DNA of 32,000 bases from Kineococcus radiotolerans SRS30216 = ATCC BAA-149 (GTDB taxonomy: Bacteria > Actinomycetota > Actinomycetes > Actinomycetales > Kineococcaceae): NCBI RefSeq assembly GCF_000017305.1, contig NC_009664.2:1950001-1982000 (forward strand), given 5' to 3'. Positions within the stretch are counted from its first letter, which is position 1, and every line of letters begins with the position of its first letter. Position numbers and translations under genes: made by a program. The notes below the pieces were generated by a model, which saw only the letters and a program-made list of their open reading frames with translations, was not told the origin of the DNA and made no database searches. Of this stretch, positions 1 through 32,000 are shown in pieces.

Positions 1-108
1 TTGACCCTGCTTTGGCGGCACCGCGCTACGGCTGGGCGGAAGGCCCGCTGAGGTGCGGATGGTCGTGCAGTAGCAGCTCGAACACGCCGGGCCCAGCGGG
101 CCGGGCTC

Positions 109-414
109 GTGGTGGCAACCGCCCTAGCCGGGTTCACCCTCGCCCTCGTCGCCTCCCCGCTGAAGCTGCCTCACTACCACGACGTATGGGTGCCGCCGCT
201 AATTATGGGGGCCGCCGCCGTCGCCCTGCACCGCCTCGTCACCGGATCGCGCGGGTCCCGCGTCGTCGCTGTCACGGCGGGCCTGGTGCTCCTGGCCCTC
301 GCCGGGCAGCAGGGGCTGAACGTCGCCACCACCGCTCCCGCGGATTGCCGGCTGGTGGGAGTCGAGCTGCGGCGGCTGCCGGTGGGGTCTCGTGGTGTCG
401 TGGGCGGACACTGA
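109..414 (+). CDS. hypothetical small membrane protein (about 3 predicted TM segments)
   Basis: GTG-start ORF with three helix-length hydrophobic stretches (VATALAGFTLALVASPL, VPPLIMGAAAVALHRLV, VVAVTAGLVLLALAG). Third codon positions are mostly G/C, unlike the overlapping Arg/Pro-rich frames. No family recognised. Confidence 0.3.
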   Translation: MVATALAGFTLALVASPLKLPHYHDVWVPPLIMGAAAVALHRLVTGSRGSRVVAVTAGLVLLALAGQQGLNVATTAPADCRLVGVELRRLPVGSRGVVGGH

Positions 415-708
415 GCGCCGCAGCGCTACGCCCCCGGCCTTGTCTACGTCGGGGGGCGGTTCCAGACTGCACGGCCGCGGCGCTGGTGGTGGACACTCGG
501 CACTGCCACCCATGGTGCAATAGCAAGGTGAAGCGCTTCCACTGAGCCTTAGCGACAGAATTGGCCTACGCCGACCCCTGATTTTGAAAGCCGCCGCCGT
601 CACGTCTTAGCAATATGGCTGTATATTTACATACCATCATTATCAGCACACTGCCCACGGCGGACTGCCGCCCCTCGTATTTCACCGCCTACACCGATCA
701 ATACGCCA

Positions 709-742
709 GAGGCCCCGACCCTCCAAGGAGAGCCGGGGCCTC
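709..742 (-). terminator. stem-loop about 40 nt downstream of the surface-protein stop codon
   Basis: GAGGCCCCG (709-717) pairs with CGGGGCCTC (734-742). An inner CTCC/GGAG pairing extends the stem. It lies just past the stop at 785-787 (minus strand). No clear U-tract. Confidence 0.45.
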
Positions 743-784
743 GAACTCACGTCACCCGGTCAATAGACCGGCCCTGACGATTGC

Positions 785-3700
785 TCAGCTAGCAGCAGGA
801 GGCGTGATCGCCGCAACCTGGCCGCTACCATCGACATCCGTCACGGTGCTGTTGGCAGTGCCGGGCAGGGCGGTCGCCGCCGCAAGGGCCCCCGTGCCAG
901 CAGCCGTCGCCGTCGTGAAGACGATGGTGTTGCCATTCACCGCGGCCGTGAATGCACCGGTGTCACCCGTAAAGGTGTTGGGACCGGTAATGGCTTCGAT
1001 CTCCGCTTCGCTGACCGCGCCTGCTCCCGTGATACCGGCCGCCAGGGTCGGAGCCGAGGAGAAGGTAAGCGTCAACTGGTCGCCGACATTGTTCCCGAAG
1101 CCCGCGGTTCCACCAGCAGTGATGGCGCCGGCAGTGATGAACGGAGCCACCGCGTAGCTCAAGGTCGCACTCGGCACGAATTCTGCGCTGGCGTCCCGGT
1201 AGGTGATGTACAGCGTGTCACCCGGGTTGAAGCCCGTCGTAGTGATCGTCAGCCCACCAGTGGCATCTTCGGTACCGGTACCGATGGCAACGCCGGCGGC
1301 GTTGTAGACGGTCACGATGTCACCATCCGCCTGCCCTGCGCCCGAACCGAGAGCCACAACTTCGGTGCTCGCATTGGCGTTAACCGCCGCGGTGGTCAGT
1401 ACAGTCGGGAGGGTTGTACCGACAACGGTGCGGTCCGTGCTGCGGGCCACGTTCCAGTCGCCGACCGCGTTACCAACGGTGGACTCGACGACGGCAACAA
1501 CAGCAGCGTCGGTGTTAATGACGCCGTTACCGCGCACGACCTCGGCCACCGGCGCGCCAGTGATGTCGACCGTGAGCACCGTGCTCTGAGCACCGCTGAC
1601 CGTGAACGTGGCGTTGGCGCCATTGGTCAGGGTCGCTTCGTCCCCATCCGTCTCGATGAGCCGGATAGTGTCCCCAGCCGCGACCGTGATCGCGCTGTTG
1701 AAGTTGAACACGAGGTTTTCGTCCGCGTCGAGAACGTTGTCAGACGTGGTCTCGTTGCTGCTGAGGCTGGCCGCGGTGCTGTAGGGGCTCGCCGGGGCAG
1801 CCACGGCCGTGGTGCTGGTGTCGATGCGGCCGCTGACCGCGGATTCTTCGCCATTCACAGTCTGGGTGACGAAGAGGTCATAGGCGGTGGAAGCCGTCAG
1901 ACCGCTGGCCGTGATCTGGAAGCCGGCCGTAGTGGCATCCTGGTCGGCCACCGTCTGACCGCGCTGCAGGTCGGTCGCGCGATCAAAGGCGTTGTTGTTG
2001 TCCGGCCCGCCGTAGACCGTGACCGTCGCACCCGCCACAAGACCGGTCAGGGTGAGGTTGACACCGGTCGCAGACGGGGTGACCGTCCCCACAGTCGGGG
2101 CCGCAGGGGCGAGGTCGTCGAGCAGGAAGGTCGACTGCAGCTCAGGAGTTGCGTTGTAGAAAGACCCCTGCGCAATAGCGTCGCCCGCGGAGAGCTGCGC
2201 TTCGAACTCGTCGGCGGTCACCTCTTCGGTCGCGTCAGCCGTCGTGTCGTTGTTGGCATTAACGAAGAACCGGTCGTTCGACTGGTACTCGTAGACCGCC
2301 CCAGCCGTCACTACGACGTTGGCCGTCTTGTCGACACTGGTGATGGCGGCGTCTGCAGAGACCACACCGGTGGTCGCTTCGGTGGGCAGGAACGTGATCT
2401 GTCCACCCAGCCCGAAGGGCTCGGTCGCAGGGGCGAAGGTACCTGCAGCGGTGGCGCTGGTTTCGAGGCGCGTGCTGGTTCCGCCCTGAGCGGCGGTCTT
2501 GCCCGGGCCGCCGTCGAGGTAGACGACCGGAACGATGTTCTCGGTGCCACCACCGTCCACGGTGAAGCTCAGGTTGCCGTTGACCGGCTGCGCAGTCGCG
2601 GTGTAAGCAGCGGGGGTCTGGGAGACCGCACTACCGTTCACAACGGTGATGGTCGCAAGACGCGAGCCCGGGTCGACCGAGAAGCCGCTGGGGGACGCTG
2701 CGTCAGCGCTGCTGAGGAAGGTCACCGACCCGTCAGCAGCCGTGCGGATGCTGTTTGCGTTGACAAGGGTGACACGGTACGTCGCCCCGGCCGTCAGGCC
2801 GGCAACCGAGTACGTACGGTCGTCAGTCGTGTCGTCGCTGGCGGGCACGACGAGGCTGACCGGAGTGGCCGGGCTGACAGCAACTCCCGGGACGCTGGAG
2901 CTGCCACCAGCAGACGTCCGAGCGGCATCAGTGATCGTCGTCGGCACGCTGTTAGCGTCACCGAAGACCCAGGCCTTGGTCAGCGTGGCGGCGTTCGCCT
3001 TGAGGTAGGCGTCCGTGCCGACACCCAGGCCGACAGTGCCCTCGGTCAGCAGGATCGGCGAGCCGGCGCGACCGGCGACCGGGCCGGCGGCCAGGGCGTC
3101 GATGCGGAAACCGTTGGCGAGCGCGGCACCGGTCTTGTTGAAGCCGAAGTCAGCCTCGAGGGCGATCGCGGCCGCGGTGGCGGTACGGTCCGAGCCCTGG
3201 ATGCGCTCGATATCGGTGACGGAGGCGAGGCCGTCGACCTGGGTGTAGACCGCGTCGGAGATGGCGTTCGCGTTGCCGAGGACGTAAACCTTGGTGACGC
3301 CGGCGGTGTTCAGCGCGGCGAGCGTCTCGGCGGGCAGCGAGTTCTGGTTGGTCAGCAGGACCGGGATCTTGTTCTTGAAGGCGGCCGGGCCGGCGGCGAG
3401 CGCGTCAGCGGCGACCTGGTTGGCGCCGTAGAGGTCGCCACGGGCCAGGAAGACCGTCTTCGGGGGGGTCACGCCGGCCTCGGTCATGACGTCGACCGCG
3501 GTCTGGAAGCGGTTCGGGCCGTCGATGCGCTGGCCGGTCTTGGTGCCGACGAGAGCGGAGTAGGTGCTGGCCGACACCGAGTTGGTGTCACCGAGGACGA
3601 TGACCGTCGTCGGGTTCAGCGAGGTGATGGCGGCGGCGGTCTGAGCCGGCACCGAGTCCTTCGCGGTCAGCAGGATCGGGGCGTCCTTGACGCCAGCCAG

Positions 3701-3964
3701 GTACGACGCGGCGAGGGCGTCGATGCCGGTGACCTCGCCGTTGGCGACGATGACGGTGGACGCGGAGGTCCAGCCGGCCAGCGCGGCCTTCGCGGCGGTG
3801 TCGTAACGGTCGACACCGGCGAGGCGGGAAGAAGCAGCAGAAGGGTCAAACCCAGGCGCAGCCTGAGCCGGGACCGCGGCAAGGCCGAGTCCGGTCAGAC
3901 CAACCAGAGCCGCGACGCCGGCCCCGATACCACGCCGGCGCAACCGGGAGGTTGCTGCGGTCAC
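785..3964 (-). CDS. secreted surface protein with three N-terminal CWB2 (cell wall binding repeat 2) modules and a long Thr/Ala/Val/Gly-rich beta-type C-terminal region; S-layer-like
   Basis: The ORF runs 785-3976. I place the start at GTG 3962-3964 because GGAGG (3969-3973) lies 4 nt upstream. Signal peptide: RLRRRGIGAGVAALVGLTGLGLAAVPAQA/APGF. Three repeats of the pattern R(L/I)xGxDR(Y/F)xTA...(S/A)PILLT...V(I/Y)VLG (RLAGVDRYDTAAK.., RIDGPNRFQTAVD.., RIQGSDRTATAAA..), roughly nt 2940-3830. No Cys and no LPXTG motif. The C-terminal ~700 aa look like tandem Ig/Fn3-like modules. Confidence 0.85.
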   Translation of the reverse strand: MTAATSRLRRRGIGAGVAALVGLTGLGLAAVPAQAAPGFDPSAASSRLAGVDRYDTAAKAALAGWTSASTVIVANGEVTGIDALAASYLAGVKDAPILLTAKDSVPAQTAAAITSLNPTTVIVLGDTNSVSASTYSALVGTKTGQRIDGPNRFQTAVDVMTEAGVTPPKTVFLARGDLYGANQVAADALAAGPAAFKNKIPVLLTNQNSLPAETLAALNTAGVTKVYVLGNANAISDAVYTQVDGLASVTDIERIQGSDRTATAAAIALEADFGFNKTGAALANGFRIDALAAGPVAGRAGSPILLTEGTVGLGVGTDAYLKANAATLTKAWVFGDANSVPTTITDAARTSAGGSSSVPGVAVSPATPVSLVVPASDDTTDDRTYSVAGLTAGATYRVTLVNANSIRTAADGSVTFLSSADAASPSGFSVDPGSRLATITVVNGSAVSQTPAAYTATAQPVNGNLSFTVDGGGTENIVPVVYLDGGPGKTAAQGGTSTRLETSATAAGTFAPATEPFGLGGQITFLPTEATTGVVSADAAITSVDKTANVVVTAGAVYEYQSNDRFFVNANNDTTADATEEVTADEFEAQLSAGDAIAQGSFYNATPELQSTFLLDDLAPAAPTVGTVTPSATGVNLTLTGLVAGATVTVYGGPDNNNAFDRATDLQRGQTVADQDATTAGFQITASGLTASTAYDLFVTQTVNGEESAVSGRIDTSTTAVAAPASPYSTAASLSSNETTSDNVLDADENLVFNFNSAITVAAGDTIRLIETDGDEATLTNGANATFTVSGAQSTVLTVDITGAPVAEVVRGNGVINTDAAVVAVVESTVGNAVGDWNVARSTDRTVVGTTLPTVLTTAAVNANASTEVVALGSGAGQADGDIVTVYNAAGVAIGTGTEDATGGLTITTTGFNPGDTLYITYRDASAEFVPSATLSYAVAPFITAGAITAGGTAGFGNNVGDQLTLTFSSAPTLAAGITGAGAVSEAEIEAITGPNTFTGDTGAFTAAVNGNTIVFTTATAAGTGALAAATALPGTANSTVTDVDGSGQVAAITPPAAS

Positions 3965-4058
3965 GATTGCCTCCAAGGCATGTGAAAGTGATGTTCCCCC
4001 CCACGAGGGGCCGGCTCGATTTCGAGCCTCGCCACCTCCCCAGACCGCTACGCAGCGG

Positions 4059-4420
4059 AGTGACTCGGTGACGGAACTGAACGTACACGAGAGTCACACC
4101 AGCAACACGGGGAGTAACAGAAGATCCAGAGCCCTCACGGCGTGTCGCAACAGTCTTACGGCCTGTGACCTGCGGTTTTGTGTCCGGCAGGTAAAAGTCA
4201 CAGTTTAGTAACGAGCGCCTCACCCGTCTCGCCCGCCCCAGACCACCCGTACGGAGTAGTCACATCAGGTGGGGTCACCACCCACGCACGGGCCATGACC
4301 CCGTGTGACTCGTGTGGGTGACTCCGACCGGACCCCTCCTCCCCGGTCGTCCGCAGCTCCCGTCGCCCTCTGTGACGAAGACGATCACGCGCCGGATCCC
4401 TGGCACACCGGGGGCGTCAC
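4059..4420. repeat. array of 11 GTGAC/GTCAC-core octamers (consensus kGTGACTc) in both orientations within the divergent intergenic region
   Basis: GTGAC at 4060, 4068, 4165, 4305, 4318 and 4372. GTCAC at 4093, 4197, 4259, 4274 and 4415. Six copies extend to TGTGAC. Includes the interrupted inverted repeat CTGTGACCTGC (4163-4173) / GCAGGTAAAAGTCACAG (4188-4204). Confidence 0.7.
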
Positions 4421-4467
4421 GGGATCGGCCCATCCAGCTCGTGCACCCGTGCACCGATGCCCCTGCC

Positions 4468-6696
4468 ATGACCGACGCACCACGGGCCTGGCGGGCGGGG
4501 CTCACAGCCACCGTGCTCGCCGCCACCGCCCCGCTGGCGCTGCTCGCCACCGCGCGCTCCGCGGGAGCGGCGCCGGTCACCGTGCTCATCGGCTTCGCGT
4601 GGCTGCTGAGCTGCGCCCTGGCCCCGCTCGTCGTGCGCTCCGCCACCCCCGCCGGCCTCACCCGGTACGCGCTCGCCGGGACGGTCTGGGGCGCGGGCAC
4701 CGTCGTCGCCGGCACCCTGCCCGCCGCCACGCTCGGCCCCCACCCCGTCCCCCACCTCGCCCACGCCGCCTCCCTGCTGGGCCTGGCCGCCATCGCCCTC
4801 CAGCAGCTGCACCACGCCCGCGACGGGCGCGACGAGTCCCCCCTGGGCGTCGAGACGGCCCTGCTCGCCGCGGTCCTCGCCGCCCTCGGCTGGGACTGGT
4901 CCGCGCGCGCCGGCCTCCACGGCGGCCCCTGGTGGGGCCCCTCGGCGGCCCTGGTCATCGTCGTCGCCAGCGTCGTCACCGCCGCCACCGTCGTCCTCGC
5001 CGTCGAGCACCCCGCGCTGCGGGTGCCCGGCGCCGGGCTCGCCGTCGTCGCCCTCGGCACCGAGCTCGCCGCCCTCACCTCCGCGCGCCACCCCCTCGTC
5101 GCCCTGGTGGCGATCGCCGCCGCCCTCGCCGGGGCCTACGTCCTCGTACTGGGCCAGCCGCGCGGCGGGATCGTCCGCCACGGCGGGGCCGCCGCCGCCG
5201 CCGGGGCCCGCCGCCTGCGGATCGCCACCGCCGTCCCCGCCGGGCTGCTCCTCGTCGACGTCGCGCTCTTCATCGGCGCCCCCCGCGCCGACGGGGCGAT
5301 GTTCGTCTTCTTCGCCGCCGTCGTCGTCGCCGCCGGGTTCCGGCAGGCCGCCACCGCCCGCGCCGTCGACCGCACCCACGACCGCCTCTCCTTCCAGGCC
5401 CTGCACGACCCCCTGACCGGGCTCGCCAACCGCGCCGCCCTCCAGTCCGCCCTCCACGAACCGGACCGCACCCAGTCGCTGGCCCTCATCGAGGTCGGCG
5501 GCCTCGACGACGTCACCGACGTCCTCGGCGTCACCGTCGGGGAGGACGTCCTGCGCGCCGCCGCCGCGAACCTGCGCGAGCACGTCCACGCCCTCGGCGG
5601 GACGACGTACCGGGTCCGCCACGACGAGTTCGCGGTGCTGCTGCCCGGGCCCCCCGAGGAGACCGTCCGGCACCTGCCCGGCGCGTTCGCCGCCGTCAGC
5701 GCCGCCCCCCTGCAGGTCCCCGGCGCGGGACGCTTCCCCGTCGACGCCGTCGCCGGTCTCGCCGCCGTCGCCTCCGGGCCCAGCACCGGCGGGGGCCGGG
5801 AGGCCATGACCCCGCTGCTGCACGCCGACCTCGCCCTGCGCGACGCCCGCCTCGGCGCCACCGGGTTCTCCGTCTACTCCGGCGAGGTCGCCAGCGCCCA
5901 CGCCCGCCGCCTGCTGCTGCGCGAGCGCCTCGCCTTCGCCGTCGCCGAGGGGACCGTCGACGTCCACTACCAGCCGATCGTGAACTTCACGACTGGCCGG
6001 GTGGAGAAGTTCGAGGCCCTCGCCCGCTGGGACGACGTCCAGCTCGGGCGCATCTCCCCCGTCGAGTTCATCGCCGTCGCCGAGGAGTCCAACCTCGTCG
6101 TCGCCCTCGGCGAGCACGTCCTGCGCCGCGCCGTGGCCAGCGCCCACGCCGCGGGGGTCTTCGCCGCGGGCGTGCGCCTCGCCGTCAACGTGTCCGTCGT
6201 GCAGCTGCAGGCGCCCGGCTTCGCCGACGTCGTCCGCGAGATCCTCGCCCAGCACGAGATCCCCCCGCACCTGCTGACCCTGGAGCTCACCGAGTCGGTG
6301 TTCCTCGACAGCGACTCCCCCGCCGAGCGCGTCGTCACCGAGCTCGCCGCCCTCGGCTGCCAGATCGCCATCGACGACTTCGGCACCGGCTACTCCGCCT
6401 TCGGCTACCTCGACCGGCTGCCCGTGCACGTCCTCAAGGTCGACCGCTCCCTCACCCAGTCCATGACCGGCGCGGGCAACGGCCTGTCCGTCGTCACCGC
6501 CGTCGTCGACCTCGCCAACCGCCTCGGGCTCACCGTCGTCGTCGAGGGCGTCGAGACCGACGAGGAGGCCGAGATCTGCCGCTCCATCCAGGCCGGTCTC
6601 GGGCAGGGCTGGCTGTACTCCGCGGCCGTCACCGCTGACCGGATCGGGGCGGAGCTGGCGCGGGAGTACCCGGTGTCGCCGGGGGCGGTGCGCTGA
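4468..6696 (+). CDS. polytopic membrane protein with degenerate GGDEF domain and intact EAL domain (predicted c-di-GMP phosphodiesterase)
   Basis: The ORF runs 4312-6696. The start is uncertain; ATG 4468 precedes the first TM segment (MTDAPRAWRAGLTATVLAATAPLALL). GGDEF-fold region: LHDPLTGLANR ... RVRHDEFAVLLPG, where RHDEF replaces GGDEF. EAL motifs are all present: FEALARW, AVNVS, LELTE, DDFGTGYS, LKVDRS, VVEGVETDEE, GQGWLYS. Confidence 0.85.
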   Translation: MTDAPRAWRAGLTATVLAATAPLALLATARSAGAAPVTVLIGFAWLLSCALAPLVVRSATPAGLTRYALAGTVWGAGTVVAGTLPAATLGPHPVPHLAHAASLLGLAAIALQQLHHARDGRDESPLGVETALLAAVLAALGWDWSARAGLHGGPWWGPSAALVIVVASVVTAATVVLAVEHPALRVPGAGLAVVALGTELAALTSARHPLVALVAIAAALAGAYVLVLGQPRGGIVRHGGAAAAAGARRLRIATAVPAGLLLVDVALFIGAPRADGAMFVFFAAVVVAAGFRQAATARAVDRTHDRLSFQALHDPLTGLANRAALQSALHEPDRTQSLALIEVGGLDDVTDVLGVTVGEDVLRAAAANLREHVHALGGTTYRVRHDEFAVLLPGPPEETVRHLPGAFAAVSAAPLQVPGAGRFPVDAVAGLAAVASGPSTGGGREAMTPLLHADLALRDARLGATGFSVYSGEVASAHARRLLLRERLAFAVAEGTVDVHYQPIVNFTTGRVEKFEALARWDDVQLGRISPVEFIAVAEESNLVVALGEHVLRRAVASAHAAGVFAAGVRLAVNVSVVQLQAPGFADVVREILAQHEIPPHLLTLELTESVFLDSDSPAERVVTELAALGCQIAIDDFGTGYSAFGYLDRLPVHVLKVDRSLTQSMTGAGNGLSVVTAVVDLANRLGLTVVVEGVETDEEAEICRSIQAGLGQGWLYSAAVTADRIGAELAREYPVSPGAVR

Positions 6697-6712
6697 GGAG
6701 ACCCGGCCGGCT

Positions 6713-6729
6713 GTAGCCGATCCGGCTAC
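6713..6729. promoter_or_regulatory. 7-bp inverted repeat GTAGCCG-atc-CGGCTAC immediately upstream of the antitoxin gene
   Basis: Perfect stem 6713-6719 / 6723-6729. It sits 17 nt after the upstream stop and 10 nt before the antitoxin GTG. It could be a TA autoregulatory operator or a small terminator hairpin. Confidence 0.3.
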
Positions 6730-6738
6730 CGTCGTTCC

Positions 6739-7065
6739 GTGAAGACCATCAGGGGGCGCGACCTGCGCAACGACTACGCCCGGATCCTGCGCGAGATCGA
6801 AGGCGGGGAGACCTTCACGGTGACCAGCGACGGGCGCCCCGTCGCGAGCATCACGCCCTACACCGCTCCCGACGGTCCTCAGACCTGGGTCCCCGCCGAC
6901 CGGGCCATCGGCGGACTGGCCCACCTCGGTCTCCCCGACGACTTCGCGGAGACCTTGCGCCGCGACCTCGACGAGCACTTCGTCACCGAGGTCGAGGACC
7001 CGCTGGAGCGGTGGGAAGCCCAGCAGGCCGAACTCGGGCAGGACGAGGAGCCGGGCAGCCGGTGA
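6739..7065 (+). CDS. type II antitoxin, Phd/YefM family
   Basis: The N-terminus MKTIRGRDLRNDYARILREIEGGETFTVTSDGRPVASITPY matches the Phd/YefM pattern (..REL/DLRxxxxxxLxxVexGExxxVTxxGRPVAxLxP). The stop overlaps the downstream PIN gene start by 4 nt (GTGA). Confidence 0.8.
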   Translation: MKTIRGRDLRNDYARILREIEGGETFTVTSDGRPVASITPYTAPDGPQTWVPADRAIGGLAHLGLPDDFAETLRRDLDEHFVTEVEDPLERWEAQQAELGQDEEPGSR

Positions 7066-7466
7066 CGAACCTGCTGCTCGACACCAACGCCGTCATCACG
7101 ATGGCGGCCGCACCCCCGGGCACCACCTTCGCCGGGATCCAGGACGGCGACGTGCTGGCCATCTCGACGGTGACGGAACTGGAGGTGCGGCTCGGCGTCG
7201 GGTTGCGACCGGGCAACGTGCACCTGCTGCAGACGCTGGCCTGGCTGACCCGGAACTACCGCGGCATCCCCACCGACGCTGCGGTGGTGGCGGCCTTCCC
7301 GGTGATCGTCGCCTCCGCCGTGGCCGCCGGGCAGAGCCCGGAGCGGCGCATCGCCGATCTGACCATCGCAGCGACGGCTCTCGCCCACGGCGCCACGTTG
7401 ATCACCGACGACAGGACGCTGCGCAACGCCCTCACCGGCGCGGTGGCGACGCGATCCCTGCAGTGA
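7062..7466 (+). CDS. vapC: PIN-domain ribonuclease toxin (VapC family)
   Basis: The start at GTG 7062 overlaps the antitoxin stop. The sequence VTNLLLDTNAVI.. carries the acidic PIN residues (LLDTN, TELEV, IADLTIAATA, LITDD). 134 aa, typical VapC size. Confidence 0.85.
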   Translation: MTNLLLDTNAVITMAAAPPGTTFAGIQDGDVLAISTVTELEVRLGVGLRPGNVHLLQTLAWLTRNYRGIPTDAAVVAAFPVIVASAVAAGQSPERRIADLTIAATALAHGATLITDDRTLRNALTGAVATRSLQ

Positions 7467-7476
7467 AACCGGTCGC

Positions 7477-7532
7477 GGAGGGGAACGTCCGGCGGCTCGA
7501 CGGGCCCCGGAGGCCGCCGGACGTTCCCCTCC
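7477..7532. terminator. bidirectional hairpin with a perfect 20-bp stem between convergent genes
   Basis: GGAGGGGAACGTCCGGCGGC (7477-7496) pairs perfectly with GCCGCCGGACGTTCCCCTCC (7513-7532), with a 16-nt loop. It lies between the vapC stop (7466) and the CSD gene stop (7540). Confidence 0.6.
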
Positions 7533-7539
7533 CGCCGGG

Positions 7540-8019
7540 TCAGCGTCCGTCGACGAGGAACCCGCGGTCGAAGCCGTAGTCGGTCAGCGCGTCGCGCAGC
7601 TCCCGGACCTGCCGGCCGCTGAGGTCGTCGACCGCGCTCAGCAGGAGCTCGGTGACCTCGCGGCGGAACTGCTCCACCGGCAGGGCCCCGCCGCGCGCGG
7701 CGGGACGCCCGCCCGCACCGGCCCGGTCCCGGCCCGCGTCACGACTGGAGTCACGGCCTGCATCACGACTGGAGTCGCGGCTGGGCCCGCGGCCCGCCGA
7801 GCCCAGCGGCCGGACGTCGGTGGCCTTGTAGCCGCGGTCACCCTGGTCCAGGGTGAACTGCACCGACGCGCCCTCCAGGTCCTCGGCCTCCAGGTCGACG
7901 ACGTCCTTCACGTGGAAGAAGACGTTCTCCGGGCAGTCCGGGCTGGTGATGAAACCGAACCCGCGCCCGTCGTCGAACGACCGGACCTTGCCCTTGGCCA
8001 GCGAAGCCACCAGTACCAC
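7540..8019 (-). CDS. cold-shock-domain protein with Arg/Asp/Ser-rich repeat linker and C-terminal helical extension
   Basis: N-terminal CSD with RNP1-like RGFGFI and RNP2-like VFFHV (KGKVRSFDDGRGFGFITSPDCPENVFFHVKDV...). This is followed by SRDSSRDAGRDSSRDAGRD and about 50 further residues. At 159 aa it is more than twice the length of a classical Csp. Confidence 0.85.
   Translation of the reverse strand: MVLVASLAKGKVRSFDDGRGFGFITSPDCPENVFFHVKDVVDLEAEDLEGASVQFTLDQGDRGYKATDVRPLGSAGRGPSRDSSRDAGRDSSRDAGRDRAGAGGRPAARGGALPVEQFRREVTELLLSAVDDLSGRQVRELRDALTDYGFDRGFLVDGR
7739..7786. repeat. tandem duplication, 24 bp x 2, inside the CSD gene
   Basis: TCACGACTGGAGTCACGGCCTGCA (7739-7762) is followed by TCACGACTGGAGTCGCGGCTGGGC (7763-7786). 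It encodes the SRDAGRDS repeat. Confidence 0.8.
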
Positions 8020-8147
8020 TCACTCTCGATCGACTCACGGCCCGCCGCCGCGCGAGGGGCCGGGGGACATCCTCCCCGAGGACGGGACGCGCCGGCGCCA
8101 CCACCGCGGCCCCCGTGGTCCGGCGGCGGCCCGGCGGCGGCGCTGCG

Positions 8148-8486
8148 TCAGCCGGACGGCGGTGCGTAGCGCCAGCCCCACCCGTGGGCGTCGCGGTGGA
8201 CGGTGACCGGGCCCGAGCGCACCGGGGTCCCCGCGGGCTCGTCGTGCAGGGCCTGAACGCCCTCGCGGGCCGCGGCCGCCACCAGCGCGCACCCGCCGGC
8301 GTCGACGACGGCGTGGGCGTGGTCGCGGTCGTCGCAGTCGCGGTCCTCGTCGACGGCGCACACGCTGCGGCAGGGCGCCCCGGCCTCGGCGCGGCAGGTG
8401 ATCCGGCCCGCGACGCGCCCGCCGTCGGCGTGCCACCAGGTGACCTCGTGCGAGGGGGCGGGGGACGGGGCGGTGGGGGCGGTCAT
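8148..8486 (-). CDS. hypothetical small Cys-rich protein (112 aa)
   Basis: The start at ATG 8484-8486 is preceded by GGAGAG 7 nt upstream. Nearly all third codon positions are G/C. Cys pattern C31-X7-C39-X3-C43-X7-C51-X14-C66, with a WWH motif and a C-terminal GWGWRY. The longer 183-aa ORF extension to 8699 is low-complexity and lacks an RBS. Confidence 0.6.
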   Translation of the reverse strand: MTAPTAPSPAPSHEVTWWHADGGRVAGRITCRAEAGAPCRSVCAVDEDRDCDDRDHAHAVVDAGGCALVAAAAREGVQALHDEPAGTPVRSGPVTVHRDAHGWGWRYAPPSG

Positions 8487-8701
8487 CGGTCGGCTCTCCT
8501 GAACCTCGTGCGGGTCGTCCGGGGCCATCGTCCCCCCGGCGCCGGGCCCGCGCCCGGCCCGCCCGCCGCCCCGGTCCGGCGAGGGCCCGAGGGTGGTCCG
8601 GGGGGTTCCGTCCGCGCCACCACCCCCCTCGCGCCGGGGCCGGTCTTCTGGAAGTGTTCTCGCCATCCAGTGACGCTCCGTGGTCGGAGGGAGACTCAAA
8701 C

Positions 8702-10897
8702 GTGCTTGCCCTCGGGGTGCTGCGCGTCGTCCTCCTCCTCGCCGCCTGGTACGTCCTGCGCGGGCAGGCGCGCGCCGCGGAGGCCGGGAGCCGCATCTGG
8801 AACAGCCACGCCGCCGCCGTCGGCGTCCTCGCCGCGGGGGCGCTCGCGAGCCTCGTCCCCACCCTCGTCGGGCTCCCCGCGCAGTGGGCGGCGGACGTCT
8901 TCTCCGCCACCACGCTGCCCGCCTGCCTGCTCGTCTACCGCGGGATGGCCACCTACCACCGCCTCCACTCCGCCACCGGAGAGGTCGCGGACTGGCTGGT
9001 GGCCCTCAGCTGCGTGCTCACGGCCACCGCCGCCGCGAACCTCCTGCTGCAGACCGGCGTCCTGCACAGTCCCCTCACCGGCCCGGCGCTGCAGCACCGA
9101 CTGCTGACCGTCGCCTCCGTCACCGTCGTGCTCGCGGTCCTGCTGCGGGTCGTGCGCACCAGCCGGGCCGTCGACGCCCGCACCACCCTGCTCCTCACCG
9201 GGTCGCTGCTGAGCGTGCTGCTGGCCCACGTGTGGGTGACCCTGGCCGTCGTCAGCCCGCTCGCCCGCACGGGCCTCTCCTTCACCTGGGTCGCCTTCGC
9301 CGGCGCCCTCGCCCACACCGTCGTCCGCCGGCGCAACGACACGACCCGCCCCCTCACCACCTCGCCGCTGTCCACGACCACCACCGCCTTCGCCACCCTG
9401 CTCGCCGGGGTCGGCGTCATCACCGCCACCACCCTGCAACCGGGCGACGGGCGGCTGCGCTGGTCGGTGGTCTGGGCCGTGCTGGCCGTGCTGCCCGTGG
9501 CCGGCCGGATCCGGCAGCTCGTGCGGGGCCTGGTCCACCACGACCGCGTCCAGCGCGAGGCCGCCACCGACGAGCTCACCGGGCTGCCCAACCGGCGCGC
9601 CTTCACCGCCGCGCTGGAGACCGCCACCCGCGAGCGGCGGCCCGCGACCGTGCTGCTCATCGACCTCGACCGCTTCAAGGAGGTCAACGACCGCTACGGG
9701 CACGCCACCGGTGACCGGCTGCTGCAGCACGTCAGCCGCGCCTTCACCGGCGTCCTGCCCGCCGGGGCCCTGCTCGCCCGCCTCGGCGGCGACGAGTTCG
9801 CCGTCCTGCTCACCGCCGCCCCCCACGCCGGCGACCCGGACCTCTCCCTGCGGACCGCCCACCACGTGGGCACCGCCGCCGAGCGCGACCCCCTCGACGG
9901 GGTGCACCAGGTCGTCGCCAGCGTCGGCGTCGTCACCACCGACGGCCTCCAGCACCTGCAGGGGGAGGACCTGCTGCGCCGCGCCGACGCCGCGATGTAC
10001 GTCGCCAAGGCCGGCGGGGGCGGGGTCGGCGTCCACGACGACGCCGCCGCGCGGCGGTGGCGCCGGCACGAGGCCCTCGCCCTCGGCCTCCTCGACACCT
10101 TCTCCCCCGCCGCGGGCGCCACCACCCGCGAGGAGTTCGAGGTCCACTACGAGCCGCAGGTCACCCGCGAGGGCTGGACCGCCGGGGTCCGGGCGTCGCT
10201 GCGGTGGTCCCACCCCGTGCTGGGGGTGCTGGACCCGCCCGAGTTCCTCGGGGTCGCCGAGGAGCTGCGGCTGCTGCCGGAGCTGACGACGCACCTGGTG
10301 ACCCGCGGGTGCGCCGACCTCGCGCGGTGGCGGGCCGCCGGCCACGACGTGCGGCTGTCCTTCCCCGTCGACCCCCTCCAGCTCACCGACCCGCGGCTGC
10401 TGGACCTGCTGGACGCCGTCGTCGCCGCCGGGACCGACCCCCGGCTGCTCGTGGTGGGGACCACCGCGGCGGTCTTCGCCGACGACCCCGAGAGCGCCAC
10501 CCGCACCTGCCGCGAGATCGACGCCCGCGGCTGCGGCCTGTCCATCGACGACTTCGGGACGGGCTGGCCCTCCCTGGCCCACCTGGCGGCCCTGCCCGTC
10601 GGGGAGGTCACCGTCGACGCCGCGCTGACCGCCCGCCTCCTCCTCGACCCGCGCGTCGCGACCGTCGTCGCCGCCGCGGTCGGGTTCGCCCACCACCTCG
10701 GCCTGCGCGTCGTCGCCGACGGGGTCGCCGACGCGACGACCCTGGACCTGCTGCACGGGATGGGCTGCGACCTCACCCGGGGGCCCCTGCACGGCCGGCC
10801 CGTCCCCGCGGGCGGGCTGCACCTGACCCTGCCGATCCCCGTCCCGCGCCCCACCCCGCACCCCGTCCCGTCGGCGCTGGACCCCACCCGCACCTGA
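8702..10897 (+). CDS. polytopic membrane protein with intact GGDEF domain and degenerate EAL domain
   Basis: The ORF runs 8654-10897. GTG 8702 is preferred as the start because GGAGGGAG (8687-8694) lies 7 nt upstream. GGDEF motifs: TDELTGLPNRR, DLDRFKEVNDRYGH, ARLGGDEFAVLL, RADAAMYVAKAGGG. EAL-fold region with lost catalytic motifs: ASL for EAL, SFPVD for xVNxS, VVGTT for ELTE, VTVD for KxD, ADGVAD for EGVE. Only DDFGTG is retained. Confidence 0.85.
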   Translation: MLALGVLRVVLLLAAWYVLRGQARAAEAGSRIWNSHAAAVGVLAAGALASLVPTLVGLPAQWAADVFSATTLPACLLVYRGMATYHRLHSATGEVADWLVALSCVLTATAAANLLLQTGVLHSPLTGPALQHRLLTVASVTVVLAVLLRVVRTSRAVDARTTLLLTGSLLSVLLAHVWVTLAVVSPLARTGLSFTWVAFAGALAHTVVRRRNDTTRPLTTSPLSTTTTAFATLLAGVGVITATTLQPGDGRLRWSVVWAVLAVLPVAGRIRQLVRGLVHHDRVQREAATDELTGLPNRRAFTAALETATRERRPATVLLIDLDRFKEVNDRYGHATGDRLLQHVSRAFTGVLPAGALLARLGGDEFAVLLTAAPHAGDPDLSLRTAHHVGTAAERDPLDGVHQVVASVGVVTTDGLQHLQGEDLLRRADAAMYVAKAGGGGVGVHDDAAARRWRRHEALALGLLDTFSPAAGATTREEFEVHYEPQVTREGWTAGVRASLRWSHPVLGVLDPPEFLGVAEELRLLPELTTHLVTRGCADLARWRAAGHDVRLSFPVDPLQLTDPRLLDLLDAVVAAGTDPRLLVVGTTAAVFADDPESATRTCREIDARGCGLSIDDFGTGWPSLAHLAALPVGEVTVDAALTARLLLDPRVATVVAAAVGFAHHLGLRVVADGVADATTLDLLHGMGCDLTRGPLHGRPVPAGGLHLTLPIPVPRPTPHPVPSALDPTRT

Positions 10898-10961
10898 CGC
10901 GCCCGCAGCGGACGGGGGTCGGGGGCTACGGATCGGCCCCGGACGTTCCGATGCACCGGAG

Positions 10962-13343
10962 GTGAACGCACGGTCCCTCCGCCGGCCCGGCGCGCCCGCG
11001 CCGGTGCGGAGCGTGCTCTTCGCCGCGCTGTTCCTCGTCGCCGTGCACCTGGGCCGGCTCAGCGTCGTCGACGGCGCCGGGCCCGCCGTCGTGTGGCCCG
11101 CCGCCGGGGTGGCCGCGGCCTGGTTCAGCGTCCAGCGCGCCACCAGCACCCGCTGGTCCGACCGCTGGCTCGACGTGCTCCTCATCACCGCCGTCACCGT
11201 CGCGGTGAACGCGGCCACCGGCGCCGGGGCCGTCCTCGTCGTGGGGTTCGTCGTCGCGAACCTGCTGCAGGCGGAGCTGTTCGCGGCCCTGCGCCGGCGC
11301 TGGTTCACCCCCTCCGTGGCGCTGCTGGGCACCCGCCAGCTCGCGGTGCTGCTGGCCGCCACCACCGCGGCCTGCGCGGTCGGCACCGCCGTCGGCACCG
11401 TCGTCGTCGCGCTGGACGGGTCACCGCCGGACTGGACGTCGGTCGCGATCTGGTTCACCCGCAACTGGGCCGGGATCCTGCTCGTCACCCCCGTCCTGCT
11501 GCGGCTGGTCCTCCGCGTCCCCGTCCGGTGGCCGGTGGGGACCGCCGCCACGGCGGAGCTGACCGCCGCCCTCGCCGTCTCCGTCCTCGCCTACGTCGGG
11601 GTGTTCTGGGCCGTCGACGGGCTGCCGCTGGCGTTCCTGCCGCTGGCGGCCACGATCTGGCTGGCCCTGCGCTTCGACACCACGATCGTCGTCGTCGCCG
11701 GTCTCGTCGTCGCCACCACCACGGTGCTGGGCACCCTCGCCGGGCACGGGCCGTTCGCCGCCGTCCCCGACGACCTGACGCGGATCCTCGTCGTGCAGGT
11801 CCACGTGGGCTTCCTCGCCGCCCTCGGCCTCGCCCTCGCCGTCGGCCGCGACGAGCGGGCCTCCCTGGTGGCGCGGCTCTCCGCCGCGAGCGCCGAGGCC
11901 CAGGCCGCGCGCGCGGAGGCCGAGCACCGGGAGCGGTTCGCGGAGGCGGTCCTGGCCGGTGTCGGCACCGGGATCGTCGTGTCCGACCCGCAGGGGCGCC
12001 TCGTCACGTTCAACGACACCGCCCGCGCCTGGCACGGCCTCGACGCCGACGCCGACCTGGACCCCGTCCAGCACGCGGGGACCTACCACCTCTTCGCCGC
12101 CGACGGCTCCACCCCGCTGACCCACGCCGAGATCCCCCTGGTGCGCACGCTGCACGAGGGCCGGGTCAGCGCCGCCGAGATGGTCATCGCCCGCCCGGGC
12201 CGGCCCCCCGTCCCCGTCGTGTGCAGCGGGCGGACCGTGGTCGGCGCGGACGGGGAGGTCCTGGGGGCGGTCGTGGCGATGCACGACCTCACCGACACCC
12301 GGGCCCGGGAGGCGGACCTGGCCGCGGCGAACGCGCGCCTGGCCGCGCACGTGGCCCAGGTGGAGCGGCTGGCGGCGGCCTCGCGGGCCGTCCTGACCGC
12401 GGAGGACCCGCGGCGGGCGGTCGTGGCGGCGGCGGTGGAGATCGCCGGGGCCGAGGCCGCCTACCTCCTGCAGCCCGACGGGCAGGGCCGGCTGGTGTCG
12501 ACCTCGACGACCGGGCTGCCCGAGGACCTCGTCCTGAGCCTGGACCTGGACGGGCCGACGACCCTGGTGGTCGGCAGCTACCTGGACGGGGAGGCGCTGT
12601 TCGTCCCCGACGTCGCGACGCACCCGCGGGCCGACCCCCGCCTCATCGAGGTCTGCGGGACGGTCTCGGGGGCCTGGCAGCCCGTCGTGGACGCCGGCGG
12701 GCAGGTCGTGGGGGTGCTCGGCATCATCTGGCGCGAGCCGGTGGCGGTGCTGGAGCCCACGACGGCCGCGGTGCTGCAGGGCCTGGCCGCGGAGGCGGCG
12801 CACGCCTTCGCCCGCGCGGACCTGCTGGCCCGGCTGGCCCGCGACGCCCAGCACGACGCGCTCACCGGGCTGGTCAACCGCCGCCGCTGGGACGCCCTGG
12901 CCCGCCGGGAGATCCGCCGGGCGGGGCGCCACCGGACGCCGCTGACGTTCGCGCTGCTGGACCTGGACCACTTCAAGCTCTTCAACGACACCCGCGGCCA
13001 CCTCGCCGGGGACGAGCTGCTGCGGGGGTTCTCCCTGGCGGCCGGGGCGCAGCTGCGCGAGCTGGACACGCTCTCGCGGTGGGGGGGCGAGGAGTTCGCG
13101 CTGCTGCTGCCCGGCTGCACCGCCGCCGACGCGGTGGACGTGGTGGACCGGATCCGCGCCGTCGTCCCCGAGGGGCAGACCTGCACCGCGGGGATCTGCG
13201 AGTGGCTGCCGGGGACGGAGGCCGCGGAGGTCATGGCCGCCGCCGACCGGGCCCTGTACCGGGGCAAGGAGGTGCGCGACACGACCGTCGTCGGGTCCGT
13301 CCTGGACGTGCCCGCCCCCGCCGCCGGGGTCCCGGAGCGCTGA
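10962..13343 (+). CDS. MASE1-PAS-GAF-GGDEF diguanylate cyclase
   Basis: N-terminal membrane domain with a MASE1-like signature (AVHLGRLSVV..PAVVWPAAGVAAAWF). PAS (GIVVSDPQGRLVTFNDTARAWHG...). GAF (AYLLQPDGQGRLVSTS...GVLGIIWREP). GGDEF (DALTGLVNRR, DLDHFKLFNDTRGH, SRWGGEEFALLL) with an RxxD I-site (RELD) 5 residues upstream. The exact start is uncertain; alternatives are GTG 11004 and 11013. Confidence 0.85.
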   Translation: MNARSLRRPGAPAPVRSVLFAALFLVAVHLGRLSVVDGAGPAVVWPAAGVAAAWFSVQRATSTRWSDRWLDVLLITAVTVAVNAATGAGAVLVVGFVVANLLQAELFAALRRRWFTPSVALLGTRQLAVLLAATTAACAVGTAVGTVVVALDGSPPDWTSVAIWFTRNWAGILLVTPVLLRLVLRVPVRWPVGTAATAELTAALAVSVLAYVGVFWAVDGLPLAFLPLAATIWLALRFDTTIVVVAGLVVATTTVLGTLAGHGPFAAVPDDLTRILVVQVHVGFLAALGLALAVGRDERASLVARLSAASAEAQAARAEAEHRERFAEAVLAGVGTGIVVSDPQGRLVTFNDTARAWHGLDADADLDPVQHAGTYHLFAADGSTPLTHAEIPLVRTLHEGRVSAAEMVIARPGRPPVPVVCSGRTVVGADGEVLGAVVAMHDLTDTRAREADLAAANARLAAHVAQVERLAAASRAVLTAEDPRRAVVAAAVEIAGAEAAYLLQPDGQGRLVSTSTTGLPEDLVLSLDLDGPTTLVVGSYLDGEALFVPDVATHPRADPRLIEVCGTVSGAWQPVVDAGGQVVGVLGIIWREPVAVLEPTTAAVLQGLAAEAAHAFARADLLARLARDAQHDALTGLVNRRRWDALARREIRRAGRHRTPLTFALLDLDHFKLFNDTRGHLAGDELLRGFSLAAGAQLRELDTLSRWGGEEFALLLPGCTAADAVDVVDRIRAVVPEGQTCTAGICEWLPGTEAAEVMAAADRALYRGKEVRDTTVVGSVLDVPAPAAGVPER

Positions 13344-13378
13344 ACGCGCCCCGGGGCCCGGAGACGAGGACGGAGCGG

Positions 13379-13852
13379 TCAGCCTCCCAGCGGGAGGGCG
13401 TTCCAGCGGCTGGTGAAGGCGAGGCCGCTGCGCTGGAAGAGCTGGGTGACGGGGCAGCGGCGCTCGGTCTCGCTGCGCAGCCGCGCGAACTGCTCCGGGG
13501 TGGCGTCGGTCCCGAGGTCCACCTCGACGGTGACGGCGACGAAGTTCGCGTTGCCCTCCGCCCCGGTGGAGATGACCGACGGGTCGAGGTCGCCCTGGGC
13601 GCGCAGGCGCCACGTCCCCAGGGTGAGGCCCAGGTCGCGGGCGACGAGGCTGCCCGTCACCTGGTGGCAGGACGTGAGCGCGCCGAGGGCGTAGCTCAGC
13701 GGGCTGGGCTCGGCGTCGGCGCCGCCGAAGGCGGGCAGGGTGTCGGCGCGGAAGCGGTGGGGGTGGGCGCCGGGGGCGGTGACGGTCTGGGCGACACCGC
13801 TCCCCTCGGCCTCGACGACGAAGGGGACGGTCGGCCGGGAGCCATCGGTCAC
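13379..13852 (-). CDS. OsmC/Ohr-family peroxiredoxin-like protein
   Basis: Two-Cys OsmC pattern (PSPLSYALGALTSCHQV and ERRCPVTQL). The start is placed at GTG 13850-13852 because AGGAGG lies 8 nt upstream. The ORF itself extends to 13870. Confidence 0.85.
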   Translation of the reverse strand: MTDGSRPTVPFVVEAEGSGVAQTVTAPGAHPHRFRADTLPAFGGADAEPSPLSYALGALTSCHQVTGSLVARDLGLTLGTWRLRAQGDLDPSVISTGAEGNANFVAVTVEVDLGTDATPEQFARLRSETERRCPVTQLFQRSGLAFTSRWNALPLGG

Positions 13853-13965
13853 GGGGGGTTCCTCCTGCACGGCGCGACCCGGCGGTCGGGTGCGCGGGGC
13901 GACCGTACGACGGCGGGCCGCGCGCGGCGCGGGGACGGGCGGCCCGCCGGGTCCAGCCGCCGGGC

Positions 13966-14241
13966 TCAGCGCAGGAGGGCGACCTCGCGCCGGGGCAGGA
14001 CGAGGCGCTCGCGCAGGAACGTCTGGACGTTGGCGCCGAGGGGGTCCCCGGCCTGCGCCTTGCCGGGGTCGTCGAGCCCGCGCTCGCGCCGGGGGACGGG
14101 GATCGCGGCGGCGCGCAGCGAGTTCAGCAGCCGCCGGGAGTAGGTCCCGGTGTGCAGGCAGAGCCGGGCCTCCTCGCGGAGGTCGTCGTCGAGACCGTCG
14201 TACCAGTCTTCATAGGTGGCGATCACGCAGTCAGTGTGCAC
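13966..14241 (-). CDS. hypothetical protein (91 aa)
   Basis: ORF with strongly G/C-biased third positions, upstream of and co-oriented with OsmC. No family recognised and the start is uncertain. Confidence 0.4.
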   Translation of the reverse strand: MHTDCVIATYEDWYDGLDDDLREEARLCLHTGTYSRRLLNSLRAAAIPVPRRERGLDDPGKAQAGDPLGANVQTFLRERLVLPRREVALLR

Positions 14242-14379
14242 TCCCGCCGTTCACCGGAGCGCCACTCTGCCGCCACCCGAGCAGCACTGCGACGCAGCGT
14301 GTTCGAGTGACCTCGTTGCGCGACGGGCGGGTGGCGGCGCCGCCCCCGCTCCCCACCGCCCCGCGCCGAGCGGGTCACC

Positions 14380-14399
14380 CACCCGCGGAGTCGCGGGTG
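14380..14399 (+). promoter_or_regulatory. GC-rich hairpin covering the candidate SD and GTG start of the LOV phosphatase gene
   Basis: CACCCGCG (14380-14387), loop GAGT, CGCGGGTG (14392-14399): a perfect 8-bp stem. GGAG (14387-14390) and GTG (14397-14399) lie inside the structure. Confidence 0.3.
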
Positions 14400-16568
14400 T
14401 CCGGAGCCGCGATTACGCTCCTCCCGATGGACGGGACCAGATCCGCCTTCGCCGGCGACCTCCTCACCGGCGGAGCCGCCGTCGCGGGACTGCCCCGCGT
14501 CGTGCAGGGGCAGCCGGGGGCAGTCCTCCTCGTGCACGTCGCCGAGGGGACGGTCCTCTTCGCCAACCCCCTCGCCGAGCAGCTCGCCCCGCGCACCGCG
14601 CTGCCCTGCAGCGTCGACGACTGGTCGCGCGCGGCGGGCCTGGAGTCCACCGCCGGCGACGACATCACCGACCCGGCCAACGCCGCCTCCCCCCTCTCCC
14701 GCATCGCCCGCGGCGAGCCCGTGCACGGCGAGCGCGTCACCGCCGCCCGCTCCTCGGACATGTCCGAGGAGCGCGAGGCGCTGTGGGTCATCGGGCTGCC
14801 GATGAACGACGCCCCCGTCGACGAACTGTCCTCCCTCGCGCTGGTGGTGCTGCTGCCGCTGCGCGAGGAGGGGATGGTCCGCGAGGCCCAGGAGTCCGCC
14901 GAGCGCCTGCACAGCCGCGCCGTGCTGGCCAGCGACCTGTCCTTCACCATCTCCGACCCCACCAAGCCCGACAACCCCCTGGTCTGGACGAACCCCGCCT
15001 TCGAGCGGGTCACCGGCTACGGCCGCGAGGTCCTGGGCCAGAACTGCCGCTTCCTGCAGGGCCCCGGCACCGACCGCGAGGCCGTGGCCCGGATCCGGCG
15101 CGCCCTGGAGACCGGGGACACCGTCACCGAGCTCTTGCTCAACTACCGCAAGGACGGCACGGCCTTCTGGAACGAGGTCGTCATCTCCCCCGTGCACGAC
15201 GCGGACGGGCGGCTGACCCACTTCGTCGGCGTGCAGTCCGACGTCACGCTGCGGGTGCAGGCCGAGCGCGAGCGCGACGCGGCCCTCCTCGACGCCCGCG
15301 ACGCCCGTCACCGCCTGGAGTTCCTCTCCTCGGTCACCGACCGGCTCTCCGAGGTCCTGGACCCCGACACCGCCCAGGACCTCCTGCCCTCGCTGGTCGT
15401 CCCCGACTTCGCGGAGTGGGCGTTCGCCACGCTGCTCGACGGCAACGGGCGGGCCCGCCACGTCCGGGCCTCGCACGCGAACCCGGCGCTGGCCACCGAC
15501 GTCGAGCGGTTCCAGGACCTGCACACCGCGCTGGGCGAGGAGTCGATCTCGCTGCAGGTGCTGCGCGGGAGACTGGGCCCGACGCTGGTGACCGTCCGCG
15601 ACCGCCACCTCGAGACCGGGGTCACCACCGCGGAGGCCGCCACCCTGCTGCGCCGCCTCGGCCTGGGCAGCGCCATCGTCGTCCCGCTGCGCGCGCGGGG
15701 GGAGGTGAGGGGTTCGCTGACCCTGCTCTCCGGCCCGGACCGGCCCCCCTTCACCGAGGACGACCTGGCCACCGCCACCGACCTCGGCGCCCGCGCCGGG
15801 GTCGCGCTGGAGAACGCCCGCCTCTACGCCCAGCAGCGGCAGTCCTCGGAGACGCTGCAGCGCAGCCTGCTGAGCCCGCCGACGCGGTCGGCGGGCCTCT
15901 CGATCGCGACGCGGTACCACCCCGCCGCCGAGGCCGCGCAGGTCGGCGGCGACTGGTACGACGCCTTCACCCAGCCCGACGGCTGCACCGTCGTCGTCAT
16001 CGGCGACGTGATGGGGCACGACGTGTCCGCCGCCGCCGCGATGGGCCAGCTGCGGACGCTGGTGCGCGGGCTGGCCTACGACCGCTCCGCGCAGCCGGAC
16101 GAGGTCCTGCGCCGCCTGGACCGGCTGCTGGCCGGGCTGGGGCTGACGACGCTGGCCACGGCGATCGTGCTGCAGCTGGACGCCCTCGCGCCCGACGGCA
16201 CCGGGGACGGCAGCCGCGGGATCCGCTGGTGCACCGCCGGCCACCTGCCGCCCGTGGTGGCCGAACCGGACGGCTCGGTGCGGCTGCTGCCCGGCGAGGG
16301 GATCGTCCTGGGCCTCGGCGCCGGGCAGGACCGCGTCCAGCAGGAGGCGCGGCTGGCGCTGGGCTCGACGCTGCTGCTCTACACCGACGGGCTGGTGGAG
16401 CGGCGCGACCAGTCCATGGAGGTCCGCCTCGCCGAGCTGCGCGAGGCCGTGGCCGACCTCGGGAACCAGCCGGTCGAGGCGCTGTGCGACGGGCTGGTGG
16501 AGCGGATGCTGCCGAAGGGCAGCGACGACGACGTCGCCATCGTCGCGGTCCGCGTCGTCGAGGTCTGA
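14397..16568 (+). CDS. PAS-like / LOV / GAF / PP2C (SpoIIE-type) serine phosphatase; putative blue-light receptor
   Basis: The ORF track shows 13740-16568, but the first 219 codons overlap opposite-strand genes. Candidate starts are GTG 14397 (GGAG 6 nt upstream) or ATG 14427. LOV domain about 14931-15248: ISDPTKPDNPLVWTNPAFERVTGYGREVLGQNCRFLQGPGTD...NYRKDGTAFWNEVVISP...FVGVQSDVT, with the adduct Cys codon at 15045-15047. GAF: SAIVVPLRARGEVRGSLTLL. PP2C: VGGDWYDAF, VVIGDVMGHD, LLLYTDGLVE. Confidence 0.9.
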   Translation: MSGAAITLLPMDGTRSAFAGDLLTGGAAVAGLPRVVQGQPGAVLLVHVAEGTVLFANPLAEQLAPRTALPCSVDDWSRAAGLESTAGDDITDPANAASPLSRIARGEPVHGERVTAARSSDMSEEREALWVIGLPMNDAPVDELSSLALVVLLPLREEGMVREAQESAERLHSRAVLASDLSFTISDPTKPDNPLVWTNPAFERVTGYGREVLGQNCRFLQGPGTDREAVARIRRALETGDTVTELLLNYRKDGTAFWNEVVISPVHDADGRLTHFVGVQSDVTLRVQAERERDAALLDARDARHRLEFLSSVTDRLSEVLDPDTAQDLLPSLVVPDFAEWAFATLLDGNGRARHVRASHANPALATDVERFQDLHTALGEESISLQVLRGRLGPTLVTVRDRHLETGVTTAEAATLLRRLGLGSAIVVPLRARGEVRGSLTLLSGPDRPPFTEDDLATATDLGARAGVALENARLYAQQRQSSETLQRSLLSPPTRSAGLSIATRYHPAAEAAQVGGDWYDAFTQPDGCTVVVIGDVMGHDVSAAAAMGQLRTLVRGLAYDRSAQPDEVLRRLDRLLAGLGLTTLATAIVLQLDALAPDGTGDGSRGIRWCTAGHLPPVVAEPDGSVRLLPGEGIVLGLGAGQDRVQQEARLALGSTLLLYTDGLVERRDQSMEVRLAELREAVADLGNQPVEALCDGLVERMLPKGSDDDVAIVAVRVVEV

Positions 16569-16587
16569 AGCCCCAGCCCCCGGGCCC

Positions 16588-16956
16588 TCAGACCGGCAGG
16601 TCGCACCAGACGGTCTTGCCCGCCGGCTCCGGCCGCACCCCCCACGCCGAGCACACCGTCTGGACCAGGTTGACGCCGCGCCCGGACTCGGCCTCCGGGC
16701 CGGGCGCGGAGACCCGCGGCGGGGCGGCGCTGCCGTCGCTGACCTCCAGGTGCAGCACGCCGGAGCGGCACTCCACCCCGGCCCGCACCGGCGGTTCCCC
16801 GTGCTCGACGGCGTTGACGGCGAGCTCGGAGACGACCAGCAGGGCCCGGTCCAGGAGCTCGCCCCCGTGCTGGGGACACAGGCGCGCCCGCACGAACGCC
16901 CGGGCCTCACGCGCCGCGGACAGGTCCGCGGGCAGGTCCAGGCCGGCTTCCGGCAT
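16588..16956 (-). CDS. RsbW-like anti-sigma-factor serine kinase (HATPase_c_2-type ATP-binding protein)
   Basis: N-box SELAVNAVEHG, VSDGS, GRGVNLV. Size is about 122 aa from ATG 16954-16956; the ORF extends to 17037. It is convergent with the LOV-PP2C gene, with 19 nt between the stop codons. Confidence 0.75.
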   Translation of the reverse strand: MPEAGLDLPADLSAAREARAFVRARLCPQHGGELLDRALLVVSELAVNAVEHGEPPVRAGVECRSGVLHLEVSDGSAAPPRVSAPGPEAESGRGVNLVQTVCSAWGVRPEPAGKTVWCDLPV

Positions 16957-17108
16957 CGCCTCGCACACCCCCCCATGGTGCGGGCGGGACGGGTGGGCCG
17001 CGTCTGGTAGAGGGTGCAACCACCTGACGGGCGCCACCCCCGCGCGGGGGTTACCGTCGGAGCGCGCGACGACGCGTGCCCCCGACCGCGAACCGCCCAG
17101 GAGTCCCC

Positions 17109-18152
17109 GTGCCCACCACCGTCAAGGCGTACGCCGCCACGTCCGCCACCGAGCCGCTGACCCCCTTCGAGGTCGAGCGCCGCGACGTCGGCCCCAAGGA
17201 CGTCAAGATCGACATCGCCTTCGCCGGCATCTGCCACTCCGACATCCACACCGCCCGCAGCGAGTGGGGCCCCGCCGCCTACCCCGTCGTCGTCGGCCAC
17301 GAGATCGCCGGCACCGTCGCCGAGGTCGGCTCCGAGGTCACGAAGTTCGCCGTCGGCGACCGCGTCGGCGTCGGCTGCATGGTCGACTCCTGCGGGGAGT
17401 GCAAGAACTGCACCGCGGGGAACGAGCAGTTCTGCCTCGAGGGCAACGTCGGCACCTACAACAGCGTCGGCAAGGACGGGCAGCCCACCCACGGCGGCTA
17501 CTCCCAGTCCATCGTCGTGACCGAGGGCTTCGTCCTGCGCATCCCCGAGGGCATCGAGCTCGACGAGGCCGCGCCGCTGCTGTGCGCGGGCATCACCACC
17601 TACTCCCCGCTGCGGCACTGGGGCGCGGGCCCGGGCAAGAAGGTCGCCGTCGTCGGCCTCGGCGGGCTCGGCCACATGGCCGTCAAGATCGCCGCCGCCA
17701 TGGGCGCGGAGGTCACCGTGCTCTCGCAGTCGCTGAAGAAGCAGGAGGACGGGCTGCGCCTGGGCGCGACCCACTACTACGCCACCTCCGACGACTCCAC
17801 CTTCGAGGACCTCAAGGGTTCCTTCGACCTCATCGTCAACACCGTCAGCGCGCAGCTGGACTTCGACAAGTTCCTCTCGCTGCTCGACGTCAACGGCGCG
17901 ATGGTCAACGTCGGCCTGCCCGAGGACCCGATCTCGCTGCAGATGTTCTCCGTGGTCATGGGCAACCGCAGCTTCGCCGGTTCCAACATCGGCGGCATCG
18001 CCGAGACCCAGGAGATGCTCGACTTCTGCGCCGAGCACCACATCGGCTCCGACGTCGAGACGATCCCCGCGGAGAAGATCAACGAGGCCTACGAGCGCGT
18101 CCTGGCCTCCGACGTGCGCTACCGCTTCGTCATCGACACCGCCACGCTCTGA
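17109..18152 (+). CDS. zinc-dependent NAD(P) alcohol dehydrogenase (cinnamyl-alcohol-dehydrogenase-like MDR family)
   Basis: GICHSD, GHEIAG, structural-zinc cluster [15 protein letters not shown], Rossmann motif [13 protein letters not shown]. The start at GTG 17109 has AGGAG 6 nt upstream; the ORF extends to 17076. Confidence 0.9.
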
Positions 18153-18161
18153 GGACCCCGT

Positions 18162-18190
18162 CCCGGCGACCCCCGCGGGGCGTCGCCGGG
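18162..18190 (+). terminator. GC-rich stem-loop 10 nt after the alcohol dehydrogenase stop
   Basis: CCCGGCGAC (18162-18170) pairs with GTCGCCGGG (18182-18190). The inner CCCC..GGGG pairing extends the stem. No U-tract. Confidence 0.5.
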
Positions 18191-18267
18191 ACCCGGCGCC
18201 CGATCCCGGGCACCGGCACCGCCGCGGGCGCCCTCAAGGGCGGTCCCCGCGGTGCCGATGCTCGGGG

Positions 18268-19872
18268 GTGTCCCCCGCCGAGGTGAGCCCCCCGCGACGC
18301 GCCTGGCGCGACGCCGGGCTGCGCCGCAAGCTGAACGCCCTCACCGCGGTCGCCGTCCTCGGCGTCGGGGCCGTCGCCGCGCTCACCGCCGGCGTCCTGC
18401 AGGACACCGCCGCCGCGACGGCGCGCCTGGAGCGCGCCACCACCGCCACGCGGGCCACCCTCGAAGCGGACATGGCCCACGACGCGCTGCGCGCGAACGT
18501 CCTGCAGTCGCTGCTCTTCCCCACCGGCGAGCGCTACGCCCAGGCCCTCGACGGCGGCACCGAGGCCGCGGAGTCCCTGGGCGCCCACCTGCTCACCGTG
18601 CGGGCCGCCCGGCTGGGCCGCACCGTCGGGACCGCCGTCGACGACGCCGCCCCCGCCGTGAGCGACTACGGCCGCGCCGGGCGGGACCTCATCGTCCTGG
18701 CCGCCGCCGACCCGGCCGCCGCCCGCGACGCCTACCCCGCCTTCCTGGAGCGGTTCGAGGACGTCGAGGCCCTGCTGCCCGCCGTCGCCGACGCCGTCGC
18801 GGTGCAGGTGTCGGCCCAGAACGCCGAGGTCGCCGCCACCCGCTCGCGCAGCTACCGGCTGCTCGCCGCCGTCGTCGCTCTGACCGTGGGCGCCGCCCTG
18901 GTGGTGGCGCGGCTGGTGACCCGCAGCGTCGTCCACCCCCTGGACCGGGTCGGGGTCGTCGTGGCCGCCGTGCGCGACGGGGACCTCACCCGCCGCAGCC
19001 GCCTCACCTCCCGCGACGAGGTCGGGCGCACCGCCGCGGCCCTCGACGACGCCCTCGACGCGCTGAGCGGCCTCGTCCGCGGCATCACCGGGACCGCCGA
19101 CCGCCTCGAGGCCGCCACCGGTGCCCTCAGCTCCTCCTCCGGGCACATCGAGCGCTCCAGCGCCGACTCCACCCGGCTCGCCTCCTCCGCCGTCGAGGAG
19201 GCCCACCGGGTCTCCGAGGCCGCCGAGGGCATGGCCGCCTCCGGCGAGGAGATGGCCGGCGTCATCGCCCGGGTCGCGCACAGCGCCGCCACCTCCCGGG
19301 AGGTCTCCGCGCAGGCCGTCGACGCGGCCGGGACGACCTCCGCCGTCGTGCACCGCCTCGCCACCTCCAGCCGGGAGATCGGCACGGTCGTGCAGGCCAT
19401 CGCCGCCATCGCCGCCCAGACCAACCTGCTCGCTCTCAACGCCACCATCGAGGCCGCGCGCGCCGGGGAGTCCGGCCGCGGGTTCGCCGTCGTCGCCGGC
19501 GAGGTCAAGACCCTGGCCCGCGAGACCGCCGCGGCCACCGAGGAGATCACCCGCACCGTCGCCGCCCTGCAGGCCGACAGCGACGACGCCCGCCGGCAGA
19601 TCGAGGCGATCTCCGCCGTCGTCGACCGCGTCTCGCAGTTCCAGGGCACCATCGCCGCCGCCGCCGACGAGCAGACCCGCGTCAGCGCCGAGAACACCCG
19701 CCGGGTCGCGCTCGTGGCCCGCTCCACCCGCGCCTCGGTGGGCGACCTCACCACCCTGGCCGCCAGCGTCACCACCACCGCCGACCGCGGCCGCGACACC
19801 GGCGCCGCGGCGACGGAGGTCGCCGCCGCCAGCGACGACCTGCGGGCCGCCGTCACCCGCTTCCGCGTCTAG
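18268..19872 (+). CDS. methyl-accepting chemotaxis protein (two TM segments, periplasmic helical sensor, HAMP, MA domain)
   Basis: TM1 [23 protein letters not shown] and TM2 [26 protein letters not shown]: [20 protein letters not shown]. Conserved hairpin tip: [34 protein letters not shown]. The start is uncertain within the first ~6 codons. Confidence 0.9.
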
Positions 19873-19950
19873 GGCCGCCCGACCGGACGACGGCAGAGGT
19901 CCACGGTCCCGTCGCGACCGCGAGCAGGGACGTGGTGAGGGCGGTGGCGC

Positions 19951-19981
19951 CCCCGGTGCCCCGGGTGCGGTTCGGCACCGG
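19951..19981. terminator. 9-bp stem hairpin between convergent MCP and WYL-regulator genes
   Basis: CCCGGTGCC (19951-19959) pairs with GGCACCGGG (19973-19981), with a 13-nt loop. Confidence 0.3.
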
Positions 19982-20001
19982 GCCCTCCCCGTCTCGCGTC
20001 C

Positions 20002-21021
20002 TCACCGGTCGGGGAGGTCGTCGGGACGATCCGGGGAGGCCTCGAGGCCGGGCCCCGGCGGCCGCGCGGCGCGGTCCAGCCGCTGCGCCCACTCCCGCAG
20101 GACGGCCACCAGCTCCGGGGGCTCCACCTCGCTGACGTCGCAGCCGACGCGGACGAGCTCGAACGCGGCCCGGTCCAGCTCGTCGGTGCTCCAGGACAGG
20201 AGGCAGCGCCCGCCGGGGAGGTCGGTGATCCGCGTCCAGGGGCTCACCCGCCGCCGGGCGTGCCCGGGGGTGCAGTGCAGCACCGCGCGGACCGCGTGGC
20301 CGGCGGGTGCGGTGTCGATGCGGCGCCGCACGAAGGCGGTGACGTCGGCGTCGGGGACCTCCCGGGGGCGGAACCGCGCACCCCCGGCGGTGGCGCTCGC
20401 GATGCGGTCGACGCGGAAGACCCGCCAGTCCGCGCGGTCGAGGTCGTGGGCCAGCAGGTACCAGAAGCGCCACAGCGGGACGAGGCGGTGCGGTTCCACG
20501 GACCGCGGGCCGGTCCTGCCGTCGGCGGTCGTGTAGTCGAGGGTGGTCCGCTCGCCGGCCTGGACGGCTGCGGCGAGGGTGAGCAGGACGGCGGGGTCGG
20601 GGCCGGGGAGGCGGCCCGGCCCGGAGCCGGCGGGGCTGGTGGCGGTGGCCGCGCGCAGGGCGTCCACCCGCCGCTGCAACCGCGGCGGCAGGACCCGCAC
20701 CGCCTTGGTGAGGGCCCGCAGCGCGGCCTCGGCGGAGGCCGGCGCGGCGTCCACGACCGACTGCAGGCCCAGGACCAGCGCGACGGCCTCCTCGTCGTCG
20801 AGGGCCAGCGGCGGCAGCGACGCACCCGGCGCCAGCCGGTACCCGCCGGCCACGCCGCGCGCGGCGTGCACGGGGTAGCCCAGGGCCCGCAGCCGGTCCA
20901 CGTCGCGGCGCAGGGTGCGGGGGGAGACGCCGAGCCGGTCGGCCAGCTCCGCCCCGGGCCAGGACCGGCGGGCCTGGAGGAGGGACAGCAGGCGCAGGGT
21001 GCGGGAGCTCGTCGTCGCCAC
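20002..21021 (-). CDS. HTH-WYL transcriptional regulator (YafY-like)
   Basis: N-terminal HTH: RTLRLLSLLQARRSWPGAELADRLGVSPRTLRRDVDRLRALGYPV. Central WYL motif: LWRFWYLLAHDLDRADWRVFRVDRI. Confidence 0.85.
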   Translation of the reverse strand: MATTSSRTLRLLSLLQARRSWPGAELADRLGVSPRTLRRDVDRLRALGYPVHAARGVAGGYRLAPGASLPPLALDDEEAVALVLGLQSVVDAAPASAEAALRALTKAVRVLPPRLQRRVDALRAATATSPAGSGPGRLPGPDPAVLLTLAAAVQAGERTTLDYTTADGRTGPRSVEPHRLVPLWRFWYLLAHDLDRADWRVFRVDRIASATAGGARFRPREVPDADVTAFVRRRIDTAPAGHAVRAVLHCTPGHARRRVSPWTRITDLPGGRCLLSWSTDELDRAAFELVRVGCDVSEVEPPELVAVLREWAQRLDRAARPPGPGLEASPDRPDDLPDR

Positions 21022-21050
21022 GGCCCCATCCTGGCCCGCCGCCGCCGATT

Positions 21051-21069
21051 GCGGTCAGGAAGTGACCGC
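21051..21069. promoter_or_regulatory. perfect 7-bp inverted repeat GCGGTCA-ggaag-TGACCGC in the WYL/DinB divergent promoter region
   Basis: 21051-21057 and 21063-21069 are reverse complements. The site lies 30 nt upstream of the regulator start and 82 nt upstream of the DinB-family start. Confidence 0.35.
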
Positions 21070-21150
21070 TGGCGCTCCTAGCGTCGTCCTCGTCAGCAGG
21101 CAGGGCGCCGGTGGGTCGGGCGCCGCCGCACCAACACCCAGGAGGTCGTC

Positions 21151-21759
21151 GTGTTCGGAGCCGGGAAGTGGTCGGAGAGCGAGGTCCTGGTCGGCTACCT
21201 CGACCAGCAGCTGGAGGCGATCCGGGCCTCGGCGCACGGGCTGAGCGAGGAGCAGGCGCGGGCGACGCCGTGCCGCAGCGCGCTGTCCGTGGGCGGGCTC
21301 CTCAAGCACGTCGTGCACGTGCTGGAGGGCAGGCTGGGCAGCAGCGCCCAGCCGACCGCGGAGGAGGTGGCGCGGTTCACGGCGAGCTTCTCCCTCGGCG
21401 AGGGCGAGACCCTCGCCGGGACGCTGGAGGCCTTCGACCGCGTCCGGGCGCAGTACCTGGCGCGGGTCTCGTCCACCGACCCCGCGGACGAGGTGCTGGA
21501 GCCGCCGGCCCCGTGGTTCGGGGTGCTCGACCCGACGCCGTCGGTGCAGCGCTACCGGCTGGTCCACCACGTCGAGGAGCTCGCCCGCCACGCCGGGCAC
21601 GCCGACATCCTGCGGGAGCAGCTGGACGGGGCGTCGTCGCCGTCGCTGCTGGCGGCGGTGCACGGGTGGCCGGCCAACGACTTCGTCCAGCCGTGGACGC
21701 CGGGCACCGGCGGGGACGACGCGCCCCGGGCGGTGGGACGGCCCGGCGCCGGCGGCTGA
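21151..21759 (+). CDS. DinB-family / DUF664-type protein
   Basis: The GTG start has AGGAGG 6 nt upstream. His-rich four-helix signature: LLKHVVHVLEG ... LVHHVEELARHAGHADILREQLDG. Confidence 0.8.
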   Translation: MFGAGKWSESEVLVGYLDQQLEAIRASAHGLSEEQARATPCRSALSVGGLLKHVVHVLEGRLGSSAQPTAEEVARFTASFSLGEGETLAGTLEAFDRVRAQYLARVSSTDPADEVLEPPAPWFGVLDPTPSVQRYRLVHHVEELARHAGHADILREQLDGASSPSLLAAVHGWPANDFVQPWTPGTGGDDAPRAVGRPGAGG

Positions 21760-21845
21760 GCCCCCCGGGCCGGTCCCGGGAGCCATCCGGGTGGTTGAGC
21801 CTCCAACTAGATTTCTGGCACCCGTTCGCGTCCGACAGTGACGGG

Positions 21846-24122
21846 GTGACGTTCCCTCCTCGACGCAGAGCGACCGGCGCGCTGCTCCTGACCGGCGCGG
21901 GGGTCGCGGGCCTCCTCTCCCCCTGGGCCCTGCCCACCTACGTCGTCCTCCTGGGCGGCCTCCTCGTCGCCCTGGCGGCCCGGCCCCTGGTGCGCCCGGA
22001 GGGACGCCGGGTCTGGGGCGCGTTCGGCGCGGGGGCCGCGGCGCTCGCCGGGACGCAGCTGGTCCTGCTGCTGTCCTCCGGGCAGGCCGACGTCACCGCG
22101 GCGGCCCTCGTCGAGCACCGCGAGCTCGCCCTCCTCGCCCTGCTCGCCTACCCCGTCCTCTACGGCGGGCAGATGGGGCTGCTGCGCCGGCGCGTGCGGG
22201 AGCTGCTGCCCAGCGCGTGGCTCGACGGGGTCCTGACCCTGATCGCGCTCGCGGCCGCCGGTTGCGCCTTCCTCGTCGGCCCCGTCGTCGCCGCGACCGG
22301 CGTCGGCCGCGCCGCCGCCCTCGCCCTGGTCGCGCGCCCGGCCCTGGACCTGCTCCTGCTCTCGGTGGCCCTGGCCACCTGCGGCATCCTCGGCCGGCGC
22401 AGCGGCGCGCGCACCGTCCTCCTCGCCGCCGCCTTCGGGGTCCTCACCGTCGCCGACACCGCCGGGGTCGCCCGGCTCTGCGGCGTCCTCGACGCGCCCT
22501 GGACGGGCGCGGCCGTGGACGCGGGCCGGCTCACCGCGCTGGCCCTGGTCGCGGTCGCGGCCTGGTCCCGCGAGGAGGAGGGGGTCGCCGGGGACGTCAC
22601 GACCGGGTGGACGTCGATGCTCACCCCGCTGGTCGTCCTCACCACGAGCTGCACGCTGCTGGCCGTCGACCACGTGCACCGGCTCCCCTCCCCCACCGTC
22701 CCGCTGGCCCTGCTCGGCCTGGCCGGGGTCGGGGCGAAGGCGGCGGTCGTGTTCCGCGAGGTCCTGCGCCTGGCCGACAGCCGCCGCCTCGCCCTCACCG
22801 ACGACCTCACCGGCCTGCCCAACCGCCGCGCCCTCGCCGAGGCCCTGCGGCGCACCACCACCCAGGACGTCCCCGCGACCCTGCTGCTGCTGGACCTGGA
22901 CGGGTTCAAGGAGGTCAACGACACCCACGGCCACGCCTGGGGGGACCGGCTGCTGCGGCTGGCCGCGGAGCGGGTGCAGCCCCTCGTCCCGCCCGGCGGC
23001 CTGCTGGCACGGGTCGGTGGCGACGAGTTCGCCCTGCTGCTGCCCGGCGACGTCCCGGCCGGCGACACCGCCGCCCGGGTCGGGGCCGCCCTCGGCGAGC
23101 CCGCGCTCGTGGGGTCGCGCTGGACCTCGACGGGCTCCAGCACCGGTGTCGCGACCTGGCCGTTCACCGACCACGACCCCCGGACCGACCCGGGCACCGA
23201 TCCCGCGGGCGAGCTGCTGCGCCGCGCCGACGCGGCGATGTACGTCGCCAAGCGCGCCGGCGGCGGCTGGGCGTCCTACGACGACGACCAGGACCGCGCC
23301 GCGCGCGCCCAGCGGGTCCTGGCCGAGGAACTGGCGAGCGGGATCGCCGCCGGGCAGCTCACCGCCCACTACCAGCCGCAGGTCGACGTCCGCAGCGGCC
23401 GCACCGTCGGCCTCGAGGCCCTCGTCCGCTGGGAGCACCCCCGCCGGGGGACGCTGGCCCCGGGCGCGTTCCTCGACCTCGCCGAGAGCCACGGGCTGAT
23501 GGCCGAGGTGACCGGCACGGTCCTGCGCCGGGCCGCCCGCGACGCCGCCCGCTGGCACCGCCAGGGCCACCGGCTGCGGATCTCGGTCAACCTGGCCACC
23601 AGCTGCCTGCTCAACCCCGCCCTGCCGCTGCTGGTGGAGCAGGTCCTGGACGAGACCGGGCTGGACCCCGCCGCCCTCGTCTTGGAGATCACCGAGACGA
23701 CCCTCATGGCCGAGCCCGCCCGCAGCCGGGAGACGATCGAGGACCTGCTGCGGCTGGGGACGTCGGTGAGCATCGACGACTACGGCACCGGGTACTCCTC
23801 GCTGGCGTACCTGCAGGACCTGCCCGCGGCCGAGCTCAAGCTCGACCGGGCCTTCACCGTGCGCCTGACCGGCGACCCGCGCACCGCCGCGATCATCGCG
23901 AGCACCGCCGACCTCGCCCACAGCCTCGGGCTGCGGATGCTCGTCGAGGGGGTCGAGGACGCCGAGACCTTGCGGCGCCTCGCGGAGCTGGGCGTGGACG
24001 AGACCCAGGGCTACCACCACGCGCAGCCCATGCCCGCGGCCGACGTCCCCGGCTGGCTGGCCGCCCAGGTCCCCGTCCCCGCCGGGGCCCGCGGCCCGCG
24101 CGCCGCGACACTGGGGCGGTGA
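21846..24122 (+). CDS. polytopic membrane GGDEF-EAL protein with both domains apparently intact
   Basis: The track ORF 21111-24122 overlaps the DinB gene in another frame. The first plausible start after it is GTG 21846 (start uncertain; TTG 21795 is an alternative). GGDEF: TDDLTGLPNRR, DLDGFKEVNDTHGH, ARVGGDEFALLL, RADAAMYVAKRAGGG. EAL: GLEALVRW, RISVNLA, LEITET, DDYGTGYSS, LKLDRAF, VEGVEDAE, TQGYHHAQP. Confidence 0.85.
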   Translation: MTFPPRRRATGALLLTGAGVAGLLSPWALPTYVVLLGGLLVALAARPLVRPEGRRVWGAFGAGAAALAGTQLVLLLSSGQADVTAAALVEHRELALLALLAYPVLYGGQMGLLRRRVRELLPSAWLDGVLTLIALAAAGCAFLVGPVVAATGVGRAAALALVARPALDLLLLSVALATCGILGRRSGARTVLLAAAFGVLTVADTAGVARLCGVLDAPWTGAAVDAGRLTALALVAVAAWSREEEGVAGDVTTGWTSMLTPLVVLTTSCTLLAVDHVHRLPSPTVPLALLGLAGVGAKAAVVFREVLRLADSRRLALTDDLTGLPNRRALAEALRRTTTQDVPATLLLLDLDGFKEVNDTHGHAWGDRLLRLAAERVQPLVPPGGLLARVGGDEFALLLPGDVPAGDTAARVGAALGEPALVGSRWTSTGSSTGVATWPFTDHDPRTDPGTDPAGELLRRADAAMYVAKRAGGGWASYDDDQDRAARAQRVLAEELASGIAAGQLTAHYQPQVDVRSGRTVGLEALVRWEHPRRGTLAPGAFLDLAESHGLMAEVTGTVLRRAARDAARWHRQGHRLRISVNLATSCLLNPALPLLVEQVLDETGLDPAALVLEITETTLMAEPARSRETIEDLLRLGTSVSIDDYGTGYSSLAYLQDLPAAELKLDRAFTVRLTGDPRTAAIIASTADLAHSLGLRMLVEGVEDAETLRRLAELGVDETQGYHHAQPMPAADVPGWLAAQVPVPAGARGPRAATLGR

Positions 24123-25108
24123 CCGGCACCCACGACGTCCTGATCGTCCCCGTGGGCAGCGCCCCCGACCCCGCGCCGCTGCGGGAGCTCACCGACGTCC
24201 GGGTGGTGGACCCGCACGACCCGGCCCTGCCCGCCGCGCTGGCGGCGGCGGACGGCCTCGTCGTCTGGGACGGTTCCTCCCCGGCCCTGGAGCGCGCCTG
24301 GGAGGCCGCGGACCCGCGGCGGCTGCGCTGGGTGCACACCAGCAGCGCCGGCCCGGACCGGCTGCTCTTCCCCGCGCTGCGCGCGCACCCGTGCGTCCTC
24401 ACCTGCAGCCGCGGGGTCCTGGACACCGACATCGCCGAGTACGTCCTGGCCTGCGTGCTGGCCCTCCTCAAGGACCTGCCCCGCACCGTCGCGCTGCAGG
24501 CCGGGCACCGCTGGCTGCACCGCGGGACCCGCAGCCTCGCCGGGCGGCGCGCCCTCGTCGTCGGCGCGGGCTCCATCGGGACGCGCACGGCGAAGCTGTT
24601 CAGCGCGCTCGGCGTGCACGTCGACGGGATCGTCCGCACCCCGCGCCCGGCCGCTGCTCCGTTCGGGTCGCTGTCCGGGCCGCAGTCGCTGCCCGAGGTC
24701 GTCGGCGACTACGACCTCGTGCTCGTCACCGCCCCGCTGTCGGAGGCCACCCGCGGGCTGGTGAGCCGCGAGGTCGTGGCGCGGATGCGGCCGGCGACGA
24801 TCGTCGTGAACGTGGGCCGCGGCCCCGTCGTGGACGAGGACGCGCTGCTGGAAGCGTTGCAGGAGAACAGGATCAGCGGGGTCGCCCTCGACGTCTGGGC
24901 CACCGAGCCGCTGCCCGCGGACAGCCCCTGGTGGGACCTGCCCGGCGCGCTCGTCTCCCCGCACCTGGCCGGGGACGCCGAGGGCTTCACCGACCGGCTG
25001 GAGGAGCTGCTGCGCGAGCAGGTGCGCCGCTTCGCGGTCGGGGAACCCCTGCACCACGTCGTCGACAAGACGCACGGCTACGCGGTGGCCCCTACGGTGG
25101 CGAGGTGA
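24119..25108 (+). CDS. D-isomer-specific 2-hydroxyacid dehydrogenase family protein
   Basis: GTG 24119 overlaps the upstream stop (GTGA). NAD-binding motif VVGAGSIGTRTAKLF. Catalytic motifs VNVGRGPVVDE, ALDVWATEP and SPHLAG. Confidence 0.85.
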   Translation: MTGTHDVLIVPVGSAPDPAPLRELTDVRVVDPHDPALPAALAAADGLVVWDGSSPALERAWEAADPRRLRWVHTSSAGPDRLLFPALRAHPCVLTCSRGVLDTDIAEYVLACVLALLKDLPRTVALQAGHRWLHRGTRSLAGRRALVVGAGSIGTRTAKLFSALGVHVDGIVRTPRPAAAPFGSLSGPQSLPEVVGDYDLVLVTAPLSEATRGLVSREVVARMRPATIVVNVGRGPVVDEDALLEALQENRISGVALDVWATEPLPADSPWWDLPGALVSPHLAGDAEGFTDRLEELLREQVRRFAVGEPLHHVVDKTHGYAVAPTVAR

Positions 25109-25983
25109 GCGAGCCCCTGCACCGCGTCGTCGTCGTCCTGAACCCCAACAGCACCGGCGACGGGCCGAGCAACGCCCGGGAGCTGCAGGAGCAGCTCGCC
25201 GCCACCGACCCCGCGCTGCGGGTCGAGCTCGTCGAGACCCAGCACGCCGGGCACGCCGAGGAGATCGCCCGCGACGCGGTGACGGCCGAGGCGGGCACCC
25301 TCGTCGTCTCCGCCAGCGGCGACGGCGGCTACCACGAGGTCGTCAACGGCGTCGTGGCGGCGGGACGCGGCATGGCCGCGGTGCTGGCCTCCGGCAACGC
25401 CAACGACCACGCCACCGCCACCCAGACCCGCCCGCTGGCCGAGGCGATCCACGCCTTCGCCGCCGGCGGCCCGGAGACCCGCATCGACCTGCTGGAGGTC
25501 TCCGGCGCGGGCCGGACGCGGGTGGCGCACTCCTACGTCGGGGTCGGCATCACCCCCGTCGCGGCCGCCGCCCTCAACGAGCACCACCTCGACGCCGTCA
25601 AGGAGGCGCTGCTCGTCGCCAAGGCGTTCTGGGGCTTCCGGCCGATGACCATCGCCCACGAGGGGCGCCGCATCAAGCTCGACAGCCTGGTGTTCGCGAA
25701 CATCGACCGGATGGCCAAGTACGCCCAGATCTCCGACGACTCCGCCCCCGACGACGGCCGGTTCGAGACCCTGCTCATCCCCCACCGGGGCAAGCTGCGG
25801 CTGGTCCTGGAGTTCCTGCGCGTCGTCAGCGGCCGCCACGAGTCCCGCTCGCGCTCCACCCCGTACGAGTTCCAGACGCAGTCGCCGATGCCGCTGCAGA
25901 TGGACGGGGAGGTCTTCCACGTCGACTCCGGGTCGACGGTGACGGTGCGGTGCTTGCCCCGGGCCCTGCGCACCGTCGGCTGA
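25105..25983 (+). CDS. diacylglycerol-kinase-like lipid kinase (DAGK catalytic domain, YegS-like)
   Basis: GTG 25105 overlaps the upstream stop (GTGA). Motifs: VVVVLNPNSTGDG ... VVSASGDGGYHEVVNG ... MPLQMDGEV. Confidence 0.85.
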   Translation: MSEPLHRVVVVLNPNSTGDGPSNARELQEQLAATDPALRVELVETQHAGHAEEIARDAVTAEAGTLVVSASGDGGYHEVVNGVVAAGRGMAAVLASGNANDHATATQTRPLAEAIHAFAAGGPETRIDLLEVSGAGRTRVAHSYVGVGITPVAAAALNEHHLDAVKEALLVAKAFWGFRPMTIAHEGRRIKLDSLVFANIDRMAKYAQISDDSAPDDGRFETLLIPHRGKLRLVLEFLRVVSGRHESRSRSTPYEFQTQSPMPLQMDGEVFHVDSGSTVTVRCLPRALRTVG

Positions 25984-26001
25984 GCCGGCCCGGGCGGGGT
26001 G

Positions 26002-26193
26002 TCAGCCGCGCCGCGCGGGACGCCGGCCGGCGACGACCAGGACGACCCCGACGAGCGCCACCACCGGGCCGACGACCGCCCACAGCGACGACCCGCTCAT
26101 GGCGCTGCCGCCCAGGACCCCGATGCCCTGCAGGAACCACACCAGCCCCAGCAGGACGAGCACGGCACCGGCGACGAGCTGGAAGGTCTTCAC
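26002..26193 (-). CDS. small membrane protein (63 aa, two TM segments)
   Basis: Two hydrophobic segments: FQLVAGAVLVLLGLVWFLQGIGVL and LWAVVGPVVALVGVVLVVAG. Third positions are G/C-rich. It is the last gene of a co-oriented string. Confidence 0.55.
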   Translation of the reverse strand: MKTFQLVAGAVLVLLGLVWFLQGIGVLGGSAMSGSSLWAVVGPVVALVGVVLVVAGRRPARRG

Positions 26194-26235
26194 CCGAGGA
26201 TCATCGCCCCGGGAACGCCCACCCGCTCCCGGGCG

Positions 26236-27021
26236 TCAGCCGAGGAACTCCGCGACCAGCGCGGAGGCCTCCGCCCGGAACTCCTCCAGGTACCCGTGCC
26301 GGGCCCCGGGCAGGACGGCGAGCCGCGCGCCGGGGATCCGCGCGGCGAGGACCTCGGCGTTGCCGACGGGGGTCATCGCGTCGTCCGCGCCGTGCAGGAC
26401 GAGGGTCGGGGCGGTGATCGCGGCCAGCAGGGCGGAGGCGTCGTGGCCGGTGCTGGCCTCGTGGTGGGCGCGGCGGGCCGCGGGGGTCCCGCGGGGGGTG
26501 AACCGCTCCGCGACCGCGGGGTTCGCGTCGATCCACCCGGGGGTGAAGAACAGCTCCCGCAGGGCGCGCAGGCCCTCCGGCGTGGCGGTGCGCCGCAGAC
26601 CGCGGGTCACCTGCGGGTCGCGGGGGACCTCCAGGGGCCCGCCGGGTCCGCTGGCCCCCAGCACCAGCCGGGCCACCCGCCCGGGGTGGCGGGCGGCGAG
26701 GACCGTGGCGACCCGCCCACCCATGGAGAACCCGTGGACGTGCGCCCGCTCCACCCCCAGGGCGTCGAGGACGGCGACGGCGTCCTCGGCGAAGGTGGCC
26801 GTCGTCCACCTCCCCGGCTCCACCCGGCTGCGGCCGGTGCCGCGGGTGTGGACGACCACGACCCGCGACCCCGCCGCGGCGAGGTCCTCGCCCACGCCGA
26901 GGAGGACCTCCGGGCCCAGCGACTGCCCCGGCAGCAGCAGGACCGTGGCGGCACCGGCGGGACCGACGTCGACGCCGAGCTCACCGCCGGGGACAGGCAC
27001 GACCCGTTCCTCGAAGCGCAC
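26236..27021 (-). CDS. alpha/beta-fold hydrolase
   Basis: Nucleophile elbow HGFSMGG. Oxyanion region TVLLLPGQ. Downstream HGADD and ARHGYLEEF. The start is either GTG 27021 or GTG 27000 (GAGGAA 6 nt upstream). Confidence 0.85.
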   Translation of the reverse strand: MRFEERVVPVPGGELGVDVGPAGAATVLLLPGQSLGPEVLLGVGEDLAAAGSRVVVVHTRGTGRSRVEPGRWTTATFAEDAVAVLDALGVERAHVHGFSMGGRVATVLAARHPGRVARLVLGASGPGGPLEVPRDPQVTRGLRRTATPEGLRALRELFFTPGWIDANPAVAERFTPRGTPAARRAHHEASTGHDASALLAAITAPTLVLHGADDAMTPVGNAEVLAARIPGARLAVLPGARHGYLEEFRAEASALVAEFLG

Positions 27022-27031
27022 GGCCGCGACG

Positions 27032-28657
27032 CTAGCGCGGGGCCGGGACGGGACCGCGCCGGGCCCGCTTCACCTGGTACATCCGGGCGTCGGCGGCCGC
27101 GAGCAGCGCCTCGACGAGGTCGGGCACCGGGTCCGCGTCCCCCCCGCCGGGCAGGGCCGCGAGCAGTTCGCGCGGGTCCTCCCGCACGGCGCCGATGCTC
27201 GCGCTGGCCCGCAGCGGCCCCTCGCCCAGCGGGAAGGGCCGGGCCACCGCGGCGCGCAGCCGCTCGACGACCTCGGCGGCCTCGACGTGCGGGTCGGTGA
27301 CGAGCACCGCGAACTCGTCCCCGCCCCAGCGGGCCGCGCAGTCGGCCTCGCGCACCGCCCCGCGCAGCCGGCCCGCCACCTGCCGCAGCAGCTCGTCGCC
27401 CGCGGCGTGGCCGGAGGTGTCGTTGACGGCCTTGAAGCCGTCGAGGTCGACGAAGGCGACGACCACCGGGGACCCCGTGACCAGCGACGCGCGGACGGCA
27501 TCCCCGAGGCGCTCGGAGAACCGGCGGCGGTTCTCCAGGCCGGTCAGCGGGTCGACGTGGGCGAGGTGGTCGAGCTGCGCGCGCTGGTCCTCGGCCACCG
27601 CCAGCAGCCGCCGGTGGTCGTCGAGGGCGAGGAACTGGCGGGCCATGGCCAGGACGACCATCGCCAGGACGGTCACGAGGACGAAGCGGTCGGTGGCGGT
27701 CCACAGCCGCACGGCTCCCGCGGTCGTCGCGGGCAGCAGGGCGAAGTAGGGGACGAGCCACCCCACCGACCCCGGCGCCGGCGGGCGCGGGGAGTCGCGG
27801 GTGGTGCGGCGGTAGCGGGCGGCCACCGCGAAGAGCCCGAACGCGGTCATCCAGCAGAAGTCGGCGAACCCGCCGGTCTCGAAGCCGTGCTCGCCGAGGA
27901 CGCCGTAGAAGTAGCTCCCGTCGGCGCAGGCCAGCGCCGCGGCGGCGGCCATCACCAGGACGCCGGGCACGGTCAGGCCCCCGCGCAGCACCGAGACGAT
28001 CGTCACCGTGAGGAACACGACGTCCAGGACGGGGTAGGTGAGGGGGATGACGAGGGCCAGGGGGCGGTCGTCGGCGCGGGCGACGGCCTCCCCCAGCCAC
28101 AGCACCCACACGACGGTGAGCAGCGACAGGCCGAGCAGGGCCCCGTCGAGGACGGCGCGCACCCCGGTGTGGGAGCGGACCCGCCCGCGCAGGTGCACCG
28201 CCGAGGACGCCACCAGCAGGAGCGCGAAGGCCAGGAAGGGCCCGTCGCTGCCGGTGGTGGCGCTCGTCGTCACCCCGAGGACGTCGTCGGCGGTGTAGAG
28301 GGCCTGGCCGGCGGCGAAGCAGGCGCACCCGGCGGCGAGCAGCAGCTGCGCGGTCCGCGCGGCACCGCGCGGGAGGACCCGCAGCCCCGACCGGGCCAGG
28401 CTGGCCGCGGCCACGAGGGCGGCGGTGCCCTCGGCGACGCCGATGAAGGTCAGGGCCGGGTCGCTGCCGCGGCCCAGGACGTGCTGGACGGCGCCCACCG
28501 CGAGCAGGGCCAGGACGAGCACGCCGAGGTCCGCGCCGAGGCGCCACGCAGCGCCCGGCACGTCCCGACCGTTGCTCGAGCGGTTCCGCACGTCTCCCCA
28601 TCGGCTCCTGCGCTGCGCGTCTGGACGAGTGTCACCCGATGGGCGCGCGCGCGTCAC
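27032..28657 (-). CDS. polytopic membrane diguanylate cyclase (about 9 TM + GGDEF)
   Basis: VDPLTGLENRR, DLDGFKAVNDTSGH, ARWGGDEFAVLV with an RxxD I-site (READ) 5 residues upstream, and ADARMYQVKR. The N-terminal codons have weak coding bias, so the true start may be GTG 28591 or 28561. Confidence 0.85.
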   Translation of the reverse strand: MTRARPSGDTRPDAQRRSRWGDVRNRSSNGRDVPGAAWRLGADLGVLVLALLAVGAVQHVLGRGSDPALTFIGVAEGTAALVAAASLARSGLRVLPRGAARTAQLLLAAGCACFAAGQALYTADDVLGVTTSATTGSDGPFLAFALLLVASSAVHLRGRVRSHTGVRAVLDGALLGLSLLTVVWVLWLGEAVARADDRPLALVIPLTYPVLDVVFLTVTIVSVLRGGLTVPGVLVMAAAAALACADGSYFYGVLGEHGFETGGFADFCWMTAFGLFAVAARYRRTTRDSPRPPAPGSVGWLVPYFALLPATTAGAVRLWTATDRFVLVTVLAMVVLAMARQFLALDDHRRLLAVAEDQRAQLDHLAHVDPLTGLENRRRFSERLGDAVRASLVTGSPVVVAFVDLDGFKAVNDTSGHAAGDELLRQVAGRLRGAVREADCAARWGGDEFAVLVTDPHVEAAEVVERLRAAVARPFPLGEGPLRASASIGAVREDPRELLAALPGGGDADPVPDLVEALLAAADARMYQVKRARRGPVPAPR

Positions 28658-28681
28658 CCCCGGCCGCGGCGGGGCCGGGCC

Positions 28682-29059
28682 TCAGAGCCCGTCGGCGGGA
28701 CGCATCAGGCGCAGCAGCGGGGCGGTGCTCAGCCGCTGCCGGGCGAGGGCCGCCCCGAGGAGGAGGACGACCACGCCGAGCAGGACCAGCGGCCACGCGT
28801 TCAGGACGAGGCCCACCACGGCCAGCGCCAGGGCCACGAGGAGGGGCAGCACGACGGGCATCCGGTTGTACCAGCGCGGTTGCAGCACGGCCGCGGCGTA
28901 CCACCAGGCGACGGCGGCGACGCGCTCGTCGGGGTGGCGCCGGCCCTGCCGGGCCAGGGCCAGGACGTCGTGGCGGTCCTCCGGGGGCAGCGCCTGGAAG
29001 GCGCGGACGGCGGTGGCCCGCCGCTGGGGGGGCAGTTCGGGCCCCACGACCGCGCTCAT
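28682..29059 (-). CDS. hypothetical membrane protein (125 aa, two C-terminal TM segments)
   Basis: ATG start, strongly G/C-biased third positions. Soluble N-terminal ~60 aa (..LPPEDRHDVLALARQGRRHPDERVAAVAWWY..) followed by MPVVLPLLVALALAVVGLVL and LVLLGVVVLLLGAAL. It ends 24 nt upstream of the GGDEF gene. Confidence 0.55.
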   Translation of the reverse strand: MSAVVGPELPPQRRATAVRAFQALPPEDRHDVLALARQGRRHPDERVAAVAWWYAAAVLQPRWYNRMPVVLPLLVALALAVVGLVLNAWPLVLLGVVVLLLGAALARQRLSTAPLLRLMRPADGL

Positions 29060-29081
29060 CGTCCTGCCCCGCGTCCCGCTG

Positions 29082-29130
29082 CGTGTCCGGCCTCGTGCAC
29101 GTCCCCATCGTAGGTGCGCGGCCGGACACG
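29082..29130. promoter_or_regulatory. 11-bp perfect inverted repeat (27-bp spacer) in the divergent promoter region
   Basis: CGTGTCCGGCC (29082-29092) is the exact reverse complement of GGCCGGACACG (29120-29130). The adjacent CGTGCAC / GTGCGCG extends the pairing with one mismatch. Confidence 0.4.
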
Positions 29131-29150
29131 GCCTGCACTAGACAGGGAGG

Positions 29151-30629
29151 GTGGACGAGGACACGGGGGCCGCGGCTCCAGCGGGCGAACCGCGCGACCG
29201 GGGACTGGAGGGGCTGCTGGCCGCCCTGCCGCTGGGGGTGCTCGTCGTGGGCGCCCAGGGGCGGGTGCACGCGCAGAACGACGCCGCGCGGGCCGCGTTC
29301 GGGCTGAGCGGGCCGGCCGCCTTCGCCGACGTCTTCCCCCGCAGCTCCCCCGACGCGCCGCCGTTCGCGGTGCGCCGCGCGGACGAGGCGGCGCCGGAAC
29401 CGGTGGAGGTCGTCGGACGGGACGCGGACGGGACGACGTTCCCCGTGGAGGTCACCGTCTCGCCCGGCCCTCGGCCCGGCACGTCCCTGGTCCTCACGCG
29501 GGACCTGCGGGGCGCGGCGCGCGCCGAGGCGGAGCTGCGCCGCCAGCGCGGCCTGACCGAGCTGCTGCTGGAGTCCACGACCGACGGCTTCCTCGGCACC
29601 GACCGCGAGGGGCAGGTCCTGTTCGCCAACACCGCGGTGCGCCGGCTGCTGCGCCAGCGCGCCAGCGACCTCGTGGGCCGCCCGCTGGCGCAGGTGGGCC
29701 GGCGCCCGGCCGACGCCACCCTCCCCGACGGCCCCGCCCTCTCCGACGTCCTCGACGGCAGCGGCGAGGGCGCCGGGGGCGGGCGGGCGGTGCTGTGGGA
29801 CCGCTACGGCACCCCGCTGTCGGTGCAGGTCGCCGTCTCCCCGTTGATCACCGGTGAGGAGGTCGTCGGCAGCGTCCTCACCGTGCGCGACGCCACCGAG
29901 CAGGAGCGGGTGGAGGAGCTGAAGCGGCAGTTCACCGCCGTCGTCAGCCACGAGCTGCGGACCCCGCTGACGGCGATCAAGGCGAGCCTGCGGCTGGTGA
30001 CCAGCGGGGTGCTCGGGCCGCTGCCGGAGGAGCCGGCGCGGTTGCTGCGCATCGCCGACGAGAACGCCGACCGGCTCGCGGCGCTGGTGAACGACATCCT
30101 GGACGTGGAGCGCCTGGACGCCGGGACGATGCCGCTGGAACCGGAGGACGTCGACCTGGCCGACCTGGCGCGCGCCGGGGTGGAGCAGCTGGAGAGCACC
30201 GCCGTGGCCGCCGGGGTGGAGCTGGTGCTCGGCGAGGTGGGGCCGGCGCGGGTGCACGCCGACCCGCACCGCATCGCGCAGGCCCTGACGAACCTGGTGG
30301 GCAACGCCGTGAAGTTCAGCGAGGCCGGTGGGCGGGTCGAGGTGACCTGCCGGCGCACCGCGCGGGAGGCCCGGCTGGCGGTGCGCGACGAGGGCCGCGG
30401 CATCCCCCACGACCAGCTGGAAGCCGTGTTCGACCGCTTCCGGCAGGTGTACGCCAGCGACGCGCAGCGGCAGTCCGGCAGCGGCCTGGGCCTGGCCATC
30501 ACCAAGGGGATCGTCGAGCGCAGCGGCGGGCGGGTCGAGCTGCGCAGTCGGCCGAACGAGGGAAGCGAGTTCACCGTGGTGCTGCCCCTGACCGATGCAG
30601 AGGAGGACGCACCCCCACCCGAACCCTGA
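29151..30629 (+). CDS. soluble PAS-PAS sensor histidine kinase
   Basis: No TM segments. Two PAS-like modules: LPLGVLVVGAQGRVHAQNDAA.. and TDGFLGTDREGQVLFANTAV... HisKA H-box FTAVVSHELRTPLTAI. HATPase motifs: NLVGNAVKFS, DEGRGIP, GSGLGLAITKGIVE. Confidence 0.9.
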   Translation: MDEDTGAAAPAGEPRDRGLEGLLAALPLGVLVVGAQGRVHAQNDAARAAFGLSGPAAFADVFPRSSPDAPPFAVRRADEAAPEPVEVVGRDADGTTFPVEVTVSPGPRPGTSLVLTRDLRGAARAEAELRRQRGLTELLLESTTDGFLGTDREGQVLFANTAVRRLLRQRASDLVGRPLAQVGRRPADATLPDGPALSDVLDGSGEGAGGGRAVLWDRYGTPLSVQVAVSPLITGEEVVGSVLTVRDATEQERVEELKRQFTAVVSHELRTPLTAIKASLRLVTSGVLGPLPEEPARLLRIADENADRLAALVNDILDVERLDAGTMPLEPEDVDLADLARAGVEQLESTAVAAGVELVLGEVGPARVHADPHRIAQALTNLVGNAVKFSEAGGRVEVTCRRTAREARLAVRDEGRGIPHDQLEAVFDRFRQVYASDAQRQSGSGLGLAITKGIVERSGGRVELRSRPNEGSEFTVVLPLTDAEEDAPPPEP

Positions 30630-30644
30630 CCCGAGGAGGCACCC

Positions 30645-31025
30645 GTGGCGCGCACGGTCCTCGTCGTCGACGACGAGCCGCACCTGCGGGAGCTGGCCGC
30701 CCTCAGCCTGGAGCGCGTCGGCGGGTTCGCGGTCCTCACCGCCGGCTCCGCGGAGGAGTGCCTCGCCGCCGTCGCCGAGCACGGCCCCGACCTGGTGCTG
30801 CTGGACGCGATGATGCCCGGCACCGACGGGCCGGGGACGCTGGCGCGGTTGCGCGCCGCACCGGCGGGCGCCGCGGTGCCCGTGGTCTTCCTCACCGCCA
30901 GCGTGCAGCGCCACCAGGTCGCGCAGCTGGGGGCGCTGGACGTCCTGGGCGTCCTGAGCAAGCCGTTCGACCCGATGGAGCTGTCGGCGCAGGTCTGCGG
31001 GCTGGCGGGCTGGCACGGGCCGTGA
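30645..31025 (+). CDS. single-domain response regulator (CheY-like receiver)
   Basis: The GTG start has GAGGAGG 5 nt upstream. Receiver motifs: VLVVDDE, LVLLDAMMPGTDG, VVFLTAS, LSKPF. Confidence 0.9.
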   Translation: MARTVLVVDDEPHLRELAALSLERVGGFAVLTAGSAEECLAAVAEHGPDLVLLDAMMPGTDGPGTLARLRAAPAGAAVPVVFLTASVQRHQVAQLGALDVLGVLSKPFDPMELSAQVCGLAGWHGP

Positions 31026-32000
31026 CCTCCGCCGTCGCCGAACCCGCCGCCCTGCTCGCGGCCCCCGGCCGCACGGCCCTCGTCGTCGACGACGACGAGA
31101 TGATCTCCCACCTCGTCTCGGCCGGCCTGCGCGCCGCGGGCATGACCGTCGTGACCGCCTCCGACGGCCGCGAGGCCCTGCAGCGCCTCGCCGAGGCCGT
31201 GCCGGACGTCGTGGTCTCCGACGTCAACATGCCCGGCATGGACGGCTTCGCCCTCGTCAGCCGCCTGCGCGCCGAACCCGCCACCCGCGCGGTGCCGCTG
31301 GTGTTCCTCACCTCCCGCGCCGAGGCCTCCGACGCGCTCGCCGCGCTGCGGCTGGGCGCGGACGACTACGTGCGCAAGCCGTTCGACCTGACCGAGCTGG
31401 TGGCCCGGGTCGTGGCGAAGCTGGACCGCCCACCGGTACCGGTCGACCAGCTCCTGCACGACCCGCGCACCGGGCTGCTCTCGCCGTCCGCGATGGCCGC
31501 CGAGGTGGGCCGGGAGGTCGAACGGGCCGGCGCCGGGGGCCGGCAGGGGGCCCTGGCCGTCCTGGAGGTCGCGGAGCTGTCGCCGCTGCGGGCGCGGTTC
31601 GGCGCGCGCGGCGAGGCGGAGCTCGCGCTGCAGGTCGCGGCCGTGCTGGGGGCGGCGACCACGGCCGTCCCCGGTGCCCGGCTGGGCCGCGCCCAGGACG
31701 GGCGGTTCCTCGCGCTGCTGCCCGACGTCGCCCCCGACCGCGTGCACGAGCTGCTGGCGGAGGCGTCGCAGGAGGTGGTGCGTCGCCGCGTCACCGTCGC
31801 CGGGGAGGCCCTGGACCTGACGCCCGTCACCGGGTGGGTCGCCCTGACCGACGTCGTGGGCGCCGAGCACCCCGTGGACCCCGACGCCGACCCCCGCGGC
31901 GCTGCGGGGACCGGGGAGCGGGCCGTGGCCCTGGCCGCCACCGCGGCCGGGGCCGCCTCGATGCACCTGGACCTGCAGCCGGTGCGCTGGACGACGCAGC
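31022..32000 (+). CDS. response regulator with receiver domain fused to a degenerate GGDEF-like domain (partial, runs off window end)
   Basis: Not in the ORF track because there is no stop codon before 32000. My manual translation from GTG 31022 (GTGA overlap with the upstream stop) is open to the window end. Receiver: LVVDDDE, VVVSDVNMPGMDG, LVFLTSR, VRKPF. Then DPRTGLLSP ... LGRAQDGRFLALLP, where QDGRF replaces GGDEF and there is no RxxD. Confidence 0.8.
   Translation, partial: MTSAVAEPAALLAAPGRTALVVDDDEMISHLVSAGLRAAGMTVVTASDGREALQRLAEAVPDVVVSDVNMPGMDGFALVSRLRAEPATRAVPLVFLTSRAEASDALAALRLGADDYVRKPFDLTELVARVVAKLDRPPVPVDQLLHDPRTGLLSPSAMAAEVGREVERAGAGGRQGALAVLEVAELSPLRARFGARGEAELALQVAAVLGAATTAVPGARLGRAQDGRFLALLPDVAPDRVHELLAEASQEVVRRRVTVAGEALDLTPVTGWVALTDVVGAEHPVDPDADPRGAAGTGERAVALAATAAGAASMHLDLQPVRWTTQ

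Follow-up and report, generated by a model that had tools for sequence, protein, structure and literature searches.

The gene at positions 785-3964 of the window (the whole 32,000-nucleotide stretch of DNA that was analyzed) from Kineococcus radiotolerans SRS30216, a radiation-resistant soil actinobacterium, encodes a CWB2-anchored protein which, with a rough probability of 0.55, is the principal member of a nine-protein Cwp-like family and the main variable S-layer-type coat of this organism. As an S-layer candidate the protein is good but unproven. The S-layer-type architecture, in which a wall-polymer anchor (CWB2) is joined to a separate beta-sandwich array, is present, and a genus-wide locus, a near-invariant signal peptide, a hypervariable and swapped body, SLH-anchored homologues of that body and the codon signature would all fit an S-layer-type role. 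That such a coat would form a true two-dimensional lattice is possible, at a little under even odds.

The gene itself was delimited by the following features.

785..3964, minus strand: coding sequence of the 1059-residue CWB2-anchored surface protein, stop codon at 785-787 (ORF list and translation)
3970..3974, minus strand: Shine-Dalgarno sequence GGAGG, 5 nt upstream of the GTG start (direct sequence reading)
709..742, minus strand: 15-bp G+C-rich hairpin, likely terminator, 43 nt past the stop codon (sequence and RNA fold)

The GTG start lies at 3964 behind the GGAGG, and an alternative in-frame TTG at 3976 is an unlikely start because it overlaps with the Shine-Dalgarno sequence. A database record of 1059 residues matched the product with 100% identity and 100% coverage. 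RNA folding of 690-790, which spans the 3' hairpin, gave -57.6 kcal/mol (z = -5.8), and since this strong hairpin is a likely terminator the gene is probably monocistronic. The whole protein was acidic (pI about 4), with no cysteine or histidine and nearly no lysine or methionine.

The anchor was the most clearly defined part of the protein. PF04122 was its sole Pfam match and occurred in three stretches (E 9.4e-44; 148.3 bits against a Pfam gathering score of 24.9), which bears out the triple CWB2 anchor proposed in an earlier note on this DNA; an NCBIfam search with the 1059-residue protein returned no match.

3563..3826, minus strand: CWB2 repeat 1, residues 47-134 (PF04122 match, E 5.7e-17)
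3248..3529, minus strand: CWB2 repeat 2, residues about 146-239 (PF04122 match, E 1.4e-16)
2933..3205, minus strand: CWB2 repeat 3, residues about 254-344 (PF04122 match, E 9.6e-15)

All three repeats were also recovered in a whole-genome profile scan, and each contained residues that were invariant across 36 homologues (R53, T56, D82, P96 and L98 in repeat 1; R152, T155, D187 and P201 in repeat 2; R260, T263, D289 and L291 in repeat 3). A PDB sequence search matched the protein to C. difficile Cwp6 (5j72, 2e-30), Cwp8 and SlpA HMW. The AF2 model had pLDDT above 90 over residues 40-350, the whole CWB2 module, and Foldseek placed the anchor with Cwp6 (5j72, E 1.7e-22) and with SlpA HMW (7acy_B, TM-score 0.71 normalised to target length). 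The CWB2 fold was likewise recovered when the model was superposed on Cwp8 (5j6q), with an rmsd of 2.7 A over 331 alignment columns, and the repeats are predicted to pack into a single pseudo-threefold prism of the Cwp8/SlpA type. Neither an L[PA]x[TSA]G motif nor a hydrophobic C-terminal tail was found in the protein, in agreement with the claim that it carries no sortase signal. By homology to the C. difficile Cwp proteins, whose non-covalent ligand is the anionic secondary wall polymer PSII, the CWB2 module would bind a wall polymer.

Beyond the anchor the protein continues as a body of about 700 residues in which two parts could be distinguished.

1415..2929, minus strand: body core, residues 346-850, about four Ig/FN3-like beta-sandwich domains (AF2 model; no Pfam family)
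788..1414, minus strand: distal region, residues 851-1059, a tail of about 210 residues which is poorly modelled and has the lowest GC3 in the gene (0.72-0.75)

Residues 346-1059 contained no cysteine, histidine or methionine and only two lysines (pI about 4.05), and threonine (15.8%), alanine (17.2%), glycine (10.6%) and valine (10.4%) were prominent, as had been described. The body core was modelled with a mean pLDDT of 87. The stacked beta-sandwich modules suggested earlier were supported by the structure model over residues 360-850, but not at the sequence level, as no tandem DNA repeats were present and self-BLAST detected no internal protein repeats. When the body by itself was compared with PDB sequences, nothing matched even at E 10, and Foldseek returned generic Ig/FN3 tandem arrays only; predicted fold matches of this generic kind, which are shared with adhesins, cannot separate an S-layer protein from an adhesin and were counted against the coat reading. 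The distal region was missing in most orthologues aligned. Residues 727-1059 were 36% identical to P0195, an SLH-anchored metagenomic protein, which shows that the distal part is a genuine domain family and no junk sequence. The body core had 216 matching cluster representatives in a library of 1.84 billion proteins. A 52-member sample drawn from 143 homologues was taken for a Pfam scan, and among the sampled homologues (n=51) CWB2 was present in 21 and an N-terminal SLH anchor in 10, the SLH-anchored homologues being metagenomic. That this body occurs on either CWB2 or SLH parallels the exchange of these two anchors which has been described among S-layer proteins of Firmicutes (bioRxiv 10.1101/2025.04.02.646754). 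The SLH domain was absent altogether from the K. radiotolerans SRS30216 genome.

The genome-wide CWB2 scan gave 27 matches corresponding to nine triple-CWB2 proteins, of which the 785-3964 product was the largest; the other eight were CWB2-only or carried PKD, NPCBM or NHL domains. Orthologues were found in more than 20 named Kineococcus species and a counterpart in each Kineococcus genome checked; a related-locus search started from the single protein confirmed no relative. A single-copy body was detectable in 19/27 other Kineococcus species, and all five of the species without a detected body that were checked had a full-length match to the signal peptide plus CWB2 in a frame of 913-1139 residues. 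Among aligned homologues the anchor was either about 51% or 90%-96% identical and the body 14%-56%. The body is thus hypervariable; the signal peptide hardly varies, and the upstream region can be aligned across the genus.

Two features at the 5' end of the gene were involved in this conservation.

3860..3964, minus strand: signal peptide, residues 1-35, with a basic RLRRRG n-region, a hydrophobic core and a cleavage site between AQA and A (translation)
3965..4311, minus strand: putative promoter/leader intergenic region of 347 nt between the CWB2 gene and a divergent GGDEF-EAL gene (gene map)

Direct reading of the sequence gave the signal peptide as MTAATSRLRRRGIGAGVAALVGLTGLGLAAVPAQA, followed by AP, and the secretion signal noted earlier is evident in the translation. 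Its identity was 91%-100% in most Kineococcus orthologues, including those in which anchor identity was only about 51%. Upstream of the gene about 360 nt could be aligned across Kineococcus species. The long leader of the earlier note thus stands as a real 347-nt gap which is alignable genus-wide, and its status as a leader is putative. A sigma-70 consensus scan gave no promoter match. The Shine-Dalgarno sequence, the conserved upstream region and the strong 3' hairpin were counted in favor of the coat reading.

Comparison with a second K. radiotolerans assembly (GCA_014191015.1) located the change from constant to variable sequence within the gene. Identity was 98.1% in the EAL gene, 96.5% in the leader, 99% (nucleotide) in the signal peptide and 93.3% in CWB2, fell to about 70% at 2929, exactly at the CWB2/body boundary, and was at background below about 2403, that is, after residue 520. 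The downstream flank was 96% identical, and the flanks overall 96%-98%. At the level of sequence this shows a mosaic conservation, with a constant 5' part and a body that appears to have been exchanged between strains. The sister strain also had another large CWB2 gene, arranged in tandem, which was counted against the coat reading.

In the mechanism we propose, the precursor would be exported by the general secretion pathway and cleaved after AQA35, and the three N-terminal CWB2 repeats would fold into one prism that binds a secondary cell-wall glycopolymer non-covalently. The beta-sandwich chain of some 700 residues would reach out from the wall and form the exposed cell face. Anchor, signal peptide and leader would be held near constant, and the exposed body would diverge fast and be replaced through inter-strain recombination. 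Taken further, Kineococcus would possess a true CWB2-anchored S-layer built on an unchanging 5' block of leader, signal peptide and anchor, which serves as a fixed platform for expression, secretion and attachment, while strains and species exchange lattice-forming bodies by recombination and bodies of this family can also be used on SLH anchors elsewhere; this extended model is put forward tentatively, as we think it rather more apt to be wrong than right.

The closest rival to a coat is a CwpV/Cwp66-type protein under regulation, which would act as an adhesin, an aggregation factor or a phage-exclusion factor. It would be anchored by CWB2 and exposed at the surface, but made only by part of the cells or under particular conditions, such as c-di-GMP control in the aggregated, non-motile stage, and would decorate the wall without forming a continuous coat. 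We regard this as unlikely. In its favor, the layout resembles that of CwpV, with N-terminal CWB2 and a strain-variable C-terminal part (PMC3080850, PMC4737114), and Ig/FN3-like arrays are typical of adhesin stalks. Within 10 kb of the CWB2 gene there are three GGDEF/EAL genes, one of them transcribed divergently out of the intergenic region which it shares with the CWB2 gene and syntenic in the sister strain, and another CWB2 paralogue in the genome is likewise paired with a GGDEF-EAL gene; this number of nearby c-di-GMP turnover genes suggests that expression may be regulated and not constitutive, and the neighborhood was counted against the coat reading. K. radiotolerans has been described as embedded in a thick extracellular matrix, which was counted against the coat reading, and as alternating between matrix-bound cubes of cells and motile zoospores, which was counted for the adhesin (PMC2587704). 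An imperfect inverted repeat (18 nt; 4086-4112 and 4299-4316) brackets 186 nt of the leader. However, no inversion of the leader was seen among 10 related assemblies, since it was colinear and in the same orientation in 10/10, and Rfam detected no family in 500-4600, including no c-di-GMP or other riboswitch. The body also lacked tandem repeats of the CwpV kind, the presence of a counterpart in every Kineococcus genome checked would be unusual for an accessory adhesin, and the codon signature was like that of the flagellin and ribosomal-protein genes.

That signature also bears on a second rival, an ordinary, low-abundance accessory wall protein whose odd composition reflects a horizontally acquired or recombinant body instead of strong expression or any particular function. 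GC3 was 0.93-0.95 in residues 101-300, 0.82 in the whole gene and 0.72-0.75 over the last 260 codons, so the earlier description of C- or G-ending codons with GGT, CGT and GCT as minor alternatives applies to the anchor and not to the gene as a whole. In residues 1-345 the values were 0.26 for GGT, 0.31 for CGT and 0.15 for GCT, with GAA and AAT absent. The whole gene (GGT 0.33, CGT 0.25, GGG 0.14) could be compared with ribosomal-protein genes (0.20, 0.14 and 0.16), flagellin (0.39, 0.26 and 0.06) and the CWB2 paralogues (GGT 0.05-0.28, GGG 0.10-0.37), and the GGT/CGT-rich, GGG/CGG-poor signature of ribosomal-protein and flagellin genes was unique to 785-3964 among the nine paralogues.

The classical codon adaptation index of the gene was 0.52, at the 9th percentile, which was counted against the coat reading and suits the accessory protein. 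It is low because the body uses GAA, GAT, AAT and ATT, codons which are avoided by ribosomal-protein genes, so that some of the unusual codon usage seems to stem from foreign or recombinant DNA and not from translational selection. The accessory reading is further favored by the fall in GC3 from 0.93 in the anchor to 0.72 distally, by an AT-rich 3' flank and by the replacement of the body and 3' flank in the sister strain. Both the adaptation index and a likelihood ratio of ribosomal-protein against bulk codon usage were confounded by the low GC3 of the body, as low-GC islands elsewhere also scored high on the likelihood ratio, and they were therefore replaced by a test on C- and G-ending codons alone. 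In this test the anchor stood at the 98th percentile of genes and the whole gene at the 92nd, against the 60th-80th for sampled low-GC island genes. Avoidance of GGG and CGG and preference for CTC matched the ribosomal-protein pattern, the signature was strongest in the anchor, where composition is native, and the signal peptide and leader were conserved genus-wide. On this evidence the accessory protein is improbable. On abundance the codon proxies disagree, the 92nd and 98th percentiles standing against the 9th, and high expression would be in keeping with the codon signature and gene layout. A study that predicted highly expressed genes from codon usage listed no S-layer-like gene among those of K. 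radiotolerans (PMC4510606), which was counted against the coat reading.

The C. difficile SlpA HMW/Cwp family (Cwp6 5j72, Cwp8 5j6q) likewise has a triple PF04122 anchor forming one triangular prism in secreted proteins without a sortase signal, and it is also a multi-gene family, with 29 members against nine in K. radiotolerans. The S-layer cassette types of C. difficile combine a conserved anchor with a variable exposed part, as in Kineococcus. The proteins differ in that the SlpA anchor lies in the C-terminal HMW part and the Kineococcus anchor is N-terminal, and in that the Ig/FN3-like sandwiches of the Kineococcus body are unlike the C. difficile SlpA/Cwp proteins. SlpA is exported by a dedicated SecA2, whereas the K. 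radiotolerans genome has one SecA and therefore no SecA2, and a Pfam scan gave no match to the SlpA LMW_SLP domain (PF12211); an SlpA orthologue was rejected on these two grounds, and the lack of SecA2 was also counted against the coat reading. CwpV, the largest of the C. difficile CWB2 family, shares the N-terminal CWB2, the conserved N-terminus and the strain-variable C-terminus (PMC3080850). The variable part of CwpV consists of tandem repeats and its expression is switched by an invertible element; the Kineococcus body showed no such repeats, and its leader showed no inversion among the 10 assemblies compared.

Two other S-layer systems offer partial likenesses. To our knowledge, Kineococcus has been described as lacking mycolic acids. 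PS2 of Corynebacterium glutamicum, an actinobacterial S-layer protein, is large, acidic and secreted like the Kineococcus protein, but it has no CWB2 and is held in the mycomembrane by a C-terminal hydrophobic segment (PMC8056022). Like the Kineococcus protein, B. anthracis Sap and EA1 have a triple wall-polymer anchor at the N-terminus and a beta-sandwich chain behind it (PMC8056022), and sap and eag stand in tandem as do two such genes in the sister K. radiotolerans strain. Their anchor is SLH and not CWB2, as it is in some homologues of the body outside this genome; neither Sap nor EA1 was among the top 50 fold matches of the Kineococcus protein.

Kineococcus is a high-GC actinobacterium with a wall unlike that of C. 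difficile, and two candidate makers of a wall ligand were compared with CWB2 in their distribution. CWB2 was present in 27/27 Kineococcus genomes, and the genes for neither candidate were co-distributed with it. A TagF-type teichoic-acid polymerase was present in 18/27 genomes and was rejected as the genus-wide ligand maker because the remaining 9/27 are CWB2-rich genomes without TagF-type genes. An AftA-type arabinosyltransferase, found in 10/27 and absent from K. radiotolerans SRS30216, was also rejected.

The K. radiotolerans genome and proteome papers made no mention of the CWB2 protein or an S-layer, the copper-proteome paper did not mention the protein in its text or supplements, and no account of a Kineococcus S-layer turned up in our literature search. 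That Actinobacteria possess CWB2 is already recorded in a review (PMC5817068) and in routine annotation; it is its function there, as the earlier note remarked, that is undescribed.

If the protein were merely one accessory adhesin among nine, it would be an ordinary and correctly annotated wall protein. If it is a coat protein, K. radiotolerans would provide a tractable, cultivable and non-pathogenic actinobacterial model of CWB2 anchoring outside the Firmicutes, and its wall polymer, which must differ from C. difficile PSII, could then be identified. A CWB2-anchored S-layer would be the first described in Actinomycetota, as far as our literature search reached, and the combination of a conserved anchor with swappable exposed domains, together with SLH-CWB2 exchange, would not be peculiar to Firmicutes. 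As the dominant acidic surface protein it would be relevant to metal binding, to desiccation and radiation tolerance and to the switch between aggregates and zoospores in K. radiotolerans.

The 1059-aa protein was confirmed as a CWB2-anchored surface protein, with the signal peptide, triple CWB2 module and β-sandwich body that the earlier note had read from the sequence. Profile search returned three matches to PF04122 (CW_binding_2; E 9.4e-44), which bears out the three tandem modules claimed and was the sole Pfam match; an NCBIfam scan of the protein gave no match. The K. radiotolerans genome consists of three replicons of 4,761,183, 182,572 and 12,917 bases, in line with the published chromosome of 4.76 Mb and plasmids of 0.18 Mb and 12.92 kb (PMC2587704). 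The window covers 1,950,001-1,982,000 of the chromosome. The features of the locus, in window positions unless stated, are as follows.

785-3964, minus strand: target gene, 1059-aa product (ORF list and translation)
3860-3964, minus strand: signal peptide of 35 residues (translation)
4086-4112 and 4299-4316: imperfect inverted repeat, 18 nt, 83% complementary, flanking 186 nt of the leader
4312-13343: three c-di-GMP turnover genes (two GGDEF-EAL, one MASE1-PAS-GGDEF) adjoining the target gene
6739-7466: overlapping genes for a PhdYefM-type antitoxin and a PIN-domain toxin, flanked by c-di-GMP genes; the sister strain differs here
G000:C1:1947363-1949903 (same chromosome, just before the window): S8 subtilase that carries cadherin/Ig-like domains as well as four LGFP wall-binding repeats, convergent and syntenic in the sister strain
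L024 10686-14653 (sister strain): 943-aa gene and EcsC-like gene, directly downstream of the sister-strain allele; both missing from the SRS30216 genome

Translation begins at a GTG codon 5 nt behind a GGAGG Shine-Dalgarno sequence, which is overlapped by an in-frame TTG at 3976. The signal peptide is typical (RLRRRG, a hydrophobic core and AQA/AP), and neither an LPXTG-like motif nor a C-terminal membrane tail was found in the protein, as expected from the reported absence of a sortase signal. Behind the stop codon the sequence can form a G+C-rich hairpin of 15 bp (690-790 folds at -57.6 kcal/mol, z = -5.8), and the gene is therefore probably monocistronic. Just past this terminator hairpin lies an AT-rich, ORF-free stretch at 540-708 (e.g. 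...gataatgatggtatgtaaatatacagccatattgctaag...) in a window that is elsewhere mostly 70-80% G+C; it falls within the segment replaced in the sister strain.

By sequence, residues 1-345 matched C. difficile proteins of known structure, namely Cwp6 (2e-30), Cwp8 and the SlpA HMW subunit, and the motifs G-x-D-R-[YF]-x-T-A and P-[IV]-L-L were in register in the alignment. An AlphaFold2 model derived from an alignment of 36 homologues had pLDDT values above 90 at residues 40-350, 85-93 at residues 360-850 and below 50 at residues 851-1059. Because the best ten PDB structure matches of this model were all C. difficile CWB2 proteins (Cwp6, E 1.7e-22; Cwp8, rmsd 2.7 Å over 331 columns; SlpA HMW, TM-score 0.71 normalized to target length), the anchor is predicted to fold as the pseudo-threefold CWB2 prism, the outcome that the earlier note had proposed to look for. 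The 714 residues of the body contain no Cys, His or Met and two Lys, have a pI of about 4.05 and a high content of Ala, Thr, Gly and Val, in agreement with the composition first described. Modelled on their own, residues 346-850 (mean pLDDT 87) formed approximately four β-sandwich domains, which supports the stacked β-sandwich modules first described, although no sequence repeats were found, either as DNA tandem or protein internal repeats. This body model matched generic Ig/FN3 tandem arrays only (NCAM2, PTP-delta, fibronectin, titin, the bacterial GhpA base), and no S-layer or adhesin structure stood out among its fold matches. The mechanism of anchoring and display is well supported by homology and the structure model.

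Comparison with another assembly that bears the name K. radiotolerans (GCA_014191015.1), in which gene order is kept, revealed that the body has been exchanged. Identity was 98.1% in the divergent GGDEF-EAL gene, 96.5% in the intergenic region, 99% in the signal peptide and 93.3% in the CWB2 module, fell to approximately 70% exactly at the CWB2/body boundary (window ~2930), was at background past residue 520 (window ~2403) and returned to 96% in the downstream S8-LGFP protease gene. In the sister strain the replaced segment encodes another allele, of 855 aa, and a further product of like layout (943 aa), and it also contains the EcsC-like gene. The first 387 residues of the 943-aa product are 48% identical to the signal-peptide-and-anchor region of the target and are followed by a different body. 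A conserved anchor with a swapped exposed part is also found in the SlpA cassette types and in CwpV of C. difficile.

The same pattern extends across the genus. Orthologues were found in more than 20 named Kineococcus species, and all close homologues came from this genus. The body (residues ~360-850) was detected in single copy in 19 of the 27 other Kineococcus species, and all five body-negative species checked had a full-length signal peptide and CWB2 match in a 913-1139-aa frame; a counterpart was thus present in every genome checked, though its body can be too diverged to be recognized. Among 35 aligned homologues, identity of the signal peptide was 91-100% in most, that of the anchor either 90-96% (five close relatives) or approximately 51%, and that of the body 14-56%; approximately 360 nt upstream of the gene could also be aligned between species. 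The 35-residue signal peptide (window 3860-3964) is near-constant in the related loci L014-L022 and in L024 although the mature proteins are 20-50% identical. The constant 5' end could serve as an expression and secretion platform or as an anchor for recombination. In several other Kineococcus species extra CWB2 genes lie 3-40 kb from the orthologue.

Searched in full with HMMER, a library of 1.84 billion cluster representatives yielded 216 proteins with the body. In a sample of 51, 21 carried CWB2, 10 SLH and 18 a recognizable fn3 domain. SLH repeats preceded the body region in eight of ten homologues scanned individually, with all three repeats resolved in two and one or two in the other six. 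The distal region 727-1059, though poorly modelled, was matched at 36% identity by an SLH-anchored metagenomic protein, and the sole named relative outside Kineococcus was a CWB2 protein of Euzebya sp. By sequence comparison the body makes up a separate family, whose anchor changes. A preprint that does not mention Actinobacteria (bioRxiv 10.1101/2025.04.02.646754) describes the interchange of SLH and CWB2 anchors on homologous surface domains in S-layer proteins of Firmicutes, and also in non-S-layer wall proteins.

Codon usage was used as a proxy for expression. Ribosomal-protein and EF-Tu genes differed from the bulk in GGT (0.20 vs 0.07) and CGT (0.14 vs 0.03), with GGG and CGG lower. The target exceeded this pattern (GGT 0.33, CGT 0.25, GGG 0.14), as did flagellin. 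For C-/G-ending codons only, the target gene stood at the 92nd percentile, its anchor at the 98th and flagellin at the 94th, with sampled low-GC island genes at the 60th-80th. The body, however, also uses GAA (54%), GAT, AAT and ATT, codons that are avoided in ribosomal-protein genes. GC3 is 0.93-0.95 in the anchor and declines to 0.72-0.75 distally, and the classical codon adaptation index is at the 9th percentile. The codon evidence is mixed: codon usage in the anchor fits the high expression previously suggested, while the composition of the body also reflects a different history, probably a recombinant one. The flagellin and flagellar hook genes (G000:C1:579937-581595 and 543940-545328) share the unusual codon profile of the target, with GC3 of 0.82-0.85 (genome median 0.96) and, in flagellin, GGT 0.39, CGT 0.26 and GCT 0.20.

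We regard the target as the principal coat protein in a wider sense with a probability of roughly 0.55, and consider a true lattice somewhat less likely than not. That it is instead a regulated, CwpV-like adhesin we consider unlikely. A GGDEF-EAL gene is transcribed divergently from the target, and beyond it lie two more c-di-GMP genes, the PhdYefM/PIN pair and a cold-shock-domain gene, and the inverted repeat of the leader, whose arms consist of GTGTGACTC-type boxes, is similar in geometry to the C. difficile cwpV switch; the ten related assemblies compared were all colinear, with no inverted leader orientation, and no riboswitch was found in the leader. Downstream, past the AT-rich gap, the convergent S8 subtilase could be a candidate processing protease. 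Other genes no more than 20 kb away encode a PMT_2 glycosyltransferase, two DUF2079 membrane proteins, a beta-lactamase-family protein and an NHL-CWB2 paralogue, the latter approximately 16 kb from the target gene and paired with another GGDEF-EAL gene (G000:C1:1934443-1936245). That the target is an ordinary accessory protein we consider improbable. The genome gives 27 PF04122 matches, corresponding to nine triple-CWB2 proteins. Four of these have CWB2 as their sole domain, one carries a PKD domain, one NPCBM and two NHL propellers (one with added He_PIG and fn3). The ninth, the target, is the largest and alone has a long stretch with no domain assigned; its GGT/CGT/GGG combination occurs in none of the other eight genes.

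The wall ligand was approached through gene content. Two strong TagF-type genes make a teichoic-acid-like polymer a candidate ligand in K. radiotolerans. As a genus-wide ligand it was rejected, TagF-type glycerophosphotransferases being present in 18 of 27 Kineococcus genomes and missing from nine, some with approximately 40 CWB2 repeats. Arabinogalactan is described in the literature as a genus trait of Kineococcus; AftA-type arabinosyltransferase was found in just 10 of the 27 genomes and not in SRS30216. Neither distribution tracks CWB2, and wall-polymer gene content is heterogeneous within the genus.

CWB2 is known from Actinobacteria, above all Micrococcales (review PMC5817068), and such proteins bear the database name "cell wall-binding repeat-containing protein". 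In our literature search, neither functional work on CWB2 in Actinobacteria nor a description of an S-layer in Kineococcus came to light. The K. radiotolerans genome has a single SecA and no SLH domain. CWB2 was present in all 27 other Kineococcus genomes and both sister-genus genomes (14-43 repeats each), compared with just three of 31 other genomes of the order, and is thus a hallmark of the Kineococcus lineage. For the target within this family an S-layer role is a plausible but putative reading, to which the comparative picture of a conserved anchor bearing a swapped body lends strength.

Follow-up and report, generated by a model that had tools for sequence, protein, structure and literature searches.

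A conserved cis-regulatory array between a CWB2 surface-protein gene and a divergent GGDEF-EAL gene in Kineococcus

In the 32-kb stretch of Kineococcus DNA analysed here (the window), a 491-bp gap between a gene for a cell-wall-binding surface protein and a divergent GGDEF-EAL gene contains 11 GTSAC sites. An initial annotation had read these either as a multi-site operator or as parts of a long structured mRNA leader. To our knowledge, almost nothing is known about control of CWB2-anchored surface layers in high-G+C Gram-positive bacteria, and a search for literature on Kineococcus surface-layer expression found nothing useful. The feature is a conserved cis-regulatory array, well-defined yet of an ordinary kind. 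On balance, the gap is probably the control region of the surface-layer gene, made up of a core promoter, a folded leader and an upstream module of boxes.

Flanking genes, site enrichment and conservation

The genes on either side of the gap are as initially described, i.e. a CWB2 protein with a signal peptide on the minus strand and a degenerate GGDEF-EAL protein encoded from 4468:

785–3964, minus strand: surface-protein gene (1059 aa; signal peptide, three N-terminal CWB2 repeats, variable Thr/Ala-rich C-terminal part)
4468–6696, plus strand: GGDEF-EAL gene (membrane protein, 742 aa; GGDEF degenerate, RHDEF)

The surface protein matches PF04122 (CWB2) in three stretches (E=9e-44) and its homologues are Kineococcus cell-wall-binding repeat proteins. 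Its gene starts with GTG at 3964, preceded by a ribosome-binding site (GGAGG, 3971–3975), and its first 20 codons, unusually conserved at synonymous sites, reveal a constraint on the RNA around the start. Many c-di-GMP genes lie in the window.

Within the gap, GTGAC is found at 4060, 4068, 4165, 4305, 4318 and 4372, and GTCAC at 4093, 4197, 4259, 4274 and 4416; ten of these positions were listed correctly in the initial annotation, while the last had been placed one base off, at 4415. A recount agrees with the octamers given there and with the presence of TGTGAC in six of the 11 sites. When the middle base is left free, the region has 13 GTNAC sites, of which six are GTCACA. The GTSAC core is palindromic, but the flanks render the box asymmetric (TGTGACTC; general form (T)GTGAC(T)(C)), and the two orientations are about equally frequent.

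Against a background of 3.4 GTSAC per kb across the 32 kb, the densest 400-bp stretch of the whole window falls in this gap (11 sites vs a mean of 1.4), and all six copies of TGTGAC/GTCACA in the window lie inside it. In the 445 nt that precede the surface gene, compared with 2000 dinucleotide-preserving shuffles of the same segment, GTSAC occurs 10 times (2.7±1.5 in shuffles, maximum 9) and TGTGAC/GTCACA six times (0.56±0.74, maximum 4). As none of the 2000 shuffles reaches either value, the excess of both words that had been proposed is borne out locally on a dinucleotide-matched background. Strongly over-represented k-mers of the region are solely sub-words of CTGTGACTC, with TGTGACT present in four copies (0.08 expected), and TGTGACTC is the sole repeated word. 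TGTGAC/GTCACA density is 8.4 per kb within the element vs 0.13 per kb in 155 kb of other Kineococcus DNA. Motif enrichment in the gap is real and local.

Orthologues gathered via protein homologues, contig look-ups and an exact 22-mer scan gave a set of 16 loci, comprising this window and 15 other Kineococcus loci. No locus was found by a protein-based genome scan with the surface protein as query, a 19-mer scan of metagenomes gave chance matches alone, in unrelated coding regions, and the element had no match in a plasmid collection. Alignment of the orthologous regions, by which site conservation could be judged, revealed that box position and orientation are kept across all 16 loci (~15 species). 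In the upstream part, GTNAC cores have 0.91 identity vs 0.63 at other positions (permutation p<1e-4), and the per-position conservation profile of the box reads 0.82 / 0.95 0.95 0.87 0.90 0.88 / 0.60; box cores are phylogenetic footprints, i.e. islands of conservation. Coding potential was rejected as a property of the gap, which has 1-nt indels between species. Where the neighbouring gene could be seen, in 10 loci, 9 have the surface gene divergent from a GGDEF-EAL gene, the exception being K. rhizosphaerae.

Putative core promoter, folded leader and putative EAL-gene promoter

The part of the gap next to the surface gene, and the short segment next to the EAL gene, can be divided as follows, with negative positions counted from the surface-gene start codon:

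3965–4073, minus strand: predicted 5′ leader of the surface mRNA (~109 nt; three hairpins, then the ribosome-binding site)
4060–4072, plus strand: sites 4060 and 4068 (-100 and -108), inside leader helix 1
4080–4110, minus strand: putative core promoter block CCGTGTTGCTGGTGTGACTCTCGTGTACGTT (31 nt, nearly invariant; TGTGAC-N7-TACGTT)
4114–4118, minus strand: GTTAC at -154, in a near-invariant block (GATCTTCYGTTACTCCCC) and 21 bp farther upstream than the core box; GTNAC retained in 8/13 species
4413–4459, plus strand: EAL-gene upstream block (CGTCACG-N5-TCGGCCCATCCAGC-N15-CCGAWS), which ends 8 nt before the ATG and includes site 4416

In the core block, a 22-mer (TGCTGGTGTGACTCTCGTGTAC) is identical in 16/16 loci and the flanks of the 31-mer are near-invariant (GTGTTG to GTGGTG in one species); the block is single-copy in each locus examined. 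The candidate -10 is TACGTT (4080–4085), an invariant word that fits the actinobacterial TANNNT -10, and the core box (TGTGACTC, 4092–4099, corresponding to site 4093) lies 7 bp upstream. A scan for consensus sigma-70 promoters (TTGACA, 16–18 nt, TATAAT) found none and there is no recognisable -35 at the core promoter, where TTGCTG is only 14 nt upstream of TACGTT; a terminator scan also found none. A paralogous copy of the core with a changed 4-nt spacer (TGTnGCnGGTGTGAC-N4-GTGTACGTT) precedes a second CWB2 gene of K. xinjiangensis, where homology begins at about -150 and the upstream module is absent. In both paralogues the base of the 5′ hairpin is found 7 nt after TACGTT, and transcription most likely starts near 4072–4073 on the minus strand. 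The core promoter would then consist of the -10 TACGTT and one TGTGACTC box, with no usable -35.

The three leader hairpins are a long 5′-terminal helix 1 (4030–4073), a second (GGCUCGAAAUCGAGCC) and a third (GGCCCCUCGUGGGGGG). When 15 orthologues and one paralogue were folded one at a time by minimum energy, the architecture was the same throughout. In a covariance-model alignment, which was fitted to the structure so that the counts lean towards it, nine pairs are changed on both sides (3.5±1.4 in shuffles); 0/500 shuffles reach the observed values on all measures and slid controls gave 1–3. Comparative analysis of these predicted folds shows the proximal ~109 nt to be a folded RNA leader. 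Pairing between the 5′ end and the ribosome-binding site was considered and dropped, as the 5′ end is in the terminal hairpin in every single-sequence fold.

Sites 4060 and 4068 are part of the leader hairpin and are constrained at the RNA level. GUCACC of helix 1 pairs with GGUGGC ~40 nt downstream. Two species, K. xinjiangensis and K. glutinatus, have GUCGC in place of GUCAC together with a change of the partner from GGUGG to GGCGG, and GUC>GCC at -100 converts a U.G pair to C-G. The partners of the two sites are GGUGGC and GGC, rather than the GTGAC copies proposed initially. Stabilising 5′ leaders are found on mRNAs for S-layer and other abundant surface proteins, e.g. Lactobacillus slpA and E. 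coli ompA. The Kineococcus leader is similar in length (~100 nt), in having its 5′ end in a terminal hairpin and in the further hairpins before the ribosome-binding site, but has no sequence relationship to these, and stabilisation is its putative function. With its base-paired 5′ end in a long hairpin followed by two more, it may be of the kind that stabilises abundant mRNAs.

At the other end of the gap, the EAL block is at a constant distance from the EAL start, and insertions of 0–100 bp part it from the surface-gene element. In K. rhizosphaerae a toxin-antitoxin module separates the two genes; there the element has remained beside the surface gene and the block beside the EAL gene. Site 4416 belongs to this block, a separate short putative promoter of the divergent EAL gene.

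The upstream module

Beyond the core promoter, eight GTNAC boxes with fixed positions and orientations make up an upstream module:

4124–4404, no strand assigned: upstream regulatory module (-160 to -440, 280 bp)
4165–4169, plus strand: box -205 (surface strand GCAGGTCACAG), kept in 12/13 species
4197–4212, minus strand: boxes -248 and -237 (GTTAC-N6-GT(G/A)AC), the sole canonical tandem with an 11-bp period, in 13/15 species
4259–4278, minus strand: boxes -299 (TGTGACTA) and -314 (GGTGACCC), kept in 10/13 and 12/13 species
4305–4322, plus strand: boxes -345 and -358, with reversed orientation, kept in 6/13 and 8/13 species
4372–4376, plus strand: box -412 (surface strand CGTCACAG), with a conserved GCGAC 10 bp downstream, kept in 11/13 species

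The distance from box -205 to the core box (-133) is exactly 72 bp in 15/15 species, despite two variable patches between them. Boxes -345, -358, -314 and -299 make up a quartet with approximate symmetry about a point near 4293, and GTCACA-N4-GCGAC at -412 is present in 12 of 15 species. Apart from the 11-bp tandem, spacings are 8, 13, 15, 31–32, 51 and 72 bp. When helical phasing with respect to the core box was worked out by hand for every box, no phase was preferred overall.

Both complementarities between boxes that had been listed initially exist in the sequence, but the GTGAC:GTCAC helices built on them show no covariation (one double-sided cell; score 0.081 vs 0.080 in shuffles, with 238/500 shuffles as high as observed). 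Box cores have undergone at least five independent changes for which no second change restores the RNA pair: the central base of box -237 varies among G, A and T while its proposed partner, -205, shows no matching change; box -314 of K. rhizosphaerae has gone from GTGAC to GTCAC; and box -345 (GTCAC>GCCAC) and box -358 (G>C) are each changed in four species. The structure conservation index ranges from 0 to 0.29 upstream of -170 vs 0.4 to 0.86 downstream, the fold of the whole region does not exceed shuffles in stability (z=-0.68) and its consensus fold has a covariation term of +0.19, i.e. no signal. Since the changed boxes are uncompensated and GTGAC:GTCAC pairs do not covary, the upstream boxes most likely act as double-stranded DNA sites. 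An inverted repeat (4086–4112/4299–4316) was rejected as a helix or inversion site, its upstream arm varying freely while the downstream arm is invariant.

Of the two readings offered initially, the multi-site operator is best supported for the core box and the eight upstream boxes (footprints, fixed position and orientation, no RNA compensation), and the structured leader holds only for the proximal ~109 nt, which are folded and covarying and contain sites 4060 and 4068.

Alternative explanations and candidate regulators

It is quite improbable that most of the gap is transcribed as a long leader and that pairing among its GUGAC and GUCAC copies, perhaps with alternative folds, governs how stable the mRNA is or how it is translated. 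The copies are mutually complementary, some box pairs are used in the window's own fold, the proximal 109 nt are truly structured and synonymous sites in the first 20 codons are conserved, but the covariation and folding results above count against it, the paralogous promoter-plus-leader unit starts at -150 and lacks the module, and a start 7 nt after TACGTT would fall at the base of the 5′ hairpin. In its favour, a short hairpin at -262 to -245 has some compensatory changes (A-U in a single species, G.U in the lineage of the window), beside three or four disruptive ones. A transcription start upstream of -260, if there is one, would put parts of the module into the mRNA. Comparably improbable, if not slightly more so, is a c-di-GMP-responsive element (a BldD-like operator or a riboswitch) coupling the surface layer to the EAL enzyme. 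Favouring it are the divergent arrangement retained in 9/10 loci, the many c-di-GMP genes in the window and the fact that GTNAC includes both BldD half-sites (TNAC and GTNA). The BldD box (TNAC-N5-GTNA) is sporadic, in less than half of the species, with no site conserved across the set (that at -344 is in five), so its spacing is not conserved; Rfam 15 covariance models (including c-di-GMP-I/II and ydaO) had no match that reached gathering score anywhere in the window and, with E up to 10 allowed, only two chance-level ones (E of 2 and 6) in 3700–4800; and element and EAL promoter each stay with their own gene when separated. The second-messenger control of the cell surface inferred initially from gene location is unsupported on these grounds.

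A methylation-sensitive or recombinational switch, with GTSAC as a restriction-modification-type site or with inverted copies as recombinase targets for promoter inversion, is scarcely credible. The core is palindromic, occurs in both orientations and is the specificity of Tsp45I, and phase-variable CWB2 proteins exist in Clostridioides. Against this, the box is asymmetric once its flanks are counted, GTSAC shows neither avoidance nor any special status elsewhere (3.4 per kb), a single orientation is found in all 16 assemblies, and the longest inverted repeats are imperfect (14 to 18 nt), with an upstream arm that is not conserved. Unlikely, though less so, is the use of the boxes as -35-type elements by an alternative (ECF-type) sigma factor, such as ECF41 (TGTCACA-n16-CGTC), giving several tandem promoters as at some S-layer genes. 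GTCACA resembles the ECF41 -35 (PMC3426412), the -35 word TGTCACA overlaps the box, the core promoter is without a normal -35 and, at -205, conserved GGTCAC(A/G)G, a variable spacer of fixed length and conserved CGACACGCCG form a promoter-like pattern. However, strict TGTCACA-N15-17-CGTC is found in no species, no GTCAC-N15-17-CGTC is conserved, so that no box has a conserved CGTC partner at 16±1 nt, and a looser match (GTCAC(A/G)-N16-CGAC) is at -205 only. Half of the boxes face away from the surface gene without a -10 partner, the core box is only 7 bp from the -10, and the sole reported ECF41 targets are neighbouring COE genes (PMC3426412). The boxes were also rejected as ordinary -35 hexamers, as by eye there is no TANNNT 16–18 nt downstream of any of them.

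On the operator reading, the core box and upstream boxes would be double-stranded DNA sites for one sequence-specific regulator, which may bind cooperatively along ~300 bp and determine the output of a promoter that would be weak on its own. Arrays of this sort include the WATCACW heptads of omega repressor, bound cooperatively in either orientation, and the auxiliary operators of Lac/Gal/Deo type. Here too one short asymmetric word is found in both orientations, with one copy in the core promoter and others upstream at fixed distances, but the boxes are non-contiguous and the array extends over ~300 bp. A CRP/GlxR site (TGTGA-N6-TCACA) was found in 0/15 sequences.

The best candidate for the regulator, put forward tentatively and well short of probable, belongs to the MtrA/GlnR/AfsQ1 group of winged-helix response regulators, since their published half-site is the same as the box. 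The MtrA half-site is c-G-T/A-n-A-C/T-c in direct repeats with an 11-nt period (PMC6265350), the Streptomyces MtrA site is (G/T)T(G/A)ACC-N5-GT(G/T)ACN (PMC5650626) and the M. tuberculosis MtrA box is GTCACAgcg (PMC4285127). MtrAB is conserved across the phylum, with regulons that include genes for cell division and cell-wall metabolism, and MtrA boxes can spread over one region, e.g. at M. tuberculosis oriC (PMC6265350, PMC5650626, PMC4285127, PMC5845573). The half-site (nGTnACc/GTCACAgcg) is matched in the gap, GTCACA being present in 6/11 sites. In contrast to the published 11-nt direct repeats, only 4197–4212 fits; other sites are isolated or 8, 13, 15, 31 or 72 bp apart in both orientations, and AC is followed mostly by T rather than C. 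AfsQ1 and GlnR share, and compete for, sites of the form GTnAC-n6-GTnAC (PMC6988585), also gTnAc-n6-GaAAc. The 5-nt core is the same and GTTAC-N6-GT(G/A)AC at -248 is an exact match, once, but as a single tandem amid isolated sites, and known targets of these regulators are nitrogen, phosphate and antibiotic genes. The region has no second GTNAC-N6-GTNAC or N5 tandem, only the weaker GTCACA-N4-GCGAC at -412, and the non-11-bp spacings of the other boxes poorly match simple OmpR-type dimer sites. With only one canonical 11-bp tandem, MtrA/GlnR/AfsQ1-type membership stays at candidate level.

It is also possible, if doubtful, that the boxes belong to a new genus-wide surface-layer system, in which a dedicated regulator (or an unusual sigma factor or activator) reads TGTGACTC in an atypical promoter and at eight phased upstream sites as an enhancer-like complex of ~300 bp, perhaps, in view of the signalling genes nearby, in response to c-di-GMP or a partner-switching signal. 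In either case the region provides a precise, testable map, with a probable start, a folded leader, a promoter word common to two paralogues and nine exactly placed boxes. If the binder is MtrA, the surface layer would join the cell-envelope regulon of the sole two-component system conserved across Actinobacteria; if it is another protein, a new regulator would come with a ready-made high-affinity target. The module also has conserved islands outside the boxes (GCGACG, CCGTGCG, CGACACGCCG and AAAACCGCAGG), which make it likely that more than one factor acts there.

GTNAC sites between the surface-protein and EAL genes

On the sequence comparisons made here, the gap between the surface-protein and GGDEF-EAL genes contains a real, genus-wide conserved cis-regulatory array, a fresh instance of a familiar feature type.

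Features of the gap and flanking genes (window coordinates; negative positions are distances from the surface-gene GTG)
785–3964, minus: surface-protein gene, GTG start at 3964; signal peptide and three N-terminal CWB2 repeats (PF04122)
3965–4073, minus: probable leader
4080–4110, minus: candidate core promoter block, 31 nt, CCGTGTTGCTGGTGTGACTCTCGTGTACGTT, nearly invariant
4124–4404: upstream module, boxes (GTNAC-core sites) at -205, -237, -248, -299, -314, -345, -358 and -412
4413–4459, plus: EAL-gene upstream block, CGTCACG-N5-TCGGCCCATCCAGC, variable spacer, CCGAW
4468–6696, plus: GGDEF-EAL gene, ATG at 4468; GGDEF degenerate (RHDEF), EAL and DDFGTGYS motifs intact

All 11 GTSAC sites listed in the initial annotation are present, the last at 4416 rather than 4415, and inclusion of GTTAC and GTAAC gives 13 GTNAC sites in total. 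GTSAC background in the 32-kb window is 3.4 per kb, with no other 400-bp stretch near the density of the gap, and 6/6 copies of TGTGAC/GTCACA in the window fall within it. The proposed excess over composition-matched background was borne out by 2000 dinucleotide-preserving shuffles of the 445 nt preceding the surface gene: 10 GTSAC were observed (2.7±1.5 in shuffles) and six TGTGAC/GTCACA (0.56±0.74), with 0/2000 shuffles reaching either count. Over-represented words in the region are only pieces of CTGTGACTC.

The comparison covered the orthologous upstream region of a further 15 Kineococcus genomes or bins. The surface proteins, whose homologues are Kineococcus ‘cell wall-binding repeat’ proteins, are 40–71% identical to their orthologues over part of their length only, and the upstream 445 nt are 59–80% identical (96% between the window and K. 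radiotolerans). Box positions (±1–2 nt) and orientations are kept across these loci; in the most distant species the orientation pattern is still kept, with positions slightly shifted. One-base indels between species exclude a coding function for the gap, and insertions of 0–100 bp are confined to the stretch from about -440 to the EAL-proximal block. One locus (JBPBQU010000042.1), from a bin labelled Janthinobacterium lividum, bears a Kineococcus-type core promoter, leader and CWB2 gene, and its contig is probably mis-binned.

Probable core promoter and leader of the surface gene

The core block is single-copy in each locus examined. The 22-mer at its centre, TGCTGGTGTGACTCTCGTGTAC, shows no change across 16/16 loci, three of which share only about 60% identity over the rest of the upstream sequence; the flanks of the 22-mer carry GTGGTG in place of GTGTTG in one species. 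A second CWB2 gene of K. xinjiangensis is preceded by a paralogous core copy, TGTnGCnGGTGTGAC-AGCG-GTGTACGTT, with a homologous leader behind it. Similarity starts at about -150; nothing further upstream is shared, and no upstream boxes were found before this gene.

K. xinjiangensis locus, 6040–6200: duplicated promoter and leader, GGTGTGAC-AGCG-GTGTACGTT, homologous hairpins, GGAGGCATCGTG

TACGTT fits TANNNT, the actinobacterial -10 consensus, and in both paralogues the base of the leader hairpin lies 7 nt downstream of it. Together these place the inferred transcription start of the surface gene near 4072–4073, at a promoter in which a scan found no usable -35 and where one TGTGACTC box lies 7 bp upstream of the candidate -10.

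When each orthologue was folded singly from the seventh base after TACGTT, the leader architecture was identical in every fold: a long 5′-terminal hairpin with its base at the first or second nucleotide, in which GUCACC finds its partner, GGUGGC, some 40 nt further downstream; a second, GGCUCGAAAUCGAGCC; and a third, GGCCCC...GGGGGG, followed by the ribosome-binding site. Base changes compensate for one another: K. xinjiangensis and K. glutinatus both have GUCAC>GUCGC with GGUGG>GGCGG, pairs of the second hairpin vary between U-A, U.G and C-G, and inner-stem pairs between G-C, G.U and A-U. In a covariance-model alignment, which is fitted to the structure and hence biased towards it, nine pairs changed on both sides vs 3.5±1.4 in shuffles; on every measure the observed value was above all 500 shuffles; slid controls gave 1–3. 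Given this fold and its compensatory changes, sites 4060 and 4068, whose pairing partners are non-box sequence, are RNA-constrained parts of the 5′-terminal hairpin.

Codons 1–20 of the surface gene (3905–3964) encode protein identical in 13 species, with third positions 93% conserved vs about 71% deeper in the gene, and fold as two hairpins, GCAACCUCCCGGUUGC and GCCGGC...GCCGGC; third-position conservation and hairpins together point to the beginning of the coding sequence being constrained at the RNA level. The GGAGG-N6-GTG start is used in all other species, while in K. radiotolerans GCA_014191015.1 (3860–4000 of that locus) the annotated start lies 141 nt downstream of this conserved sequence, and the signal peptide is probably missing from the deposited 855-aa protein.

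Reading of the upstream boxes and candidate regulators

The initial annotation had offered two explanations, a multi-site operator or a structured 5′ leader. The second holds for the 109 nt nearest the surface gene but fails for the rest of the gap. The structure conservation index is 0.4 to 0.86 downstream of -170 and 0 to 0.29 upstream of it, covariation lends no support to a consensus fold of the whole region, and the whole-region fold of the window itself is no better than shuffles. Box-to-box helices, including the two GTGAC:GTCAC hairpins first suggested, have 87% paired cells, due only to conservation of the word; they include one double-sided change, and their covariation score (0.081 vs 0.080 in shuffles) gives these hairpins no standing as RNA structure. 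Box changes also break pairs (GTCAC>GCCAC at -345 and G>C at -358, each in four species; G, A or T as central base at -237; G>C at -314). A short hairpin from -262 to -245 shows a few supportive and a few disruptive changes. The upstream box cores are conservation islands (identity 0.91 vs 0.63 elsewhere, permutation p<1e-4), and the spacing of 72 bp between the -205 and core boxes is invariant in 15/15 species, despite two variable patches between them. Because the word is equally frequent in both orientations and conserved as sequence, not as pairing, the boxes are best read as sites on double-stranded DNA, and the operator is the better of the two explanations.

Under the operator reading, one putative sequence-specific DNA-binding protein would read TGTGACTC at the core promoter and the eight upstream sites and would control the promoter without a -35, giving a transcript whose leader would carry a protected 5′ end. 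The absent -35 favours activation by such a protein; repression would also be compatible with a box placed between the -35 position and the -10. Conserved non-box islands suggest that additional factors may act at the upstream region.

The box equals the published MtrA half-site, reported as c-G-T/A-n-A-C/T-c with an 11-nt period (PMC6265350), as (G/T)T(G/A)ACC-N5-GT(G/T)ACN (PMC5650626) and as GTCACAgcg (PMC4285127), and likewise the GTnAC half-site of AfsQ1/GlnR (GTnAC-n6-GTnAC; PMC6988585). The sole canonical tandem is GTTAC-N6-GT(G/A)AC at 4197–4212, kept in 13/15 species, so the array as a whole lacks the arrangement that defines MtrA sites, and it matches that of AfsQ1/GlnR once, at this tandem, the remaining sites not fitting. 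An MtrA-like response regulator would be our best guess, a rather doubtful one. Neither BldD (TNAC-N5-GTNA) nor CRP boxes are conserved in the upstream regions compared, where present at all. The ECF41 signature TGTCACA-n16-CGTC (PMC3426412) is also absent; only a loose GTCAC(A/G)-N16-CGAC, at -205, has a promoter-like conserved/variable/conserved pattern. The region has no Rfam match.

The proposed EAL-gene promoter and its neighbourhood

Control of the surface gene by c-di-GMP, also proposed initially, is unsupported, neighbourhood being its sole tie to the array. In K. rhizosphaerae a PIN-domain toxin and HTH antitoxin-like pair separates the surface-gene element from the EAL gene (1386–2457 of that locus); the array element remains with the surface gene and the EAL gene retains its own 85-nt upstream block, a natural experiment separating the two promoters. 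The EAL block is bipartite (CCATCC, 18 variable nt, CCGA(A/T)), is preceded by CGTCACG and ends 8 nt before the ATG. Site 4416 falls within this conserved block and thus belongs to the EAL promoter, not to the array. The block resembles an ECF-type promoter whose leader would be very short, and its motif may be akin to the SigK consensus of M. tuberculosis. A perfect tandem, CGTGCACC CGTGCACC (4440–4455), lies inside the variable spacer and is limited to the window and the K. radiotolerans lineage.

Signalling genes are densely clustered at 4468–13343 and 27032–30629, which encode two GGDEF-EAL proteins, a MASE1-PAS-GGDEF protein, a further GGDEF protein, a PAS-GAF-SpoIIE phosphatase, an anti-sigma-type kinase (HATPase_c_2), a PAS histidine kinase and a WYL-domain regulator. 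The surface gene and its upstream region (window 1–4400) have 65–70% G+C (0.81 at third positions) and the remainder of the window 73–80% (0.9–0.98); the lower G+C could reflect compositional constraint or an old acquisition.

What the first reader, a model, noticed from the sequence alone, without database searches (positions are those of the whole stretch)
14397..16956. LOV domain fused to GAF and a PP2C phosphatase, tail-to-tail with an RsbW-like kinase: a one-protein light input to partner switching
Residues encoded at about 14931-15248 carry every LOV hallmark I can check by eye. These are GQNCRFLQGPGTD with the adduct-forming Cys (codon 15045-15047), NYRKDGTAFWNEVVISP, and FVGVQSDVT with the conserved Gln. 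The region is near-collinear with the YtvA LOV core as I remember it. It is preceded by a PAS-like region and followed by a GAF domain and a SpoIIE/PP2C phosphatase domain.

The next gene is convergent, with 19 nt between the stops. It encodes a small HATPase_c_2 protein of the RsbW/SpoIIAB anti-sigma kinase type.

In Bacillus, blue light reaches sigma-B indirectly, through YtvA, the stressosome, RsbT and RsbU, while the PAS-PP2C protein RsbP senses energy stress. Here the photosensor appears to be wired directly onto the phosphatase. LOV-SpoIIE architectures have been listed in LOV censuses, but I know of no biochemical characterisation.

No STAS anti-anti-sigma substrate and no sigma-factor gene lie in the window, so the partners are unidentified.
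Basis: partly seen in the sequence, partly recalled or inferred. Interest (0 to 1): 0.72.

Follow-up and report, generated by a model that had tools for sequence, protein, structure and literature searches.

The report
Catalogued LOV-GAF-PP2C blue-light phosphatase gene
This is a real gene for a blue-light-sensor (LOV) domain fused to a protein phosphatase in Kineococcus radiotolerans, but this exact protein and its domain layout are already listed in a published census of bacterial light sensors; its function is untested and its link to the neighbouring small kinase gene is only weakly supported.

Summary
Window 14397/14427-16568 (+) encodes a 723/713-aa protein with five parts: a divergent PAS domain, a canonical LOV domain, a long J-alpha helix, a GAF domain and a PP2C (SpoIIE-family) phosphatase. 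A convergent HATPase_c_2 gene starts 19 nt after the stop. No STAS or sigma gene lies in the window.

The window is from Kineococcus radiotolerans SRS30216. This exact protein (A6W4U8, 723 aa) is listed as "LOV+GAF+SPOIIE" in the supplement of Losi, Mandalari and Gartner 2014. In that census, (PAS+)LOV+GAF+SPOIIE is the commonest actinobacterial LOV architecture. I found no biochemical study of any member.

Results beyond the census:
- Flavin-contact and metal-binding residues are (near-)invariant in 88 orthologues.
- The LOV-to-GAF linker varies only by +7, +21 or +35 residues. The GAF-to-PP2C spacing is invariant. Both fit signalling through a coiled coil.
- The small kinase gene is adjacent in only 5 of 25 distinct LOV-PP2C loci, falling in 3 lineages. 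Within Kineococcus the whole downstream block is syntenic, so that adjacency says little.
- The kinase's closest relatives outside Kineococcus sit in operons with other GAF-PP2C genes, or are fused to STAS.

A light-gated partner-switching phosphatase is plausible but unproven, and the domain layout itself is already known.

The parts
14397..16568 (+). Gene for the PAS-LOV-GAF-PP2C protein. It is 723 aa from GTG 14397, as in the database record (A6W4U8 / YP_001360101.1). It is 713 aa from ATG 14427, the start shared with other Kineococcus orthologues.
   Evidence: ORF and motifs. GC3 is 0.92. It is 100% identical to the K. radiotolerans SRS30216 protein P0001. Start-codon comparison is in the alignment.
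14520..14897 (+). N-terminal divergent PAS-fold domain (residues 42-167). No cofactor motif was recognised. It is joined to LOV by a low-confidence linker (residues 168-177).
   Evidence: AlphaFold2 models have pLDDT about 85-95 over this domain. The Foldseek top hits are PAS/LOV structures, including EL346 LOV and the Rv1364c PAS domain (E about 1e-3, TM about 0.5). There is no Pfam hit even at E<=1. N57, P70, W76, A80 and G111 are invariant in 88 orthologues.
14937..15242 (+). LOV core (residues 181-282). It contains GQNCRFLQG, the adduct Cys217 (codon 15045-15047) and the flavin-contact residues R218, Q221, R234, N249, N259 and Q280.
   Evidence: PAS_9 E 3.8e-20. YtvA-family model 135 bits and LOV-HK model 133 bits. 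Solved LOV domains match at E 1e-37. The model superposes on Brucella LOV-HK and Chlamydomonas phot-LOV1 at 0.7-0.9 A rmsd with 50-52% identity. Conservation in 88 orthologues: Cys 86/88, R218/Q221/N249/N259/Q280 88/88, R234 76/88.
15246..15350 (+). J-alpha helix / LOV-to-GAF linker (residues 284-318).
   Evidence: It is modelled as a single 35-residue helix. Across homologues its length changes only by +7, +21 or +35 residues. Hydrophobic periodicity peaks near 3.6 residues, but this is only marginal against shuffles (0.05).
15363..15728 (+). GAF domain (residues 323-444).
   Evidence: Pfam GAF E 8e-9, GAF_2 E 2e-7 and GAF_3 E 3e-6. Model pLDDT is above 90.
15756..15869 (+). Long helix linking GAF to the phosphatase (residues 454-491).
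   Evidence: It is a single helix in the model. The GAF(DNARLY)-to-PP2C(GGDWYD) spacing is identical in 114 of 114 scorable homologues and in 88 of 88 aligned sequences.
15897..16556 (+). PP2C / SpoIIE-family (PPM) Ser/Thr phosphatase domain (residues 501-720), with an intact metal-binding Asp set: D519, D537, D664, D711/D712.
   Evidence: SpoIIE E 2.4e-41. The closest solved relative is the Rv1364c phosphatase domain 3ke6 (phmmer E 1.9e-25; Foldseek E 1.3e-15 with 35% identity). D519, D537, G540, H541, D664, D711 and D712 are invariant in 88 of 88 sequences.
16569..16587 (.). 19-nt spacer between the two convergent stop codons. No intrinsic-terminator-like hairpin was found.
   Evidence: Sequence read directly. 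The terminator scan of 13800-17300 found nothing.
16588..16968 (-). Small stand-alone HATPase_c_2 protein of the RsbW/RsbT/SpoIIAB fold. It is annotated as 126 aa. The ORF could extend to GTG 17037 (149 aa) or start at ATG 16956 (122 aa). It is a possible but unproven partner.
   Evidence: HATPase_c_2 E 2.9e-11. A weak match to the RsbA anti-sigma family. Annotated 126 aa in K. radiotolerans. The N-box (E48, N52), D78 and the GRG motif are invariant in 24 homologues, but the G1 box is not the canonical DxGxG. There is no sequence hit to any solved structure.

Best explanation
The gene encodes a soluble, one-protein blue-light receptor whose output is a PP2C-type Ser/Thr phosphatase.

Proposed mechanism:
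1. The LOV core binds FMN.
2. Blue light forms the Cys217-flavin C4a adduct, and Gln280 reorients.
3. The change passes from the LOV beta-sheet into the J-alpha helix.
4. In a parallel homodimer, that helix runs as a coiled coil into the GAF domain. A second fixed-length helix then reaches the alpha-0/alpha-1/alpha-2 switch region of the PP2C domain.
5. This alters metal binding and dimerisation there, and so changes phosphatase activity.
6. The most likely substrate is a phosphorylated STAS-domain anti-sigma-factor antagonist encoded elsewhere in the genome. If so, light would shift a partner-switching equilibrium and release an alternative sigma factor.
7. The convergent HATPase_c_2 protein may be the opposing kinase, but this is the weakest step.

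Shown here: the domain order, intact photochemical and catalytic residues, the heptad-quantised and fixed-length linkers, and wide conservation in Actinobacteria.

Inferred: FMN binding, the photocycle, the sign of the regulation (whether light activates or inhibits), the substrate, the sigma factor and the role of the neighbour.
For: Architecture:
- Pfam and NCBIfam domain calls.
- The AlphaFold2 model has mean pLDDT 88.4 and shows PAS-like 42-167, LOV 181-282, helix 284-318, GAF 323-444, helix 454-491 and PP2C 501-720.

Photochemistry:
- The LOV core superposes on solved LOV domains at 0.7-0.9 A, with matches to E 1e-37.
- The adduct Cys is present in 86 of 88 orthologues. R218, Q221, N249, N259 and Q280 are present in 88 of 88.

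Catalysis: all metal-binding Asp residues are present in 88 of 88.

Signal path:
- The LOV-to-GAF spacing takes the values 51, 58, 72 and 86 residues, that is +7, +21 and +35. These come from at least five sequence-distinct insertions.
- The GAF-to-PP2C spacing is invariant in 114 of 114.
- This matches the dimeric coiled-coil linker mechanism described for RsbU and predicted for PAS-, GAF-, RR- and HAMP-linked PPM phosphatases (PMC12143880).

Partner-switching context:
- The closest solved phosphatase is Rv1364c, a PAS-PP2C-RsbW-STAS fusion protein.
- Non-LOV paralogues often have an adjacent or fused HATPase_c_2 and STAS.
- Homologues of the small kinase include STAS-kinase fusions and kinase-to-GAF-PP2C operons.

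Adjacency of a HATPase_c_2 gene recurs in three separate branches of the LOV-PP2C tree. Those kinases are mutual best hits in the local set.
Against: - Nothing is shown experimentally. I found no study of any LOV-PP2C protein in the searchable literature.
- No STAS and no sigma gene lies in the window. Only 1 of 25 distinct LOV-PP2C loci has a STAS gene within 6 kb.
- The kinase is missing beside 20 of 25 orthologous loci.
- In Kineococcus the two genes are convergent, so they are not co-transcribed. They also sit in a larger syntenic block with the ADH and MCP genes.
- The best-hit margins among the LOV-adjacent kinases are small, 63 versus 59 bits.
- The kinase's G1 box is non-canonical, so ATP-dependent kinase activity is not assured.
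- The hydrophobic heptad periodicity of the linkers is only marginal (shuffle fractions 0.05 and 0.26).
- The structure is a monomer prediction, so the dimer is assumed.
Confidence: 0.6

Rival explanations
1. The protein is a light-regulated partner-switching phosphatase, but the convergent HATPase_c_2 gene is just a neighbour retained by synteny. The real kinase, STAS and sigma partners are all encoded elsewhere.
For: - Adjacency is absent in 20 of 25 LOV-PP2C loci from other genera.
- In K. rubinsiae and K. siccus the ADH and MCP genes downstream are conserved as well, so the pair is not specifically retained.
- The orientation is convergent with a 19-nt spacer, so there is no operon.
- Actinobacterial genomes carry many HATPase_c_2 paralogues (established knowledge for Streptomyces).
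Against: - Adjacency recurs in three separate branches of the LOV-PP2C tree. Two of these are co-directional, with gaps of 50 and 115 nt.
- The LOV-adjacent kinases are each other's best hits in the local set.
- The closest relatives outside the genus sit directly upstream of other GAF-PP2C genes. This kinase subfamily therefore pairs with PP2C genes repeatedly.
Confidence: 0.35
2. The small HATPase_c_2 protein is an RsbT-like direct regulator. It would bind the sensor and linker region of the phosphatase and tune its activity, rather than act as an RsbW-like anti-sigma factor.
For: - RsbT and RsbW share the HATPase_c_2 fold, and RsbT activates RsbU by binding its N-terminal domain and linker (PMC12143880).
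- Pfam cannot separate the two roles.
- The LOV-PP2C protein has a conserved N-terminal PAS-like domain of unknown role that could be a docking site.
- Kinase-to-PP2C two-gene operons exist without a STAS gene.
Against: - No stressosome (RsbR/RsbS) genes are nearby.
- The weak NCBIfam match is to the RsbA anti-sigma family.
- Homologues are fused to STAS, as expected for an RsbW-type kinase-antagonist pair.
- The N-terminal PAS domain is conserved in lineages that lack the adjacent kinase.
Confidence: 0.12
3. The phosphatase does not act on STAS partner-switching proteins at all. It would dephosphorylate other Ser/Thr phosphoproteins, such as Hanks-kinase substrates or FHA-protein partners, or serve a non-catalytic scaffolding role.
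For: - STAS is absent from 24 of 25 LOV-PP2C neighbourhoods.
- Gene neighbours are highly variable, with no conserved operon partner.
- The related PP2C domain of P. aeruginosa RssB is among the hits. The E. coli RssB orthologue is known to act as a proteolysis adaptor rather than an enzyme (established knowledge).
Against: - The catalytic Asp residues are invariant in 88 of 88 sequences, which argues for an active enzyme.
- SpoIIE-family (PF07228) phosphatases with PAS/GAF sensors that have been studied act on STAS proteins. Examples are RsbP, RsbU, OsaC and Rv1364c, named in PMC12143880.
- The nearest solved relative, Rv1364c, is fused to its kinase and STAS.
Confidence: 0.12
4. The LOV domain works mainly as a flavin redox or oxygen sensor, or constitutively, and light is not its physiological signal in this soil and desiccation-adapted heterotroph.
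For: - Some LOV proteins have light-independent roles. YtvA and LovK are discussed in this sense in PMC4844311.
- Two orthologues naturally carry Ser in place of the adduct Cys.
Against: - The adduct Cys is kept in 86 of 88 orthologues, along with every photocycle residue. That is the signature of selection for photochemistry.
- Kineococcus species are pigmented, surface- and biocrust-dwelling organisms exposed to sunlight (PMC7601052 abstract).
Confidence: 0.08

Closest known systems
LOV+GAF+SPOIIE / PAS+LOV+GAF+SPOIIE class of actinobacterial LOV proteins in the Losi, Mandalari and Gartner 2014 census (PMC4844311, Supplement S1)
   Same: It is this class. The census lists K. radiotolerans SRS30216 A6W4U8 / YP_001360101.1, 723 aa, as LOV+GAF+SPOIIE. 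It lists the same layout in Geodermatophilus, Modestobacter, Cellulomonas, Frankia, Beutenbergia, Rubrobacter and Actinomycetospora.
   Different: Nothing differs in architecture. The census omitted the N-terminal PAS-like domain for this entry. It gives no neighbourhood, linker or residue analysis, and no member has been characterised.
Bacillus subtilis YtvA (LOV-STAS) and the stressosome-RsbT-RsbU route to sigma-B
   Same: It has the same LOV photochemistry motifs, with a collinear match to the YtvA-family model (135 bits). The likely end point is the same: a PP2C acting on a STAS antagonist.
   Different: YtvA has a STAS output and signals indirectly through the stressosome and RsbT to a separate PP2C. 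Here LOV and PP2C are one polypeptide with a GAF domain in between, and no stressosome genes are nearby. The score is far below the YtvA equivalog cut-off (135 versus 250 bits), so it is not a YtvA orthologue.
Mycobacterium tuberculosis Rv1364c (PAS-PP2C-RsbW kinase-STAS fusion; PDB 3ke6, 3k3c)
   Same: It is the closest solved phosphatase domain (35% identity). A PAS sensor lies N-terminal to the PP2C. Its PAS domain is among the fold hits to the N-terminal domain here.
   Different: Rv1364c carries its kinase and STAS in the same chain and has no LOV or GAF domain. Here the kinase-like protein is a separate convergent gene and STAS is absent from the locus.
Sensor-linked PPM phosphatases of the general stress response: RsbP (PAS), C. 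difficile RsbZ (GAF-GAF), S. coelicolor OsaC (kinase-PAS-GAF-PP2C) and RsbU
   Same: It has the same layout of a sensor domain, a helical linker and a SpoIIE-family PP2C. The fixed and heptad-quantised linker lengths fit the dimeric coiled-coil activation model proposed for this group (PMC12143880).
   Different: Those sense energy stress, partner proteins or unknown ligands. None has a flavin photosensor. OsaC has its HATPase_c_2 domain fused at the N-terminus, whereas here it is a separate gene.
LOV histidine kinases (Brucella LOV-HK, EL346, engineered YF1)
   Same: Both have a LOV core followed by a J-alpha coiled coil that transmits the signal to a dimeric catalytic output. The LOV cores are 50% identical and superpose at under 1 A.
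   Different: The output is a Ser/Thr phosphatase rather than a histidine kinase, and a GAF domain is interposed.

Membership tests
LOV photosensor domains (flavin-binding PAS subclass) | PAS fold with the GXNCRFLQ motif containing the adduct-forming Cys | tested here: met
   GQNCRFLQG has Cys217 at codon 15045-15047. PAS_9 E 3.8e-20. The model superposes on solved LOV domains at 0.7-0.9 A rmsd.
LOV photosensor domains (flavin-binding PAS subclass) | Flavin-contact residues: two Arg, two Asn and two Gln, including the signalling Gln on the I-beta strand | tested here: met
   R218, Q221, N249, N259 and Q280 are present in 88 of 88 orthologues, and R234 in 76 of 88. The mapping to YtvA residue numbers is from memory.
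LOV photosensor domains (flavin-binding PAS subclass) | Binds FMN and shows a reversible 450-to-390 nm photocycle | not testable with these tools
   This needs protein expression and spectroscopy. No publication on any LOV-PP2C protein was found.
PPM / PP2C phosphatases, SpoIIE family (PF07228) | Profile match over the whole catalytic domain | tested here: met
   SpoIIE E 2.4e-41, covering profile positions 1-191 of 192. Rv1364c 3ke6 matches at E 1.9e-25.
PPM / PP2C phosphatases, SpoIIE family (PF07228) | Conserved metal-binding Asp residues in the GGDxxD, DVxGHx, TDG and C-terminal DD motifs | tested here: met
   D519, D537, G540, H541, D664, D711 and D712 are invariant in 88 of 88 sequences. 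D522 is present in 87 of 88.
PPM / PP2C phosphatases, SpoIIE family (PF07228) | Mn2+/Mg2+-dependent phospho-Ser/Thr phosphatase activity | not testable with these tools
   A biochemical assay is required.
GAF domain | Profile match and GAF fold | tested here: met
   GAF E 8.4e-9 (36.5 bits against a cut-off of 22.4) and GAF_2 31.6 bits against 28.6. It is confidently modelled at residues 323-444. Any ligand is unknown.
RsbW/SpoIIAB-type anti-sigma Ser kinases (HATPase_c_2) | HATPase_c_2 fold with an N-box (E...N) and a G2-type glycine motif | tested here: met
   PF13581 E 2.9e-11. E48, N52, D78 and G96-R97-G98 are invariant in 24 homologues.
RsbW/SpoIIAB-type anti-sigma Ser kinases (HATPase_c_2) | Canonical G1 box (DxGxG) and demonstrated ATP-dependent STAS phosphorylation and sigma binding | tested here: inconclusive
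   The G1 region reads VSDGSA or VHDExx and lacks the second Gly. Only a weak, sub-threshold match to the RsbA anti-sigma family was found (40.5 bits against a cut-off of 210). Activity cannot be tested here. The fold cannot tell an RsbW-like role from an RsbT-like role.
Complete partner-switching module (PP2C + anti-sigma kinase + STAS antagonist + sigma factor) at one locus | A STAS anti-anti-sigma gene and a sigma-factor gene encoded with the phosphatase and kinase | tested here: not met
   No STAS and no sigma domain was found in any coding-like ORF of the 32-kb window. A STAS gene lies within 6 kb in only 1 of 25 distinct LOV-PP2C loci.
Complete partner-switching module (PP2C + anti-sigma kinase + STAS antagonist + sigma factor) at one locus | Conserved linkage of the kinase gene with the LOV-PP2C gene across orthologues | tested here: not met
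   The kinase is adjacent in 5 of 25 distinct loci (window, L004, L010, L006, L087) and absent in the rest.
YtvA family (NCBIfam NF052652 equivalog) | Score above the curated cut-off, and a LOV-STAS architecture | tested here: not met
   135.1 bits against a cut-off of 250. The match covers only the LOV core, and the output is GAF-PP2C, not STAS.

The most novel reading that the evidence does not exclude
The LOV-GAF-PP2C protein and the small HATPase_c_2 protein are an ancestral, dedicated light-controlled phosphatase/kinase pair. They would act on an unlinked STAS antagonist to set the activity of a stress or pigment sigma factor in sun-exposed Actinobacteria. On this reading the pairing was dispersed in most lineages. 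The heptad-quantised J-alpha/GAF relay would make this a natural, directly light-switchable Ser/Thr phosphatase. No member of this class has been studied biochemically, and it could be reused as an optogenetic tool.
Probability: 0.25. Interest if true: 0.55.

Novelty: already known. Interest (0 to 1): 0.3.

Why it matters
LOV-PP2C proteins are the most common LOV architecture in Actinobacteria, yet none has been characterised. Showing that light directly gates a PPM phosphatase would give a short, one-protein route from photon to partner switching, in contrast to the multi-step Bacillus route through YtvA and the stressosome. It would also test the coiled-coil linker model of PPM activation with a trigger that can be switched instantly, and could yield a light-controlled Ser/Thr phosphatase as a tool. 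As a genome-scan finding, however, it is a correct re-identification of a catalogued protein. The new material is limited to the linker-length rule, the residue conservation and the mostly negative neighbourhood analysis.

Tried and rejected
- Looking up the exact K. radiotolerans protein in the contig index returned nothing, so its wider genome context beyond the window could not be read.
- STAS seeds taken from the STAS-kinase fusions were too similar to one another and found nothing. I replaced them with three STAS sequences written from memory (SpoIIAA, RsbV, BldG). These converged on 10 hits in the loci and none in the window. This profile was not checked against Pfam, but the window was also scanned directly with Pfam.
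- Glantz et al. 2016 (PNAS), the larger LOV census, is not in the held library.
- Literature searches for LOV-SpoIIE, LOV-PP2C, LOV-PPM and related terms, and for Kineococcus plus LOV, gave no characterisation. The library holds only open-access papers, so a subscription-journal study could have been missed.
- Promoter and terminator scans of 13800-17300 found nothing. This is uninformative at 75% GC.
- I considered whether the dense GGDEF/EAL neighbours point to a c-di-GMP link and rejected it. K. radiotolerans has 116 such domains (PMC2587704), and they are not conserved next to orthologues.
- I considered whether the GAF-PP2C genes paired with the nearest kinase homologues (L088-L090) are orthologues of this protein's C-terminal half. 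They are not: identity is only 30%, and only over the PP2C domain.
- The hydrophobic heptad periodicity of the two linkers is marginal or non-significant. I rely on the indel lengths instead.

Full report
**1. What is in the sequence**

The window has about 76% G+C, and third-position G+C separates real genes cleanly. The finding's long ORF ends at TGA 16566-16568. It can start at GTG 14397 (723 aa) or ATG 14427 (713 aa).

Domain matches, numbered from GTG 14397:
- Pfam finds PAS_9 at residues 189-284 (E 3.8e-20), GAF/GAF_2/GAF_3 at 324-472 and SpoIIE at 527-720 (E 2.4e-41).
- The NCBIfam YtvA-family and LOV histidine-kinase models align collinearly to residues 166-315, at 133-150 bits. These scores are far below the equivalog cut-offs, because only the LOV core matches.

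Nineteen nucleotides after the stop, a convergent gene ends at 16588-16590. It encodes a small HATPase_c_2 protein (E 2.9e-11).

No other ORF with coding-like composition in the 32 kb carries a STAS or sigma-factor domain (local STAS profile).

**2. Source and prior knowledge**

The protein is 100% identical to a 723-aa "putative PAS/PAC sensor protein" of Kineococcus radiotolerans SRS30216.

The supplement of Losi, Mandalari and Gartner (Plants 2014, PMC4844311) lists three LOV proteins for that strain:
- A6W4U8 / YP_001360101.1, 723 aa, "LOV+GAF+SPOIIE". This is the protein in the finding.
- A6W4X7, 408 aa, LOV+SPOIIE.
- A6WG47, 743 aa, GGDEF+LOV+EAL.

In the same table, (PAS+)LOV+(GAF+)SPOIIE is the commonest actinobacterial architecture. 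It appears in Actinomycetospora, Beutenbergia, three Cellulomonas, three Frankia, Geodermatophilus, Modestobacter and Rubrobacter. The main text names SPOIIE phosphatases among the typical LOV outputs. The review's table of known LOV photobiology contains no phosphatase.

Full-text searches for any characterisation of a LOV-PP2C or LOV-SpoIIE protein found none. The library holds only open-access papers, and the Glantz 2016 census is not held.

The architecture, and this protein's place in it, are therefore already known. Its function is not.

**3. Anatomy**

An AlphaFold2 model built on 88 orthologues has mean pLDDT 88.4. It shows:
- a disordered N-terminus (residues 1-35);
- an alpha/beta domain (42-167);
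- a floppy linker (168-177);
- the LOV core (181-282);
- one continuous 35-residue helix (284-318);
- GAF (323-444);
- a second long helix (454-491);
- the PP2C domain (501-720).

Foldseek places the LOV core on Brucella LOV-HK and Chlamydomonas phot-LOV1 at 0.7-0.9 A with 50-52% identity. It places the phosphatase on M. tuberculosis Rv1364c (3ke6, E 1.3e-15, 35% identity). Sequence search agrees: 3ke6 matches at E 1.9e-25, followed by P. aeruginosa RssB.

The N-terminal domain has no Pfam match even at E<=1. Modelled alone (pLDDT 84), it retrieves only PAS/LOV structures, including the Rv1364c PAS domain, at weak scores (E about 1e-3, TM about 0.5).

**4. Conservation**

More than 100 full-length relatives of about 700 aa, at 43-86% identity, occur in Kineococcus, Pseudokineococcus, Cellulomonas, Actinotalea, Oerskovia, Jatrophihabitans and Frankiales-type metagenome-assembled genomes (MAGs). 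Further full-length relatives occur in Isoptericola, Nocardioides, Modestobacter and Blastococcus genomes.

In an 88-sequence alignment:
- The adduct Cys is present in 86 sequences; two have Ser.
- R218, Q221, N249, N259 and Q280 are invariant.
- The second phosphate-binding Arg (R234) is present in 76.
- In the phosphatase, D519, D537, G540, H541, D664, D711 and D712 are invariant.

It is not met, so the enzyme looks active.

**5. Linker rule (new here)**

I measured the distance from the LOV C-terminal motif (GVQxDVT) to the first GAF motif (PxLAxW). Of 111 scorable homologues, 99 have 51 residues, 6 have 58, 5 have 72 and 1 has 86. The differences are +7, +21 and +35.

The inserted segments fall into at least five sequence-distinct types. 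They represent several independent events, and all are multiples of seven.

The distance from the end of GAF (DNARLY) to the first catalytic motif (GGDWYD) is 45 residues in 114 of 114 homologues.

Hydrophobic periodicity in the first helix peaks at 3.6 residues but is only marginal against shuffles (0.05). In the second helix it is not significant.

Heptad-quantised or fixed linkers are the signature of signalling through a dimeric coiled coil. That is the mechanism recently shown for RsbU, and predicted for PAS-, GAF-, RR- and HAMP-linked PPM phosphatases (PMC12143880).

**6. The neighbouring kinase-like gene**

The database annotates it as 126 aa, starting at GTG 16968.

Its N-box (E48, N52), D78 and GRG motif are invariant among 24 homologues. 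Its G1 box is not the canonical DxGxG. It has no sequence hit to any solved structure.

I examined 25 distinct LOV-PP2C loci: the window, 16 from the genome scan and 8 from contig look-ups.

A HATPase_c_2 gene lies within 120 nt in five of them:
- The window, K. rubinsiae and K. siccus, where it is convergent.
- A Mycobacteriales MAG, where it is co-directional with a 50-nt gap.
- Jatrophihabitans sp., where it is co-directional with a 115-nt gap.

It is absent next to orthologues in Pseudokineococcus, Cellulomonas, Oerskovia, Isoptericola, Nocardioides, Modestobacter, Blastococcus and several MAGs.

Within Kineococcus the ADH and MCP genes downstream are conserved too, so that adjacency is ordinary synteny.

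The positive evidence is as follows:
- The three lineages with adjacency lie on separate branches of a crude LOV-PP2C tree.
- Their kinases are mutual best hits in the local set, by small margins.
- The nearest homologues of the kinase outside Kineococcus (44-49% identity) are each followed within 10-26 nt by a different GAF-SpoIIE gene. That gene is only 30% identical to this protein, over the PP2C domain.
- Other homologues are STAS-kinase fusions.

This kinase subfamily therefore works with PP2C and STAS proteins. Whether this copy works with this phosphatase remains open.

A STAS gene occurs within 6 kb of a LOV-PP2C gene in only one locus.

**7. Interpretation**

The best-supported reading is a soluble, dimeric blue-light receptor. 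Its LOV photocycle is relayed through the J-alpha coiled coil, the GAF domain and a fixed helical linker to a PP2C phosphatase. The likely substrate is a phospho-STAS antagonist encoded elsewhere.

The photosensor and enzyme parts are strongly supported by sequence and model. The relay is supported by the linker rule. The substrate class rests on family knowledge. The role of the neighbour is weak.

The rivals are:
- The neighbour is unrelated.
- The neighbour is an RsbT-like direct regulator.
- The substrates are not STAS proteins.
- The LOV domain senses redox state rather than light.

**8. Verdict**

The finding is a correct identification of a real, intact and widely conserved light-sensor-phosphatase gene. 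This exact protein and its architecture are already in a published census, so its novelty is low.

Its remaining interest is that no member of this common class has been studied. The new observations are the 7n linker rule, the invariant catalytic and photochemical residues, and the sporadic but recurrent kinase adjacency. They give concrete, testable handles.

Noticed in passing
window 15246-15350 (protein residues 284-318), and homologues P0072, P0076, P0089, P0097, P0104, P0106, P0107, P0111, P0116, P0119, P0120: The LOV-to-GAF linker differs among homologues only by +7, +21 or +35 residues, from at least five sequence-distinct insertions. The GAF-to-PP2C spacing is identical in 114 of 114 homologues. 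This points to a coiled-coil register constraint.
   Followed up: yes
Proteins P0062 and P0099 (orthologues; alignment A2 column of Cys217): Two natural orthologues have Ser instead of the adduct-forming Cys (GRNSRFLQGP) while keeping every other LOV residue. They may be adduct-less variants.
   Followed up: no
window 14520-14897 (residues 42-167): A conserved N-terminal PAS-fold domain has no Pfam match and no recognisable cofactor motif. N57, P70, W76, A80 and G111 are invariant in 88 orthologues. Its input or docking role is unknown.
   Followed up: partly
L082 8178-8657 and L083 4305-4784 (Cellulomonas carbonis): The Cellulomonas LOV-PP2C orthologue is convergent with a Pyr_excise (pyrimidine-dimer DNA glycosylase) gene, which is a UV-repair function. 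This could be coincidence or a light-related neighbourhood.
   Followed up: no
L088 5001-6675, L089 5001-6725, L090 5001-6714 (Actinomycetota MAGs): A conserved two-gene cassette, HATPase_c_2 kinase followed by a GAF-SpoIIE phosphatase of about 415 aa, sits beside NicO and multicopper-oxidase genes with no STAS gene nearby. The kinase is 44-49% identical to the window's small kinase.
   Followed up: partly
Proteins P0193, P0195, P0196, P0200, P0201: These 244-aa STAS-HATPase_c_2 fusion proteins are among the homologues of the small kinase. Antagonist and kinase are in one chain.
   Followed up: no
window 13966-14241 (-): A 91-aa ORF with strong coding-like composition (GC3 0.94) is divergent from the LOV gene. 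It has no Pfam hit and no counterpart in the K. rubinsiae or K. siccus loci.
   Followed up: partly
window 1-4000; gene 785-3976 (-): This region has lower G+C (66-68% against about 77%). It encodes a 1063-aa protein with three CWB2 cell-wall-binding repeats, which could be an acquired surface or S-layer-type protein.
   Followed up: no
window 6697-7065 (+) and 7011-7466 (+): A PhdYefM-like antitoxin ORF is followed by a PIN-domain toxin ORF. This looks like a VapBC-type toxin-antitoxin pair.
   Followed up: no
window 4312-6696, 8654-10897, 10962-13343, 21756-24122, 27032-28657: Five GGDEF and/or EAL genes lie in 32 kb, together with an MCP (18268-19872) and a PAS-HK/RR pair (29151-31025). This fits the reported 116 diguanylate-cyclase domains in this genome and is not specific to the LOV gene.
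   Followed up: yes
outside the window (K. radiotolerans chromosome, about 29 protein accession numbers beyond YP_001360101.1): The census lists a second, shorter LOV+SPOIIE protein (A6W4X7 / YP_001360130.1, 408 aa) in the same genome. The organism therefore has two LOV-phosphatases. The only LOV motif in the window is the one in the finding.
   Followed up: partly
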